A stretch of DNA of 39,514 bases from the NCBI GenBank assembly GCA_017504545.1, contig JAFVRA010000084.1, positions 1-39,514 on the forward strand, in the 5' to 3' direction. The position numbers and the translations under genes are program-made. This document shows, in pieces, positions 1-39,514 of this stretch (its first letter is position 1; each line of letters opens with the position of its first letter). Under the pieces are notes generated by a model, which made no database searches, was not told the origin of the DNA, and saw only the letters and a program-made list of their open reading frames with translations. Origin of the DNA: Clostridia bacterium (lineage in GTDB: Bacteria > Bacillota > Clostridia > Oscillospirales > CAG-272).

Positions 1-103
1 ACTGGCAGGTCGAACTAATTATACCATATTTGGAGGATTTCCTTTCATCGGTTAACCTATACTGAACCACGCGACTATCGCGTGGTTTTCGTCTTACAAA
101 AAA

Positions 104-134
104 GACAGAGAATTTAAGATTCTCTGTCCTTTTT
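104..134. terminator. Bidirectional rho-independent terminator downstream of gdhA
   Basis: Perfect 10-bp stem gacagagaat/attctctgtc (104-113 / 119-128) with a 5-nt loop. An A-run lies on the left and a T-run on the right. It sits just beyond the gdhA stop at 157. Confidence 0.7.
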
Positions 135-156
135 CTGTAGGTATTCACATTATTTA

Positions 157-1509
157 TCAGCAAACGCCCTGAGCCTTCATAGCCTCAGCAACCTTGATAA
201 AGCCTGCGATATTCGCACCTGCAACGAGATCGTCGCCAAGGCCGTAATCGTTTGCAGCCTTGATAGATGCGTCAAAGATGTTCTTCATGATCATCTTAAG
301 CTTCTCGTCAACCTCTTCTGCGGTCCAGCTGTAGCGCATGGAGTTCTGAGACATCTCAAGTCCCGAAACCGAAACTCCGCCTGCGTTAACTGCCTTGGAA
401 GGAGCGACGATAACGCCGTTAGCCTTAAGGTAAGCTACTGCCTCGTTGGTGGTAGGCATGTTGGATACCTCAACGTAGTACTTAACTCCGTTAGCTACCA
501 TCAGCTCTGCTTCCTTAACGTCAACCTCGTTCTGAGTTGCACAAGGCATGAGAATGTCTGCCTTAACGCCCCAAGGCTTCTCGCCCTTGAAGAACTGTAC
601 GCCGAACTTATCAGCATAGTCCTCAACTCTGTTACGGCAGGATGCTCTCATCTCAAGCATATAGTCGATCTTCTCGGGGGTGGAGATTCCGTCGGGATCG
701 TAAACGTATCCGTCGGGACCCGAAATGGTAACTACCTTACCGCCAAGCTCTGTAACCTTCTTTACAGTACCCCAAGCAACGTTACCGAAGCCCGAAACCA
801 CGAAGGTCTTGCCCTTAATATCATCGCCAAAGTGCTTGAGCATCTCAACGGTGTAGTAAACTGCGCCAAAGCCTGTTGCCTCGGGACGAATGAGAGAGCC
901 GCCGTAAGGAAGTCCCTTACCTGTAAGCACGCCCGTAAACTCGTCGCGAAGTCTCTTGTACTGACCGAAGAGGTAGCCGATCTCACGCGCGCCAACGCCA
1001 AGGTCGCCCGCGGGAACGTCGGTGTCAGCACCGATATATTTCTGAAGCTCTGTCATAAAGCTCTGGCAGAAGCGCATGACCTCAGCGTCCGATTTGCCCT
1101 GAGGGTCAAAGTCAGCGCCGCCCTTACCGCCGCCCATAGGGAGCGAGGTGAGCGAGTTCTTGAAGGTCTGCTCGAAGCCGAGGAACTTGATAATGCTCTC
1201 GTTTACGGAAGGATGGAAGCGAAGACCGCCCTTGTACGGACCGATCGCGCTGTTGAACTGAATACGGAAACCGCGGTTTACCTGAACGTTGCCGTTATCG
1301 TCTACCCACGGAACTCTGAACTTGATGATTCTCTCGGGCTCTACCATTCTTTCAATTACGCCAGCCTTAACAAGATCGGGGCGCGCCTCGATAACGGGCT
1401 CGATAGACTCGAGAACTTCCTTAACTGTCTGATGGAATTCGGGCTCATTGGGATTTCTCTTTACGACTCTCTCCATAAGCTCGTTGAGATACTGATTCTT
1501 AAAACTCAT
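157..1509 (-). CDS. gdhA: NADP-specific glutamate dehydrogenase
   Basis: 450-aa ORF with full-length resemblance to GdhA. It has the Glu/Leu/Phe/Val dehydrogenase active-site stretch LPMGGGKGGADFDP and the GFGNVAWG dinucleotide-binding motif. A GGAAGG RBS lies upstream of the ATG. Confidence 0.95.
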   Translation of the reverse strand: MSFKNQYLNELMERVVKRNPNEPEFHQTVKEVLESIEPVIEARPDLVKAGVIERMVEPERIIKFRVPWVDDNGNVQVNRGFRIQFNSAIGPYKGGLRFHPSVNESIIKFLGFEQTFKNSLTSLPMGGGKGGADFDPQGKSDAEVMRFCQSFMTELQKYIGADTDVPAGDLGVGAREIGYLFGQYKRLRDEFTGVLTGKGLPYGGSLIRPEATGFGAVYYTVEMLKHFGDDIKGKTFVVSGFGNVAWGTVKKVTELGGKVVTISGPDGYVYDPDGISTPEKIDYMLEMRASCRNRVEDYADKFGVQFFKGEKPWGVKADILMPCATQNEVDVKEAELMVANGVKYYVEVSNMPTTNEAVAYLKANGVIVAPSKAVNAGGVSVSGLEMSQNSMRYSWTAEEVDEKLKMIMKNIFDASIKAANDYGLGDDLVAGANIAGFIKVAEAMKAQGVC

Positions 1510-1593
1510 AATTTATGTACCTTCCCTGTAAAAAAATATACCGCAATTCCAAAAATGCAAGTTTTGATTTTTGAAATTTCAAATATTGGGTTA

Positions 1594-1622
1594 ATTATAC
1601 CACAAAGAATTTGCGTTGTCAA
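1594..1622 (-). promoter_or_regulatory. Sigma-A type promoter for gdhA
   Basis: On the minus strand: TTGACA (1617-1622), a 17-nt spacer, then TGgTATAAT (extended -10; TATAAT at 1594-1599). It lies about 85 nt upstream of the gdhA start. Confidence 0.7.
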
Positions 1623-1701
1623 TAAAATTCTCGCAAAAAAATCGCCCTGTAAAAAATTTTTTTATCGGCTCTTACAATCATTGCAATAATATTCTCTGAT
1701 A

Positions 1702-1737
1702 CAAAAAAATATCCGCCGAAAATTCGGCGGATATTTT
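1702..1737. terminator. Bidirectional terminator downstream of serA
   Basis: Palindrome atatccgccgaa/ttcggcggatat (1709-1734) flanked by a 7-nt A-run and a T-run. It sits 18 nt beyond the serA stop. Confidence 0.7.
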
Positions 1738-1754
1738 GATTATCAGTAAGCTTT

Positions 1755-2915
1755 TTAGATAACGTAAGCCTTGTAAACGCAGCCCTTTGCATTGAGAGCT
1801 GCAGCAAGAGCCGCCGCGTTTCCGTTAACGTCAGCGATGGTGTAAGCGTTAGCACCCTTCTTGCCCGTAGAAAGTGCCGCAACCGACGCACCGTTCTCGT
1901 TAGCGATCGCCTCGAGAGCGCCGAGCAGATCACATTCTGCCGAATGGAGCACGCAAACTCTTGCCTCTGCGCTTCTGGGCATAGCAACGTTCGGAAAGTT
2001 AACGCTGTTCTTGATATTACCGTTCTTGAGATAATCGTCAAGCTGAAGCGCCGCCATAACCGCGCAGTTGTCCTCTGCCTCTGCGGTAGATGCGCCAAGG
2101 TGAGGGATAGCAACTATTCCCTTCACGCCAACAGTCTCTTCGGTGGGGAAATCGGTTACGTAAGAAGCCACCTTGCCGCTCTCGAGCGCCGCCTTAACGT
2201 CAGCGGAATTAACGAGATCCGCACGCGCGAGGTTGATTATTCTCACGCCGTCCTTCATACCTGCAAGAGATGCAGCATTTATCATACCCTTTGTATCCTT
2301 AGTTGCGGGAACGTGAAGAGTCACGTAATCTGCCGCCGCAAATACCTCGTCAAAGGTTGCAGCCTTAATTACTCTGGGATCAAGCTTCCAAGCCGCGTCA
2401 ACGCTCATAAAGGGGTCGCATCCGACTACCTTCATGCCGAGATCAAGCGCGGCGTTCGCAACAAGCGCGCCGATAGCACCAAGTCCGATAACTCCAAGCG
2501 TCTTGCCCTTTACCTCAACGCCCGCAAACTTGGACTTGCCTGCCTCAACAGCCTTTGCAACGCCCTCTGTTCCGACGAGAGTATCAGCCCAACGGATAGC
2601 ACCCGCGATGTCGCGCGATGCGAGCATAAGCGCGCAGATCGCAAGCTCCTTAACGCCGTTTGCGTTAGCGCCGGGCGTGTTGAATACTACGATTCCCTCG
2701 GTAGCGCAACGGTCAACGGGAATATTGTTAACGCCCGCGCCCGCTCTTGCGATAGCCTTGAGAGACGCGCCGAAGGTCATCTCGTGCATAACCGCAGAGC
2801 GCACCATAATAGCGTCGGGATCGGCAATATCTGCGGTTGCTACGTTGTATTCGTTCTTATCAAGAAGATCGGTACCGCAAGCGGCGATCTTATTAAGACA
2901 AAGTATATTTTTCAT
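1755..2915 (-). CDS. serA: D-3-phosphoglycerate dehydrogenase
   Basis: 386-aa 2-hydroxyacid dehydrogenase with the NAD-binding motif GVIGLGAIG and a C-terminal ACT-like tail. It lies immediately downstream of serC, with a GAGGAA RBS. Confidence 0.9.
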   Translation of the reverse strand: MKNILCLNKIAACGTDLLDKNEYNVATADIADPDAIMVRSAVMHEMTFGASLKAIARAGAGVNNIPVDRCATEGIVVFNTPGANANGVKELAICALMLASRDIAGAIRWADTLVGTEGVAKAVEAGKSKFAGVEVKGKTLGVIGLGAIGALVANAALDLGMKVVGCDPFMSVDAAWKLDPRVIKAATFDEVFAAADYVTLHVPATKDTKGMINAASLAGMKDGVRIINLARADLVNSADVKAALESGKVASYVTDFPTEETVGVKGIVAIPHLGASTAEAEDNCAVMAALQLDDYLKNGNIKNSVNFPNVAMPRSAEARVCVLHSAECDLLGALEAIANENGASVAALSTGKKGANAYTIADVNGNAAALAAALNAKGCVYKAYVI

Positions 2916-2937
2916 ATTGAATTCCTCGTTTAATTTT

Positions 2938-4029
2938 TTAAGCCTTGGGGTTTTCCTCTGCGAACTTCTTCATAAACGCAACGAGTGCCTCAACGCCCTC
3001 GTAAGGCATTGCATTGTAGATAGAAGCTCTCATTCCGCCTACAGAACGGTGTCCCTTGAGGTTCTTGAGTCCTGCCTTAGCAGCCTCGCTCGCGAACTTC
3101 TTGTCAAGATCAGCATCGCCCGTTACGAAGGTAACGTTCATCATAGAACGGCTCTCCTTCTTTACGGGAGCAACGTAGTAGCTCTGACTGTCCAGATAAT
3201 CGTACAGAAGAGCCGCCTTCTTTTCGTTTCTCTTCTTCATCTCCTCAAGACCGCCGATAGAGAGTATCCACTCGTAAACAAGCTTAGCCATATAAATAGT
3301 GTAGCAAGGAGGAGTGTTGTACATAGAGCCGTTCTCTGCCATGGTCTTCCACTCAAGCATAGTGGGCATATTGGGCTCTGCGGTGTCAAGAAGATCCTCA
3401 CGAACGATAACGAGAGTAAGGCCTGCGGGAGCCATATTCTTCTGCGCGCCCGCGTAGATAACGCCGAACTTGCTTACGTCAACCGGCTCGGAGATGATGC
3501 AGGACGACATATCCGCAACGAGCGGAATATCTCCCGTCTCGGGAATGTAGGGGTACTTGGTACCGTAAATAGTATTATTGAAGCAAATGTGGAGATAAGC
3601 GGCGTCCTCTCTGATCATATCCTTAGTGATCACGGGAACGTGGTCAAAGTTGTCGTCCTTTGTGGTAGCGATGCACTTGACGTCGTATCCAAGCTTCTGT
3701 GCTTCCTTGAACGCCTTGCCCGAGAACTGTCCCGAAACCGCGTAATCAGCCTTGCCGGTCCTCTTGATGAGGTTGAGCGGAACTGCCGCAAACTGCGTAG
3801 ATGCACCACCCTGAAGGAAGAGCACCTTGTAGTTATCGGGTATGCTCATAAGCTCGCGGAGCATAGCTTCAGCATCATTGATAATAGTTTCATAGTCCGG
3901 AGATCGATGGGACATCTCCATAACTGACATTCCTGACTCTCCGTAGCAAACCAGCTCCGCTGCAGCTTTCTGAAGAACGTCAAGCGGAAGCATGGACGGG
4001 CCCGCCGAAAAATTGTAAACTCTGTTCAT
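2938..4029 (-). CDS. serC: 3-phosphoserine/phosphohydroxythreonine aminotransferase
   Basis: 363 aa with the typical SerC N-terminus NFSAGPSMLP and the AGAQKN PLP-lysine region. A GGAGG RBS is present, and the gene forms a serC-serA operon. Confidence 0.93.
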   Translation of the reverse strand: MNRVYNFSAGPSMLPLDVLQKAAAELVCYGESGMSVMEMSHRSPDYETIINDAEAMLRELMSIPDNYKVLFLQGGASTQFAAVPLNLIKRTGKADYAVSGQFSGKAFKEAQKLGYDVKCIATTKDDNFDHVPVITKDMIREDAAYLHICFNNTIYGTKYPYIPETGDIPLVADMSSCIISEPVDVSKFGVIYAGAQKNMAPAGLTLVIVREDLLDTAEPNMPTMLEWKTMAENGSMYNTPPCYTIYMAKLVYEWILSIGGLEEMKKRNEKKAALLYDYLDSQSYYVAPVKKESRSMMNVTFVTGDADLDKKFASEAAKAGLKNLKGHRSVGGMRASIYNAMPYEGVEALVAFMKKFAEENPKA

Positions 4030-4220
4030 AACAATGAACCTCCGTAAAATGAAATTTAGATCTTTGCAACTTGCAAAAACTTGTTCTTATTATACTTTAT
4101 TGTTAAATGAATGTCAATAGGTTGTTAAAAAAATTTTTTAAGCTTTTTTATGATTTGTGTTTTTTGTGCAAAGAGGATATAAATATGTCCCCTTTTCTAC
4201 AACTATTTGCCGAATTCACA

Positions 4221-4249
4221 TTGACAAAATATTTTGGTTTTGGTATAAT
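4221..4249 (+). promoter_or_regulatory. Sigma-A type promoter for the 4322-7086 operon
   Basis: TTGACA (4221-4226), 17-nt spacer, TGgTATAAT (TATAAT at 4244-4249). It lies inside the longer 4157 ORF, which argues for the 4322 start. Confidence 0.65.
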
Positions 4250-4321
4250 AATAATGAATTTTTATCGATATTTGCTGAACTTATTGAAAAAATTACACTT
4301 ACATCCATACGAGGAAATTTT

Positions 4322-5707
4322 ATGCTTAAGGATAACCCACAGTACAAAGAATTACTGACCTTGCGAAGTGCCATCATCGGCAAGCAGCAGGCACAACAGT
4401 GCATTAACGAGGTCACGAAGAAAAAGGAAGCCCTTAGATTTACTTTAGAACCTCCCGAAAAGCGCGAAAGTATCACCCTGCATACAGACGAGCTTGAAAT
4501 GGTGTTCAAGTCCCCCGCTATACAGCAAAGCAGACATGCCGCAAAAAAGAAAGACTTCGCAGCTATCCGCGCAAAGCGCTTTCTTTTCGTGCTTTCAGCC
4601 ATCTTACTGGCTGTGATCGGCGCGATCTGCATATACTTCGCTGCAGTATGGACTTGGAACACTTCAATATCGGGCATGACCACCAAGATGTATATGGGCG
4701 AGATGATGCCCTTCGAGGTAGCGGTCGGAATTCACCTCTTTGCCTTAACGGTAGTTCTTGCCGTTCTTGCCGTTGTTACGGGAATCCTCGCCTATAATGA
4801 TCACGTTCCGGGCGCGCTGTATACGGCAATGGTAGTGTCTATAGTTCTGGGAGCTGTGTCATTGATCACCTCGTTCATATATTTTTATGCACCCGTTTCG
4901 GGTTTTATAGAAACAGTGCTGATGTTTTTTGCCGCTTTTTTATATATACCTAAATTTTTCGTGGCTCTTATCTTCGTATTGATCTTTATGATACCACTCG
5001 TATTAACGGTATTCTTGGTAGGTCTTATGATATACCTCTGCATCAATGCAAAGCGCAATCATACAACCTCTTACAAAACGCCTAAGATCGATATGAATGA
5101 CCTTTATAATAGCAAGGAATATAAAGAAGCAAAAGAAAAGGACGCCTTAGCAACCGCAGAGGATCTGAGAATATACAAGGAATATTATACTGCCGCAAGA
5201 GCGAATCACAATAAGAATATTGAGGCACACCAGAACGCCATTGCTCAATATCAGCGTATAGTTAACAACTGCACGAAAACGATACAGGCATCCGACCTTC
5301 TTCACAGCAGTCAGAAGAATCTTGATTGCATAAACACACTTCTCTGCTATTTTGAGCTGCGCCGCGCAGTAACGGTACAAGAGGCTATAAATCTTTATAT
5401 TCAGGATCAGCAGATGATGAGGATCGAGAACAAGCTTGACGAAATTCAGCGCGCGACCATCTCTGCCCTCAGACAAGAGGTCAACAAGCTTTCTGCAAAA
5501 TTGGACCAGGTGCAGACGGCTATCTCCAACGATATTGCAACCGTAAACAAAACGCTTAAGACACAGACCGACACCATCAACAAGTCGATAGAGCGTCTGA
5601 GAGCCGACAACAACAGCAACGCAAGAAGCCTTATGGCTATACAGTCGCAGTCCGCAAGCACGCTCGGTCATATTTACACAGAAACTCGTTTGCAAAGATT
5701 GAATTGA
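4322..5707 (+). CDS. Hypothetical polytopic membrane protein with a long C-terminal coiled-coil region
   Basis: The ATG at 4322 follows a GAGGAA RBS. The protein has a ~110-aa charged N-terminus, about 5-6 hydrophobic helices (FLFVLSAILLAVIGAICIYFAAV through VFLVGLMIYLCI), and then ~200 aa rich in Q/N/K/E with heptad-like character. I recognise no family. The region is AT-rich relative to its neighbours. Confidence 0.75.
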   Translation: MLKDNPQYKELLTLRSAIIGKQQAQQCINEVTKKKEALRFTLEPPEKRESITLHTDELEMVFKSPAIQQSRHAAKKKDFAAIRAKRFLFVLSAILLAVIGAICIYFAAVWTWNTSISGMTTKMYMGEMMPFEVAVGIHLFALTVVLAVLAVVTGILAYNDHVPGALYTAMVVSIVLGAVSLITSFIYFYAPVSGFIETVLMFFAAFLYIPKFFVALIFVLIFMIPLVLTVFLVGLMIYLCINAKRNHTTSYKTPKIDMNDLYNSKEYKEAKEKDALATAEDLRIYKEYYTAARANHNKNIEAHQNAIAQYQRIVNNCTKTIQASDLLHSSQKNLDCINTLLCYFELRRAVTVQEAINLYIQDQQMMRIENKLDEIQRATISALRQEVNKLSAKLDQVQTAISNDIATVNKTLKTQTDTINKSIERLRADNNSNARSLMAIQSQSASTLGHIYTETRLQRLN

Positions 5708-5724
5708 TATTCAAGGAGAATTTT

Positions 5725-7086
5725 ATGAAAAAACATATCGCTATTATTCTCACCTTGGCAACCCTTTTCGTCGTTTTTTCTTCTTGTGATCAATTTGTCG
5801 GCAAAGACGACATTTCTTCAAGCGCCACGGAAAACGACACGAAGGATACTTTTAAAACAAATACAACGATTGACGTAACCGATCAGATGATATCCTCGAT
5901 AAATATGTACGAGGCTATGCCTGAGGCACAGCTGGTTCAGGTCGGAGACACGCTTACGGACAAAGAGTATAATTACTTCTATTTTAAGCTCGGTACTGTG
6001 AAGAACGTTCCCATTCACTATGATACCGCGTACAACCACAACGGAATTGCGACCACGGAGTATGCTTGGACAAAAACCGCAGTATCCGAAAACATATATT
6101 CCGAGGTTATCTCCAATAGCATAAGTTCCGCTACGACCGCAGAATCAACGTTGTCCTTCTCCAACGAAACTTCCGCATCTCTGAACGCATCTTACGGTGG
6201 AATAGGCGCAAACGTGGGAATAAAAGCCTCCCAGAATCTCTCAACCTCTTTGGGAAGCACCACAAAAGTTTCTTATGAAAAAACCTTTAATCAATCGGTA
6301 AACAATACCATCAAAAACAGTCAGTCGCGCGTTGTTACTATCAGCAAGGATGCCCCTGTCGGATATTATCGATACGTGATTTTCGGCGATTTTGATATTT
6401 ACGTAATGCTGATGTGCAAAATATCCGATCAAAGCATTGATTATACTTACGTTTCCACCTTGAAAGAAGACAGCCTTTTCGACACCTTTACATACAGCAA
6501 AGAAAATGATTTTTCTGACAGTAATACAGACGAATTAAAGTTACAGCTGACGCAAGAAATGCTTAGCTCTCTTGCAATAGATTTCTTTGACTCCGATGTC
6601 AAAAACTATGTCAAGGATTATGTTTTTGCTTCAATGAGAGCCTTGGAAAAAGAGGGAAAATTCAAGGTTACATCCAAAGGATACTACGGCTTGGCTCAGA
6701 TAGAGCTGGCAGATGAGATGAATCTCTCCTCCCTGATCGAATATATGACCCCCGAATACACGTTCACATTTAAGGTCGCTGTAAACGCTGAGTCTCGAAA
6801 TGTTTTCGGGCACGAGGTCGAGGGTTATCGCGAGGTTCATCTTTACGATCGTCGTAACAGGTCGTTTGATCGAGAGATAAGCGCAGAGACTGCAAAAAAT
6901 GAATACGGTTGGCTGGGTGAGATGGTATGGGATGAAGACTCAAGTTTATTCGAGGATAGCTTTACTATCAGCGGAGACAAATGCAAGGACTACATGTACA
7001 TTTATTACGATGCTCACGGTAATGATGACAACACTTGGTATCTCAAATACATAAGCGTAGACGTTTCGGTAACAAAAGCAAATTAA
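5725..7086 (+). CDS. Hypothetical lipoprotein
   Basis: The ATG at 5725 lies 6 nt after an AAGGAGA RBS. The signal peptide MKKHIAIILTLATLFVVFSSC carries a lipobox Cys. The mature 430-aa protein is Ser/Thr/Asn-rich and matches no family I recognise. Its start is 18 nt after the stop of the upstream gene. Confidence 0.8.
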   Translation: MKKHIAIILTLATLFVVFSSCDQFVGKDDISSSATENDTKDTFKTNTTIDVTDQMISSINMYEAMPEAQLVQVGDTLTDKEYNYFYFKLGTVKNVPIHYDTAYNHNGIATTEYAWTKTAVSENIYSEVISNSISSATTAESTLSFSNETSASLNASYGGIGANVGIKASQNLSTSLGSTTKVSYEKTFNQSVNNTIKNSQSRVVTISKDAPVGYYRYVIFGDFDIYVMLMCKISDQSIDYTYVSTLKEDSLFDTFTYSKENDFSDSNTDELKLQLTQEMLSSLAIDFFDSDVKNYVKDYVFASMRALEKEGKFKVTSKGYYGLAQIELADEMNLSSLIEYMTPEYTFTFKVAVNAESRNVFGHEVEGYREVHLYDRRNRSFDREISAETAKNEYGWLGEMVWDEDSSLFEDSFTISGDKCKDYMYIYYDAHGNDDNTWYLKYISVDVSVTKAN

Positions 7087-7095
7087 ATATAAACA

Positions 7096-7138
7096 AAGAT
7101 CCGCGGACACGATGCGTGTCCGCGGATCTTGTTTTTTT
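7096..7138. terminator. Bidirectional rho-independent terminator
   Basis: 15-bp perfect stem aagatccgcggacac/gtgtccgcggatctt (7096-7110 / 7116-7130) with loop gatgc, followed by a T7 run. An A-rich stretch lies on the left. It sits between convergent genes. Confidence 0.85.
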
Positions 7139-7140
7139 AT

Positions 7141-7770
7141 TTATGCGTTTTCCTTTATCATTATAATATCCTTAGCGTAAGGAAGCTCGGATATCCAATC
7201 GCAGAGGGTGTGCCACTCGGCGAGCTTGTGTGTTCTTCTTGCATAGTAGATATTGATGAGATTCTCGTAGTTGAGAGTTACCGTTCTCATCTGATTGTAG
7301 CTTGAGGGAAGAAGCTGTATCATATTGTGCCAAGCCTGCTTATTGGTCTTATCCTCGCAGAACTTCACTCTTTCGCCCTCAAGATACGCGATGATCGCGT
7401 CGAGCGCCGCAAGTCCGCCCTCGTCGAGTCTGTCGCAGGAGAAGTCTGCTCTCTCAAAGGATTTAGCGTGTATCTTATGCATCGTGCTGCAGGAGTTTGC
7501 GACCGTGCCTACCTTGTATGTATCAAACTCCTTCCACCAATAAAGCGGAGCGGTAATATCTACCGACACGAAGATCTGGCGCAGGAATTTGCGGTGATCG
7601 CTTCCCGCCGAGGCAAGACGCTTTGCAAGTCCGAGATCGTTCTCGCCGAGGACGTAGTTTCCCTCCTCGTCGTAGGCGCTGTCCATTCTGTCCCAGCTGT
7701 TAAGAGGGTTTCTCGCGCCTCTTATAGCGTTTTCAAGGTTCATCACCGAGGTTCTCTCTATCTTGATCAT
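7141..7770 (-). CDS. ThyX-fold (flavin-dependent thymidylate synthase-like) protein, divergent and lacking the RHR motif
   Basis: The 209-aa product aligns by eye with ThyX along its length. AIRGARNPL corresponds to the ThyX N-terminal helix. VSVDITAPLYWWKEFDTYKVGTVANSCSTMH corresponds to the ThyX block F.F.I.G.SR....Q..RHR..S...S.RY. RRTHKLAEW corresponds to the R..SHAQ.E block. A GGAGGA RBS is present. Confidence 0.6.
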   Translation of the reverse strand: MIKIERTSVMNLENAIRGARNPLNSWDRMDSAYDEEGNYVLGENDLGLAKRLASAGSDHRKFLRQIFVSVDITAPLYWWKEFDTYKVGTVANSCSTMHKIHAKSFERADFSCDRLDEGGLAALDAIIAYLEGERVKFCEDKTNKQAWHNMIQLLPSSYNQMRTVTLNYENLINIYYARRTHKLAEWHTLCDWISELPYAKDIIMIKENA

Positions 7771-7947
7771 TCAAACTTCCTCCGTATTTTGCGCTAAATT
7801 TATCGCCAAATGCTTTTATATTAATAATATAACATATTTTTATATGAAAGTCAATCATATTTTTGGCTAAAAGTTGATTGACTTTTTTCCTAAACTGTGA
7901 TATTATTATAAGGGAATATTTTTTCACAGTTCACAGGAGAAACAATT

Positions 7948-9141
7948 ATGGAATACAATTTTTCAAACAAGCTTGCCGCTCTTAAGCCCTCGGCTATCCG
8001 TGAGATATTCAAGAGTCTTACAGATCCTACGATAATCTCGTTTGCCGCAGGTAACCCCTCCCCAGAGTCCTTCCCCGTTGAAGAGCTTAAGGCGCTTTCG
8101 GCTGAAATATTTGCAAATGAATCCACAACGGCGCTTCAGTACAGCATCACAGAAGGCTACGCTCCCTTGAGAGAAGCGATAGCCGCTCGTCAGAAGTCCC
8201 GTTTTGGCGAAAATATGGTCACAGACAGAGACACCACGCTCGTGGTAACGGGCGGTCAGCAGGGTATCGAGCTTTCCTGCAAGGCATTCTGCAACGAGGG
8301 CGACGCGGTTATCTGCGAGAACCCGAGCTTTATCGGTGCGCTCAACGCTTTCCGCTCCAACGGTGCTAAGACTATCGGCGTTGATATGGAGTCCGACGGC
8401 ATTTCGCTCTCCGCACTTGAGGAGACTCTCAAGAATACCCCCAACGCAAAGCTTCTTTACCTCATTCCCACCTTCCAGAACCCCACGGGAATTACTATGA
8501 GCCTTGAGAAGCGCCTCGGCGTTCTCGCTCTTGCCAAGAAGTACGGCGTTGTGATACTTGAGGACAACCCCTACGGCGAGCTTCGCTTCGCGGGCGACGA
8601 TCTCCCCACTCTCAAGAGCCTTGACACAGACGGAATAGTTATCTACTGCTCCTCCTTCTCGAAGATCCTCTCGGCAGGTATGCGCGTAGGCTTCGTAGTA
8701 GCACCCTCGGAGATATGCTCCAAGATGGTAGTTGCCAAGCAGGTTGAGGACGTTCACACCAACATCTTCTTCCAGATGCTCTGCTACAAGTATATGACTA
8801 CCTGCGATCTTGACGCTCACATCGCAAAGATCAACGCTCTCTACCGCCGCAAGTGCAATCTTATGCTTGATTGCATCGACAAATATATCCCCAAGGACAA
8901 GGTTGAATTCACACGCCCCGAGGGCGGTCTGTTCATCTGGGGAACCGTCAAGGATACGACCGACGCATCTAACGTTGTAAAGCTCGCTATTGAAAAGAAG
9001 GTTGCCGTAGTACCCGGAAGCGCATTCAACTGCGACACCGAGGCTCCCTCGCCTTCCTTCAGACTCAATTACTCTACCCCGTCCGACGAGCAGATAATTG
9101 AGGGTGTAAAGCGACTTGGCGAGGTCTTTGCCGCTCTTTAA
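7948..9141 (+). CDS. PLP-dependent aminotransferase, class I/II (2-aminoadipate/aromatic aminotransferase-like)
   Basis: 397 aa with the N-terminal motif KPSAIREI..., the FAAGNPSPESFP motif and the PLP-lysine context SFSKILSAGMRVGF. An AGGAGA RBS is present. Confidence 0.85.
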   Translation: MEYNFSNKLAALKPSAIREIFKSLTDPTIISFAAGNPSPESFPVEELKALSAEIFANESTTALQYSITEGYAPLREAIAARQKSRFGENMVTDRDTTLVVTGGQQGIELSCKAFCNEGDAVICENPSFIGALNAFRSNGAKTIGVDMESDGISLSALEETLKNTPNAKLLYLIPTFQNPTGITMSLEKRLGVLALAKKYGVVILEDNPYGELRFAGDDLPTLKSLDTDGIVIYCSSFSKILSAGMRVGFVVAPSEICSKMVVAKQVEDVHTNIFFQMLCYKYMTTCDLDAHIAKINALYRRKCNLMLDCIDKYIPKDKVEFTRPEGGLFIWGTVKDTTDASNVVKLAIEKKVAVVPGSAFNCDTEAPSPSFRLNYSTPSDEQIIEGVKRLGEVFAAL

Positions 9142-9174
9142 GACAGATATATAAACTTCACGGAGGACAGATAT

Positions 9175-10173
9175 ATGTTTCAGGACAAAAAGATATCCTA
9201 CTCGGGCGTTCAGCCGAGCGGAAATCTCACAATAGGAAATTATCTCGGAGCGATAAAGAATTTCTCTACCTACTCCGAGCAGTACAAGTGCTTCTACTGC
9301 GTTGTGGATCAGCACGCTATCACGGTACGTCAGGTTCCCGCAGAGCTTCGCCGCAGGACCTACGAGACTCTCGCGCTTTATATGGCTTGCGGACTTGATC
9401 CCGAAAAGAACACTCTTTACGTTCAGTCGCACGTCCACGAGCACACCGAGCTTGCTTGGATCCTCAACTGCTTTACTATGTTCGGTGAGCTCTCGAGAAT
9501 GACGCAGTTCAAGGACAAGAGCGCAAAGCACGCCAACAACGTAAATGCAGGTCTCTTCACCTACCCCGTTCTTATGGCGTCCGACATTCTGCTTTATCAG
9601 ACCGACGTCGTTCCCGTAGGAATCGATCAGAAGCAGCACGTTGAGCTTTGCCGCGACATCGCAGAGCGCTTCAATCAGATATACCCCGACACCTTCACCA
9701 TCCCCGAGCCTATCGTTTCTAAGTCGGGTATGAAGATAATGTCGCTCGCTGAGCCTCAGAAGAAGATGTCGAAGTCCGACGAGAACGCAAACGCAGTAGT
9801 TTATATTCTTGACGACAAGGACACCATAATCCGCAAGTTCAAGAGAGCCGTTACCGACTCTGAGACGTCTGTTCGCTTTGCAGAGGGCAAGGACGGCATC
9901 AACAACCTTATGACCATCTACTCCTGCTTCACGGGCAAAACTCTCGAGGAGATAGAGCGCGAGTTTGAGGGACGCGGCTACGGAGATTTCAAGCTTGCCG
10001 TTGGTGAGGCATGTGCGGACGCGCTCGCTCCCGTTCAGCAGAAATTCAAGGAGTATATGGCTGACAAGGCTTTCCTTGAGGCACAGATGAAGAAAGGCGC
10101 GGAGGAAGCATCCTACTACGCTCGCAGAACTCTCGGAAAGGTCAAGAAGAAGCTCGGCTTCGTTCAGATCTGA
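9175..10173 (+). CDS. trpS: Tryptophan--tRNA ligase
   Basis: 332 aa with the class I motifs GNLTIGNYLG (HIGH-type) and KMSKS. Overall it resembles TrpRS. A GGAGGA RBS is present. Confidence 0.95.
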   Translation: MFQDKKISYSGVQPSGNLTIGNYLGAIKNFSTYSEQYKCFYCVVDQHAITVRQVPAELRRRTYETLALYMACGLDPEKNTLYVQSHVHEHTELAWILNCFTMFGELSRMTQFKDKSAKHANNVNAGLFTYPVLMASDILLYQTDVVPVGIDQKQHVELCRDIAERFNQIYPDTFTIPEPIVSKSGMKIMSLAEPQKKMSKSDENANAVVYILDDKDTIIRKFKRAVTDSETSVRFAEGKDGINNLMTIYSCFTGKTLEEIEREFEGRGYGDFKLAVGEACADALAPVQQKFKEYMADKAFLEAQMKKGAEEASYYARRTLGKVKKKLGFVQI

Positions 10174-10216
10174 CACACTGATAACGATTATCTAAATAAA
10201 TTTCTTTGAAAGGTCG

Positions 10217-11050
10217 ATGTTTATGGAACAGACAAAGCTTAACGAATTAAAACAGATCGCCGCTAAGATACGCCTCGGCGTGCTTGAGGGCGTTCACGCG
10301 GCGGCATCGGGACATCCGGGCGGATCGCTCTCTATCGCGGACATCATGGCTTACCTCTATTTTGAGGAGCTGAACGTGAGAGCTGACGAGCCGAACTGGG
10401 CAGACAGAGACAGATTCGTGCTCTCCAAGGGTCACACCGCTCCCGCGCTTTACGCGGCACTCGCACTCAAAGGCTTCTTCCCCGAAAGCGAGCTTTCAAA
10501 GCTCAGACACGTTGACTCCTTCCTCCAGGGACACCCCGATATGAAGGGCACCCCCGGCGTTGATATGTCCACAGGCTCGCTCGGTCTCGGCTTCTCCACC
10601 GCCTGCGGTATGGCTCTTGCGGCTAAGATAGACGGCAAGGACTACAGAACCTACACTATCGTCGGTGACGGTGAAAGTGAAGAAGGACAGATCTGGGAGG
10701 CGGCAATGTTCGCGTCTCACTATAAGCTTGACAACCTCTGTCTTATCGTTGACTGGAACGGACTTCAGATAGACGGTACAGTTGCTGAGGTAATGAATCC
10801 CACTCCCCACGATAAGAAGCTTGAGGCGTTCGGATTCCACGTTATCTCTATCGACGGACACGACCTTGAGCAGATAGCGGCGGCATTTGCCGAGGCCAAG
10901 ACGGTAAAGGGCAAGCCCACCGCGATCATCGCAAAGACGATCAAGGGCAAGGGCGTATCCTTTATGGAAGACCAGGTAGGCTGGCACGGAAGTGCGCCTA
11001 ACGACGAGCAGTACGAAAAGGCAGTTGTCGAGATCAAGGCAGCTATGTAA
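10217..11050 (+). CDS. Transketolase, N-terminal (TPP-binding) subunit
   Basis: 277 aa with the GHPGGSLS and GDGESEEGQIWEA thiamine-diphosphate binding motifs. This is the split transketolase typical of Clostridia. An alternative ATG lies at 10223. Confidence 0.93.
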   Translation: MFMEQTKLNELKQIAAKIRLGVLEGVHAAASGHPGGSLSIADIMAYLYFEELNVRADEPNWADRDRFVLSKGHTAPALYAALALKGFFPESELSKLRHVDSFLQGHPDMKGTPGVDMSTGSLGLGFSTACGMALAAKIDGKDYRTYTIVGDGESEEGQIWEAAMFASHYKLDNLCLIVDWNGLQIDGTVAEVMNPTPHDKKLEAFGFHVISIDGHDLEQIAAAFAEAKTVKGKPTAIIAKTIKGKGVSFMEDQVGWHGSAPNDEQYEKAVVEIKAAM

Positions 11051-11062
11051 GGAGGCAGAAAG

Positions 11063-12004
11063 ATGGCAGAAAAGATAGCAACCAGAGAAGCTTATGGCAA
11101 CGCGCTTGCCGAGTTTGGCTCGGATTACGATTTCGTAGTGCTTGACGCCGACCTTGCGGCAGCTACGAAAACAGCTATATTCAAAAAGAAATTCCCCGAG
11201 CGCTTTTTCGATTGCGGAATCGCAGAGGGTAATATGATGTGCGTAGCCGCAGGACTTGCGGCAGCAGGTAAGCCCGTGTTCGCATCCTCCTTCGCTATGT
11301 TCGCCGCAGGCAGAGCATTCGAGCAGATCCGTAACTCTATAGGCTACCCCCACCTCAACGTAAAGATAGGCGCAACTCACGCGGGCATTACCGTAGGTGA
11401 GGACGGTGCTACCCACCAGTGCCTTGAGGATATCGCTCTTATGAGAAGCATTCCCGGTATGGTCATAGTAAACCCCGCAGACGCGGTCGAGGCAAGAGCG
11501 GCTGTAAAGGCGGCACTTGAGTATAACGGACCTATGTATCTCCGCTTCGGCAGACTTGCAGTTCCCGTATTCAACGATCCCGATAACTACAGCTTTGAGC
11601 TTGGCAAGGGCATCTGCCTGAAGGACGGAAGCGACGTTACTATCGTAGCGACCGGCGTTATGGTAGATATGGCGATCAAGGCGTCCGAGCTTCTCGCAGC
11701 TAAGGGCATCAGCGCAAGAGTAATAAATATCCACACCATCAAGCCGCTTGATAAGGAGATAATCCTCAAGGCTGCGGCAGAGACGGGTGCGATAGTTACC
11801 GCCGAGGAGCATAATATCATCGGCGGTCTCGGAAGCGCAGTTGCAGAGGCAGTATGCGAGGGCACTCCCGTTCCCGTGCTCAGAGTCGGCACAAACGACT
11901 GCTACGGACATTCGGGCAAGGTTCCTCCCCTGCTTGAGATGTACGGTCTCACGCCCGAAAATATCGCCGCAAAGGCAGAAGCGGCTATCGCGCTCAAGAA
12001 GTAA
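11063..12004 (+). CDS. Transketolase, C-terminal (pyrimidine-binding) subunit
   Basis: 313 aa with the motif FDCGIAEGNMM. It lies directly after the N-terminal subunit, with an AAGGAGG RBS. Confidence 0.93.
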   Translation: MAEKIATREAYGNALAEFGSDYDFVVLDADLAAATKTAIFKKKFPERFFDCGIAEGNMMCVAAGLAAAGKPVFASSFAMFAAGRAFEQIRNSIGYPHLNVKIGATHAGITVGEDGATHQCLEDIALMRSIPGMVIVNPADAVEARAAVKAALEYNGPMYLRFGRLAVPVFNDPDNYSFELGKGICLKDGSDVTIVATGVMVDMAIKASELLAAKGISARVINIHTIKPLDKEIILKAAAETGAIVTAEEHNIIGGLGSAVAEAVCEGTPVPVLRVGTNDCYGHSGKVPPLLEMYGLTPENIAAKAEAAIALKK

Positions 12005-12016
12005 GGAGAAGAAAAA

Positions 12017-12802
12017 ATGTTTTCAAAGCTTGGACTTCAGATGTTCACCGTAAGAGATCATATCGGTGACGAGGCGGCGCTTGATAAGACCTTCGAGCGT
12101 ATGGCAGAGATAGGCTATACCGAGGCGCAGACGGCAGGCAGAGAGTCTGCTGAGTACGCTAAGATAGCCAAGAAGCACGGTATCACCATCGTAGGCACTC
12201 ACTACAGCTACGAAGAGATAATCAACAACGTGGACGCTACAATAAAGCTCCACGAGGCGCTCGGCACTACCAACGTAGGCATCGGCGCTATGCCCTACGC
12301 CGCAAGAACAGACGTTGAGGAATTCTACCGCTTTGTAGAGAACTTCAATAAGGCGTCCGAAATATACGCAAAGCAGGGCTATAAGCTCACCTACCACAAC
12401 CACGCGTTTGAATTCGTGGAATTCGTACCCGGCACGAGCAGAATGAGCTATATGTACGAAAACTTCGATAAGAAGAACGTATCCTTCGTGCTTGACACCT
12501 GCTGGGTGGCAAAGGCGGGTGGCGACGTGCGCGAGTGGATGGAGAAGCTCGCGGGAAGAATTGACATTCTTCACCTCAAGGACCTCAAGGTCGTATATAA
12601 GAATGAGAACGGCTGGGATACCGACCACAGATATTGTGAGATAGGTACGGGAAATCTTTGCTGGCAAGGAATAATTGACACCGCGGCGGCTATCGGCGTA
12701 AAGAATTACGTCGTTGAGCAGGACGGCGCATGGATAGACGGCGACCCCTTCAAGTCTATTGAGGTAAGCCGCAAATACCTTGATAAATTTATGAAAAACT
12801 GA
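12017..12802 (+). CDS. Sugar phosphate isomerase/epimerase (xylose-isomerase-like TIM barrel)
   Basis: 261 aa with AP_endonuc_2-like features (YHNHAFEF, ILHLKD, VVEQD). It is the last gene of the tightly packed 7948-12802 operon. Confidence 0.75.
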   Translation: MFSKLGLQMFTVRDHIGDEAALDKTFERMAEIGYTEAQTAGRESAEYAKIAKKHGITIVGTHYSYEEIINNVDATIKLHEALGTTNVGIGAMPYAARTDVEEFYRFVENFNKASEIYAKQGYKLTYHNHAFEFVEFVPGTSRMSYMYENFDKKNVSFVLDTCWVAKAGGDVREWMEKLAGRIDILHLKDLKVVYKNENGWDTDHRYCEIGTGNLCWQGIIDTAAAIGVKNYVVEQDGAWIDGDPFKSIEVSRKYLDKFMKN

Positions 12803-12880
12803 TATTTTTGTTGAGAATATTATACCATTTTCAAGCTTCTAAAAAAGCAAAAAATTTTTTAAAAAACTTTAAAAAAATGC

Positions 12881-12909
12881 TTGACAAAAGAGAGCTGTTG
12901 TGGTATAAT
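12881..12909 (+). promoter_or_regulatory. Consensus sigma-A promoter with an AT-rich UP-like element driving the tRNA pair
   Basis: TTGACA (12881-12886), 17-nt spacer, TGgTATAAT (TATAAT at 12904-12909). It is preceded by ~40 nt of A/T tracts, and the tRNA begins 12 nt downstream. Confidence 0.8.
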
Positions 12910-12920
12910 ATTCTCGTTCC

Positions 12921-12995
12921 GCTGGTGTGGCTCAATGGCAGAGCAGCTGATTTGTAATCAGCAGGTTGTTGGTTCGACTCCGATCACCAGCTCCA
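12921..12995 (+). tRNA. tRNA-Thr (anticodon UGU)
   Basis: The cloverleaf folds by hand. Acceptor stem is GCTGGTG/CACCAGC and D stem is gctc/gagc. The anticodon stem gctga/tcagc carries loop ttTGTaa. The T arm is gttgg-ttcgact-ccgat, and the CCA end is encoded. Confidence 0.9.
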
Positions 12996-13025
12996 AGGCT
13001 TCGCCTTGCGGAGCCTATTAAATAA

Positions 13026-13110
13026 GGGGGATTTCCCGAGCGGCCAAAGGGGGCAGACTGTAAATCTGTTGTCACTGACTTCGGTGGTCCGAATCCACCA
13101 TCCCCCACCA
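13026..13110 (+). tRNA. tRNA-Tyr (anticodon GUA), class II with long variable arm
   Basis: Acceptor stem GGGGGAT/ATCCCCC and anticodon loop ctGTAaa. There is a 13-nt variable arm and a T arm ggtgg-tccgaat-ccacc. The CCA end is encoded. Confidence 0.9.
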
Positions 13111-13112
13111 AC

Positions 13113-13144
13113 AAAAAGAGCACTGCAACGCAGTGCTCTTTTTG
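13113..13144 (+). terminator. Rho-independent terminator after tRNA-Tyr
   Basis: 10-bp stem agagcactgc/gcagtgctct (13117-13126 / 13130-13139) with a 3-nt loop, followed by a T-run. Confidence 0.8.
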
Positions 13145-13450
13145 TTGGTGAAGGATACATAACGTGGATTCGGAAGCCCGGCGCAACGCGTAGCGGCGCA
13201 AAAACAACACAGTGTGTTGTTTTTAGGGCGTGGACTTAAGCTGTGTTCGCTCAGCAGAACAATGCGCGAAACTGCACTGCATCGCATCAGGTCTTTTTGT
13301 TGGTGAAGGATACATAACGTGGATTCGGAAGCCCGGCACAACGCGTAGCGGCGCAAAAACAACACGGTGTGTTGTTTTTAGGGCGTGGACTTAAGCTGTG
13401 TTCGCTCAGCAAAACAATGCGCGAAACCGCAACTCAGTTTCCTTTTCCTA
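13120..13450 (+). repeat. Tandem direct repeat, ~155-bp unit, about 2.1 copies, each full unit containing a terminator-like hairpin
   Basis: The core at 13137-13276 is repeated at 13292-13431 (offset 155), with only 4 substitutions found by eye. Each unit contains aaaaacaacac-nnnn-gtgttgttttt (13199-13225 and 13354-13380). The left edge of the unit overlaps the tRNA terminator. A degenerate third start lies at ~13430-13450. Confidence 0.85.
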
Positions 13451-13459
13451 ACTTAACTA

Positions 13460-13488
13460 TTGCAAGCTTTAGAATTCTGTGCTATAAT
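13460..13488 (+). promoter_or_regulatory. Sigma-A type promoter for the beta-helix protein gene
   Basis: TTGCAA (13460-13465), 17-nt spacer, TGcTATAAT (TATAAT at 13483-13488). It lies ~50 nt upstream of the ATG at 13541. Confidence 0.65.
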
Positions 13489-13540
13489 AAATCGAGGCGT
13501 ATTCGCGTGCGCCTTATTCAGAATATTAAAGGCGGACGAT

Positions 13541-15178
13541 ATGACGACCTATTATATTGACCACAAAAACGGAAACGACGCGCTTGACGGACGCTCTCCC
13601 CAAAGCGCAAGAAAAAACTATACCGACCTCTCGCTAAAAAAAGGCGACGAGGTGCTTTTCAAGCGCGGTAGCTTCTATCGTGACAAGCTCCACGCGCTTC
13701 CCTACGTCTCCTACGGCGCTTACGGGGATGGCGAGGCTCCTACCTTCTGCGGCTCAACAGACGTCAGCAGAGAGGAAAATTGGGCGCTTACAGAGCGCGA
13801 GAACGTCTGGAAATGCAGGAAGCTGATTCCCGGAGACGTGGGAAATATGCTCCTTGGTGACGGTCTTTACGGCACGTTCCGTTGGGAGCTTGACGAGCTT
13901 GCCTCTGACGGCGACTTTTACGACGCGAGAAGCATCCTTGGCGACTGCTTCAAGCAGGGCAACGAGCCCTCGCTCTACCTCTACTCGCAAGTAAATCCTG
14001 CCGCAAAATACCCCCATATCGAGGCTATCTCCTACAACACTCGTCAGCTTGTCAAGCTTAGCGACGGTATGAGCTTTGACTCATTGCGCTTTATCAACAG
14101 CGGCGTTCACGGAATGGCGGGCAATGGAGATCACATCACGGTCAGAAATTGCAGCTTTGAGAATATCGGCGGATGTGCCTGGAGCCACGAGCTGAGAATA
14201 AGATTCGGAAACGGATTTGAGATCTGGGAGAGAGGCGACGATATACTTATAGAAAACTGCTCGTTTAAGAGCGTTTACGATTCCTGCATAACTCATCAAG
14301 GTCCGGGGGAAGATACGAAGCCTGCCGAGAGATTTATCTGCCGCGGATGCCACTTTGACACCTACGGAATGGCGGCGTTTGAATACAGAGACAAGCTACC
14401 TATCGACTCCGCGTTTATCGGCAACACCTGCACGGACGCAGGCTGCGGATTTGCGATGCTCGGTGAGGATCTGCCGCGAAGAAGCGAGATCTGGCCTCAG
14501 CCTATGGGACACCATATATTTATGTGGCGAATTGACCACGCTACAGACGGCGGCAGACTTGAGATACGCGACAACCACTTCGGCACGGCCCCCGTGGGTG
14601 CGGCGATATATTCCATAATCTCGCCCGAAGCAGAAGCGCAAGTGACACTTGAGAACAACCTCTACACCGAAAACGCCACGCTTCTCAACCGTTTTGGCGG
14701 CGAGAATTTCTGCGATCTTGACACCTACAAGGCAAGGAGCGGTCAGGACAAGAACAGCAGGTACATCAAGTCAAAGAAGAAGATCAAGGGACTCGTATCG
14801 ACGATAATTCTCGGTGTTTGTCTGCTTATTGCGCTATTTTTCACCTCAAGGCTTCTGTCGGTAGATCTGCAAGAGTCGCTCAAGCAGATGTCGCAGTCGG
14901 CAAGCAACTCCGCGGGAAGCCTTGAAAATGCGGGCGAGATGGAATTGGTCTATCTCCTTGCCGCAAGCATAGGCGTGATTGCAGTAACCATCGCGGCTTA
15001 TATTATCGCCATTATGACGCTCACCTCCTGCGCCGTTCCGCTTATTTTCTCAATAAGGAATATAAAGGCAGAAAACAAGGCAATAAAGATCATCAATATA
15101 ATATACACAGTTCTCTTTTCTTCGGGAGTTCTTCTCTCGTTGATAAAGATGCTGCTATTTTATCTCGGTATTGGATAA
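13541..15178 (+). CDS. Right-handed parallel beta-helix repeat protein with a C-terminal multi-pass membrane anchor
   Basis: The ATG at 13541 follows an AAAGGCGGA RBS. The N-terminus YYIDHKNGNDALDGRSPQSARK is typical of pectate-lyase-fold proteins. PbH1-like repeats are present (VRNCSFENIGG, IENCSFKSVYDSCITH, CRGCHFDTYG, IGNTCTDAGCG). The last ~130 aa hold 3-4 hydrophobic helices preceded by KSKKKIKG. Confidence 0.75.
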   Translation: MTTYYIDHKNGNDALDGRSPQSARKNYTDLSLKKGDEVLFKRGSFYRDKLHALPYVSYGAYGDGEAPTFCGSTDVSREENWALTERENVWKCRKLIPGDVGNMLLGDGLYGTFRWELDELASDGDFYDARSILGDCFKQGNEPSLYLYSQVNPAAKYPHIEAISYNTRQLVKLSDGMSFDSLRFINSGVHGMAGNGDHITVRNCSFENIGGCAWSHELRIRFGNGFEIWERGDDILIENCSFKSVYDSCITHQGPGEDTKPAERFICRGCHFDTYGMAAFEYRDKLPIDSAFIGNTCTDAGCGFAMLGEDLPRRSEIWPQPMGHHIFMWRIDHATDGGRLEIRDNHFGTAPVGAAIYSIISPEAEAQVTLENNLYTENATLLNRFGGENFCDLDTYKARSGQDKNSRYIKSKKKIKGLVSTIILGVCLLIALFFTSRLLSVDLQESLKQMSQSASNSAGSLENAGEMELVYLLAASIGVIAVTIAAYIIAIMTLTSCAVPLIFSIRNIKAENKAIKIINIIYTVLFSSGVLLSLIKMLLFYLGIG

Positions 15179-15222
15179 AAAAAGCTCGGAGCATTATGGT
15201 GCGTGTTCTTAAGGACAGTTTT
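15178..15222 (+). repeat. Left arm of a ~45-nt inverted repeat (partner at 17265-17307)
   Basis: The arm reads AAAAAAGCTCGGAGC - 9-11 variable nt - CGTGTTCTTAAGGACAGTTTT. The reverse complement of 17265-17307 matches the 15-nt and 21-nt blocks exactly. The arm starts at the stop codon of the upstream gene. Confidence 0.85.
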
Positions 15223-15249
15223 AAGAATACGTTACCTACCGACAGGAAA

Positions 15250-15285
15250 AGGACGAAGAATTGTTAAAATTCCTCGTCCTTTTTT
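15250..15285 (+). terminator. Rho-independent terminator
   Basis: 12-bp stem aggacgaagaat/attcctcgtcct (one A-C mismatch) with a 7-nt loop and a T6 run. An A-run lies on the left. Confidence 0.65.
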
Positions 15286-15325
15286 CTTGACAAGCACTGC
15301 ATTTGTGGACACAAATGTCTTTATG

Positions 15326-15354
15326 TAGACTAATTCACAAATTTATGATATAAT
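15326..15354 (+). promoter_or_regulatory. Candidate promoter of the sigma-factor gene
   Basis: TAGACT (4/6 match to the -35 consensus), 17-nt spacer, TGaTATAAT (TATAAT at 15349-15354). It lies ~80 nt upstream of the ATG at 15437. Confidence 0.5.
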
Positions 15355-15436
15355 ATTTGCGAGAAACATTAACCAAATCATTTTTCTTTCACTATTAATG
15401 CAGAAGCTTCTAAAATGGCGGAAAGGAGGTACGTAG

Positions 15437-16993
15437 ATGACCTCAATCGAATTGAACGAAAAGATAACGGAAGTATCAAAAACAATCTTCTCCTACTGTA
15501 TGGCTAAAACACCCACACGAGAAGAAGCCGAAGACTTATCACAAGAAATTCTGTATGAGTTGATAAAGTCGGCTGAAAATATTCGCGATGACAAGGCATT
15601 TTACGCTTTCATGTGGGGAGTTGCAGGAAACGTTTATAAGCAGTGGTATCGAAAAAAGTTAAAAAATAACACCTGCGAATTGACGGAAGATATTCCCTCG
15701 GACAATGAGTTCGCAGAAGATGATAATAGCGATATATATCTGCTTCGCCGTGAGCTTACTTTGCTATCCGAGAAATATCGAAAAGCAACGATTATGTATT
15801 ACATTGACGAACGTTCTTGCTCTGAAATATCATCTGCGCTTGCCATTTCCGAAAGCATGGTAAAATACCTGCTGTTCAAATCACGAAAAATATTGAAAGA
15901 AGGAATGAGTATGGAAAGAAATCTTGGAGAACTCAGCTATAATCCTAAAACATTGATCCCGATGTATAACGGTGAGGGGCCAAACCATTTTTGGAATTTT
16001 ATGCAAAGCAAAATCAAACAAAATATTGTAAGTGCTTGTTATAACGATGCACTTACGGTTCAGCAAATCAGCCTTGAGACCGGCATTCCGCTCCCGTATC
16101 TTGACAATGAAATCAAGGAACTTGAAAACAGAAAAATTATTATCAAAGATGGTAATTATTATAAAGCAAATGTAATTATTATTACAGAGGAATGTACCGA
16201 CGAAATTGATCGTGCTGTTGCAAAATATCACGACCAAATTGCCGATAAAATTGAATTATTTATCAAAGAAAAGATGCAGTGGTATAAGGAAATCGGTTTT
16301 ACCGGTTGTGATTTTTCAGAGAACAGCTTGCGTTGGCAAATGTCTGCAATTCTGTTTAGAATTATTTTTGGCACATATTCATGGCCGAATGCAGAAGTGC
16401 CTAAAACCGCATGGGGTGAGCGGGCTTTTCTTTGGTGTCTTGAAAAGATGAATACGAATCATACCTTTAGTTTTTGCGATCAAGACAGTAAAAAACAAGA
16501 CCGAATGTATTTCTTTGATTATTGGAAAAATGGCAATGGAAAAGGAAATCATCACGACTTTTATGGAAATGATCGTTATATCAACATCTTTTGTGATATC
16601 TGTCGATGTAATAAGACGACATTTAGCGAATACGATCTTGAAGCAGTTGCTGAAATGATCAAAAAAGGATATATAATCAAAGAAAACGATGAATATCTGA
16701 CTTCCGTTGTAACTTATACAGTAGAGCAACATAAAACGATTCTTTGTGTGATGGAAGATTTTATATCAGCTGAACTTGCATCAATTATTAAAGAAATGGA
16801 TAAGACAGCAGCACAAATTTTAGGTTCACACACACCAAAACATTTGCAAGACCAAGTTAAAGGTATTGCCTCTATGGATAGGTTTGGTAATGCAGTTTGT
16901 ATTCCCGCAATAATTCTTATTGAGAGACAATTCTTGAGTACCGCTTGGCATCCTCTTGAAATGCCTACGACTTATGTTGTTTTGAATAAGTAA
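15437..16993 (+). CDS. Sigma-70 family (ECF-like) RNA polymerase sigma factor with a ~350-aa C-terminal extension
   Basis: Region 2-like sequence: EEAEDLSQEILYELIKS...FYAFMWGVAGNVYKQWYRKK. Region 4-like HTH: LSEKYRKATIMYYIDERSCSEISSALAISESMVKYLLFKSRKILKEG. A soluble extension follows, with winged-helix-like stretches and no TM helix. An AAGGAGG RBS is present. The gene is markedly AT-rich. Confidence 0.8.
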   Translation: MTSIELNEKITEVSKTIFSYCMAKTPTREEAEDLSQEILYELIKSAENIRDDKAFYAFMWGVAGNVYKQWYRKKLKNNTCELTEDIPSDNEFAEDDNSDIYLLRRELTLLSEKYRKATIMYYIDERSCSEISSALAISESMVKYLLFKSRKILKEGMSMERNLGELSYNPKTLIPMYNGEGPNHFWNFMQSKIKQNIVSACYNDALTVQQISLETGIPLPYLDNEIKELENRKIIIKDGNYYKANVIIITEECTDEIDRAVAKYHDQIADKIELFIKEKMQWYKEIGFTGCDFSENSLRWQMSAILFRIIFGTYSWPNAEVPKTAWGERAFLWCLEKMNTNHTFSFCDQDSKKQDRMYFFDYWKNGNGKGNHHDFYGNDRYINIFCDICRCNKTTFSEYDLEAVAEMIKKGYIIKENDEYLTSVVTYTVEQHKTILCVMEDFISAELASIIKEMDKTAAQILGSHTPKHLQDQVKGIASMDRFGNAVCIPAIILIERQFLSTAWHPLEMPTTYVVLNK

Positions 16994-16999
16994 AAATTC

Positions 17000-17046
17000 A
17001 CCGCCGAGAGCAACCGTTTGATCACTCTCGGCGGTATGTTATTTTA
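17000..17046 (+). terminator. Terminator of the sigma-factor gene
   Basis: 11-bp stem accgccgagag/ctctcggcggt (17000-17010 / 17025-17035) with a 14-nt loop, followed by a T-rich tail. Confidence 0.55.
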
Positions 17047-17101
17047 TGTTGCACAACCACCTCTGGTGGTGAGTAAGTGCGCACTTGCAGATAAACAAAA
17101 A

Positions 17102-17225
17102 GCCTCCCTTGTGTAAAGGGAGGTGGCACGGCTTGCCGTGACGGAGGGATTGTAAAAGGCGAAAATTTATCGTTAAACAATCCCTCAGCCGCCTTAGGCG
17201 TCAGCTCCCTTTACACAAGGGAGCC
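17102..17225. repeat. Structured palindromic intergenic element (two ~50-nt modular arms in inverted orientation, 23-nt spacer)
   Basis: Left arm is 17102-17153 and right arm is 17177-17225. The outer blocks ctcccttgtgtaaagggag and ggagggattgt/acaatccctc are reverse complements. The centre of each arm is a different small GC hairpin (cacgg-cttg-ccgtg versus gccgcc-ttag-gcgtc). On the minus strand the element is followed by TTTTTGTTT. Confidence 0.8.
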
Positions 17226-17264
17226 TATAGCGGTGTTCGCTCGTCTACATACTATTCCATTTAT

Positions 17265-17307
17265 AAAACTGTCCTTAAGAACACGGCGCATAGCTCCGAG
17301 CTTTTTT
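17265..17307 (-). repeat. Right arm of the ~45-nt inverted repeat (partner at 15178-15222)
   Basis: The reverse complement reads AAAAAAGCTCGGAGC-tatgcgc-CGTGTTCTTAAGGACAGTTTT. It begins 8 nt after the rpsR stop codon. Confidence 0.85.
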
Positions 17308-17314
17308 GTTTTGC

Positions 17315-17572
17315 TTAGTCTGTTACGTAAGGAAGAAGAGCAACGTGACGAGCTCTCTTGATCGCGGTGTTGAGCTCTCTCTGGTGCTTTGCGCAAGTAC
17401 CGGAAATTCTTCTGGGAAGGATCTTGCCGCGCTCGCTGATGAACTTGCGGAGCTTTGCGGAATCCTTATAATCGATGAAATCTACCTTGTCTGCACAGAA
17501 AATGCAAACCTTCTTTCTTCTGCGCACCATGGGACGGGGCGCACGAACTACGTTCTCGGTTTTATTATCCAT
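17315..17572 (-). CDS. rpsR: 30S ribosomal protein S18
   Basis: 85 aa with the typical bS18 sequence ([34 protein letters not shown]). It is the last gene of rpsF-ssb-rpsR. Confidence 0.95.
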
Positions 17573-17618
17573 GATTGAAAACCTCCTATAAATTTTGTTG
17601 ATGTGTTGACGCGCCTAC

Positions 17619-18080
17619 TCAGAAGGGCAGATCGTCGTCAGTGTTGTGATCCTCAAAGTTGGGCGCGGAGCCGGGGTTTGAGGAGAACGAAGGAGCCTGC
17701 GTGTAGGCGTCCGGAGTATAGGACGACTGCGACGTGCTCTCGCTGCGGGATTCAACGAACATTGCTTCGTCAGCTACTACCTCGGTAGCATAACGTCTCT
17801 GTCCCTGCTGATCCTGCCAGCTTCTTGTCTGGATGCTTCCGCTTACGCAGATAGCCGAGCCTTTTCTGAAGTACTTGGAAATGAATTCCGCCGTATTTCT
17901 CCATGCGACAACGTTAATGAAGTCTGCCTGTCTTTCGCCCTGATCGCTGTTCTTAGAAACGTAGCTGCGATTTACGGCGATTGTGAAGCTGAGGACCGAC
18001 ACGCCTGAGGGTGTCTGCTTCAGCTCGGGATCAGCGGTCATTCTGCCTGCCAGTACTACCTTGTTAAGATTAAGAGACAT
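17619..18080 (-). CDS. ssb: Single-stranded DNA-binding protein
   Basis: 153 aa with an OB-fold N-terminus (LNKVVLAGRMTADPELK), a Gly/Ser/Pro-rich linker and the canonical acidic tail DDDLPF. Confidence 0.95.
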   Translation of the reverse strand: MSLNLNKVVLAGRMTADPELKQTPSGVSVLSFTIAVNRSYVSKNSDQGERQADFINVVAWRNTAEFISKYFRKGSAICVSGSIQTRSWQDQQGQRRYATEVVADEAMFVESRSESTSQSSYTPDAYTQAPSFSSNPGSAPNFEDHNTDDDLPF

Positions 18081-18104
18081 CAGAAATTCCTCCCTGTTTG
18101 CCGA

Positions 18105-18521
18105 TTACTCAGCGTCGGTAGCTTCGGTTGTCTCTGCAGCAGCTACTTCCTCAGTAGCAGCCTCTTCAGCAACTGCCTCTACAGCAGGAGCCTCAGCAAG
18201 CTTTGCAGCCTTCTTCTCAGCAGCATCGTATTCCAGCTTGATCGTCATAGAACGCATAACAGCCTCGTCGATGTTGCAAAGACGCTCGAACTCAGCGGGG
18301 AAATTACCCTCTGCCTTGTAAGTAGCGACAACGTAGTAACCCTCGGGCATATCGTTGATAGGATATGCAAGACGGCGCTTACCCCACTTTGCCACGTCAA
18401 CGACCTCAGCATTTGCTTCGATCAAGGACAGGAACTTGTTCACAGTTGCTTCGGTAGCTTCTTCGCCAACGGTAACATCAACAATGAACAGGCTTTCGTA
18501 AGAATTGATTACCTTTTCCAT
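18105..18521 (-). CDS. rpsF: 30S ribosomal protein S6 with an Ala/Glu-rich C-terminal extension
   Basis: The N-terminal ~95 aa are typical bS6 (YESLFIVD..., WGKRRLAYPI). About 40 extra residues follow, rich in A/E/T (AAEKKAAKLAEAPAVEAVAEEAATEEVAAAETTEATDAE). Confidence 0.9.
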   Translation of the reverse strand: MEKVINSYESLFIVDVTVGEEATEATVNKFLSLIEANAEVVDVAKWGKRRLAYPINDMPEGYYVVATYKAEGNFPAEFERLCNIDEAVMRSMTIKLEYDAAEKKAAKLAEAPAVEAVAEEAATEEVAAAETTEATDAE

Positions 18522-18618
18522 TTTTTACACCTCCCTATGGACTTAAGACCGCAAGCATCGAACAAAAAATTTACCTGCGGTAAGGAGACGGACAATCAAA
18601 TGTCCGTACCGAATAAAG

Positions 18619-18647
18619 ATTATATCATATTTTAGTCTGTCTGTCAA
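18619..18647 (-). promoter_or_regulatory. Consensus sigma-A promoter of the rpsF-ssb-rpsR operon
   Basis: On the minus strand: TTGACA (18642-18647), 17-nt spacer, TGaTATAAT (TATAAT at 18619-18624). This leaves a ~90-nt structured leader before the rpsF ATG. Confidence 0.8.
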
Positions 18648-18702
18648 GCCTTTTTTTGAGATTTTTTCGGAATTAATGATTTTCTTCTATATAATATAAA
18701 TA

Positions 18703-18730
18703 TCCCTCGGCAAGTAAGCTTGCCGAGGGA
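18703..18730 (-). terminator. Terminator of the giant envelope-protein gene
   Basis: 12-bp perfect stem tccctcggcaag/cttgccgaggga with loop taag, 24 nt after the stop. A T/A-rich tail follows on the minus strand. Confidence 0.7.
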
Positions 18731-18753
18731 TAGGGTGTTTATAAAATTTTGTA

Positions 18754-21700
18754 TCAGCCGCGCTTTTCTGCGCTTCCGCCTGCCTTCTCTATCTTCTCTC
18801 TTGCCGCCGCGCTGAATTTATCCGCGCTTACCTCAAGAGGCTTATTAAGCTCTCCTCTGCCAAGGACTGCCAATCTGCCTGCGTTCTTGGGTATCATCTG
18901 CTTTTCCTTGAGAGAATCGATATTTACGGCGTCTCCCGCCTCAAATTGCTTGTCGAGCAGACCTACGTTGATCTCTGCCCTTCTCGCTCTCTTGCACTTT
19001 ACTTTCTTAGGCTTTTCAAGCACTATCGGAGCAGGAATGATCTCGGGCTCAGGTTCGGGCTCGGGTTCAGGCTCGGGCTCGGATTCGGGCTCAGGCTCGG
19101 GCTCGGGTTCAGGCTCGGGCTCGGGCTCGGGTTCAGGCTCGGGCTCAGGCTCACCCTCAGGTTCGGGCGCAGGGATCTCTTCAAGCTCAAGCTCGGGTGT
19201 GAAATCGTACGCGCTCTCAGCAACAGGCTCTGCCTCTTCCTTGGCAGGCTTATTTCTGAGCAGCTCGATCACGAGATAAGCAATATAAACAGCCATCGCA
19301 ACGTCTGCGATACCGACCATTACTGTCATCGTCCACATAGACACGGGCATTGCGCCGAGTGCCGCAAGTGCGGTCGCACGCTTTCTGCGAACAAGCACGA
19401 ATATCGTAATAGCCTCAAGTATGCCTATCACGCAAAGCGCGATAAGTATCGGGCGAAGCATATCAACGCAAGCGCCGTCCTCCTGAGAGAGCGCATCGTT
19501 GTTGAGATCGGCAAATCCGTCAAGGCAGTTGTCTCTGATAGACTTGACCTCACCCACTGCCATCGCACCCGCGATGTCTGTCTCGGCAAGAAGAAGCTCT
19601 GCCGCAAGCTTGTCCTTGATGCTCTTTCTGCTTGCATCGTCAAGATATACGAAGGCGTCGACCGTATCGTCTATCTTTTTCTTCTCACTCTGTATCTCTG
19701 CCACAGCCGCTTCCTTGGCGTTGTAGAGATCCATAGTAACGGCCTTATCGGAAACGCCCTCAAGCACGCTCATTCCGTCCTCAGTCGCCTTTGCGATCTC
19801 CTCGCTGCTGAGAGCTTCGTTTATCTTGCCCTTAGCCGCCTCTACTGCCGCCTCAGCCTCTGATCGAAGCGCTGCTCTTTCTTCATCAGTAAGATATTCA
19901 AGTGCATCTATCGCCGCAAATATCTCCTCTTTTTTGGTTTCAAGAGAATCCTCGGCAACGTTACCTTGCTCTTTTCTTGCCTCGCTGTCACCAAGCTCGA
20001 CCTTTGACTTCTTGCCGTCGAGCACCTTTTCACCGTCTCTTACTACGGTGGCTATATCGCTACTGTTCTTTACACCGTCAAGTTCCTTAGCGATAGTTTC
20101 AAGAGAAGAATCAGCCTCATTCTTCAAGGCTTCCTTAGCCGCGTCGTCAAGGTAGGTAGCGTTCTTTATCGCCTCAAGAACCTCAGCGTGCTTCTTCTCA
20201 AGCGCCTTTCTTGCCTCCTCGATCTGCTCTGCCTTTGCAACGTCGTCAGCAGCCTTTGCTTCGGTAAGGATACCGTTTACCAGGCTTGTACCGCCGTCGC
20301 TCTCCGCCTTTGCGGCGTCGGCAGTCTTTGCCGCGTCTATCTTTTCCTGAGTTGCCTTACGCACCTCCTCGATCTTATCGATAGCCGCCTGCTTTTCCTC
20401 TTCGCCAAGGTATCCGAGATTGCCTATCTCCTCATTCGCGCCATTTGCCGCGCCGTGTGCGGCATCTGCGGCAGTTGCCTTGGCGGTGTTAAGATCCAGT
20501 CGGTCAATAAAGTCTTCTTTAAGCTTGTCTATGTCTGTGCCCGTTGCAGTGGTAAGGGCCTCGATCACGTCGGCCAATGCGTTTTTCATCTCTTCACGGT
20601 AAGGAGCTCTCTGCGGGTTGGTAAGATTTTTGAGAGAGTCAACGGCATCCAGCGCCTTTACACTCTCGTTTTTTAGATCCTTCATTACCGCTACCTTTTT
20701 TTCAGCCTCGTCATTTATCTTTCCGAGTGCCTTTTCAAATCTCTCAAGTGCGGCAGTCTTGCCCGTCTCGTCAGAAGCAGCTCTGATATCCTTAACGCTC
20801 TCGTCAAGAAGCGCGTCAAGCTTATCGCTAAGCACCTGCTTCATCTCGTCGGTGAGCTGGGTGTAAGCATTTATTTTATCCTTCTGTGCTTTTGCGTCAT
20901 CTATAGTGTCCTGTACGCAGAATTCCTTTTCCAAGTCAAATATAGCCTTATCGGCGATCGCCCCGATCTTTGCAGGATCGGTAGCCGCCGCTATATCCTC
21001 GTGTGCCTTTTTGACGATAGCGTCTATCTCGCTCTTGACTCCGGGAGTCGCATTTTCTTCCCTCTCGGCAAGCTTTACGTTTATACAGGAGATCGCTTCC
21101 TTGCGATCAAGTGCCGTGATAGCGTCACTTGCGATCTTTTCATCGTCCTCCGCTCCGGCTACGATAGCCTTGCAAGCATCGGTAGCGATATTCTCAAGCT
21201 CTTTCTTATCAATATTAGAGAAATCCTTGTAGATCTCCTCTGCAGCTATCGCCTCGTATCTGTCAAGCACCGCATCCGCAAGTCTTGCTCTGTTCACGAT
21301 ATCTGCGGCATCCTCAATAAGCGTGCCGATATTCTCATATCTGAGATCGTCTATCTTATCCTTGAGCTCGTCGGCGTAAGCGTCTCTGAGCTCGCCGTCA
21401 CCGAGTAAGCCGTCTATCTCCTGATTTGCGACCTCGCCGTAAAGCTCGGTGAGCTTCTGAGCGGCGAGAATGATGTTAGCATCAGCCTTTGCCTTACTAT
21501 TGAGCGCATTGAGGGCGTTTATGGCGTCCTCGATAGGCTTCTTATCGGCAATAGTGATCTCTGCGGGAGTCTTACCGAGAATGTCGGCGTAGATAGCCTT
21601 GAACTCCTCTATCTCAAGCTCTGCCATCGCTTCCTCAAAGCGTCCGTCAAGAGTTTCGGGAGTTGCTTTTTCAATAAGATCGTCGCCCTTATCATGAAGC

Positions 21701-22953
21701 AGGTCTATGTTGCTGACGTCCGCAGTCTCGCCCTTCTGTGCCTTAATAGCGGCAACGGTATCAACGTACTGCTCGTAAAGGTCGGTGCGGCGCTTTGCCT
21801 TGTTGACCTCGTGATCAACGTCGTCGAGAGCGGATCCGTCTACGTTACCCTCCGCGCCGTTGTACTCCTTCTCAAGATCAGCGAGCCATTCGTCGTCCTT
21901 ACAGTGCTTGGTGTTTATGTAGTCAAGTATCTCGTCCTTTGCCTCTGCGCGATAAAGCTCGTCGGCGTAGTTTTCAAGCAGCTTGTCAATATCGGCGATC
22001 TCGGTGCTTGCCGCCGCCTCTACCGCGCTCTCTGCCTGTACTTTAAGCTTCTCGTAGTATTCCTTGCCGTACTTGCCGTCATCTGCGGAAAGCGCGTCCG
22101 CGCTCGTACAGAATGCGTCGAGAAGTGCCTTGTTCATATCGGTTATTTCAGTTGTGGTATCAGCGTCTATCTTTGCGGCGGTGTCCGCATAGAGCTGATT
22201 GTCGGCATAGCCGTCAACACCGTAGAAGATATCAAATATACCCTTGAGCTCGCCGAGAGCCTTGTCCTGATTTCTCTGTATAGCGACAGCCTTAGCCGTT
22301 CTCGCAAGTATCTCCTCGTATTCGGGAGCGGCGAGAGAATTGTCAGTGCAGCTCTTGATCTCGGTCTTTGCGCCGTCAACGAGTGCCTTTACCGCATTTG
22401 AATCACCCTCTGCAAGCAGAGCGTCGAGCTTCTCGGAATAGATGCAAACGAGCATCTTGGCGCAAAGTCCGCCGTTACCGTAAAGCGTGGAAACGCTTTC
22501 CTTGAGCACGTTGTAATCGGTTGCGGAGGCTATCGCGCTGTCGATCTCCTTGAAGACATCGTCAACTCTCTGCTTAGCCTCTCCCGAGAAGACGTGCGAA
22601 TAATATATCCACGCGACCTCGTTGATAGCCATACCCTGTGTGTAGTAAAGGTTGATAACATACTCCGTGGCAGTCTGCTCAAGCTCCGCGTCCGTAAGGC
22701 CGTTAAGCTTCAAGTAATATATCGCAACGTGATTATTCGTAAGTCTTCCGGGCTCAAGCGCAGATTCTCCGTTTTCACCCATGACTCCAAGTATCTCATT
22801 CGTCCTCGTGGTCAGAAGCGCCAGATTGTCCTCTCTTATCTCCTCGGGAGTACGAGCAGACACGGTTATCGAAAGCGCTATCATAGCCGTAAGCACGGCG
22901 AGCGTCATCGCGAATATTCTCAAACAAGTCAAAGTGCCTCGCTTCATAAGCAT
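18754..22953 (-). CDS. Giant membrane-anchored surface protein: signal peptide, DUF1542-like helical repeats, TM block, (Glu-Pro)n linker, C-terminal uL15-like domain
   Basis: Single 1399-aa ORF. The GGAGG RBS favours the third codon (ATG at 22947) as the start. The N-terminus [23 protein letters not shown] is a signal peptide. The A/E/K/D-rich region repeats the pattern K..A...I......L(T/D)..E.......I......A...I..A, as in DUF1542 repeats. The TM block is at 19258-19461. The last 84 aa align with the uL15 C-terminus ([34 protein letters not shown] versus the uL15 pattern ILGNGEL.KKLTVKA.KFS.SA.E.IEAAGG.AE). Confidence 0.85.
19042..19173 (-). repeat. In-frame hexanucleotide (GGBTCR)n repeat encoding a (Glu-Pro)~21 linker
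   Basis: 44 consecutive codons on the minus strand read [14 protein letters not shown]...[14 protein letters not shown]. Confidence 0.9.
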
Positions 22954-23022
22954 GAACCTCCAAAAACGATCAAAATCTATATATTAGGTGTATTTATCCC
23001 AGAAAATACTACATATAGTATT

Positions 23023-23051
23023 ATTATACACGTTTTTTCGCCAGTAGTCAA
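23023..23051 (-). promoter_or_regulatory. Candidate promoter of the giant envelope-protein gene
   Basis: On the minus strand: TTGACT (23046-23051), 17-nt spacer, TATAAT (23023-23028). It lies ~70 nt upstream of the start codon. Confidence 0.6.
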
Positions 23052-23208
23052 TACTTACTTTAAAATTTAACGCAAATTTTTATAATAAATTTTTCCATTT
23101 TGCAGTTTTCCATCTCAAAGTTCTCGTGATCTTCTGATGCTCTTTTGAATCCGCATAAAAAGAGTGCAAAAATTGTCTTAAAATATCATAAAAAATGAGT
23201 TTTGATAC

Positions 23209-23237
23209 TTGAATTAAAGCATCAAATGTGCTATAAT
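23209..23237 (+). promoter_or_regulatory. Candidate promoter of the nagA operon
   Basis: TTGAAT (23209-23214), 17-nt spacer, TGcTATAAT (TATAAT at 23232-23237). The leader contains the hairpin ttttttgctc-ggagcaa-gagcaaaaaa (23262-23289). Confidence 0.55.
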
Positions 23238-23318
23238 TCAATTGTATAATGCAAAATTTGTTTTTTTGCTCGGAGCAAGAGCAAAAAAGCTGATATTCTT
23301 TTGACGGAGACAAGAAAA

Positions 23319-24461
23319 ATGAAGGCTGTTATCAACGGAAAGATAATTTTGAAGGACGGAATTCTTGAGGACCATGCCCTACTGTTTTCCGACGTTATTG
23401 AGGCTATAATTCCGCAGAACGATATTCCTTGTGCCGCCGAGATCATAGACGCGCAGGGCGGATATATCGCTCCCGGTCTTATCGATCTGCACATTCACGG
23501 ATATCTCGGACGTGACGTCTGCGACGGGGACGAGAATTCTATGCGCACCATCTCCAAGGGACTTCTCGCCAACGGAGTTACGGGGTATCTCCCCACTACG
23601 ATGACCGTTGATATGAAGGTCATTTGCAAGTCTCTTGAGGTATGCCGCTCGCTTATGAACGAGAGCAAAAGCTGGGACGGAAGCGCTATACTCGGAGTTC
23701 ACGCCGAGGGGCCCTTTATCAGCGAGAGCAAAAAAGGCGCGCAGGATGCAAAATACATACTCAAGCCCGATGCAAGCTTCGTCAAGGAATACTCCGACGT
23801 AATCAAGATAATCACTCTTGCGCCCGAGACCGACGAAAAAAACTTCTCGGCTATCCGCGAGATCTGCAAGGACACGGACGTAACCGTCTCCATGGGACAC
23901 ACATCTGCGGATTACGATACCGCAATGGCTTCCACCCGTGCAGGAGTAAAACACGCCACCCACCTCTTTAACGCTATGACGCCTCTGGCGCATCGCGCTC
24001 CGGGCGTGGTCGGTGCGGCTCTCAATTCTGACGTAAGCTGCGAGCTTATCGTTGACACCTTCCACGTAAGCGCCGCTCTCTACGATATGCTCTTTAGGCT
24101 CAAGGGCAGAAAGCTCTGCTTTATTACAGACTGTCTCCCCGCGGGCGGTCTTCCCTACGGTGAATACACGCTCGGCGGCGCAAAGATCGTCTACCGCGAC
24201 ATCGTCTGCAGACTTGAGGACGGAACGGTGGCAGGAAGCGTGCTCCACCTCAATGAAGGCGTTTGGAACGCTTTCACAAATTCAAGCATTCCGCTTCACG
24301 AATGCGTTAACTGCGCCTCGCTCAATCCCGCGACCGTGCTCGGCATCGCAGACAGAAAGGGCTCTATCGAGGTAGGCAAGGACGCCGACGTTATTATTAC
24401 TGACGGCAAGTTCAAGGTTATGAAAACTATTATTACAGGTGAGGTAAAATATGAATCTTAA
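23319..24461 (+). CDS. nagA: N-acetylglucosamine-6-phosphate deacetylase
   Basis: The ATG at 23319 follows an ACGGAGA RBS. Amidohydrolase motifs are present: LIDLHIHG, HAEGPF, MGHTSA, HLFNAM and FITDC. Confidence 0.9.
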   Translation: MKAVINGKIILKDGILEDHALLFSDVIEAIIPQNDIPCAAEIIDAQGGYIAPGLIDLHIHGYLGRDVCDGDENSMRTISKGLLANGVTGYLPTTMTVDMKVICKSLEVCRSLMNESKSWDGSAILGVHAEGPFISESKKGAQDAKYILKPDASFVKEYSDVIKIITLAPETDEKNFSAIREICKDTDVTVSMGHTSADYDTAMASTRAGVKHATHLFNAMTPLAHRAPGVVGAALNSDVSCELIVDTFHVSAALYDMLFRLKGRKLCFITDCLPAGGLPYGEYTLGGAKIVYRDIVCRLEDGTVAGSVLHLNEGVWNAFTNSSIPLHECVNCASLNPATVLGIADRKGSIEVGKDADVIITDGKFKVMKTIITGEVKYES

Positions 24462-25827
24462 GGTAAAAGCAAAGCTTGATCCTTCCTTTGAGCCGCTTTC
24501 AGTCGTTTGCCGCGATATGAGAAAAGCAACTAAGGATGACGGTCAGGATATTATAATCGCCGTTGAACGTAACCGTGGATATACCACGACATATAAAACG
24601 CGTATCTTCCGCGACGGCATCGGTAAGGACGAGGAGAACTTCAGATTTGTCGAGAGAATAGTAAAGTCTATCCTTTGGATAGCAGGCGGATATAAGATAA
24701 TCATCGCAGGCAGCGAGACTGTCGGCAAGAGGATAAAAGAGGCATACACCTACGGCGGTCTTCGCGATTTTGACGTTCACTTTATGGAAAGAGTTTACGA
24801 GCAGCCCTTCTCAGTAGAGGTAGTAAGCTATGAAAACGCGCCCTCAGACATCTCTGCGGCGTCTCCCATCGGCAGACATCTCGAGGGCTGTCGCATAGGC
24901 TTTGATGCGGGCGGAAGCGACAGAAAGGTAAGCGCTGTCATTGACGGCAAGAGCGTTTACTCCGAGGAGGTAGTTTGGTTCCCTAAGACAAATTCCGATC
25001 CCGATTATCATTACAACGGAATTCTTGAGGCTATGAAAACAGCCGCTTCGCACATGCCGCGCGTTGACGCCATCGGCGTTTCAAGCGCAGGCGTTTATAT
25101 TGACAACAGAATTATGGTCGCTTCTCTCTTCCTTAAGGTCAGCGACGAGGATTTTGATCGCAAGGTCAAGAATATGTATCTTGACGTAGCGCGAGAGATA
25201 GGCGAGAATATTCCGATAGAGGTCGCAAACGACGGTGACGTTACCGCGCTTGCAGGCGCTATGGATCTTGACGATGATTCTGTTCTCGGCGTTGCTATGG
25301 GTACGTCCGAGGCGGGCGGCTACGTTGACCCCGAGGGAAATATCACGGGTTGGCTCAACGAGCTTGCATTCGTTCCGGTCGACTACTGCCGCGAGGCTAT
25401 GGTCGATGAGTGGTCGGGCGATTACGGCTGCGGAGTAAAATACTTCTCGCAGGACGGCGTTATCAAGCTTGCTCCCTTCGCGAGCATTGAGCTTGACGAG
25501 AGCCTGACTCTTGCGGAAAAGCTCAAGGTCGTTCAGGGGCTTATGAAGGACGGAGATAGCCGTGCCGCCGATATTTACGATACCATCGGCGCGTACTTCG
25601 GCTATGCGATAGCCTATTACGCTGAGTTCTACGACATAAAGCACGTGCTTATTATGGGACGCGTTACCTCGGGCGAGGGCGGAACTCTCATTCTTGAGCG
25701 CGCGAGAGAGGTTCTTGACAAGGAATTCCCCGAGCTTGCCTCCAAGATACAGCTCCACATTCCCGACGAAAGCTCGCGCCGCGTAGGACAGTCGGTTGCG
25801 GCTGCAAGTCTTCCCGAGATCAAATAA
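24451..25827 (+). CDS. ROK-like (ASKHA fold) sugar kinase with an N-terminal extension, probable GlcNAc/hexose kinase
   Basis: Overlaps the nagA stop by 11 nt. Motifs include the phosphate-1 motif GFDAGGSDRK, the ROK-like ANDGDVTALAG and the Gly-rich GVAMGTSEAGGYV. About 135 extra residues precede the kinase core. I saw no CxCGxxGC zinc motif. Confidence 0.65.
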   Translation: MNLKVKAKLDPSFEPLSVVCRDMRKATKDDGQDIIIAVERNRGYTTTYKTRIFRDGIGKDEENFRFVERIVKSILWIAGGYKIIIAGSETVGKRIKEAYTYGGLRDFDVHFMERVYEQPFSVEVVSYENAPSDISAASPIGRHLEGCRIGFDAGGSDRKVSAVIDGKSVYSEEVVWFPKTNSDPDYHYNGILEAMKTAASHMPRVDAIGVSSAGVYIDNRIMVASLFLKVSDEDFDRKVKNMYLDVAREIGENIPIEVANDGDVTALAGAMDLDDDSVLGVAMGTSEAGGYVDPEGNITGWLNELAFVPVDYCREAMVDEWSGDYGCGVKYFSQDGVIKLAPFASIELDESLTLAEKLKVVQGLMKDGDSRAADIYDTIGAYFGYAIAYYAEFYDIKHVLIMGRVTSGEGGTLILERAREVLDKEFPELASKIQLHIPDESSRRVGQSVAAASLPEIK

Positions 25828-25869
25828 GATTATTTTTAAAAAAATAAAATAAAATCAAAAAAAGGACGG

Positions 25870-28026
25870 ATGAACATGAAAAAGATCTTACTTCTTCTTC
25901 TCACCCTCGCGCTTGTACTTAGCATTTTTGCTTCGTGCAATACCTCCACCGACAACGAAGGCACAGACGACAAGAACACCCCCACCGACGCTCCTACGGA
26001 TAAGCCCACAGAAAAGCCCACAGAAAAGCCTACCGAAAAGCCTACGGAGCAGCCTACCGAAAAGCCTACCGACGACGGTAAGGATGACGGAAACGAAGAC
26101 GAATACGATACTATCACCATCGCAGAGGCACTTGAGCTCTGCGGCGAGCCCGGAAATCTTACTACTGAAAGATACTACATCCGCGCTACTATCATTTCTA
26201 TTGACAACGCACAGTTCGGACAGATGACCATTGGCGACGAGACAGGTACTATCCCCGTTTACGGCACTTACAGCGCTGACGGTGAGATCAACTACTCCGC
26301 AATGGAGGACAAGCCCTACAAGGGTGACGAGGTCCTTCTCTACTGCACTCTCCAGAACTACAACGGAACTAAGGAAGTAAAGAGCGCTTGGCTCATCTCC
26401 TTCAAGCACGTTGAAATTGAGATCGACGAGTCTCAGTACACCGATATGAGCATTGCTGAAGCGCGTGAAGCAGAGGTCGGCACAAAGATAAAGCTCGACG
26501 GTGTCGTTGCGCGCATCACTTATGCAAACGGCATGGTTCCTATGGGCGTATATCTCGTTGATGATACTCAGTCTATCTACGTTTACGACGGCGATCTCGC
26601 TCAGAGAGTTAACATCGGCAACAAGGTTACCGTACTCGGCTCCAAGACCTATTGGATACTCGACTCCGAGAAGTCCAACGCGCAGAAGTTCGGCTACAAG
26701 GGCTGCTGTCAGCTTGAGGACGTGACCGTTCTTGACATCAAAACAGAAGGTAAGCCTGCTAACATCTCTTGGGTACAGGAAAGCACCGTAAAGGATATTC
26801 TCGACACCCCCGTTACCGAGAACGTAACCTCCTCTATCTTCAAGGTAAACGCTCTTGTTAAGAAGGTTCCCGGAAGCGGATTTACTAACTACTACTTCTT
26901 TGACCTTGACGGAGAGACCGGCTCTTACGCTTACTCTCAGTGCAACGGCAACGACTTTGCTTGGCTCGACGAGTTCGACGGTAAGATCTGCAAAGTCTAC
27001 CTCTCTCCCCTTAACGCTAAGTCCACCTCTTCCTCCTGCTACTTCAGATTTGTTCCCATAGCAGTTTTTGACGAGGGCTTTAAGTTCGATACCACGAAGG
27101 CTGCTCAGCACGCGGTTGAATACATCGGAGTTACTCAGTTCCTCTCTTCCTACACCGGCAATCCCGCTAAGGAGCTTGCAACAAGCGTTTCCTCCGAGCT
27201 TCTCGGATTCGAGAACGCTACCCTTTCTTACACCTCGAGCGACGAGAACGTAGTTTACTTTACCACCGAGAACGGCAAGGTGATCTTCAACTGCAAGGAT
27301 GCAGGCAAGGCTACCGTTACCGTTAAGGGCTCGTTTGGTGGTGTAGACTACTCTGAGGATATTGAGATCACAGTTCTTCCCAACGCTACCTACGAGAGCA
27401 TCACCATTGAAGAGGCTAAGAGCAAGGAAGTTGGCGAGAAGGTCATCATCAAGGGTATCGTTGGTCCCTCTCTCGTAAACAAGAGCGGCTTCTACCTCTT
27501 TGACGGAACAGGCATGATAGCTATAACTCTTGCAGACGCTTCTGCCTTTAGCGAGCTTGAGATCGGCTACGAGGTAGTTCTTGAGGGTACGAGAGACTGC
27601 TTTAAGGATGCGGATAAGACTCACGCAGGTCAGCTTGCTGTCTCCAACTGCACTATCGTTGCTAACTACTACGGCGAGCACGATTACCACACCTTTGACT
27701 TTATCACCGACAAGGATATTAAGTTCATCTACGATCTCGACGAGAACGAGCAGCACTCCGACAAGGTTTACGTAGTTAAGGCTACCGTAACCCTTGAGGA
27801 AACTAATTACTACACCAACATCTTCCTTTCGGGCAACGGCGTAAACCTCAGACTCTACTGCTCCAGCGCAAGCCAGTACTCCTTCCTCAAAGCTTTCGCA
27901 GGTCAGGAGGTAACGGTTGAGGTCGCTCCTTGTAACTGGAACGACAAGACCTACTACACAGGTTGTGTTCTCTCTGTTACTACTGCAGACGGAACTGTAG
28001 TTCTCAACGAATTGAATTTCCAGTAA
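25870..28026 (+). CDS. Lipoprotein with a (K/Q)PTE repeat linker, three OB-fold-like modules and a Big_2-like Ig domain
   Basis: The signal peptide KKILLLLLTLALVLSIFASC ends in a lipobox. Alternative ATGs lie at 25870 and 25876. A PTDKPTEKPTEKPTEKPTEQPTEKPT linker follows. Three similar modules start ITIAEALEL..., MSIAEAREAEVG... and ITIEEAKSKEVG.... The stretch TLSYTSSDENVVYF...GKATVTVKG...IEITVLP resembles bacterial Ig-like group 2. Confidence 0.8.
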   Translation: MNMKKILLLLLTLALVLSIFASCNTSTDNEGTDDKNTPTDAPTDKPTEKPTEKPTEKPTEQPTEKPTDDGKDDGNEDEYDTITIAEALELCGEPGNLTTERYYIRATIISIDNAQFGQMTIGDETGTIPVYGTYSADGEINYSAMEDKPYKGDEVLLYCTLQNYNGTKEVKSAWLISFKHVEIEIDESQYTDMSIAEAREAEVGTKIKLDGVVARITYANGMVPMGVYLVDDTQSIYVYDGDLAQRVNIGNKVTVLGSKTYWILDSEKSNAQKFGYKGCCQLEDVTVLDIKTEGKPANISWVQESTVKDILDTPVTENVTSSIFKVNALVKKVPGSGFTNYYFFDLDGETGSYAYSQCNGNDFAWLDEFDGKICKVYLSPLNAKSTSSSCYFRFVPIAVFDEGFKFDTTKAAQHAVEYIGVTQFLSSYTGNPAKELATSVSSELLGFENATLSYTSSDENVVYFTTENGKVIFNCKDAGKATVTVKGSFGGVDYSEDIEITVLPNATYESITIEEAKSKEVGEKVIIKGIVGPSLVNKSGFYLFDGTGMIAITLADASAFSELEIGYEVVLEGTRDCFKDADKTHAGQLAVSNCTIVANYYGEHDYHTFDFITDKDIKFIYDLDENEQHSDKVYVVKATVTLEETNYYTNIFLSGNGVNLRLYCSSASQYSFLKAFAGQEVTVEVAPCNWNDKTYYTGCVLSVTTADGTVVLNELNFQ
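25981..26073 (+). repeat. 12-nt period coding repeat (PT[DE][KQA])n
   Basis: aagcccacagaa / aagcctaccgaa units repeat about 6-7 times within the lipoprotein linker. Confidence 0.8.
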
Positions 28027-28034
28027 GATAATAT

Positions 28035-28070
28035 AAAAAAGGCTGACTCGCCTGAGTCAGCCTTTTGTTT
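28035..28070. terminator. Bidirectional rho-independent terminator
   Basis: 10-bp perfect stem aggctgactc/gagtcagcct (28040-28049 / 28055-28064) with an A-run on the left and a T-run on the right. It sits between convergent genes. Confidence 0.85.
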
Positions 28071-28856
28071 TTACTTGATCTCTGCTATCCATTCGGGCTT
28101 TATATGTCCCGTGGTCTCGATAATCTCAGCGTCAAGCTCGCGTACTGCTACCTCAAGCTCCTCGCGCTTTGAAAGTATCCACACGCCAAGCTCACCGTAC
28201 TGGCGGACGAATTTGCAAACCTCGGGAGTTGCTTTAGTTCCCTTGAACCACGAGGTCATCTCGCAATCGTAGCACACCCAGACGTAAAGGTGATGCCCCT
28301 CTGCTATCTTCTTTACCTCGTCAAGACGCTCTGCCGAGAGATCGCCACCATCGTAATGAATGTCGGCGTAAGGAAAGCGTGCAGCCGCCGCTGCCATGGT
28401 ATCAAGACGCGCGCAGGTAAATCCAACGTGAATGCTCTCACCGTAGCTTGCAACTATATCAAAGAGCTTGTCTCTCATCTCCTCGGGGAATGTCTCCCAC
28501 ACGTTATCTATTTTTACGGGTATTCCACTCTCACGCGCATAGTCGAGAAGATCGGTAATGAGCGGTATCTGCTCGCCTCTGAAATCCTCCGAGAACCAAA
28601 GTCCGTAATCATAGGATCTCGCCTCTGCAAGCGTTACTTTTCTTATATCGGTTCCCTTCTCTACGCGACTGCCGTCAGCCTTTCTCGCGGTACGGTCAAG
28701 CGTGTGATCGTGAAGTATCACTATCTCACCGTCAGCCGTGTATTTTGGATCGAATTCTATATAATCGTAGCCCTCTGCAACCGATGCCCTGAAAGCCGCC
28801 ATGGTGTTCTCAGGATAGTCCGAGCTGACGCCTCTGTGTGCCTGTAATTTTGCCAT
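28071..28856 (-). CDS. Glycerophosphodiester phosphodiesterase family protein
   Basis: 261 aa with GDPD motifs AHRGVSSDYPENT, IEFD and ILHDHTLDRT. An AAGGAGGG RBS is present. Confidence 0.88.
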   Translation of the reverse strand: MAKLQAHRGVSSDYPENTMAAFRASVAEGYDYIEFDPKYTADGEIVILHDHTLDRTARKADGSRVEKGTDIRKVTLAEARSYDYGLWFSEDFRGEQIPLITDLLDYARESGIPVKIDNVWETFPEEMRDKLFDIVASYGESIHVGFTCARLDTMAAAAARFPYADIHYDGGDLSAERLDEVKKIAEGHHLYVWVCYDCEMTSWFKGTKATPEVCKFVRQYGELGVWILSKREELEVAVRELDAEIIETTGHIKPEWIAEIK

Positions 28857-29029
28857 AATAACCCTCCTTGGCTTTTTTAAAATTATAGCACTAACGCCCT
28901 CTTATGTCAAGCGGCAAAAAAACAAATTTCATTTTTTATTATAGTTATTGACTTTTTGCTTGCTTTGTGATAGGATATTAAAGCAAGAAAAAAATAAAGA
29001 CGCAGCCAAATAAAATTACGGAGATAAAA

Positions 29030-29719
29030 ATGATAGCTAATTGGATAAACGAAGCCTTTTTCGGATTTGACTACGCCATATTACAATTCTGCCATAATCT
29101 CGCAGAGTCGGCAGGCGGAATTTTAGGACCGATAATGGAGCTTCTCGCCTTTATCGGCGACAACGGATATTTCAGCTTTGCGCTCGCGCTTATACTTCTT
29201 CTCTTTCCCAAAACGCGAAAGTGCGGAGTATGTATGACACTCGCAGTCGGAGTTGGCGCTCTCTTTACCAACGTGGCAATAAAGAATATCGTTGCCCGTC
29301 CGCGTCCTTACGCTTCGGGCGTTGAAGCCTTCAACGAATGGTGGCAATTCGCAGGCGCGCATCTTGAGAGTGAATTTTCTTTCCCCTCGGGACATACCAC
29401 CGCGGCGGTGGCGTCTATGCTCGCCGTATACTTATGCTTCTTCAAAAAGCACAAGTGGATAGTTGCCCCCACGGCGTTTTACGCTGTTCTGATGGGCTTT
29501 TCAAGAAACTACCTCGTCGTTCACTACCCCTCTGACGTCCTCGCGGCGTTCATCGTAGGCTCTGTATCGGCGGTGATTGCATTCTTCCTTACGAAGCTTA
29601 TCTGGAGTGCTCTGCAGAAGCACTCGGACAATAAGCTTTTCGGCTTTGCCCTGAACTTTGATATCCGTTCTCTTTTCAAACAAAGCAAGAGTGAAAGCGC
29701 TAATGACGCGCAAGACTGA
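29030..29719 (+). CDS. PAP2 family phosphatase (undecaprenyl-diphosphatase/lipid phosphatase-like), membrane protein
   Basis: Carries the acid phosphatase tripartite motif KNIVARPRP / PSGH / SRNYLVVHYPSD and has multiple TM helices. Confidence 0.88.
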   Translation: MIANWINEAFFGFDYAILQFCHNLAESAGGILGPIMELLAFIGDNGYFSFALALILLLFPKTRKCGVCMTLAVGVGALFTNVAIKNIVARPRPYASGVEAFNEWWQFAGAHLESEFSFPSGHTTAAVASMLAVYLCFFKKHKWIVAPTAFYAVLMGFSRNYLVVHYPSDVLAAFIVGSVSAVIAFFLTKLIWSALQKHSDNKLFGFALNFDIRSLFKQSKSESANDAQD

Positions 29720-29735
29720 CAAAGGAGATCTTAAT

Positions 29736-31043
29736 TTGACGAAATTTGAAAAATTGGCGCTCATGACCCCTACCGTAAACTCTGACAGCCGAGCCGACAA
29801 TATCCTGCGAATCGCGCTTGATATCGGCGAGGGATTGCTCAAGAGCGGCGCGGAGGTAAGGCGCGTTGAGATCACTATTGAAAAAATATGCAAGGCTTAC
29901 GGCGCGGCTCATGCCGAGGTATTCTCTATAAACTGCCTGATCGTTGCCGCTATCCGTATGAACGACGGAAGCTATTCCTCGCAGAATCGCCGCATAACCA
30001 ACATTTCAAACCATTTGCTCTGCCTTGAGCGTTACAACGCCCTCTCGCGCCGTATATGCGTGGAGACTCCCGACTTTGACGTGGTCGACGCCGAGATAAG
30101 AGAGATAAAGAAGAAGCGCAAGTTCCCCTTCTGGCTGACTCTTATCGGTCACGTCTTTGCGGCAGGCGGATTTGCGGTATTCTTCGGCGGATCGCTTCGC
30201 GACTTTCTTGCGGCGGCGATCATAGGTCTGATAGTCGCTTGTCTTGACCGCGTACACAACGAATACTTCAACGATATAACCAAAACTCTGTTTTTGTCAT
30301 TTATCGGCGGAGTGCTTTCCTGCGGACTTGTGATCATAGGCGTCGGTGAGAGTATGGATATGGTCGCTATTGGAACGATAATGCTTCTCATCCCCGGACT
30401 TTCTCTCGGAAACGCGATGCGAGATCTGCTCGGCGGTGATACGCTCTCGGGAACGCTTAAGGTCGTTCAGGCGTGTATTACGGCAGTTATAATCGCTATC
30501 GGCTACGCGATCGCGATCCTTATGCTCGGAAAATATTGTCCTCCCTCTCCCACAGGTCTTCCCTTTGGTGAGATAGGAAGAATTGTTGCAGGACTTATAA
30601 GCTCTATTGCAGGTACGGTCGGCTTTGCCCTTATCTTTAAGCTTGCGCCCTCGCGCCTTCCCATAGCCGCTATCGGCGGTCTGTTTACCTATATTGCTTA
30701 CGAGCTTTCGGTATATCTTGGAGCAAACGTGCTTCTCGCTTCCTTTATCGCGGCTCTCTTTATGGCGATATTCTCAGAGGTCAGCGCCCGCGTTTTCCGC
30801 GCTCCCACGGTACTTTTTCTCTTCCCCTGCGCTATTCCGATAGTTCCCGGAAGCGCGCTCTACTACTCTATGTTCCACCTGCTCTCAATGAATTTCGAGG
30901 GCTCGCTCAATTCTCTTAAGACCACGGGACAGACCGTGCTCGGAATCGCGCTCGGACTCAGCCTTGCGTCTATCGCCGTCGGTATGACACTACACGCCAT
31001 TGAAGCGATCAAGAGAAAAAAGCAAAAAAAGAATAACTCATAA
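29736..31043 (+). CDS. Threonine/serine exporter family protein (ThrE-like, DUF1212 plus DUF3815 halves)
   Basis: The N-terminal block ADNILRIALDIGEGLLKSGAEVRRVE is typical of ThrE-family proteins and is followed by ~10 TM helices. I place the start at TTG 29736 because AAAGGAGA lies 7 nt upstream. In-frame ATGs at 29703 and 29763 have weaker RBS support. Confidence 0.8.
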   Translation: MTKFEKLALMTPTVNSDSRADNILRIALDIGEGLLKSGAEVRRVEITIEKICKAYGAAHAEVFSINCLIVAAIRMNDGSYSSQNRRITNISNHLLCLERYNALSRRICVETPDFDVVDAEIREIKKKRKFPFWLTLIGHVFAAGGFAVFFGGSLRDFLAAAIIGLIVACLDRVHNEYFNDITKTLFLSFIGGVLSCGLVIIGVGESMDMVAIGTIMLLIPGLSLGNAMRDLLGGDTLSGTLKVVQACITAVIIAIGYAIAILMLGKYCPPSPTGLPFGEIGRIVAGLISSIAGTVGFALIFKLAPSRLPIAAIGGLFTYIAYELSVYLGANVLLASFIAALFMAIFSEVSARVFRAPTVLFLFPCAIPIVPGSALYYSMFHLLSMNFEGSLNSLKTTGQTVLGIALGLSLASIAVGMTLHAIEAIKRKKQKKNNS

Positions 31044-31047
31044 AAAT

Positions 31048-31085
31048 AATGCGCTTGTAACAGTCCCGCTACAAGCGCATTTTGA
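31048..31085. terminator. Bidirectional terminator
   Basis: 12-bp stem aatgcgcttgta/tacaagcgcatt (31048-31059 / 31070-31081) with an A-run on the left and a T-run on the right. It sits between convergent genes. Confidence 0.75.
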
Positions 31086-31091
31086 TCTTTA

Positions 31092-31628
31092 TTATTCCAG
31101 TGCTCCGACCGTGCGAGAATTGCATCTGTAGGTTCCATCAAGTACACCCATCAGCTGCTCGTCATTCTCAAGGTCTGTAGTAGCGGCAAACTCGTCAAGG
31201 AGCATTCTCTTTGCTCTCTTGAGCGTGTTCTCGTCTCCCGCGGTTATCTTCCTGCCGATCTCGGATGAGCGCGCGATCCTGTCAAGTATGGTGTTTACGA
31301 GGACTATAAGCTCGCGTCTGTTGCCACCCGCGAGTATCTCGCGAAGCGCTGCGTTTCTCGCACGGCTGTCATCTATCCACTCAATAATCTCTCCGCGAAG
31401 CTCATCGGCAAGCGCACATATCTCATCTGCAGAAAGCAACGGCTGCATTTTAGAGGTCAAAACTTCATTGTTTACAGGCACGTACAATACCGAATTTATG
31501 TCCTTCAGCGGCGCGAGTATGTAGTACTCCTCGCTTTTACCCAAAGCATTGAATACCTCAGTGCGAATATCCGAAATCACACAAACCCCTTCTGAGCGAT
31601 AGCTGACGTAATCTCCAATTGCGAACAT
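31092..31628 (-). CDS. carD: CarD family transcriptional regulator
   Basis: The ATG at 31628 follows a perfect AGGAGG RBS. The N-terminal Tudor-like CarD/CdnL/TRCF domain reads FAIGDYVSYRSEGVCVISDIR...EYYILAP. The C-terminus is helical. Confidence 0.8.
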   Translation of the reverse strand: MFAIGDYVSYRSEGVCVISDIRTEVFNALGKSEEYYILAPLKDINSVLYVPVNNEVLTSKMQPLLSADEICALADELRGEIIEWIDDSRARNAALREILAGGNRRELIVLVNTILDRIARSSEIGRKITAGDENTLKRAKRMLLDEFAATTDLENDEQLMGVLDGTYRCNSRTVGALE

Positions 31629-31757
31629 ATTTCCTCCTTTTTGCAAAAATCCATATGACTTATCTGCTATATATATATTTTACCATATTTTTTGACTTTT
31701 TTCCAAAGGCAAACCAAACAAAATTTCGTTTTTAAATTTGTTGAATTTAACCAAAAA

Positions 31758-34025
31758 TTAAAGTCTGATGGCGTGATACTCTATTCCCACCGCATCACAT
31801 ATCTGAGCCTCGCGCTTATGCGAGCTGAACAGAAGCGTTTGTATACCCTCTCCACCAAGTCCACCGAGAAGCTTCAGCATACGCTCTGCGCGCTTCTCGT
31901 CAAGCTGACAGAGCGACTCATCAAGCACGAGAGGTGGAAGCTCACTACCGAAGATCCTCATAAAGAGTGAGAGTCTGAGGGCAAGATACGCAGCATCCTT
32001 GGTACCCGCGCTGAGCGAGTCTGCCTTGATGCCGTATCCGTCTCTGTCAAGTGAAAATCCAAGAGTGCTGTTAGTTCTCATTACCGAGTAGCGTCCGTCG
32101 GAAAGCTTATCAAGTATCTCACCCGCCTTCTGAGATATCACGGGCGTAACGCTTCCGCGAAGAGTGCTTGACGCCTGCTCTATAGACTCCATTGCAAGAG
32201 TGAGGGCATCGTAAAACTCTCTGTCGGTCTTATGCTTGCTCTCAAGCTCCGCAAGTGTATCACCAAGCGGCAAGGGATCCTCGGCGGTTGCGCTGAGCAT
32301 TATCCTCTCTCCGTCGAGCGCTGAGATCCTGTCGGCGAGCTTACGCGCCTTCTCGCCAAGAAAGCTCCTCTCGCGCTCGGCGTCCGTTATCACCTTCGGG
32401 GTTATCTCCGAAGGATCGACGCTGATGCTATCACGAAGCTCTGCCTCGTCATAATGGCTGAGCGCCTCTCTCTCGGTGCTTATCATTCGCAAGAGCGCCT
32501 CAGCGTCACGCGAGAGGCTCTCGCGCTCGGATATGTAGCTCTCTATGCGCTTATACTCAAGCGCGGCGGCTTCGATCGTTGCATCCGCGCACTCGGTCGT
32601 TTTATTGAGTATGTCAAGAAGCGCCTTCTTCTTCTCGCCAAACGAGCGCTCGGATTCAAGCATCTCAGCCTCAAGGCGAGCCTGAGAGGTCATTACCTGT
32701 CTGTAGGCGATAAGCTCCGCGGCACATCTGTCAAGCTTATCGGAAAGATCTGTGGGGGTTGCCGAATACTCCAGAGCAATGCGCTCTATCTCTCTGCCGC
32801 ATTTTCCCGCGCTCTTGAAGGATAGCACGGCAAATACCACGGCGATCGGCAAAGCCGCTATTGCGGCGGTACCGATAAAGAACGTAAGCAGAGCTGATAC
32901 ACCGCCCGCAACCGCGGCGATGATACCAGCCACGAGCAGTACGATCGCCCGCGAGCGAGCCGACCTTGCCTTTGCTCTCTGTCTGTCTATCTCAAAGAGC
33001 ACTGCCGCCTTGCCGCCCGCCGCCTCAAGCTTCTCGCCAAGCGCGACAATCTCCGAGTCGCAGTTGTTCTTGCTCTCGCGGTCGTACTCCTCGCGCTTCG
33101 CGTTATAGCTCTTTTCCGCCTCAGAAAAAGCGCGAGCTGCTATCTTAAGCTCAGCCGTATGGCTCCTGTCGGGCAGAAAGTCGCCCTTCTTAATCTCGGT
33201 ATCCTTCTGCTCTATTCGCTTCTCTACATCGCACTTGAGCTTTTCGTTTTCACGAAGAGCGTCAAAGCGCTTAACGGTATTGACCTTATTGAGCTCGCGA
33301 AGCAAGGCGTCCTTTTTCTCAAAGTCAGCCTTGGCGATCATATACGAATCCTTTGCCGACTTGAGCTTTCGCTCGGTCTCGGCAAGGTTCTGCGAGGATT
33401 CGTGCGCGCGCTCGATGCGCTGACGGAGCGCGTTCATCTTCTGCTCATCCTCATAAAGACTGCCGCCCGTCTTATTCTTGTGTCTGTAGCCCACACGGAC
33501 AGAATCAAGCGACTTGAGTATCCTCGTGGTATCAACGGATTCGTCCGCGGCGCTGAGCATATTCTCAATGCCGTAGGCGAGCTTGTCGCCGTTTATCTCT
33601 GACGAGCGCATCTGTCCTACGCACGCGGTGCTCTCAAACACCTCTCTGGGCACTCCGAGGAAGTATTCACCCGGAGACTTCTCGGTATCGATCTCGCCTC
33701 CGTCATCAAGGCAGATCACGCTAAGCTTTTCGCTTCCGCTTCTGCCCGATTCGTTAAAGCTTCGCTCGATGCGGTAGGTCTTATCCCCGTGAGAGAAGGT
33801 CATACTACCTGCCGCACGGTGTCCGCTCCAGCTTACCGATCTCTCACGCTCGCTGTTGGTAGCAGAGCGGCGAGTCAGTCCGTAGAGCATAAATTTTATA
33901 AAGAGCAGGAGAGTGCTTTTTCCCGACTCATTCTCACCGTAGATGATATTGAGCGCACCCTCGGGCTCTATTTTTCTATCCTTCATACATCCGAATTCGG
34001 AGACGTTAAGTTGAATTATCTTCAT
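31758..34025 (-). CDS. Rad50/SbcC-like AAA ATPase of the YhaN (SbcE) type with a central TM hairpin
   Basis: Carries Walker A GENESGKST, long coiled-coil arms, the signature motif LSAGTKDAAYLALRL and Walker B PPLVLDESL. A hydrophobic hairpin AIVLLVAGIIAAVAGGVSALLTFFIGTAAIAALPIAVVFAVLSF sits mid-protein (nt 32817-32948). No CxxC hook is present. Confidence 0.8.
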   Translation of the reverse strand: MKIIQLNVSEFGCMKDRKIEPEGALNIIYGENESGKSTLLLFIKFMLYGLTRRSATNSERERSVSWSGHRAAGSMTFSHGDKTYRIERSFNESGRSGSEKLSVICLDDGGEIDTEKSPGEYFLGVPREVFESTACVGQMRSSEINGDKLAYGIENMLSAADESVDTTRILKSLDSVRVGYRHKNKTGGSLYEDEQKMNALRQRIERAHESSQNLAETERKLKSAKDSYMIAKADFEKKDALLRELNKVNTVKRFDALRENEKLKCDVEKRIEQKDTEIKKGDFLPDRSHTAELKIAARAFSEAEKSYNAKREEYDRESKNNCDSEIVALGEKLEAAGGKAAVLFEIDRQRAKARSARSRAIVLLVAGIIAAVAGGVSALLTFFIGTAAIAALPIAVVFAVLSFKSAGKCGREIERIALEYSATPTDLSDKLDRCAAELIAYRQVMTSQARLEAEMLESERSFGEKKKALLDILNKTTECADATIEAAALEYKRIESYISERESLSRDAEALLRMISTEREALSHYDEAELRDSISVDPSEITPKVITDAERERSFLGEKARKLADRISALDGERIMLSATAEDPLPLGDTLAELESKHKTDREFYDALTLAMESIEQASSTLRGSVTPVISQKAGEILDKLSDGRYSVMRTNSTLGFSLDRDGYGIKADSLSAGTKDAAYLALRLSLFMRIFGSELPPLVLDESLCQLDEKRAERMLKLLGGLGGEGIQTLLFSSHKREAQICDAVGIEYHAIRL

Positions 34026-34035
34026 ATTCCTCTCC

Positions 34036-35169
34036 TTACTCGGACACGCCGAAAATACTCTTGCCGTCTATAGCCGCAAGACCGATGCGGAGCGCCTTGG
34101 TTGCAAGTCTGCGCTCGTTTCCGTCCTCTGAGCGAAGCTTTGGCAAAAGAGTTCTGTAAAGCTCGCCTCTGAGAGTCGCGTCGCGCTCAAGGTACTCGCC
34201 GTCAAGAAGTGGCATTGTATCGTCAACTATCTCAAGGTATTCAACGCCGCTCTCTGCCACTATCTTGGAAATCGAAAGAATAGCGTGATTTACCGTCTGC
34301 TCCTCTGCTCTGCCGCAAAGGCTTATGCGAACGTGAGCACCACGAGATGCAGAGCAGGACGACGCGGTGGCAATAAGTGCCTCAACGAGCGCGGAATTCG
34401 TCTCAATATTGCTGACGTCAAGCTCGCGAATATAGAAGGCTCTCTCGGAGAGCACTCTGCGGCTTACCTCGCATCTGCCGCCGTCAAGATCTACTATCCA
34501 GACGCCGCCCGTGCCAAGCTCGTCAAAGCTTCTGCCCTCGGCAAAGCCGCAGTAGCGCACTCTTCCGTCGCTGTCCTCGCGCTCGTCGCGATTGTGGATA
34601 TGTCCGAGCGCCGCGTAATCAAAGCCGAAGCGCTCAATTTCAGCGAGCGTCAGCGGCGCGTAGCGCGATACGAGCGAGGCGAGATCGGCGTGCGCGCAAA
34701 GAAGCTTGATATAGCCGTTGTCCACGGGCACGGTCGCGTCCGAGAGCGGACTGTTCATCAGCGCCATAGAGGTAAAGGCGTAGCCATAGACTCGCACGCG
34801 AAGATCGTCAAAATCAAACGCCTGAAGCTCGGGCGAGCTGAACACCGTAAGCTTGTCTCCAAGGCGCGCGCGTATCTTTGAATAAAAGCAATTTTCGGTA
34901 TAATAATCGTGATTTCCGGGAGACAGTACCACGGGAATACCGCAATTTTCAGCGAGAGTGCAGAAAAGCTCGGCGCTCTCGGGGGTTACGAAGCGGCTGT
35001 CAAAAAGGTCGCCTGCGATCAGTATCATCTCGCACTTTTCGTCTTTCGCGCAGTCAAATATGCGGCGCAAAAGCTCTCTGCCCGCTTCTCTCTGCTTGTC
35101 GGCGTCCTTCTGACCGTAGGCGCAGAAGGGGCTGTCGAGATGAAGATCGCCCGTATGAAGTATCCTCAT
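34036..35169 (-). CDS. Metallophosphoesterase, SbcD/Mre11-like DNA repair exonuclease (YhaO/SbcF type)
   Basis: The ATG at 35169 follows an AAAGGAGA RBS. Calcineurin-like motifs are present: ILHTGDLHLD, IAGDLFD, GNHD and GHIH. It lies immediately upstream of the ATPase gene. Confidence 0.85.
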   Translation of the reverse strand: MRILHTGDLHLDSPFCAYGQKDADKQREAGRELLRRIFDCAKDEKCEMILIAGDLFDSRFVTPESAELFCTLAENCGIPVVLSPGNHDYYTENCFYSKIRARLGDKLTVFSSPELQAFDFDDLRVRVYGYAFTSMALMNSPLSDATVPVDNGYIKLLCAHADLASLVSRYAPLTLAEIERFGFDYAALGHIHNRDEREDSDGRVRYCGFAEGRSFDELGTGGVWIVDLDGGRCEVSRRVLSERAFYIRELDVSNIETNSALVEALIATASSCSASRGAHVRISLCGRAEEQTVNHAILSISKIVAESGVEYLEIVDDTMPLLDGEYLERDATLRGELYRTLLPKLRSEDGNERRLATKALRIGLAAIDGKSIFGVSE

Positions 35170-35189
35170 TTGGTATCTCCTTTCGTCTT

Positions 35190-35885
35190 TCAATGTCTTT
35201 TGAGCCTTTCTATAAGCTCCTCGCTCGCCTCGGGTATGTTCTCAAGCGGAAAATCAATACCGAGCGCGCGATATTTTTCAACACAGAGCTTGCGGAATGG
35301 CAAAAGCTCTGTCTTTTCTATACAAGAATATCTCTCACTCAGCGCATAGAGACGGCGCACCGACTCCTCGCTATCGTTGAGCGTGGGGATGATCACCTGT
35401 CTTATCCACACCCGTTTGCCGAGCGCGTCAAGTCGCGCAAGAAAGTCCTCTGCACTCTGCATCGACATTCCCGTATATTTATTGTAATCTGTGTCATTCG
35501 TATATTTGTAATCGAGAAGCACGAGATCGGTAAGCGAGAGCAGTCGTTCAACGCTCTCGTTATAAATGCAGCCGCTCGTGTCAAGCGCACAGCTTATTCC
35601 GTCTGCTCGGCAGAGGCTGAAAAGCTCAGCGACGAAATCTGCCTGAAGAAGCGGCTCTCCGCCCGAAACCGTAACTCCACCGTCCTTGCCGAAATAAGCG
35701 CGTAGCCTTTGTATCTTGCGAAATATCTCCTCGGCGCTCACAAGCTTGCCGCCGCCAAAGTCCCACGTGTCAGGATTATGACAGCAGGCGCATCGCAGAG
35801 GACAGCCTTGCATAAACACGACGGCGCGTACTCCGGGGCCGTCAACTGTTCCGAGGCTCTGAAAGGAATGTATGCGACCTTGCAT
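35190..35885 (-). CDS. pflA: Pyruvate formate-lyase activating enzyme (radical SAM)
   Basis: Carries GTVDGPGVR and the CPLRCACCHNPDTW CX3CX2C cluster motif. It starts 3 nt after the pflB stop. Confidence 0.93.
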   Translation of the reverse strand: MQGRIHSFQSLGTVDGPGVRAVVFMQGCPLRCACCHNPDTWDFGGGKLVSAEEIFRKIQRLRAYFGKDGGVTVSGGEPLLQADFVAELFSLCRADGISCALDTSGCIYNESVERLLSLTDLVLLDYKYTNDTDYNKYTGMSMQSAEDFLARLDALGKRVWIRQVIIPTLNDSEESVRRLYALSERYSCIEKTELLPFRKLCVEKYRALGIDFPLENIPEASEELIERLKRH

Positions 35886-35887
35886 AA

Positions 35888-38119
35888 TCAGATCCTGTCG
35901 TGGAAGGTACGCATAATTACCTCCTTCTGCTGCTCGCGCGAGAGCTTGCAGAAGTTTACGGCGTAGCCCGAAACTCTTATCGTGAGGTTGGGATACTCCT
36001 CGGGGTTTTCATACGCCTTCATCAGAAGCTCGCGGTTCATAACGTTTACGTTGAGGTGATGCGCATTGTTTGCAAAATATCCGTCTATGATAGAAACGAG
36101 GTTGTCCACTCTCTCGTCTTCACTCTTTCCGAGCGCCTCGGGAACTATCGAGAAGGTGTTGGATATACCGTCTCTCGCGTAGATATAAGGGAGCTTTGAA
36201 ACAGAATTAAGAGAAGCGAGAGCGCCGTTTTCCTCGCGGTTGTGCATAGGATTTGCGCCGGGAGCAAAGGGCTCGCCCGCGCGTCTGCCGTCGGGAGTCG
36301 CGCCCGTCTTCTTGCCGTAGACCACGTTAGAGGTTATAGTAAGCACCGAAAGCGTGTGCTTAGCGCCTCTGTATGCAGGCGTCTTCTTGAGCTCGCCGAT
36401 AACGTCGCGCAGAAGATCCTGTGCGATCTCGTCGACTCTGTCGTCGTCGTTGCCGAACTTGGGGAAATCGCCCGTGGTTATAAAATCAACTATGATTCCA
36501 TTCTCGTCGCGCACGGGGCGTACCTCGGCGTACTTTATTGCCGAGAGCGAGTCGGTGATAACCGAAAGTCCTGCCACACCAAACGCCATAAGTCTATCGA
36601 CGTCGGTATCGTGAAGCGCCATCTGAGTCTTCTCGTAGGCGTATTTATCGTGCATATAGTGGATGCAGTTCATTGTGTTTACGTAGAGTCTGCAGAGCCA
36701 CGAAAGGTATCTGTCAAAGCGAGCCTTGACCTTGGTGTAGTCAAGCACCTCGTCGGACATAGGCTCTTCCTCGGGACCGAGGCGAGTGCCGTACATATTG
36801 TCAATTCCGCCGTTGAGTGCGAGAAGCAGAAGCTTTGCGAGGTTAGTTCTCGCACCGAAGAATTGCATCTGCTTACCGACCTTCATCGCGGAAACACAGC
36901 AGGCGATAGCGTAATCGTCGCCGTAGGAGATACGCATAAGATCGTCGTTTTCGTACTGGATCGAGTCGGTATCAACCGAAAGCTTGGCGCAAAAGCGCTT
37001 AAAGCCCGCGGGAAGCTGATTGCTCCAAAGCACCGTGAGGTTAGGCTCGGGAGCCTCACCGAGCGTGTAGAGCGTGTTGAGAATTCTGAACGAGCTCTTT
37101 GTTACGAGCGTGCGGTGGTTCTCGCCCATACCTCCAACGCTCTCGGTTATCCACATAGGATCTCCGCCGAAAAGCTCGTTGTACTCGGGCGGACGGAGAT
37201 GACGCGCCGCGCGAAGCTTGATAACGAGATCGTCTATGATCTCCTGCGCTCCCACCTCGTCAAGAATTCCTGCCTTCATATCTCTCTCAATGTAAATATC
37301 AAAGAAGGTAGAGCATCTTCCAAACGACATAGCCGCGCCGTTCTGCTCCTTATTTGCGGCAAGATAGCCGAAATAAGTCCACTGCACCGCCTCGCGAGCG
37401 TTAGTTGCAGGGAGACTTATATCTATACCGTAAAGCCCTGCCATCTTCTTGAGCTTCTTAAGAAAATCTATCTGGCTGTAAAGCTCCTCAAGCAGCTTTA
37501 TGGTCTCGGAGTCCATAATTCGCTCTCCGACAGCCTTCTTGTCGGCAACCTTCTGCTCAATAAGACAGTCAACGCCATAAAGCGCAATTCTGCGGTAGTC
37601 GCCTATTATTCTTCCTCTGCCGTAGGCGTCGGGAAGTCCCGTGAGAAGTCCGCAATGCCTTGCCGCCTTCATCTCATCTGTGTAAACGCGGAAAACTCCG
37701 TCGTTGTGTGTGGTACGGTATGTAAAATACTCCTCTATCTTGTCAGAGAGCTTATATCCGTAGGACTCGCAGGCGTTTCTCGCCATACGGATACCGCCAA
37801 AGGGATTAACGCCTCTCTTAAGCGGCTCGTCGGTCTGAAGTCCCACGATTATTTCCTTATCCTTATCAATATAGCCTGCCGCATAGTTGCAAAGCGAGGA
37901 GACCGTGCTCGTGTCAATAGAAAGAACTCCACCGCGCTCACGCTCTATTGCCTGAAGCTCCTTCAGACGTGTGTTGAGCGCAACCGTCCTGTCGGTAGCA
38001 CCTGCGAGAAAGCTCGCGTCTCCCGTATAGGCGGTGTAGTTCTTGTTGATGAAATCGCGGACGTTGATATGCTCCTGCCAATCGCCGCTTACAAATCCGT
38101 TCCATGCCTCAAACTTCAT
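35888..38119 (-). CDS. pflB: Formate C-acetyltransferase (pyruvate formate-lyase)
   Basis: 743 aa with the glycyl-radical motif [11 protein letters not shown] and the catalytic Cys pair IACCVSAM. Confidence 0.95.
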
Positions 38120-38298
38120 AAAATTACCCTAACCTTTCCTTTGCAAAAATTATCTCCGAAAAGGGCTCTGCTTATAAAAAAACAGAGCACCCCCGATATA
38201 TCGGAGCTGCCCAGACGGTCGGCTATCAAAAGGCAACTGCCTTTTTGTTTTTGGCGCACTGTGTCAATTCACATTTCCGTCAGCGCCTCAACATCTTA

Positions 38299-38327
38299 AT
38301 TATATCACTTTTCCTCTCAAATGTCAA
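38299..38327 (-). promoter_or_regulatory. Consensus sigma-A promoter of pflBA
   Basis: On the minus strand: TTGACA (38322-38327), 17-nt spacer, TGaTATAAT (TATAAT at 38299-38304). This implies a ~170-nt leader. Confidence 0.75.
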
Positions 38328-38425
38328 TGATTTTAGCGCTTTTATTTCAGAAAAGCGAGATTTTTTGTCTTTAGTGCGCCACGCGCCGCATATACTTTAG
38401 CAAATAAGCTATATGGAGGCAAAAT

Positions 38426-38998
38426 ATGCTCTTACCCGTTCCCTACGATCGCCGCCGCGCCGTTGAATACGCTCGCCGCTGGGCGCTCTCAAGAAACCCT
38501 CTGTTCGTCAATTTCGCAGGTCAAGGCGGCGACTGCACTAGCTTCGTGTCGCAATGTATTCTCGCAGGCTGTGGCATTATGAATTACACCGATACCTTCG
38601 GCTGGTACTATATCTCGCCGAGCGACCGCGCGCCTGCCTGGAGCGGAGTTGACGAGCTATATAACTTTTTGACTGCCGCGCCCGATTTTGCAAGAGCAAA
38701 TCAAGGCTACGGTCCCTACGCGACCGATGCAAAGGTCGCAAGACGGATCGATGTTGGCGACGTGATACAGCTTGCTAATGCCGACGGTGAGTTTTATCAC
38801 ACGCTGATAATAAGCGACTTCCGCGACGACGACGTTCTCGTCTGCGCCCACACCAACGATGCGCTTGACAGACCGCTCTCGGAGTACAATTACGCCTCTC
38901 TTCGCGTGCTTCACATAGAGGGCGCAATGCTCTATTTTGACGACACCCGCATCTTCGAGGACCTAATCAACGCCACGGCTCTGCCGAAAAGATGTTGA
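38426..38998 (+). CDS. Putative amidase-domain protein (Amidase_6 / NlpC-P60-like Cys peptidase fold)
   Basis: 190 aa. The stretch YDRRRAVEYARRWALSRNPLFVNFAGQGGDCTSFVSQCILAG matches the pattern of the putative amidase domain (catalytic Cys in DCT.FVSQC). It has a later His (FYHTLI) and no signal peptide. A GGAGG RBS is present. Confidence 0.7.
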   Translation: MLLPVPYDRRRAVEYARRWALSRNPLFVNFAGQGGDCTSFVSQCILAGCGIMNYTDTFGWYYISPSDRAPAWSGVDELYNFLTAAPDFARANQGYGPYATDAKVARRIDVGDVIQLANADGEFYHTLIISDFRDDDVLVCAHTNDALDRPLSEYNYASLRVLHIEGAMLYFDDTRIFEDLINATALPKRC

Positions 38999-39006
38999 TA
39001 TAAACC

Positions 39007-39196
39007 GCCCTCTCAGGCCGCTACGCGTCCAGCTCTCCCAAAGGGCGAGCCTTTTAGTAACATAGGTCTTAGCTGATTTGAGTTTTCGCAGGGATAGCAC
39101 TGTGTAAAAATAAGCACTTTAATAAAGCGGCTAATAGCAATCTAACATAAAGGCTCTCCCTCGGGGAGAGCTGGCGGCGAAGACGCCTGAGAGGGC
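39007..39196. repeat. Structured palindromic intergenic element, same module family as 17102-17225 (45-nt inverted arms, 100-nt spacer)
   Basis: Left arm 39007-39051 reads gccctctcag-gccgctacgcgtc-cagctctccc-aaag-ggcgagcc. The reverse complement of 39152-39196 reads gccctctcag-gcgtcttcgccgc-cagctctccc-cgag-ggagagcc. The element starts 9 nt after the amidase stop. Confidence 0.8.
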
Positions 39197-39310
39197 TTTG
39201 AGAAAATATATTAATTTTTTAATTGACAAAGATAGCAAGCATGAAACAATCGCGCCGCGAAAGCGTGATGTCCTTATCGGAGAAATACGAAACATTTACC
39301 TAACACCACA

Positions 39311-39362
39311 CGGTAGGGGCGAACTGTGTTCGCCCGCGGGGGACCGCAGGTCTCCCCTACGG
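39311..39362. repeat. GC-rich nested palindrome
   Basis: The outer pair gtagggg/cccctac encloses the hairpin gggcgaac-tgt-gttcgccc and a second G/C-rich imperfect hairpin. Confidence 0.6.
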
Positions 39363-39514
39363 ATAAGATGTTATGCAATAAGCAAAGATTAACCCCGACA
39401 GATTTTAAAGTCTGTCGGGGTATCGTCACCTATGTAAGCTTTAACTCCATATATCCGCAAGTAAACGGAAAGAAGTCGAATTTTTGGGTTTTGATATGCT
39501 TAAATCCAAAAGAT

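What the first reader, a model, noticed from the sequence alone, without database searches (positions are those of the whole stretch)
15178..17307. AT-rich sigma-factor cassette sitting between the two arms of a split bidirectional terminator
Directly visible:
- The sequence starting at the stop codon of the beta-helix gene (15178-15222) is AAAAAAGCTCGGAGC..CGTGTTCTTAAGGACAGTTTT. It recurs as an exact reverse complement (15-nt and 21-nt blocks) at 17265-17307, 8 nt after the stop of the convergent rpsR.
- Put together, the two arms have the form A6-stem ... stem-T6. That is the form of a long bidirectional intrinsic terminator between convergent genes.
- The ~2.04 kb between the arms is conspicuously more AT-rich than the flanks. 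It carries its own terminator (15250-15285), a promoter, one gene (the ECF-like sigma factor), another terminator and a palindromic repeat element.
- Neither arm alone forms a convincing hairpin.

Inference: a foreign cassette was inserted into the loop of a terminator hairpin, or the cassette is bounded by inverted repeats that allow inversion or excision. No recombinase, transposase or group II intron ORF is present. The insertion mechanism is therefore unclear, which is the interesting part. Each arm also contains small palindromes (GCTCnGAGC and GTTCTTAAGGAC) that could be protein-binding sites.
Basis: partly seen in the sequence, partly recalled or inferred. Interest (0 to 1): 0.62.

Follow-up and report, generated by a model that had tools for sequence, protein, structure and literature searches.

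The report
Recombinase-less gene cassette splitting a terminator
A 2.1-kb piece of foreign DNA carrying a sigma-factor-like gene sits exactly in the tip of the terminator hairpin shared by two host genes. It is a stripped-down member of a large family of gut-Clostridia mobile elements whose complete members carry a transposon-type serine recombinase and almost always land in terminator hairpins.

Summary
Each "arm" has two parts.

- **Outer part (A-run + GCTCGGAGC + AT).** This is one half of the host's bidirectional terminator. Three related contigs carry the uninterrupted hairpin (AAAAAGCTCGGAGC-ATTC-GCTCCGAGCTTTTTT) between the same two genes. One of them is 99% identical to the window on the rpsR side.
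- **Inner 26 nt (…GTTCTTAAGGACAGTTTT).** This is the terminal inverted repeat of a mobile element (15197-17290, 2,094 bp). The element is flanked by TA on both sides.

The repeat is a family signature. There are about 12 copies in this genome, and it occurs in 16 of 19 congeneric genomes and in many ruminant-gut Clostridia MAGs.
- In 31 of 45 convergent pairs the two arms share a locus-specific A-run plus stem.
- In 26 of 30 pairs the same dinucleotide flanks both ends.
- Cargo is diverse and no cassette examined encodes a recombinase.

The same ends terminate 10-kb mobilizable elements that encode a DUF4368-type large serine recombinase (46 of 73 loci). One such element sits in this very terminator in a 95%-identical relative.

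Best reading: a non-autonomous cassette moved in trans by that recombinase, which targets terminator hairpins. No cognate recombinase was found in this 82%-complete MAG, and no excision product was seen.

The parts
13460..15178 (+). Host gene on the left: beta-helix surface protein with an AT-rich membrane-tail 3' end. Its stop codon TAA is at 15176-15178.
   Evidence: ORF list. Weak Pfam Beta_helix hit. It aligns at 95% with L307 and 84-91% with the empty-site contigs, so it is host DNA.
15177..15194 (+). Left half of the host bidirectional terminator: A-tract 15177-15183, stem GCTCGGAGC 15184-15192, loop bases AT 15193-15194.
   Evidence: It is contiguous with 17293-17307 in the empty-site alleles L368, L380 and L387. 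The rebuilt hairpin folds at -24.6 kcal/mol on both strands.
15195..15196 (.). TA dinucleotide at the left junction: inferred crossover or duplicated dinucleotide.
   Evidence: The same TA lies at 17291-17292. In a fixed register, 26 of 30 family pairs have the same dinucleotide on both sides. The filled/empty pair L182/L184 fits a TA duplication. The empty alleles of this site read TC here.
15197..15222 (+). Left terminal inverted repeat of the element: TGGTGCGTGTTCTT + AAGGACAGTTTT.
   Evidence: The family-wide core YCTWAAGGACAGTTTT has 10 exact copies in the genome (about 12 with looser matching). It occurs in 16 of 19 congeners, with 0 hits for the reversed control. The same core ends the recombinase-bearing elements.
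15223..15288 (+). Left chassis: an AAGAATACG block (as at the recombinase-proximal end of full-length elements), the conserved block ACCTACCGACA (15234-15244), then a bidirectional terminator hairpin at 15247-15283 with its T-run.
   Evidence: Fold -21 kcal/mol, z -4.3. Blocks are shared with C22, L182 and L014. There is 83% similarity to the recombinase-proximal end of L309.
15287..15436 (+). Cassette promoter region: TTGACA at 15287-15292, operator-like palindrome CATTTGTG-GA-CACAAATG at 15300-15317, -35 TAGACT at 15326-15331, extended -10 TGATATAAT ending at 15354, 5' UTR and ribosome-binding site GGAAAGGAGG.
   Evidence: Promoter scan 10/12 with TG. The module recurs at 94-97% in C22, C20 and C38. 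It is 30-100 times deeper than the unique sequence in gut metagenomes.
15437..16993 (+). Cargo gene, 518 aa: an ECF-type sigma domain (aa 7-155) fused to a roughly 360-aa C-terminal region with no family match.
   Evidence: Pfam Sigma70_r2 and r4_2. TIGR02937 scores 62.5 bits against a cut-off of 42.9. The only PDB matches are to ECF sigma factors, at aa 16-167. GC is about 35%. Low-level pieces appear in 4 metatranscriptomes.
16999..17036 (+). Terminator hairpin behind the cargo gene.
   Evidence: 17-bp stem. Fold -20.5 kcal/mol, z -5.1.
17101..17226 (.). Nested palindromic repeat of about 125 nt. It is a gene-less copy of the arms that flank a DUF559 nuclease gene in other cassettes.
   Evidence: Fold -71.8 kcal/mol, z -7.9. 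There are more than 15 copies in the genome. The DUF559 gene lies between such arms in C20 and L172. Depth is 1,670-8,655 against about 12 for the unique sequence.
17227..17264 (-). Conserved sub-terminal block of the right end.
   Evidence: Nearly identical in the LivF-site cassette L182.
17265..17290 (-). Right terminal inverted repeat. Read inward on the minus strand it is TGCGCCGTGTTCTT + AAGGACAGTTTT.
17291..17292 (.). TA dinucleotide at the right junction.
17293..17307 (+). Right half of the host terminator: stem GCTCCGAGC 17293-17301 and T-tract 17302-17307.
   Evidence: Homology with L042 and with the empty-site contigs starts or ends exactly here.
17315..17572 (-). Host gene on the right: rpsR (ribosomal protein S18), last gene of rpsF-ssb-rpsR.
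   Evidence: Pfam Ribosomal_S18, 9.8e-28. In four congeners rpsR is followed by a plain A-tract/hairpin/T-tract terminator without the repeat.

Best explanation
**What it is.** Positions 15197-17290 are a 2,094-bp non-autonomous mobile cassette. It integrated into the 4-nt loop of the bidirectional intrinsic terminator shared by the beta-helix gene and rpsR. That pushed the two terminator halves (A7-GCTCGGAGC-AT and GCTCCGAGC-T6) 2.1 kb apart.

**Layout.** The cassette has 26-nt terminal inverted repeats and is flanked by TA on each side. Between the repeats lies a standard chassis:
- a terminator
- a promoter with an operator-like palindrome
- the cargo ORF
- a second terminator
- a nested palindromic element

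The cargo here is an ECF-sigma-like fusion protein. There is no recombinase.

**How it moves (inferred).** The repeats are the half-sites of a DUF4368-type (TnpX/TndX-like) large serine recombinase. That enzyme is encoded by roughly 10-kb integrative mobilizable elements with the same ends. The inferred steps are:
1. The recombinase, supplied in trans, excises the cassette as a circle. The joined ends form a roughly 46-bp imperfect palindrome around TA, which acts like an attP site.
2. The recombinase recombines this site with a terminator by a 2-bp staggered cut in the loop.
3. The terminator is itself a palindrome, with an A-tract about 12 nt from the centre and a mirrored T-tract, so it acts like an attB site.

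**Shown versus inferred.**
- Shown: insertion in the terminator loop, presence/absence polymorphism, shared ends with recombinase-bearing elements, and the 2-bp flanking repeat.
- Inferred: trans-mobilisation, the circular intermediate, and how the terminator is recognised.
For: **This site**
- Empty-site alleles at this exact site: L368, L380 (99.2% identical on the rpsR side) and L387. They read AAAAAGCTCGGAGC-ATTC/GTTC-GCTCCGAGCTTTTTT between the same genes and fold at about -24.5 kcal/mol.
- A second, independent filled/empty pair lies at the LivF-type ABC gene. The empty form is AACCGCGC-ATATCC-GCGCGGTT (L183-L187). The filled form has a cassette flanked by TA in that loop (L182, L188-L190).

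**Family-wide pattern**
- 31 of 45 convergent repeat pairs share at least 10 nt of locus-specific A-run plus stem, against 3.6% of mismatched pairs.
- 187 of 221 distinct arms have an A-run of 4 or more. In 160 of those it ends 10-14 nt from the repeat edge.
- With a fixed register, 26 of 30 pairs carry the same dinucleotide in direct orientation at both junctions (AA 18, AT 4, TA 4). Chance expectation is about 21%.
- Cargo is diverse, including NUDIX, DUF559, Cro/C1 HTH, Ltp lipoprotein, BspA-LRR, a P-loop protein, a metallo-beta-lactamase fold and sigma-like proteins. None is a recombinase.

**Link to the recombinase**
- In 46 of 73 loci encoding relatives of a 565-aa recombinase (Resolvase + Recombinase + Zn_ribbon_recom + DUF4368), the same repeat core lies 57-112 nt after the stop codon. 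It faces outward and is followed by a different A-run plus stem each time.
- The other close relatives of the recombinase (77-84% identical) have a variant core. The repeat's outer half changes with the recombinase clade.
- L309 is a complete 10,364-bp element whose two arms share AAAAAGCCCCGTGAC.
- L307 is 95% identical to the window over 1.9 kb. It has such a recombinase element at the very same junction (…TA-AT-GCTCCGAGC) of the very same terminator.

**Published parallels**
- TnpX-type elements have a 2-bp target. Tn6104 is flanked by a 2-bp direct repeat that is also present in the circle and in the empty site (PMC3158075).
- DUF4368 marks a 'multi-targeting' recombinase clade with a TT core and A/T-enriched flanks (PMC10083194).
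Against: - No cognate recombinase is in this assembly. The only large serine recombinase (C123) is 43% identical and has different ends. The MAG is 82% complete, so absence is weak evidence.
- No circle junction or excision product was observed. Logan contigs of four gut metagenomes showed no empty-site joint at this locus, but such contigs drop rare variants.
- The empty alleles read ATTC or GTTC, not the ATTA predicted from the filled allele. One base of the inferred crossover dinucleotide therefore differs.
- Similarity between the window's ends and the sampled recombinase-proximal ends is limited to about 22-35 nt, and the outer 14 nt differ.
- A 2-bp flanking repeat is also what a TA-duplicating DDE transposase would leave.
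- MAGs usually lose insertion sequences, so a DDE partner cannot be excluded from absence alone.
Confidence: 0.75

Rival explanations
1. The cassette is a mobile insertion cassette or MITE-with-cargo of a DDE transposon that duplicates TA (IS630/Tc1-like or the IS5/IS427 group). An insertion sequence with the same terminal repeats, lost from these MAGs, would mobilise it.
For: The element has terminal inverted repeats, a 2-bp flanking repeat that is TA in this genome's copies, and no transposase inside. It belongs to a many-copy non-autonomous family. MAG assemblies often lack insertion sequences.
Against: - No DDE_3 (IS630-type) gene occurs in any of 21 related genomes, while 5 of 14 control genomes gave hits.
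- No transposase was found in any repeat-bounded unit sampled.
- The commonest flanking dinucleotide is AA, not TA, and it sets the polarity of two different end types. That fits a crossover dinucleotide better than a TA duplication.
- The only enzyme gene found repeatedly at a fixed distance from the repeat is a serine recombinase.
Confidence: 0.1
2. The inverted repeats are sites for an invertase encoded elsewhere. The 2-kb segment is then a phase-variable invertible element (an inverton), not an insertion.
For: The segment is bounded by inverted repeats that recur genome-wide, as with the Mpi-type global invertase regulons of gut bacteria. A TA core is palindromic and would permit inversion.
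Against: - Empty-site alleles show insertion.
- All five same-species contigs that span the cassette carry it in one orientation.
- No strand-switch joints appear in metagenome contigs.
- The cassette has its own promoter and terminators on both sides, so flipping it would change nothing obvious.
Confidence: 0.03
3. The 45-nt motif is a 3'-UTR RNA element or unusual terminator that belongs to each flanking host gene. The pair would be two independent copies at the ends of convergent genes, with an unrelated island between them.
For: In all 8 copies checked for it in this genome, the motif lies 22-41 nt after the stop codon of a same-strand gene. The other four are likewise at the 3' end of a gene, one of them a tRNA.
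Against: - It does not explain why the two arms of a pair share a locus-specific stem.
- Sequence identity between strains breaks exactly at the outer edge of the repeat (L042, L043).
- The genes have plain terminators in the empty alleles.
- There is no Rfam match. Pairing inside the repeat is no better than its column composition predicts, 70% against 66%.
Confidence: 0.02
4. The cassettes no longer transpose. They spread and swap cargo only by homologous recombination through their conserved chassis and flanks after DNA uptake. The recombinase association would then be historical.
For: - The same chassis carries different cargo at the same site (L191 against L182, with the switch point at the ribosome-binding site).
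- The same cassette occurs with a different left flank (L043).
- No cognate recombinase is in this MAG.
Against: The first insertion into each of dozens of different terminator loops, each with a 2-bp repeat, needs a site-directed enzyme. This reading complements the main explanation rather than replacing it.
Confidence: 0.1

Closest known systems
Tn4451/Tn4453 (TnpX), Tn5397 (TndX) and Tn6104: transposons and integrative mobilizable elements of Clostridia moved by large serine recombinases
   Same: The full-length relatives encode a recombinase with Resolvase + Recombinase + Zn-ribbon + DUF4368 domains, plus a relaxase and a MobC/NikA-like protein. The elements have imperfect inverted ends and a 2-bp direct repeat at both junctions (PMC3158075). 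Tn6104 also carries sigma-factor-like cargo.
   Different: - The window element has no recombinase or mobilisation genes.
- The target is the loop of an intrinsic terminator rather than a GA site that resembles the element joint.
- In the genus, about 95 repeat ends were counted against only two recombinase-bearing copies.
- I found no description of such cassettes, or of terminator targeting, in the papers I could search.
'Multi-targeting' DUF4368 large serine recombinases (for example Cp36; Durrant et al. 2022, PMC10083194)
   Same: Same domain signature. Many different integration sites per recombinase cluster. A conserved AA/TT core dinucleotide with A- and T-enriched flanks (compared).
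   Different: That work describes the targets as short AT-rich motifs. The words 'terminator' and 'palindrom…' do not occur in the paper. Here the target has a defined architecture: A-tract, 9-11-bp dyad stem, short loop, T-tract.
Mobile insertion cassettes (MIC231 of the Bacillus cereus group) and bacterial MITEs such as Correia, RUP and ERIC (from my own knowledge)
   Same: Non-autonomous units bounded by the terminal repeats of an autonomous element. Some carry passenger genes, and all are mobilised in trans.
   Different: Those depend on DDE transposases and leave the target duplications typical of them. Here the only associated enzyme is a serine recombinase, and no DDE partner was found.
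Integron gene cassettes, and SCC / pseudo-SCC elements of staphylococci (from my own knowledge)
   Same: Small units of one to a few genes with very diverse cargo and no recombinase of their own, moved by a site-specific recombinase encoded elsewhere. Pseudo-SCC elements lack ccr and depend on the CcrAB serine recombinases.
   Different: Integron cassettes are promoterless, end in attC, and stack in one array beside a tyrosine recombinase gene. SCC elements use a single site in rlmH. The cassettes here carry their own promoter and terminators and are scattered over many terminators.
Class C group II introns, and IS1397/ISKpn1 (from my own knowledge)
   Same: These mobile elements choose hairpin-forming intergenic sites. 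Group IIC introns insert just after intrinsic terminators. IS1397 inserts in the loop of REP palindromes.
   Different: Different machinery (retrohoming ribozyme plus reverse transcriptase; an IS3-family DDE transposase). No group II intron RNA was found here by Rfam, and there is no reverse transcriptase.

Membership tests
Bidirectional intrinsic (rho-independent) terminator: the host target | A-tract, GC-rich stem, short loop and T-tract, contiguous at the 3' ends of convergent genes | tested here: met
   The rebuilt site is A7-GCTCGGAGC-ATTA-GCTCCGAGC-T6 and folds at -24.6 kcal/mol on both strands. The natural contiguous versions L368, L380 and L387 have an ATTC or GTTC loop and fold at -24.4 to -24.9 kcal/mol.
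TnpX/TndX-type large-serine-recombinase transposon or integrative mobilizable element | Encodes a large serine recombinase (Resolvase + Recombinase + Zn ribbon, usually DUF4368) | tested here: not met
   The only ORF in the window cassette is the sigma-like gene. Full-length elements with the same ends do encode the recombinase. The window element can therefore be only a non-autonomous derivative.
TnpX/TndX-type large-serine-recombinase transposon or integrative mobilizable element | The same 2-bp sequence in direct orientation at both junctions (the crossover dinucleotide) | tested here: met
   TA at 15195-15196 and at 17291-17292. 26 of 30 family pairs have matching dinucleotides in a fixed register, against about 21% by chance. 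Caveat: the empty alleles of this site read TC at that position.
TnpX/TndX-type large-serine-recombinase transposon or integrative mobilizable element | Ends shared with a recombinase-bearing element, with the repeat at a fixed distance from the recombinase gene | tested here: met
   46 of 73 recombinase loci have the CTGTCCTTWAG core 57-112 nt after the stop codon. The repeat variant tracks the recombinase clade. L307 carries such an element in the same terminator.
TnpX/TndX-type large-serine-recombinase transposon or integrative mobilizable element | Excision as a circle, leaving an intact target | not testable with these tools
   Only assembled contigs of public runs were available, and no circle or empty joint was seen in 4 runs. 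Empty alleles do exist in other samples.
MITE or mobile insertion cassette of a DDE transposon | An autonomous insertion sequence with the same terminal repeats that encodes a DDE transposase | tested here: not met
   No DDE_3 gene in 21 genomes. No transposase in any sampled repeat-bounded unit. Other DDE families were not searched, and MAGs under-represent insertion sequences.
Integron gene cassette | Promoterless ORF plus an attC site, arrayed beside intI/attI | tested here: not met
   The cassette has its own promoter and two terminators and inverted terminal repeats instead of one attC. It sits singly in a terminator, and copies are dispersed.
Inverton (invertible DNA segment) | Both orientations present in populations | tested here: not met
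   One orientation in all five spanning contigs (L034, L039, L040, L041, L043). No strand-switch joints.
REPtron / TIRtron (elements associated with RAYT or TIRYT Y1 transposases) | A Y1 (HUH) transposase gene flanked by the repeats | tested here: not met
   Three RAYT-like genes exist in the genome (C78, C130, C49), but none is flanked by the repeat. None occurs in any repeat-bearing locus.
ECF sigma factor (the cargo protein) | Sigma-70 regions 2 and 4 without region 3, about 160-200 aa | tested here: inconclusive
   Regions 2 and 4 are present (aa 13-154; TIGR02937 above cut-off). The protein is 518 aa with an unassigned 360-aa C-terminal extension. No specific ECF subfamily reaches its cut-off.

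The most novel reading that the evidence does not exclude
A clade of DUF4368 large serine recombinases in gut and rumen Clostridia recognises intrinsic terminators as such. The cue would be their dyad geometry (A-tract about 12 nt from the centre, any complementary stem, short A/T loop, T-tract), possibly as extruded hairpins, rather than a fixed sequence. This would drive a dispersed, integron-like gene-cassette system.
- Small 'expression-vector' cassettes (own promoter, swappable ORF, insulating terminators) far outnumber the recombinase-bearing elements. In this genus about 95 repeat ends were counted against only two recombinase copies.
- The cassettes park where they do not disrupt genes.
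- They exchange cargo between species in the gut.
Probability: 0.45. Interest if true: 0.85.

Novelty: new variant of a known kind. Interest (0 to 1): 0.7.

Why it matters
**Gene flow in gut Clostridia.** If the reading is right, it explains a very abundant class of small AT-rich islets in uncultured gut and rumen Clostridia. The chassis modules are tens to hundreds of times deeper than the host genome in four gut metagenomes. It would also identify a route by which single accessory genes (regulators, surface proteins, nucleases, enzymes) move between species without plasmids or phages.

**Recombinase biology.** It gives a concrete, testable natural target for the 'multi-targeting' DUF4368 serine recombinases now being developed as genome-engineering tools. 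That target is a terminator hairpin, a site where an insertion harms no gene and is insulated from read-through. It also shows that serine recombinases, like DDE transposases, can support large families of non-autonomous cassettes.

**Annotation.** Split terminators with these repeats mark the exact cassette borders, so cassettes can be delimited from sequence alone.

Tried and rejected
- **Structured RNA or 3'-UTR element.** Rfam with permissive thresholds over 14000-19000 gave only chance-level hits. The apparent covariation inside the repeat (TAGAG/CTCTA against TAGGG/CCCTA) is no better than column composition predicts, 70% paired against 66% expected. Dropped.
- **IS630/Tc1-type TA-duplicating transposase.** No DDE_3 gene in 21 genomes.
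Three RAYT-like genes are present, but they are never next to the repeat.
- **DUF559 nuclease as the mover.** It is the commonest cargo (14 distinct sequences), but it sits inside its own palindromic arms, nested in the cassettes, and most cassettes lack it. The literature gave nothing on it as a mobility enzyme. I treat it as a separate nested selfish element.
- **Xer/dif-type or integron-type sites.** No 11-6-11 dyad is conserved beyond this one copy, and there is no attC architecture (reading).
- **Carriage on plasmids or phages.** No plasmid hit, and only two weak 47-nt phage-contig hits.
- **Empty site by exact-protein look-ups.** Look-ups at rpsR, the beta-helix gene and six other flanking genes gave an empty allele only at the LivF-type gene. 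The empty allele of the window's own site came from a pattern scan.
- **Reads.** Only assembled contigs were served. No empty or circle joint was seen at this locus. Metatranscriptome contigs are too sparse to map transcript ends.
- **Seven full-text literature searches** (on DUF559, as above). None turned up a description of terminator-loop-targeting serine-recombinase elements or their cassettes. Subscription-only papers are not covered.

Full report
**1. The observation**

- The repeat finder reports an exact 15-nt inverted repeat (15178-15192 / 17293-17307). It also reports a 34-nt repeat at 85% (15195-15228 / 17259-17292).
- BLAST joins these as 89% over 46 nt with one 2-nt indel.
- The left arm begins in the stop codon of the beta-helix ORF (13460-15178). 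The right arm ends 7 nt from the stop of rpsR (17315-17572, minus strand), the last gene of rpsF-ssb-rpsR.
- GC is 34-40% between the arms, against 50-55% in the flanks and 49.2% for the 1.79-Mb genome.

Between the arms lie five features:
- a strong bidirectional hairpin (15247-15283, -21 kcal/mol)
- a sigma-70-type promoter (extended -10 ending at 15354)
- one ORF of 518 aa with Sigma70_r2 and r4_2 domains (15437-16993)
- a second terminator (16999-17036)
- a 125-nt palindromic element (17101-17226)

**2. Each arm is two things joined**

The inner part, [GC]TCT[TA]AAGGACAGTTTT, is not unique.
- It has 10 exact copies and about 12 by profile search in this genome.
- Each copy checked lies 22-41 nt after the stop codon of a same-strand gene. 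One copy lies directly after a tRNA gene.
- Most unpaired copies lie within about 1.5 kb of a contig end, with the element interior running off the contig. Repeated sequence inside the elements therefore breaks the assembly.
- The 16-mer occurs in 16 of 19 genomes of the genus (0-12 copies each). It is absent from 11 of 12 other families of the order. The reversed control never matches.
- A scan of one genome per species finds it in many ruminant and other animal-gut MAGs labelled Oscillospiraceae, Eubacteriales, Clostridia or Acutalibacteraceae.

Copies recur as convergent pairs 0.3-10 kb apart and never as close divergent pairs.

The outer part (A-run plus about 9-11 nt) differs from locus to locus but is the same in the two arms of a pair.
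- 31 of 45 pairs share at least 10 nt in register, against 3.6% of mismatched pairs.
- Examples are AAAAAAAGAGCTGAC in L016, AAAAAAGAAGAACCACC in L017 and AAAAAGCCCCGTGAC in L309.

Read on one strand, a pair is A-run, stem X, repeat, cargo, repeat', X', T-run. That is a terminator hairpin split at its tip.

Over 221 distinct arms, 187 have an A-run of 4 or more. In 160 of these it ends 10-14 nt (mode 12) from the repeat edge.

**3. Empty sites**

A pattern scan for the two host halves joined by a short loop found three contigs in which the beta-helix gene end and rpsR are separated only by the intact hairpin.

| Contig | Identity to the window | Loop |
|---|---|---|
| L368 | 88% (beta-helix side), 91% (rpsR side) | ATTC |
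| L380 | 84% (beta-helix side), 99.2% over 1.1 kb (rpsR side) | ATTC |
| L387 | 90-91% (beta-helix side), 73% (rpsR side) | GTTC |

- The hairpin reads AAAAAGCTCGGAGC-loop-GCTCCGAGCTTTTTT and folds at about -24.5 kcal/mol.
- The site I had rebuilt from the window (loop ATTA, -24.6 kcal/mol on both strands) differs by one base.

A second, independent filled/empty pair lies after a LivF-type ABC gene.
- Five contigs have the plain terminator AACCGCGC-ATATCC-GCGCGGTT or its ATCT-loop variant.
- Four have a cassette in that loop: …GCGCA-TA-[GGGTCG…GCGCA]-TA-TCCGCG….

In four congeners rpsR is followed by an ordinary A-tract/hairpin/T-tract terminator without the repeat.

Strain comparison also shows sequence identity breaking exactly at the outer edge of the repeat.
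- L042 diverges immediately after GCTCGGAGC.
- L043 has the same cassette and rpsR flank but a different left gene and stem (ACACCGTGC).

**4. What the cassettes carry**

Cargo between the paired repeats is diverse:
- NUDIX hydrolases
- DUF559 nucleases
- a Cro/C1 HTH protein
- an Ltp-type lipoprotein
- a BspA-type LRR protein
- a P-loop protein
- a metallo-beta-lactamase-fold protein
- XRE-type regulators
- several sigma-like proteins (paralogues in C22/C72, L034 and L153)

None is a recombinase or transposase.

The non-coding chassis is shared between cassettes.
- The left module (repeat, ACCTACCGACA, terminator, promoter with the palindrome CATTTGTG-GA-CACAAATG) recurs at 94-97% in C22, C20 and C38.
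- The right module (terminator, palindromic element, sub-terminal block, repeat) recurs in C72, C31, C17 and L182.
- At the LivF site, L191 and L182 have the same left module and 5' UTR but different ORFs from the ribosome-binding site onward. Cargo is therefore exchanged within a constant frame.
- In four gut metagenomes the chassis modules are 30 to 700 times deeper than the unique parts of the window.

**5. The enzyme**

Several candidates were tested.
- *IS630-type DDE genes.* These are absent from 21 related genomes.
- *RAYT-like Y1 genes.* Three exist in this genome, but they are never next to the repeat.
Their number per genome does not track repeat number. However, two loci placed a recombinase gene beside a repeat (G010:C360 and G003:C58).

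In both loci a 565-aa recombinase (Resolvase + Recombinase + Zn_ribbon_recom + DUF4368) ends about 60 nt from an outward-facing repeat. A host A-run plus stem follows the repeat. Upstream lie a ParB-like gene, a MobA/VirD2 relaxase and a NikA/MobC-like gene. Together these make an integrative mobilizable element.

Searching one genome per species with this recombinase returned 80 loci.
- In 46 of the 73 examined, the core CTGTCCTTWAG lies 57-112 nt after the stop codon.
- The remaining close relatives (77-84% identical) have a variant core (GGAAGGACAGTTTT).
- Every locus has a different A-run plus stem.
- The outer half of the repeat changes with the recombinase clade.
- L309 is a complete 10,364-bp element whose two arms share AAAAAGCCCCGTGAC.
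- L307 aligns with the window at 95% over 1.9 kb of the beta-helix gene. It carries such a recombinase element at the very same junction of the very same terminator (…GAGGC-TA-AT-GCTCCGAGC, against the window's …CACCA-TA-AT-GCTCCGAGC).

**6. Junction chemistry**

I fixed the repeat edge at 14 nt before AAGG and allowed no free offset.
- 26 of 30 pairs carry the same dinucleotide in direct orientation on both sides: AA in 18, AT in 4 and TA in 4. About 21% would match by chance.
- With the non-palindromic AA core, the two ends are of two types. TT-AGAGCGTCACTCTA-AAGG is the recombinase-proximal end. AA-TGNNNNCGTACTCTT-AAGG is the distal end. The core therefore sets polarity.
- After removing the element and one dinucleotide, the predicted loops are mostly 2-6 nt (for example GAAA, TTTT, TATT, ATTA).

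A 2-bp repeat at both junctions is what serine recombinases leave.
- TnpX has a 2-bp target. Tn6104 is flanked by a 2-bp direct repeat that is also found in its circle and in its empty site (PMC3158075).
- DUF4368 marks the 'multi-targeting' recombinase clade. One member there has a TT core with A- and T-enriched flanks (PMC10083194).

In the window the joined ends would form a roughly 46-bp imperfect palindrome around TA, with the outer 14 nt of the two half-sites matching at 11 of 14 (sequence). The terminator is a roughly 36-bp perfect palindrome. These are the usual sizes and symmetry of attP and attB sites, as I know them from the large-serine-recombinase literature.

One discrepancy remains. 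The empty alleles read TC where the filled alleles (the window and L307) read TA. Either the progenitor lineage had ATTA, or a mismatched core was repaired after integration. I cannot tell which.

**7. Conclusion and limits**

*Shown:*
- a foreign, AT-rich, self-contained cassette sits in the loop of the beta-helix/rpsR terminator
- the site is polymorphic within the species (empty, sigma cassette, other content)
- the cassette's ends are those of a large family
- full-length members encode a TnpX/TndX-type serine recombinase
- a 2-bp repeat flanks the elements

*Inferred:*
- the recombinase moves the cassettes in trans through a circular intermediate
- it recognises terminators through their A-tract/dyad/T-tract geometry

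*Against:*
- this 82%-complete MAG has only a 43%-identical recombinase with other ends
- no circle or excision product was seen
- end similarity to the sampled recombinase elements is limited to about 22-35 nt
- a DDE partner cannot be excluded from MAGs

The cargo is an ECF-type sigma domain (TIGR02937 at 62.5 bits) fused to a 360-aa region with no family or solved relative. Metatranscriptome contigs hold low-depth pieces of it at 98-100% identity. That is weak evidence of transcription.

**8. Novelty**

Serine-recombinase transposons and non-autonomous cassettes are each known kinds. Three things are not described in anything I could search, though subscription journals are not covered:
- the combination of the two
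- the terminator-loop target
- the standard expression chassis

Earlier notes of this scan report the same phenomenon in other genomes. I used them as leads. I tested the serine-recombinase and RAYT proposals here.

Noticed in passing
window 17101-17226; also G000 C20:1-1215, C78:21547-21665, C70:29869-29995; L014, L016, L172: The 125-nt palindromic element is a gene-less form of two roughly 50-nt double-hairpin arms. In other cassettes these arms enclose a 122-aa DUF559 (Vsr-like nuclease fold) gene that is about 88% conserved across species. It looks like a separate selfish element nested in the cassettes. In gut metagenomes and metatranscriptomes it is up to about 700 times deeper than the host's unique sequence.
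   Followed up: partly
G000 C123:1194-2708 and the 400 nt after it: The genome's only large serine recombinase is 43% identical to the family recombinase. It is followed by a different end motif (ACTTCGTTATGGGGC…, like the CTTCCTTATGTGGCTG ends of the 55-60% clade) and then GGGCGGCGCTTTTTTT. That may be another split terminator, which would make this a second recombinase family with the same target habit.
   Followed up: no
L042 (same-species contig), just after rpsR: After the host half AAAAAAGCTCGGAGC the sequence continues with GAAAGGGAGATGTTCTTAGCGGAG…, another terminator and a different convergent gene. This is neither the cassette nor the empty hairpin. It may be a decayed end or a third kind of occupant of the site.
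   Followed up: no
L043 and L034 (same-species contigs): L043 has the same sigma cassette and rpsR flank but a different left gene and stem (ACACCGTGC). L034 has a 547-aa sigma-like paralogue with a 97%-identical right chassis and different stems on both sides. Recombination between cassettes seems to rearrange the chromosome.
   Followed up: partly
L191 against L182 (LivF-type ABC gene terminator): Both have the same left end, promoter and 5' UTR, but different ORFs from the ribosome-binding site onward (metallo-beta-lactamase fold against a P-loop protein). Cargo is swapped within a constant expression frame.
   Followed up: partly
window 15300-15317; also C22, C20, C56: The palindrome CATTTGTG-GA-CACAAATG sits between a TTGACA box and the -10 of the cassette promoter. 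It is shared by several cassettes with different cargo, which suggests one repressor controlling many cassettes.
   Followed up: no
G000 C78:3901-4236, C130:8191-8718, C49:17475-18026: Three RAYT-like (Y1/HUH) genes of 171-183 aa are conserved in congeners. Two are preceded by the hairpin CGGCAGAGG…CCTCTGCCG and then ATTTGTGTTATAATG. In metagenome contigs a similar promoter string abuts copies of the palindromic element.
   Followed up: partly
G000 C56:192-225: One copy of the terminal repeat lies directly behind a tRNA gene (…GGTTCGAGTC…CCAGCTCCA). The family therefore also uses the terminators of tRNA genes.
   Followed up: no
window 14773-15195 compared with L380 and L368: The 3' end of the beta-helix surface-protein gene is only 84-88% identical between strains whose rpsR side is 91-99% identical. 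This is a fast-evolving or recombining surface-protein tail next to the insertion hot spot.
   Followed up: no

What the first reader, a model, noticed from the sequence alone, without database searches (positions are those of the whole stretch)
18754..22953. Giant envelope protein ending in a ribosomal protein uL15 C-terminal domain, encoded next to rpsF-ssb-rpsR
Seen directly in the sequence:
- One uninterrupted 1399-aa ORF starts with a signal peptide and ~1150 aa of A/E/K/D-rich repeats. The repeats follow the DUF1542-like pattern found in Gram-positive surface fibrils of the Ebh/FmtB type.
- A hydrophobic block follows at 19258-19461. It has one clear TM helix, then RRKR, then a 39-residue hydrophobic stretch.
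- A ~44-residue Glu-Pro linker comes next.
- The final 84 residues are [84 protein letters not shown]. They align column by column with the C-terminal globular half of bacterial uL15: ..VVNL..L..F.EGTEVTPE.L...G.I.K...GVKILGNGEL.KKLTVKA.KFS.SA.E.IEAAGG.AEV.
- The Gly/Arg-rich N-terminal extension of true uL15 is absent.

Inference: if the 39-residue stretch forms a helical hairpin, the basic uL15-like module is cytoplasmic. One polypeptide would then connect a long cell-surface fibre to a module that normally contacts 23S rRNA. I do not know of a characterised membrane protein with this architecture. Possible roles are ribosome or rRNA tethering at the membrane, or co-option of the fold as a generic RNA- or protein-binding module. 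The gene lies immediately upstream of the rpsF-ssb-rpsR operon, but it has its own terminator and that operon has its own promoter.
Basis: partly seen in the sequence, partly recalled or inferred. Interest (0 to 1): 0.78.

Follow-up and report, generated by a model that had tools for sequence, protein, structure and literature searches.

The report
Surface fibre with cytoplasmic uL15-like tail
A real, conserved gene in an uncultured Clostridia bacterium encodes a giant cell-surface fibre whose inner end is a copy of the globular half of ribosomal protein uL15 on a long acidic leash, and it belongs to a large uncharacterised family that databases mislabel as a ribosomal protein.

Summary
ORF 18754..22953 (-) encodes 1399 aa: a signal peptide, an all-helical ectodomain, a hydrophobic block, an 83-aa Glu/Pro linker and a C-terminal uL15 domain. 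The tail matches Pfam PF00828 at 58.9 bits (cutoff 21.5). Its AF2 pLDDT is about 95 and it lies about 2 Å rmsd from uL15 in solved ribosomes. uL15's N-terminal extension is absent, so this is not a ribosomal protein.

It is neither a chimera nor a one-off. An exhaustive profile search found 115 cluster representatives at E<=1e-30 with the same C-terminal module. Ectodomains vary between members or are nearly absent. Members with a signal peptide and a single TM, or only an N-terminal TM, place the tail in the cytoplasm. For this protein the same topology is probable, not proven.

The tail is the best-conserved region. Four of 12 independent lineages carry the gene beside a different translation operon (rough binomial P about 1e-4).

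No paper or solved structure describes the module. The closest known architecture is S. aureus Ebh. The function is inferred: most likely a cytoplasmic docking domain for ribosome, rRNA or another partner. Only about 40% of the ectodomain is DUF1542-like.

The parts
23023..23051 (-). Own sigma-70-type promoter of the giant gene (TTGACT-17-TATAAT)
   Evidence: Consensus scan, 11 of 12 matches; sequence read. A consensus match only.
18754..22953 (-). Whole CDS, 1399 aa including the stop codon; the likelier start is the second ATG at 22947 (1397 aa)
   Evidence: ORF list. GGAGG lies 9 nt before the second ATG. Relative P0001 starts at MKRG.
22855..22953 (-). Signal peptide, aa 1-33 (KR n-region, hydrophobic core, VSA then R)
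   Evidence: Hydropathy peak at aa 6-34. An N-terminal hydrophobic signal is present in 106 of 109 full-length family members. The cleavage site is inferred from the sequence.
20989..22854 (-). N-terminal ectodomain body, aa 34-655. Helix-type composition, conserved within the subfamily, no known domain.
   Evidence: No Pfam or PDB hit. 38-49% identical to P0003/4/6/9.
19489..20988 (-). Six DUF1542-type helical units, aa 656-1155 (signature YL[DT]xxxK at aa 699, 776, 848, 934, 1020, 1103)
   Evidence: Pfam DUF1542 at 38.4 bits against a cutoff of 24.3. Motif spacing. AF2 pLDDT 94.8, alternating long and short helices. Foldseek top hits are BibA, EbhA and an S. aureus adhesin domain.
19390..19452 (-). 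TM1, aa 1168-1188, preceded by the conserved ED(x)ACVDxL(R/T)P juxtamembrane motif
   Evidence: Hydropathy. AF2 helix 2-34 of the module. Alignment A1.
19378..19389 (-). RRKR stop-transfer cluster, aa 1189-1192 (cytoplasmic face)
   Evidence: Sequence. Family mean net charge after TM1 is +3.2.
19258..19377 (-). 40-residue hydrophobic stretch, aa 1193-1232: a shortened middle segment ([13 protein letters not shown]) plus the last TM, flanked by RNK
   Evidence: Homologues have a fuller middle TM, with 3 segments detectable in 54 of 109.
19009..19257 (-). Acidic Glu/Pro linker, aa 1233-1315, predicted disordered; contains the DNA tandem repeat at 19042..19173
   Evidence: 30 E + 26 P, net charge -27. 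AF2 pLDDT below 50. TRF period 12/18. Family linkers have a median of 88 aa, range 50-365, and are acidic.
18757..19008 (-). Basic patch ([10 protein letters not shown]) plus the uL15 C-terminal-type alpha/beta domain, aa 1316-1399 (Pfam domain aa 1327-1396 = 18766..18975)
   Evidence: PF00828. TIGR01071 profile positions 67-143 only. PDB uL15 chains. AF2 pLDDT ~95. Foldseek rmsd ~2 Å over 78-79 columns, uL15 chains only. 100% identical to P0001.
18701..18732 (-). Intrinsic-terminator-like hairpin (14 bp, 8 GC) 22 nt after the stop codon

Best explanation
Shown:
- The gene encodes a giant type-I-like envelope protein. A Sec signal peptide exports a ~1130-aa all-helical fibre whose membrane-proximal ~500 aa are Ebh/BibA-like DUF1542 helical units.
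- A hydrophobic block anchors the protein in the membrane.
- The chain ends in an 83-aa disordered Glu/Pro leash carrying a basic patch and a compact alpha/beta domain. That domain derives from the C-terminal globular half of ribosomal protein uL15.
- The protein is one member of a large, uncharacterised, modular Clostridia family. Its invariant core is 'membrane anchor, long acidic leash, C-terminal uL15-like domain'. Its outer part is interchangeable.

Inferred, probable:
- The tail is cytoplasmic.

Inferred, the committed mechanism:
- The uL15-like domain is a docking module. It reaches tens of nanometres into the cytoplasm on its acidic leash.
- There it binds a conserved component of the translation apparatus, either 23S rRNA/50S or a 50S precursor or partner that normally recognises uL15's globular domain.
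- This ties the envelope anchor, and here a surface fibre, to ribosomes at the membrane.
- It cannot replace uL15, because it lacks the rRNA-penetrating N-terminal extension.
For: Homology and fold of the tail:
- PF00828 scores 58.9 bits against a cutoff of 21.5.
- uL15 chains in the PDB match with E down to 4e-11.
- AF2 gives pLDDT ~95.
- Foldseek finds only uL15 chains, at ~2 Å rmsd and 38-44% identity.

Real and conserved:
- Nine full-length relatives at 28-85% identity all carry PF00828 + DUF1542.
- The exhaustive profile search gives 115 representatives at E<=1e-30 and 1833 at E<=1e-10. In nearly all of the 150 best hits listed the module sits at the extreme C-terminus.

Modularity:
- The same tail follows Listeria-Bacteroides repeats, MBG and Ig-like ectodomains.
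- It follows a 14-aa ectodomain in L009.
- In L014 the protein has only an N-terminal TM and everything else is cytoplasmic.
- An apparently soluble form exists in L005.

Topology:
- P0256, P0259 and P0241 have a signal peptide plus a single TM.
- 54 of 109 full-length members have three detectable hydrophobic segments.
- Net charge averages +3.2 after TM1, and 3.65 K+R lie within 15 aa after the last TM.

Constraint on the tail:
- It is 100% identical to P0001, against 85% for the whole protein.
- It is 42-56% identical to distant relatives, against 16-44% for the DUF1542 region.

Link to translation:
- The gene sits beside rpsF-ssb-rpsR in the window and in orthologue L022.
- It sits beside rpsL-rpsG-fusA-tuf in L005-7.
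- It sits beside infC-rpmI-rplT in L009.
- It sits beside rplK-rplA-rplJ-rplL in L014.
- That is 4 of 12 independent lineages, each next to a different operon. The rough binomial P is 3e-5 to 3e-4.

Charge:
- The tail domains are slightly more basic than true uL15 C-domains, +3.35 against +1.7.
Against: - No binding data exist, and rRNA-contact residues could not be mapped with these tools.
- In real uL15 most of the rRNA anchoring is attributed to the N-terminal extension, which is missing (established knowledge of 50S structures, not tested here).
- The uL15 site on mature ribosomes is occupied.
- In this particular protein the middle hydrophobic segment is only ~13 aa. AF2 gives two long helices with low confidence in between, so a 2-TM topology with an external tail is not excluded.
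- Eight of 12 lineages show no translation-gene neighbour. The sample is small and not random.
- Between near-identical genomic backgrounds (RpsF 97%, RpsR 99%) the tail is only 56% identical. It therefore evolves far faster than a true ribosomal component.
Confidence: 0.4

Rival explanations
1. Passive cytoplasmic stopper or anchor. The uL15-derived domain was recruited only because it is a small, stable, fast-folding, basic domain. Together with the acidic leash it fixes the N-out/C-in topology and stops the fibre being pulled out of the membrane. It has no specific ligand.
For: - S. aureus Ebh is anchored by TM and cytoplasmic domains in just this way (PMC6548404).
- The tail is always at the extreme C-terminus, after the anchor.
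- It diverges quickly between close genomes, 56% identity against 97-99% for the neighbouring ribosomal proteins.
Against: - The tail is the best-conserved part of these proteins.
- It is kept in members with almost no ectodomain to anchor (L009), in a nearly all-cytoplasmic member (L014) and in an apparently soluble one (L005).
- A 50-365-aa leash is unnecessary for a plug.
- This reading does not explain the translation-operon neighbours.
Confidence: 0.22
2. Docking module for a non-ribosomal partner. The fold has been re-purposed to bind another cytoplasmic component, such as nucleoid DNA, a secretion, division or cytoskeletal protein, or another copy of itself. It would then serve localisation, clustering or outside-in signalling of the envelope proteins.
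For: - The main clade has its own conserved surface signature that differs from true uL15: LKEKxL, KILARG, KMIxLTGG.
- 144 of 149 fusion tails form one clade separate from true uL15.
- Many members add a conserved VEEAxxLxSD-type helix (56 of 155) or an extra ~200-aa cytoplasmic domain of unknown type.
Against: - No candidate partner gene is conserved next to the family.
- The residues invariant in the family (N, K, L-R-G, F-S, A, G-G) are largely those also conserved in uL15.
- The neighbourhood bias points to translation rather than elsewhere.
Confidence: 0.25
3. Extracellular tail. The protein has two TM helices, so both ends are outside. The Glu/Pro stretch would be a wall-spanning spacer, and the uL15-like domain would be displayed on the surface, for example to bind extracellular nucleic acid.
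For: - AF2 models only two long helices in this protein. The middle segment is ~13 aa, because of an 11-residue deletion relative to homologues.
- Pro-rich acidic spacers are typical of wall- or periplasm-spanning regions. The weak TonB-like hit fits this (general knowledge).
Against: - Family members with a signal peptide plus one TM, or with only an N-terminal TM, must have the tail inside.
- Basic residues flank both ends of the 40-aa hydrophobic stretch, RRKR and RNKPAK.
- 54 of 109 members have three clear segments.
- A function conserved across the family cannot lie on opposite sides of the membrane.
Confidence: 0.08
4. Artefact, or a true ribosomal protein. The ORF is an assembly or frameshift chimera joining a surface-protein gene to rplO, or it is the organism's real uL15.
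For: - Public annotation calls relatives 'uL15 family ribosomal protein'.
- The Glu/Pro DNA repeat could in principle cause mis-assembly.
Against: - The same in-frame fusion is seen in more than 100 divergent clusters from independent assemblies.
- The gene has its own promoter and terminator.
- The TIGR01071 score is below the cutoff and only the C-terminal half matches.
- The gene is not in an spc operon; compare the genuine rplO in L015.
Confidence: 0.01

Closest known systems
Ribosomal protein uL15 (rplO; Pfam PF00828 Ribosomal_L27A, TIGR01071)
   Same: - The C-terminal ~75 residues are homologous to uL15's globular domain, 38-45% identical to Listeria and Mycobacterium uL15.
- They have the same alpha/beta fold, ~2 Å rmsd.
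- Motifs shared with uL15 include VN, V(K)xLGxGEL, KFSxxAxxKIExAGG.
   Different: - It lacks the Gly/Arg/Lys-rich N-terminal extension that threads into 23S rRNA, and scores below the TIGR01071 cutoff.
- It is the end of a 1399-aa membrane protein, not a ~146-aa soluble protein.
- It is not in the spc operon.
- Most fusion tails form a clade apart from true uL15, with their own signature.
Staphylococcus aureus Ebh (giant DUF1542/FIVAR-GA surface protein)
   Same: - Both have an N-terminal secretion signal, a very long helical-repeat ectodomain with DUF1542 units next to the membrane, and no LPXTG.
- Both are anchored by a C-terminal TM plus a cytoplasmic domain (PMC6548404).
- EbhA is among the top fold matches.
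   Different: - This protein is far smaller, 0.15 MDa against 1.1 MDa.
- It has no YSIRK signal and no significant FIVAR or GA modules.
- The first 620 aa of the ectodomain are unrelated.
- The cytoplasmic part is an acidic leash plus a uL15-derived domain. No such domain is reported for Ebh; this rests on my knowledge, and no Ebh sequence was compared here.
BibA (group B Streptococcus adhesin) N-terminal helical domain, PDB 6poo
   Same: It is the best structural match to the modelled DUF1542 region, an elongated antiparallel helical-bundle fibre (Foldseek E 7.8e-4).
   Different: - Sequence identity is only 13% and the TM-score is low.
- BibA is LPXTG wall-anchored (general knowledge) and has no cytoplasmic domain.
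Ribosome-binding C-terminal tails of membrane insertases (YidC2, Oxa1)
   Same: This is a functional analogy only: a membrane protein with a basic cytoplasmic C-terminal extension that docks ribosomes at the membrane (established knowledge, not tested here).
   Different: - Those tails are short basic helices that bind near the exit tunnel.
- Here the tail is a folded ribosomal-protein-derived domain on a long acidic leash.
- There is no sequence relationship and no evidence of binding.

Membership tests
Bacterial ribosomal protein uL15 (rplO, TIGR01071 equivalog) | Full-length match above the curated cutoff | tested here: not met
   49.7 bits against a cutoff of 77.95; only profile positions 67-143 of 144 are matched.
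Bacterial ribosomal protein uL15 (rplO, TIGR01071 equivalog) | Gly/Arg/Lys-rich N-terminal extension (~70 aa) preceding the globular domain | tested here: not met
   The residues before the domain are a Glu/Pro linker with net charge -27, plus a 10-aa basic patch. PDB alignments start at uL15 residue ~72-75.
Bacterial ribosomal protein uL15 (rplO, TIGR01071 equivalog) | Small soluble protein (~145 aa) encoded in the spc operon before secY | tested here: not met
   It is a 1399-aa membrane protein between nagA and rpsF. The genuine arrangement is seen in control locus L015.
Bacterial ribosomal protein uL15 (rplO, TIGR01071 equivalog) | Incorporation into the 50S subunit / binding to 23S rRNA | not testable with these tools
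   This needs biochemistry, or mapping of rRNA-contact residues from ribosome coordinates.
Pfam PF00828 Ribosomal_L27A domain (uL15/eL18 globular fold) | Profile match above the gathering score, covering the whole domain | tested here: met
   58.9 bits against 21.5, profile 1-72/72, aa 1327-1396.
Pfam PF00828 Ribosomal_L27A domain (uL15/eL18 globular fold) | Three-dimensional fold of the uL15 C-terminal domain | tested here: met
   AF2 pLDDT ~95. Foldseek probability 1.00, rmsd 1.4-2.2 Å over 75-79 columns, to many uL15 chains. This is a predicted model, not an experimental structure.
Ebh/FmtB-type giant Gram-positive surface proteins (DUF1542-containing) | N-terminal secretion signal | tested here: met
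   Basic n-region, hydrophobic core at aa 6-34 and a VSA motif. No YSIRK motif. No dedicated signal-peptide predictor was available.
Ebh/FmtB-type giant Gram-positive surface proteins (DUF1542-containing) | Tandem DUF1542 helical repeats | tested here: met
   PF07564 scores 38.4 bits against 24.3, in 3 stretches. Six signature units. The AF2 model is all-helical with pLDDT 94.8. EbhA and BibA are the top fold hits, though weak at E ~1e-3.
Ebh/FmtB-type giant Gram-positive surface proteins (DUF1542-containing) | FIVAR/GA modules making up most of the fibre | tested here: not met
   GA module scores 16.3 bits against a cutoff of 24. There is no FIVAR hit, and aa 35-655 have no Pfam hit.
Ebh/FmtB-type giant Gram-positive surface proteins (DUF1542-containing) | Anchoring by a C-terminal TM plus cytoplasmic domain (Ebh) or by LPXTG (FmtB) | tested here: met
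   A TM block at aa 1168-1232 followed by a 167-aa tail; no LPXTG. The Ebh anchoring mode is from PMC6548404.
Unnamed family: membrane anchor, acidic leash, C-terminal uL15-like domain (defined here) | PF00828-type domain at the extreme C-terminus, preceded by a long acidic low-complexity linker and a membrane anchor | tested here: met
   Window protein. The same layout appears in nearly all of the 150 best hits listed (115 representatives at E<=1e-30). The family tail signature LKEK is present in the window tail.
Unnamed family: membrane anchor, acidic leash, C-terminal uL15-like domain (defined here) | VEEAxxLxSD-type helix 25-40 aa before the tail | tested here: not met
   Present in 56 of 155 members but absent from the window protein and its closest relatives. 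It is therefore not a universal feature.
Unnamed family: membrane anchor, acidic leash, C-terminal uL15-like domain (defined here) | Cytoplasmic location of the tail | tested here: inconclusive
   Forced by the topology of single-TM and N-terminal-TM members and supported by flank charges. In the window protein the middle segment is short and AF2 is not decisive. No dedicated topology predictor or experiment was available.

The most novel reading that the evidence does not exclude
The module 'membrane anchor, acidic leash, uL15-derived domain' is a previously unrecognised class of bacterial membrane-to-ribosome (or pre-50S/rRNA) tether. It is widespread in uncultured Clostridia. It would physically couple surface fibres and other envelope anchors to the translation machinery. 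The recurrent placement of its genes beside different ribosomal-protein operons would reflect that functional link.
Probability: 0.25. Interest if true: 0.85.

Novelty: new variant of a known kind. Interest (0 to 1): 0.66.

Why it matters
Ribosomal-protein domains re-used outside the ribosome are rare and usually informative. Here half of a universal large-subunit protein has become the invariant cytoplasmic end of a large, modular family of envelope proteins in gut and rumen Clostridia.

If the tail binds ribosomes or rRNA, it would be a new way of organising translation at the membrane, or of wiring the cell surface to the cytoplasm.

If it does not, it is a clean case of a ribosomal fold being re-purposed.

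There is also a practical point. These genes are auto-annotated as 'uL15 family ribosomal protein' or '50S ribosomal protein L15' and are sometimes truncated by gene callers. That can corrupt marker-gene sets and completeness estimates for MAGs.

Tried and rejected
- **Exact look-up of the window protein.** Neither start codon found it in public assemblies. Context therefore had to come from relatives.
- **Tail-only word-indexed search.** It returned only ordinary uL15s and missed the fusion family. The exhaustive profile search was needed.
- **The search for related loci with alignments A1 and A2.** The whole protein found one GTDB locus. The closer alignment A4 found only 7 metagenome loci, one of them a genuine rplO. 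The neighbourhood census therefore stayed small.
- **Short 75-150-aa 'stand-alone' tail proteins.** I took them as possible soluble paralogues. At least P0270 is a mis-called end of a 1244-aa ORF, and P0274 and P0293 continue upstream across scaffold gaps. I do not claim tail-only genes exist.
- **Self-BLAST of the ectodomain.** It found no internal repeats. The repeats are visible only at profile or motif level.
- **PDB sequence searches.** The ectodomain and the extra cytoplasmic domain of P0233 found nothing significant.
- **Literature searches.** Searches for uL15 + DUF1542, PF00828/Ribosomal_L27A and 'uL15-like' or 'L15-like domain' found nothing relevant.
- **Rejected: assembly chimera, true rplO, LPXTG-anchored adhesin**.
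- **Rejected: functional coupling to rpsF-ssb-rpsR by co-transcription.** A terminator and a perfect promoter lie between them.

Full report

Yes. The window holds one uninterrupted ORF on the minus strand, 18754..22953, of 1399 aa. GGAGG lies 9 nt before the second ATG at 22947, and the closest relative starts there, so the true product is probably 1397 aa.

It consists of:
- TM1, [21 protein letters not shown];
- RRKR;
- a 40-residue hydrophobic stretch ending in RNK.

An 83-aa linker follows, with 30 Glu and 26 Pro and net charge -27. It is encoded by a 12/18-nt DNA repeat at 19042..19173.

The last 84 residues give a full-length match to Pfam PF00828 Ribosomal_L27A. The score is 58.9 bits in the whole protein and 66.5 bits alone, against a cutoff of 21.5. 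They match the bacterial rplO model TIGR01071 only over profile positions 67-143 of 144, and below its cutoff, 49.7 against 77.95 bits. They align to residues ~75-144 of uL15 chains in solved ribosomes, best E 4e-11.

The terminator hairpin (18701..18732), the perfect extended -10 promoter for rpsF (18647..18619) and the gene's own promoter (23051..23023) are all present as consensus matches. The downstream genes are rpsF, ssb and rpsR.

One correction is needed. The ectodomain is A/E/D/K-rich, but only aa ~670-1150 are DUF1542-like. That region has six units with a YL(D/T)xxxK signature at aa 699, 776, 848, 934, 1020 and 1103. Residues 35-655 have no Pfam or PDB match and no BLAST-level repeats.

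**2. Structure.**

An AlphaFold2 model of the C-terminal module (aa 1156-1399, six-sequence alignment) shows the following:
- the uL15-like tail at pLDDT ~95;
- two long helices, TM1 and the last TM;
- low confidence for RRKR plus [13 protein letters not shown];
- a disordered linker.

Foldseek against the PDB returns only uL15 chains. Probability is 1.00, rmsd 1.4-2.2 Å over 75-79 columns, and identity 38-44% to Listeria and Mycobacterium uL15. No non-ribosomal structure appears.

A model of aa 656-1162 is all-helical with pLDDT 94.8. Long helices of 37-53 aa alternate with short ones of 22-24 aa. Its best fold matches, though weak at E ~1e-3, are Gram-positive adhesin fibres: BibA, EbhA and an S. 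aureus adhesin-like domain.

**3. It is neither an artefact nor a one-off.**

A whole-protein search found nine full-length relatives of 1239-1482 aa at 28-85% identity. Every one carries both PF00828 and DUF1542.

I built a profile of the C-terminal module and scored it against 1.84 billion cluster representatives. It found 6009 proteins at E<=1e-3, 1833 at E<=1e-10 and 115 at E<=1e-30. Nearly all of the 150 best hits listed have the whole module at the extreme C-terminus of 1200-1650-aa proteins.

NCBI names two of them 'uL15 family ribosomal protein [Clostridia bacterium]'. Others are called '50S ribosomal protein L15' or 'hypothetical'. The only GTDB representative hit is an uncultured Clostridia MAG. 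The window itself looks like ordinary Clostridia chromosome, with gdh, serA/serC-like genes, trpS, transketolase, tRNAs, pflB/pflA and sbcCD-like genes.

**4. The tail module is the constant part and the outside is interchangeable.**

The same TM, acidic linker and PF00828 end is found in many settings:
- It follows Listeria-Bacteroides repeats (P0233, P0259), MBG domains (P0241, P0257) and an invasin-like Ig domain (P0235).
- In L009 the ectodomain is about 14 residues long.
- In L014 there is only an N-terminal TM, and the coiled coil, a ~370-aa hyper-acidic stretch and the tail are all cytoplasmic.
- In Firmicutes CAG:313 (L005-7) no TM is visible at all, although a scaffold gap interrupts the repeat.

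Some members insert a ~200-aa cytoplasmic domain of unknown type. About a third have a VEEAxxLxSD-like helix before the tail, which the window protein lacks.

Family linkers have a median of 88 aa (range 50-365) and are acidic, about -17 net charge per 100 aa.

Several 'short' database entries with this tail are gene-calling fragments. P0270 is the end of a 1244-aa ORF.

**5. Topology.**

Of 109 full-length members, 106 have an N-terminal hydrophobic signal. The C-terminal hydrophobic block breaks down as follows:
- 54 members show three detectable hydrophobic segments;
- 48 show two, with a weaker middle segment, like the window protein;
- three (P0256, P0259, P0241) have a single TM.

A signal peptide plus one TM, or an N-terminal TM alone, forces the tail into the cytoplasm. 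Mean net charge is -1.2 before TM1 and +3.2 after it, and 3.65 K+R lie within 15 aa after the last TM.

In the window protein and its orthologue P0003 an 11-residue deletion shortens the middle segment to ~13 aa.

I rate a cytoplasmic tail at about 0.8-0.9, mainly because a module conserved across the family cannot work on opposite sides of the membrane.

**6. Evolutionary behaviour.**

The tail is the best-kept region. Against P0001 it is 100% identical, compared with 85% overall. Against P0003, P0004, P0006, P0009 and P0010 it is 56, 51, 46, 42 and 44% identical. The DUF1542 region is 44, 32, 31, 32 and 16% identical to the same proteins.

In a neighbour-joining tree, 144 of 149 fusion tails form a clade separate from 51 true uL15 C-domains. 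That clade has its own signature: LKEKxL, KILARG, KMIxLTGG.

The window tail, with P0001, P0003, P0006 and P0179, sits at the base and keeps more uL15-like characters ([17 protein letters not shown]) along with the family's LKEK. The 'true' set was chosen by similarity to the window tail, so this placement should not be over-read.

The locus is hypervariable. In L022 the flanking RpsF, SSB, RpsR, ROK-like and NagA proteins are 97, 95, 99, 89 and 76% identical to the window's. The giant protein is only 41% identical. This is typical of exposed surface proteins under diversifying selection or allelic replacement.

**7. Gene neighbourhood.**

No partner gene is conserved across the family. However, in four of twelve independent lineages the gene lies next to, and on the same strand as, a translation operon. 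Each case involves a different operon:
- rpsF-ssb-rpsR, in the window and orthologue L022;
- rpsL-rpsG-fusA-tuf, in L005-7;
- infC-rpmI-rplT, in L009;
- rplK-rplA-rplJ-rplL, in L014, confirmed by Pfam.

With a naive 1-3% chance per gene, P(>=4/12) is 5e-6 to 3e-4. The sample is small and not random, so I treat this as a lead, not a proof. In the window the gene and rpsF are separate transcription units.

**8. What it most likely is and does.**

Shown: this is a Sec-exported, membrane-anchored helical surface fibre ending in a uL15-derived domain. It is one member of a large modular family.

Inferred: the tail is cytoplasmic.

Committed mechanism (confidence 0.4): the uL15-like domain is a docking module that reaches into the cytoplasm on its long acidic leash. 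It binds a component of the translation apparatus, either 23S rRNA/50S or a precursor or partner that recognises uL15's globular domain. This ties the envelope anchor to ribosomes at the membrane.

Evidence for:
- a retained uL15 fold and retained conserved uL15 positions;
- a slightly higher positive charge than true uL15 C-domains, +3.35 against +1.7;
- a long leash;
- retention of the tail in members with nothing to anchor;
- the operon neighbours.

Evidence against:
- the rRNA-threading extension is missing;
- the uL15 site is occupied on mature ribosomes;
- the tail diverges quickly;
- there are no binding data.

Rivals, with confidence:
- a passive cytoplasmic stopper like the Ebh TM/cytoplasmic anchor (0.22);
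- a re-purposed fold binding a non-ribosomal partner (0.25);
- an extracellular tail (0.08);
- an artefact or true rplO (0.01).

**9. Comparison with what is known.**

The protein is not a uL15. It fails the equivalog cutoff, lacks the N-terminal extension and is not in an spc operon (control L015). It does contain a bona fide PF00828 domain.

In overall plan it works like S. aureus Ebh: secretion signal, helical fibre with DUF1542 units next to the membrane, and a TM plus cytoplasmic anchor, with no LPXTG (PMC6548404). It lacks FIVAR and GA modules and YSIRK, and has a different cytoplasmic end.

Searches of 8.3 million papers and preprints found nothing on a uL15-like domain in membrane or surface proteins. 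No non-ribosomal structure with this fold was found in the PDB.

**10. Verdict.**

The architectural interpretation is supported, and it extends from one odd gene to a large, mis-annotated family. The functional interpretation remains open.

I file this as a new variant of a known kind: an Ebh-like membrane-anchored surface fibre with an unprecedented ribosomal-protein-derived cytoplasmic module. There is a 0.25 chance that the module defines a new kind of membrane-ribosome tether. Interest: 0.66.

Noticed in passing
window 18754-22953 compared with L022 7001-10720 and flanks: The giant protein is only 41% identical between two genomes whose flanking RpsF, SSB, RpsR, ROK-like and NagA proteins are 97, 95, 99, 89 and 76% identical, with the same synteny. 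This is a hypervariable surface-protein locus between conserved flanks, suggesting diversifying selection or allele replacement.
   Followed up: partly
L005 5444-6402; L009 5106-6354; L014 3277-6231: Small or mostly cytoplasmic family members sit directly beside rpsL-rpsG-fusA-tuf, infC-rpmI-rplT and rplKAJL respectively. One is apparently soluble at ~320 aa. One has SP/TM, a 14-aa ectodomain and a TM. One has only an N-terminal TM. In L005 and L009 scaffold gaps (N runs) fall inside the acidic repeats.
   Followed up: partly
L008 2590-6324 (P0270); proteins: Public gene calls often truncate these genes to a 75-150-aa 'ribosomal protein L15'. P0270 (107 aa) is the end of a 1244-aa ORF. PGAP and IMG name family members 'uL15 family ribosomal protein' or 'large subunit ribosomal protein L15', a likely source of false marker-gene hits in MAGs.
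   Followed up: partly
P0233, P0227, P0241, P0235, P0257; L013 3951-4628: An extra ~200-aa cytoplasmic domain lies between the anchor and the tail in a subset of the family (for example ...KTGLPLADTHYV...CFIYVYE...). It has no Pfam or PDB sequence match. A conserved VEEAxxLxSD-like helix precedes the tail in about a third of members.
   Followed up: partly
window 18522-18647: rpsF is preceded by a perfect TTGACA-17-TATAAT promoter with a TG extension, and by a ~100-nt leader containing two hairpins (ggacatttgattgtcc; ccgcagg...cttgcgg). No Rfam family reached its gathering score. It may be an S6:S18-type autoregulatory leader.
   Followed up: no
window 13460-16993: A low-GC stretch (35-37% at 15001-17000, against ~50% elsewhere) holds a 518-aa ORF and follows a 572-aa ORF. 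The 518-aa ORF has sigma-70 region 2 and region 4 at its N-terminus and a ~360-aa extension of unknown type. The 572-aa ORF has no Pfam hit. This may be an acquired island or a sigma/anti-sigma-like fusion.
   Followed up: no
window 25870-28026: A 718-aa ORF has only a PT-repeat hit near its N-terminus and no other domain. A 748-aa counterpart with no Pfam hit occupies the same place in L022. It may be another envelope protein.
   Followed up: no
window 4157-7770: Three ORFs of 516, 460 and 209 aa have no Pfam hit and lie in a lower-GC region (40-43%).
   Followed up: no
window 12921-13110: tRNA-Thr(TGT) and tRNA-Tyr(GTA) lie in tandem downstream of the transketolase and AP-endonuclease-like genes.
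   Followed up: no
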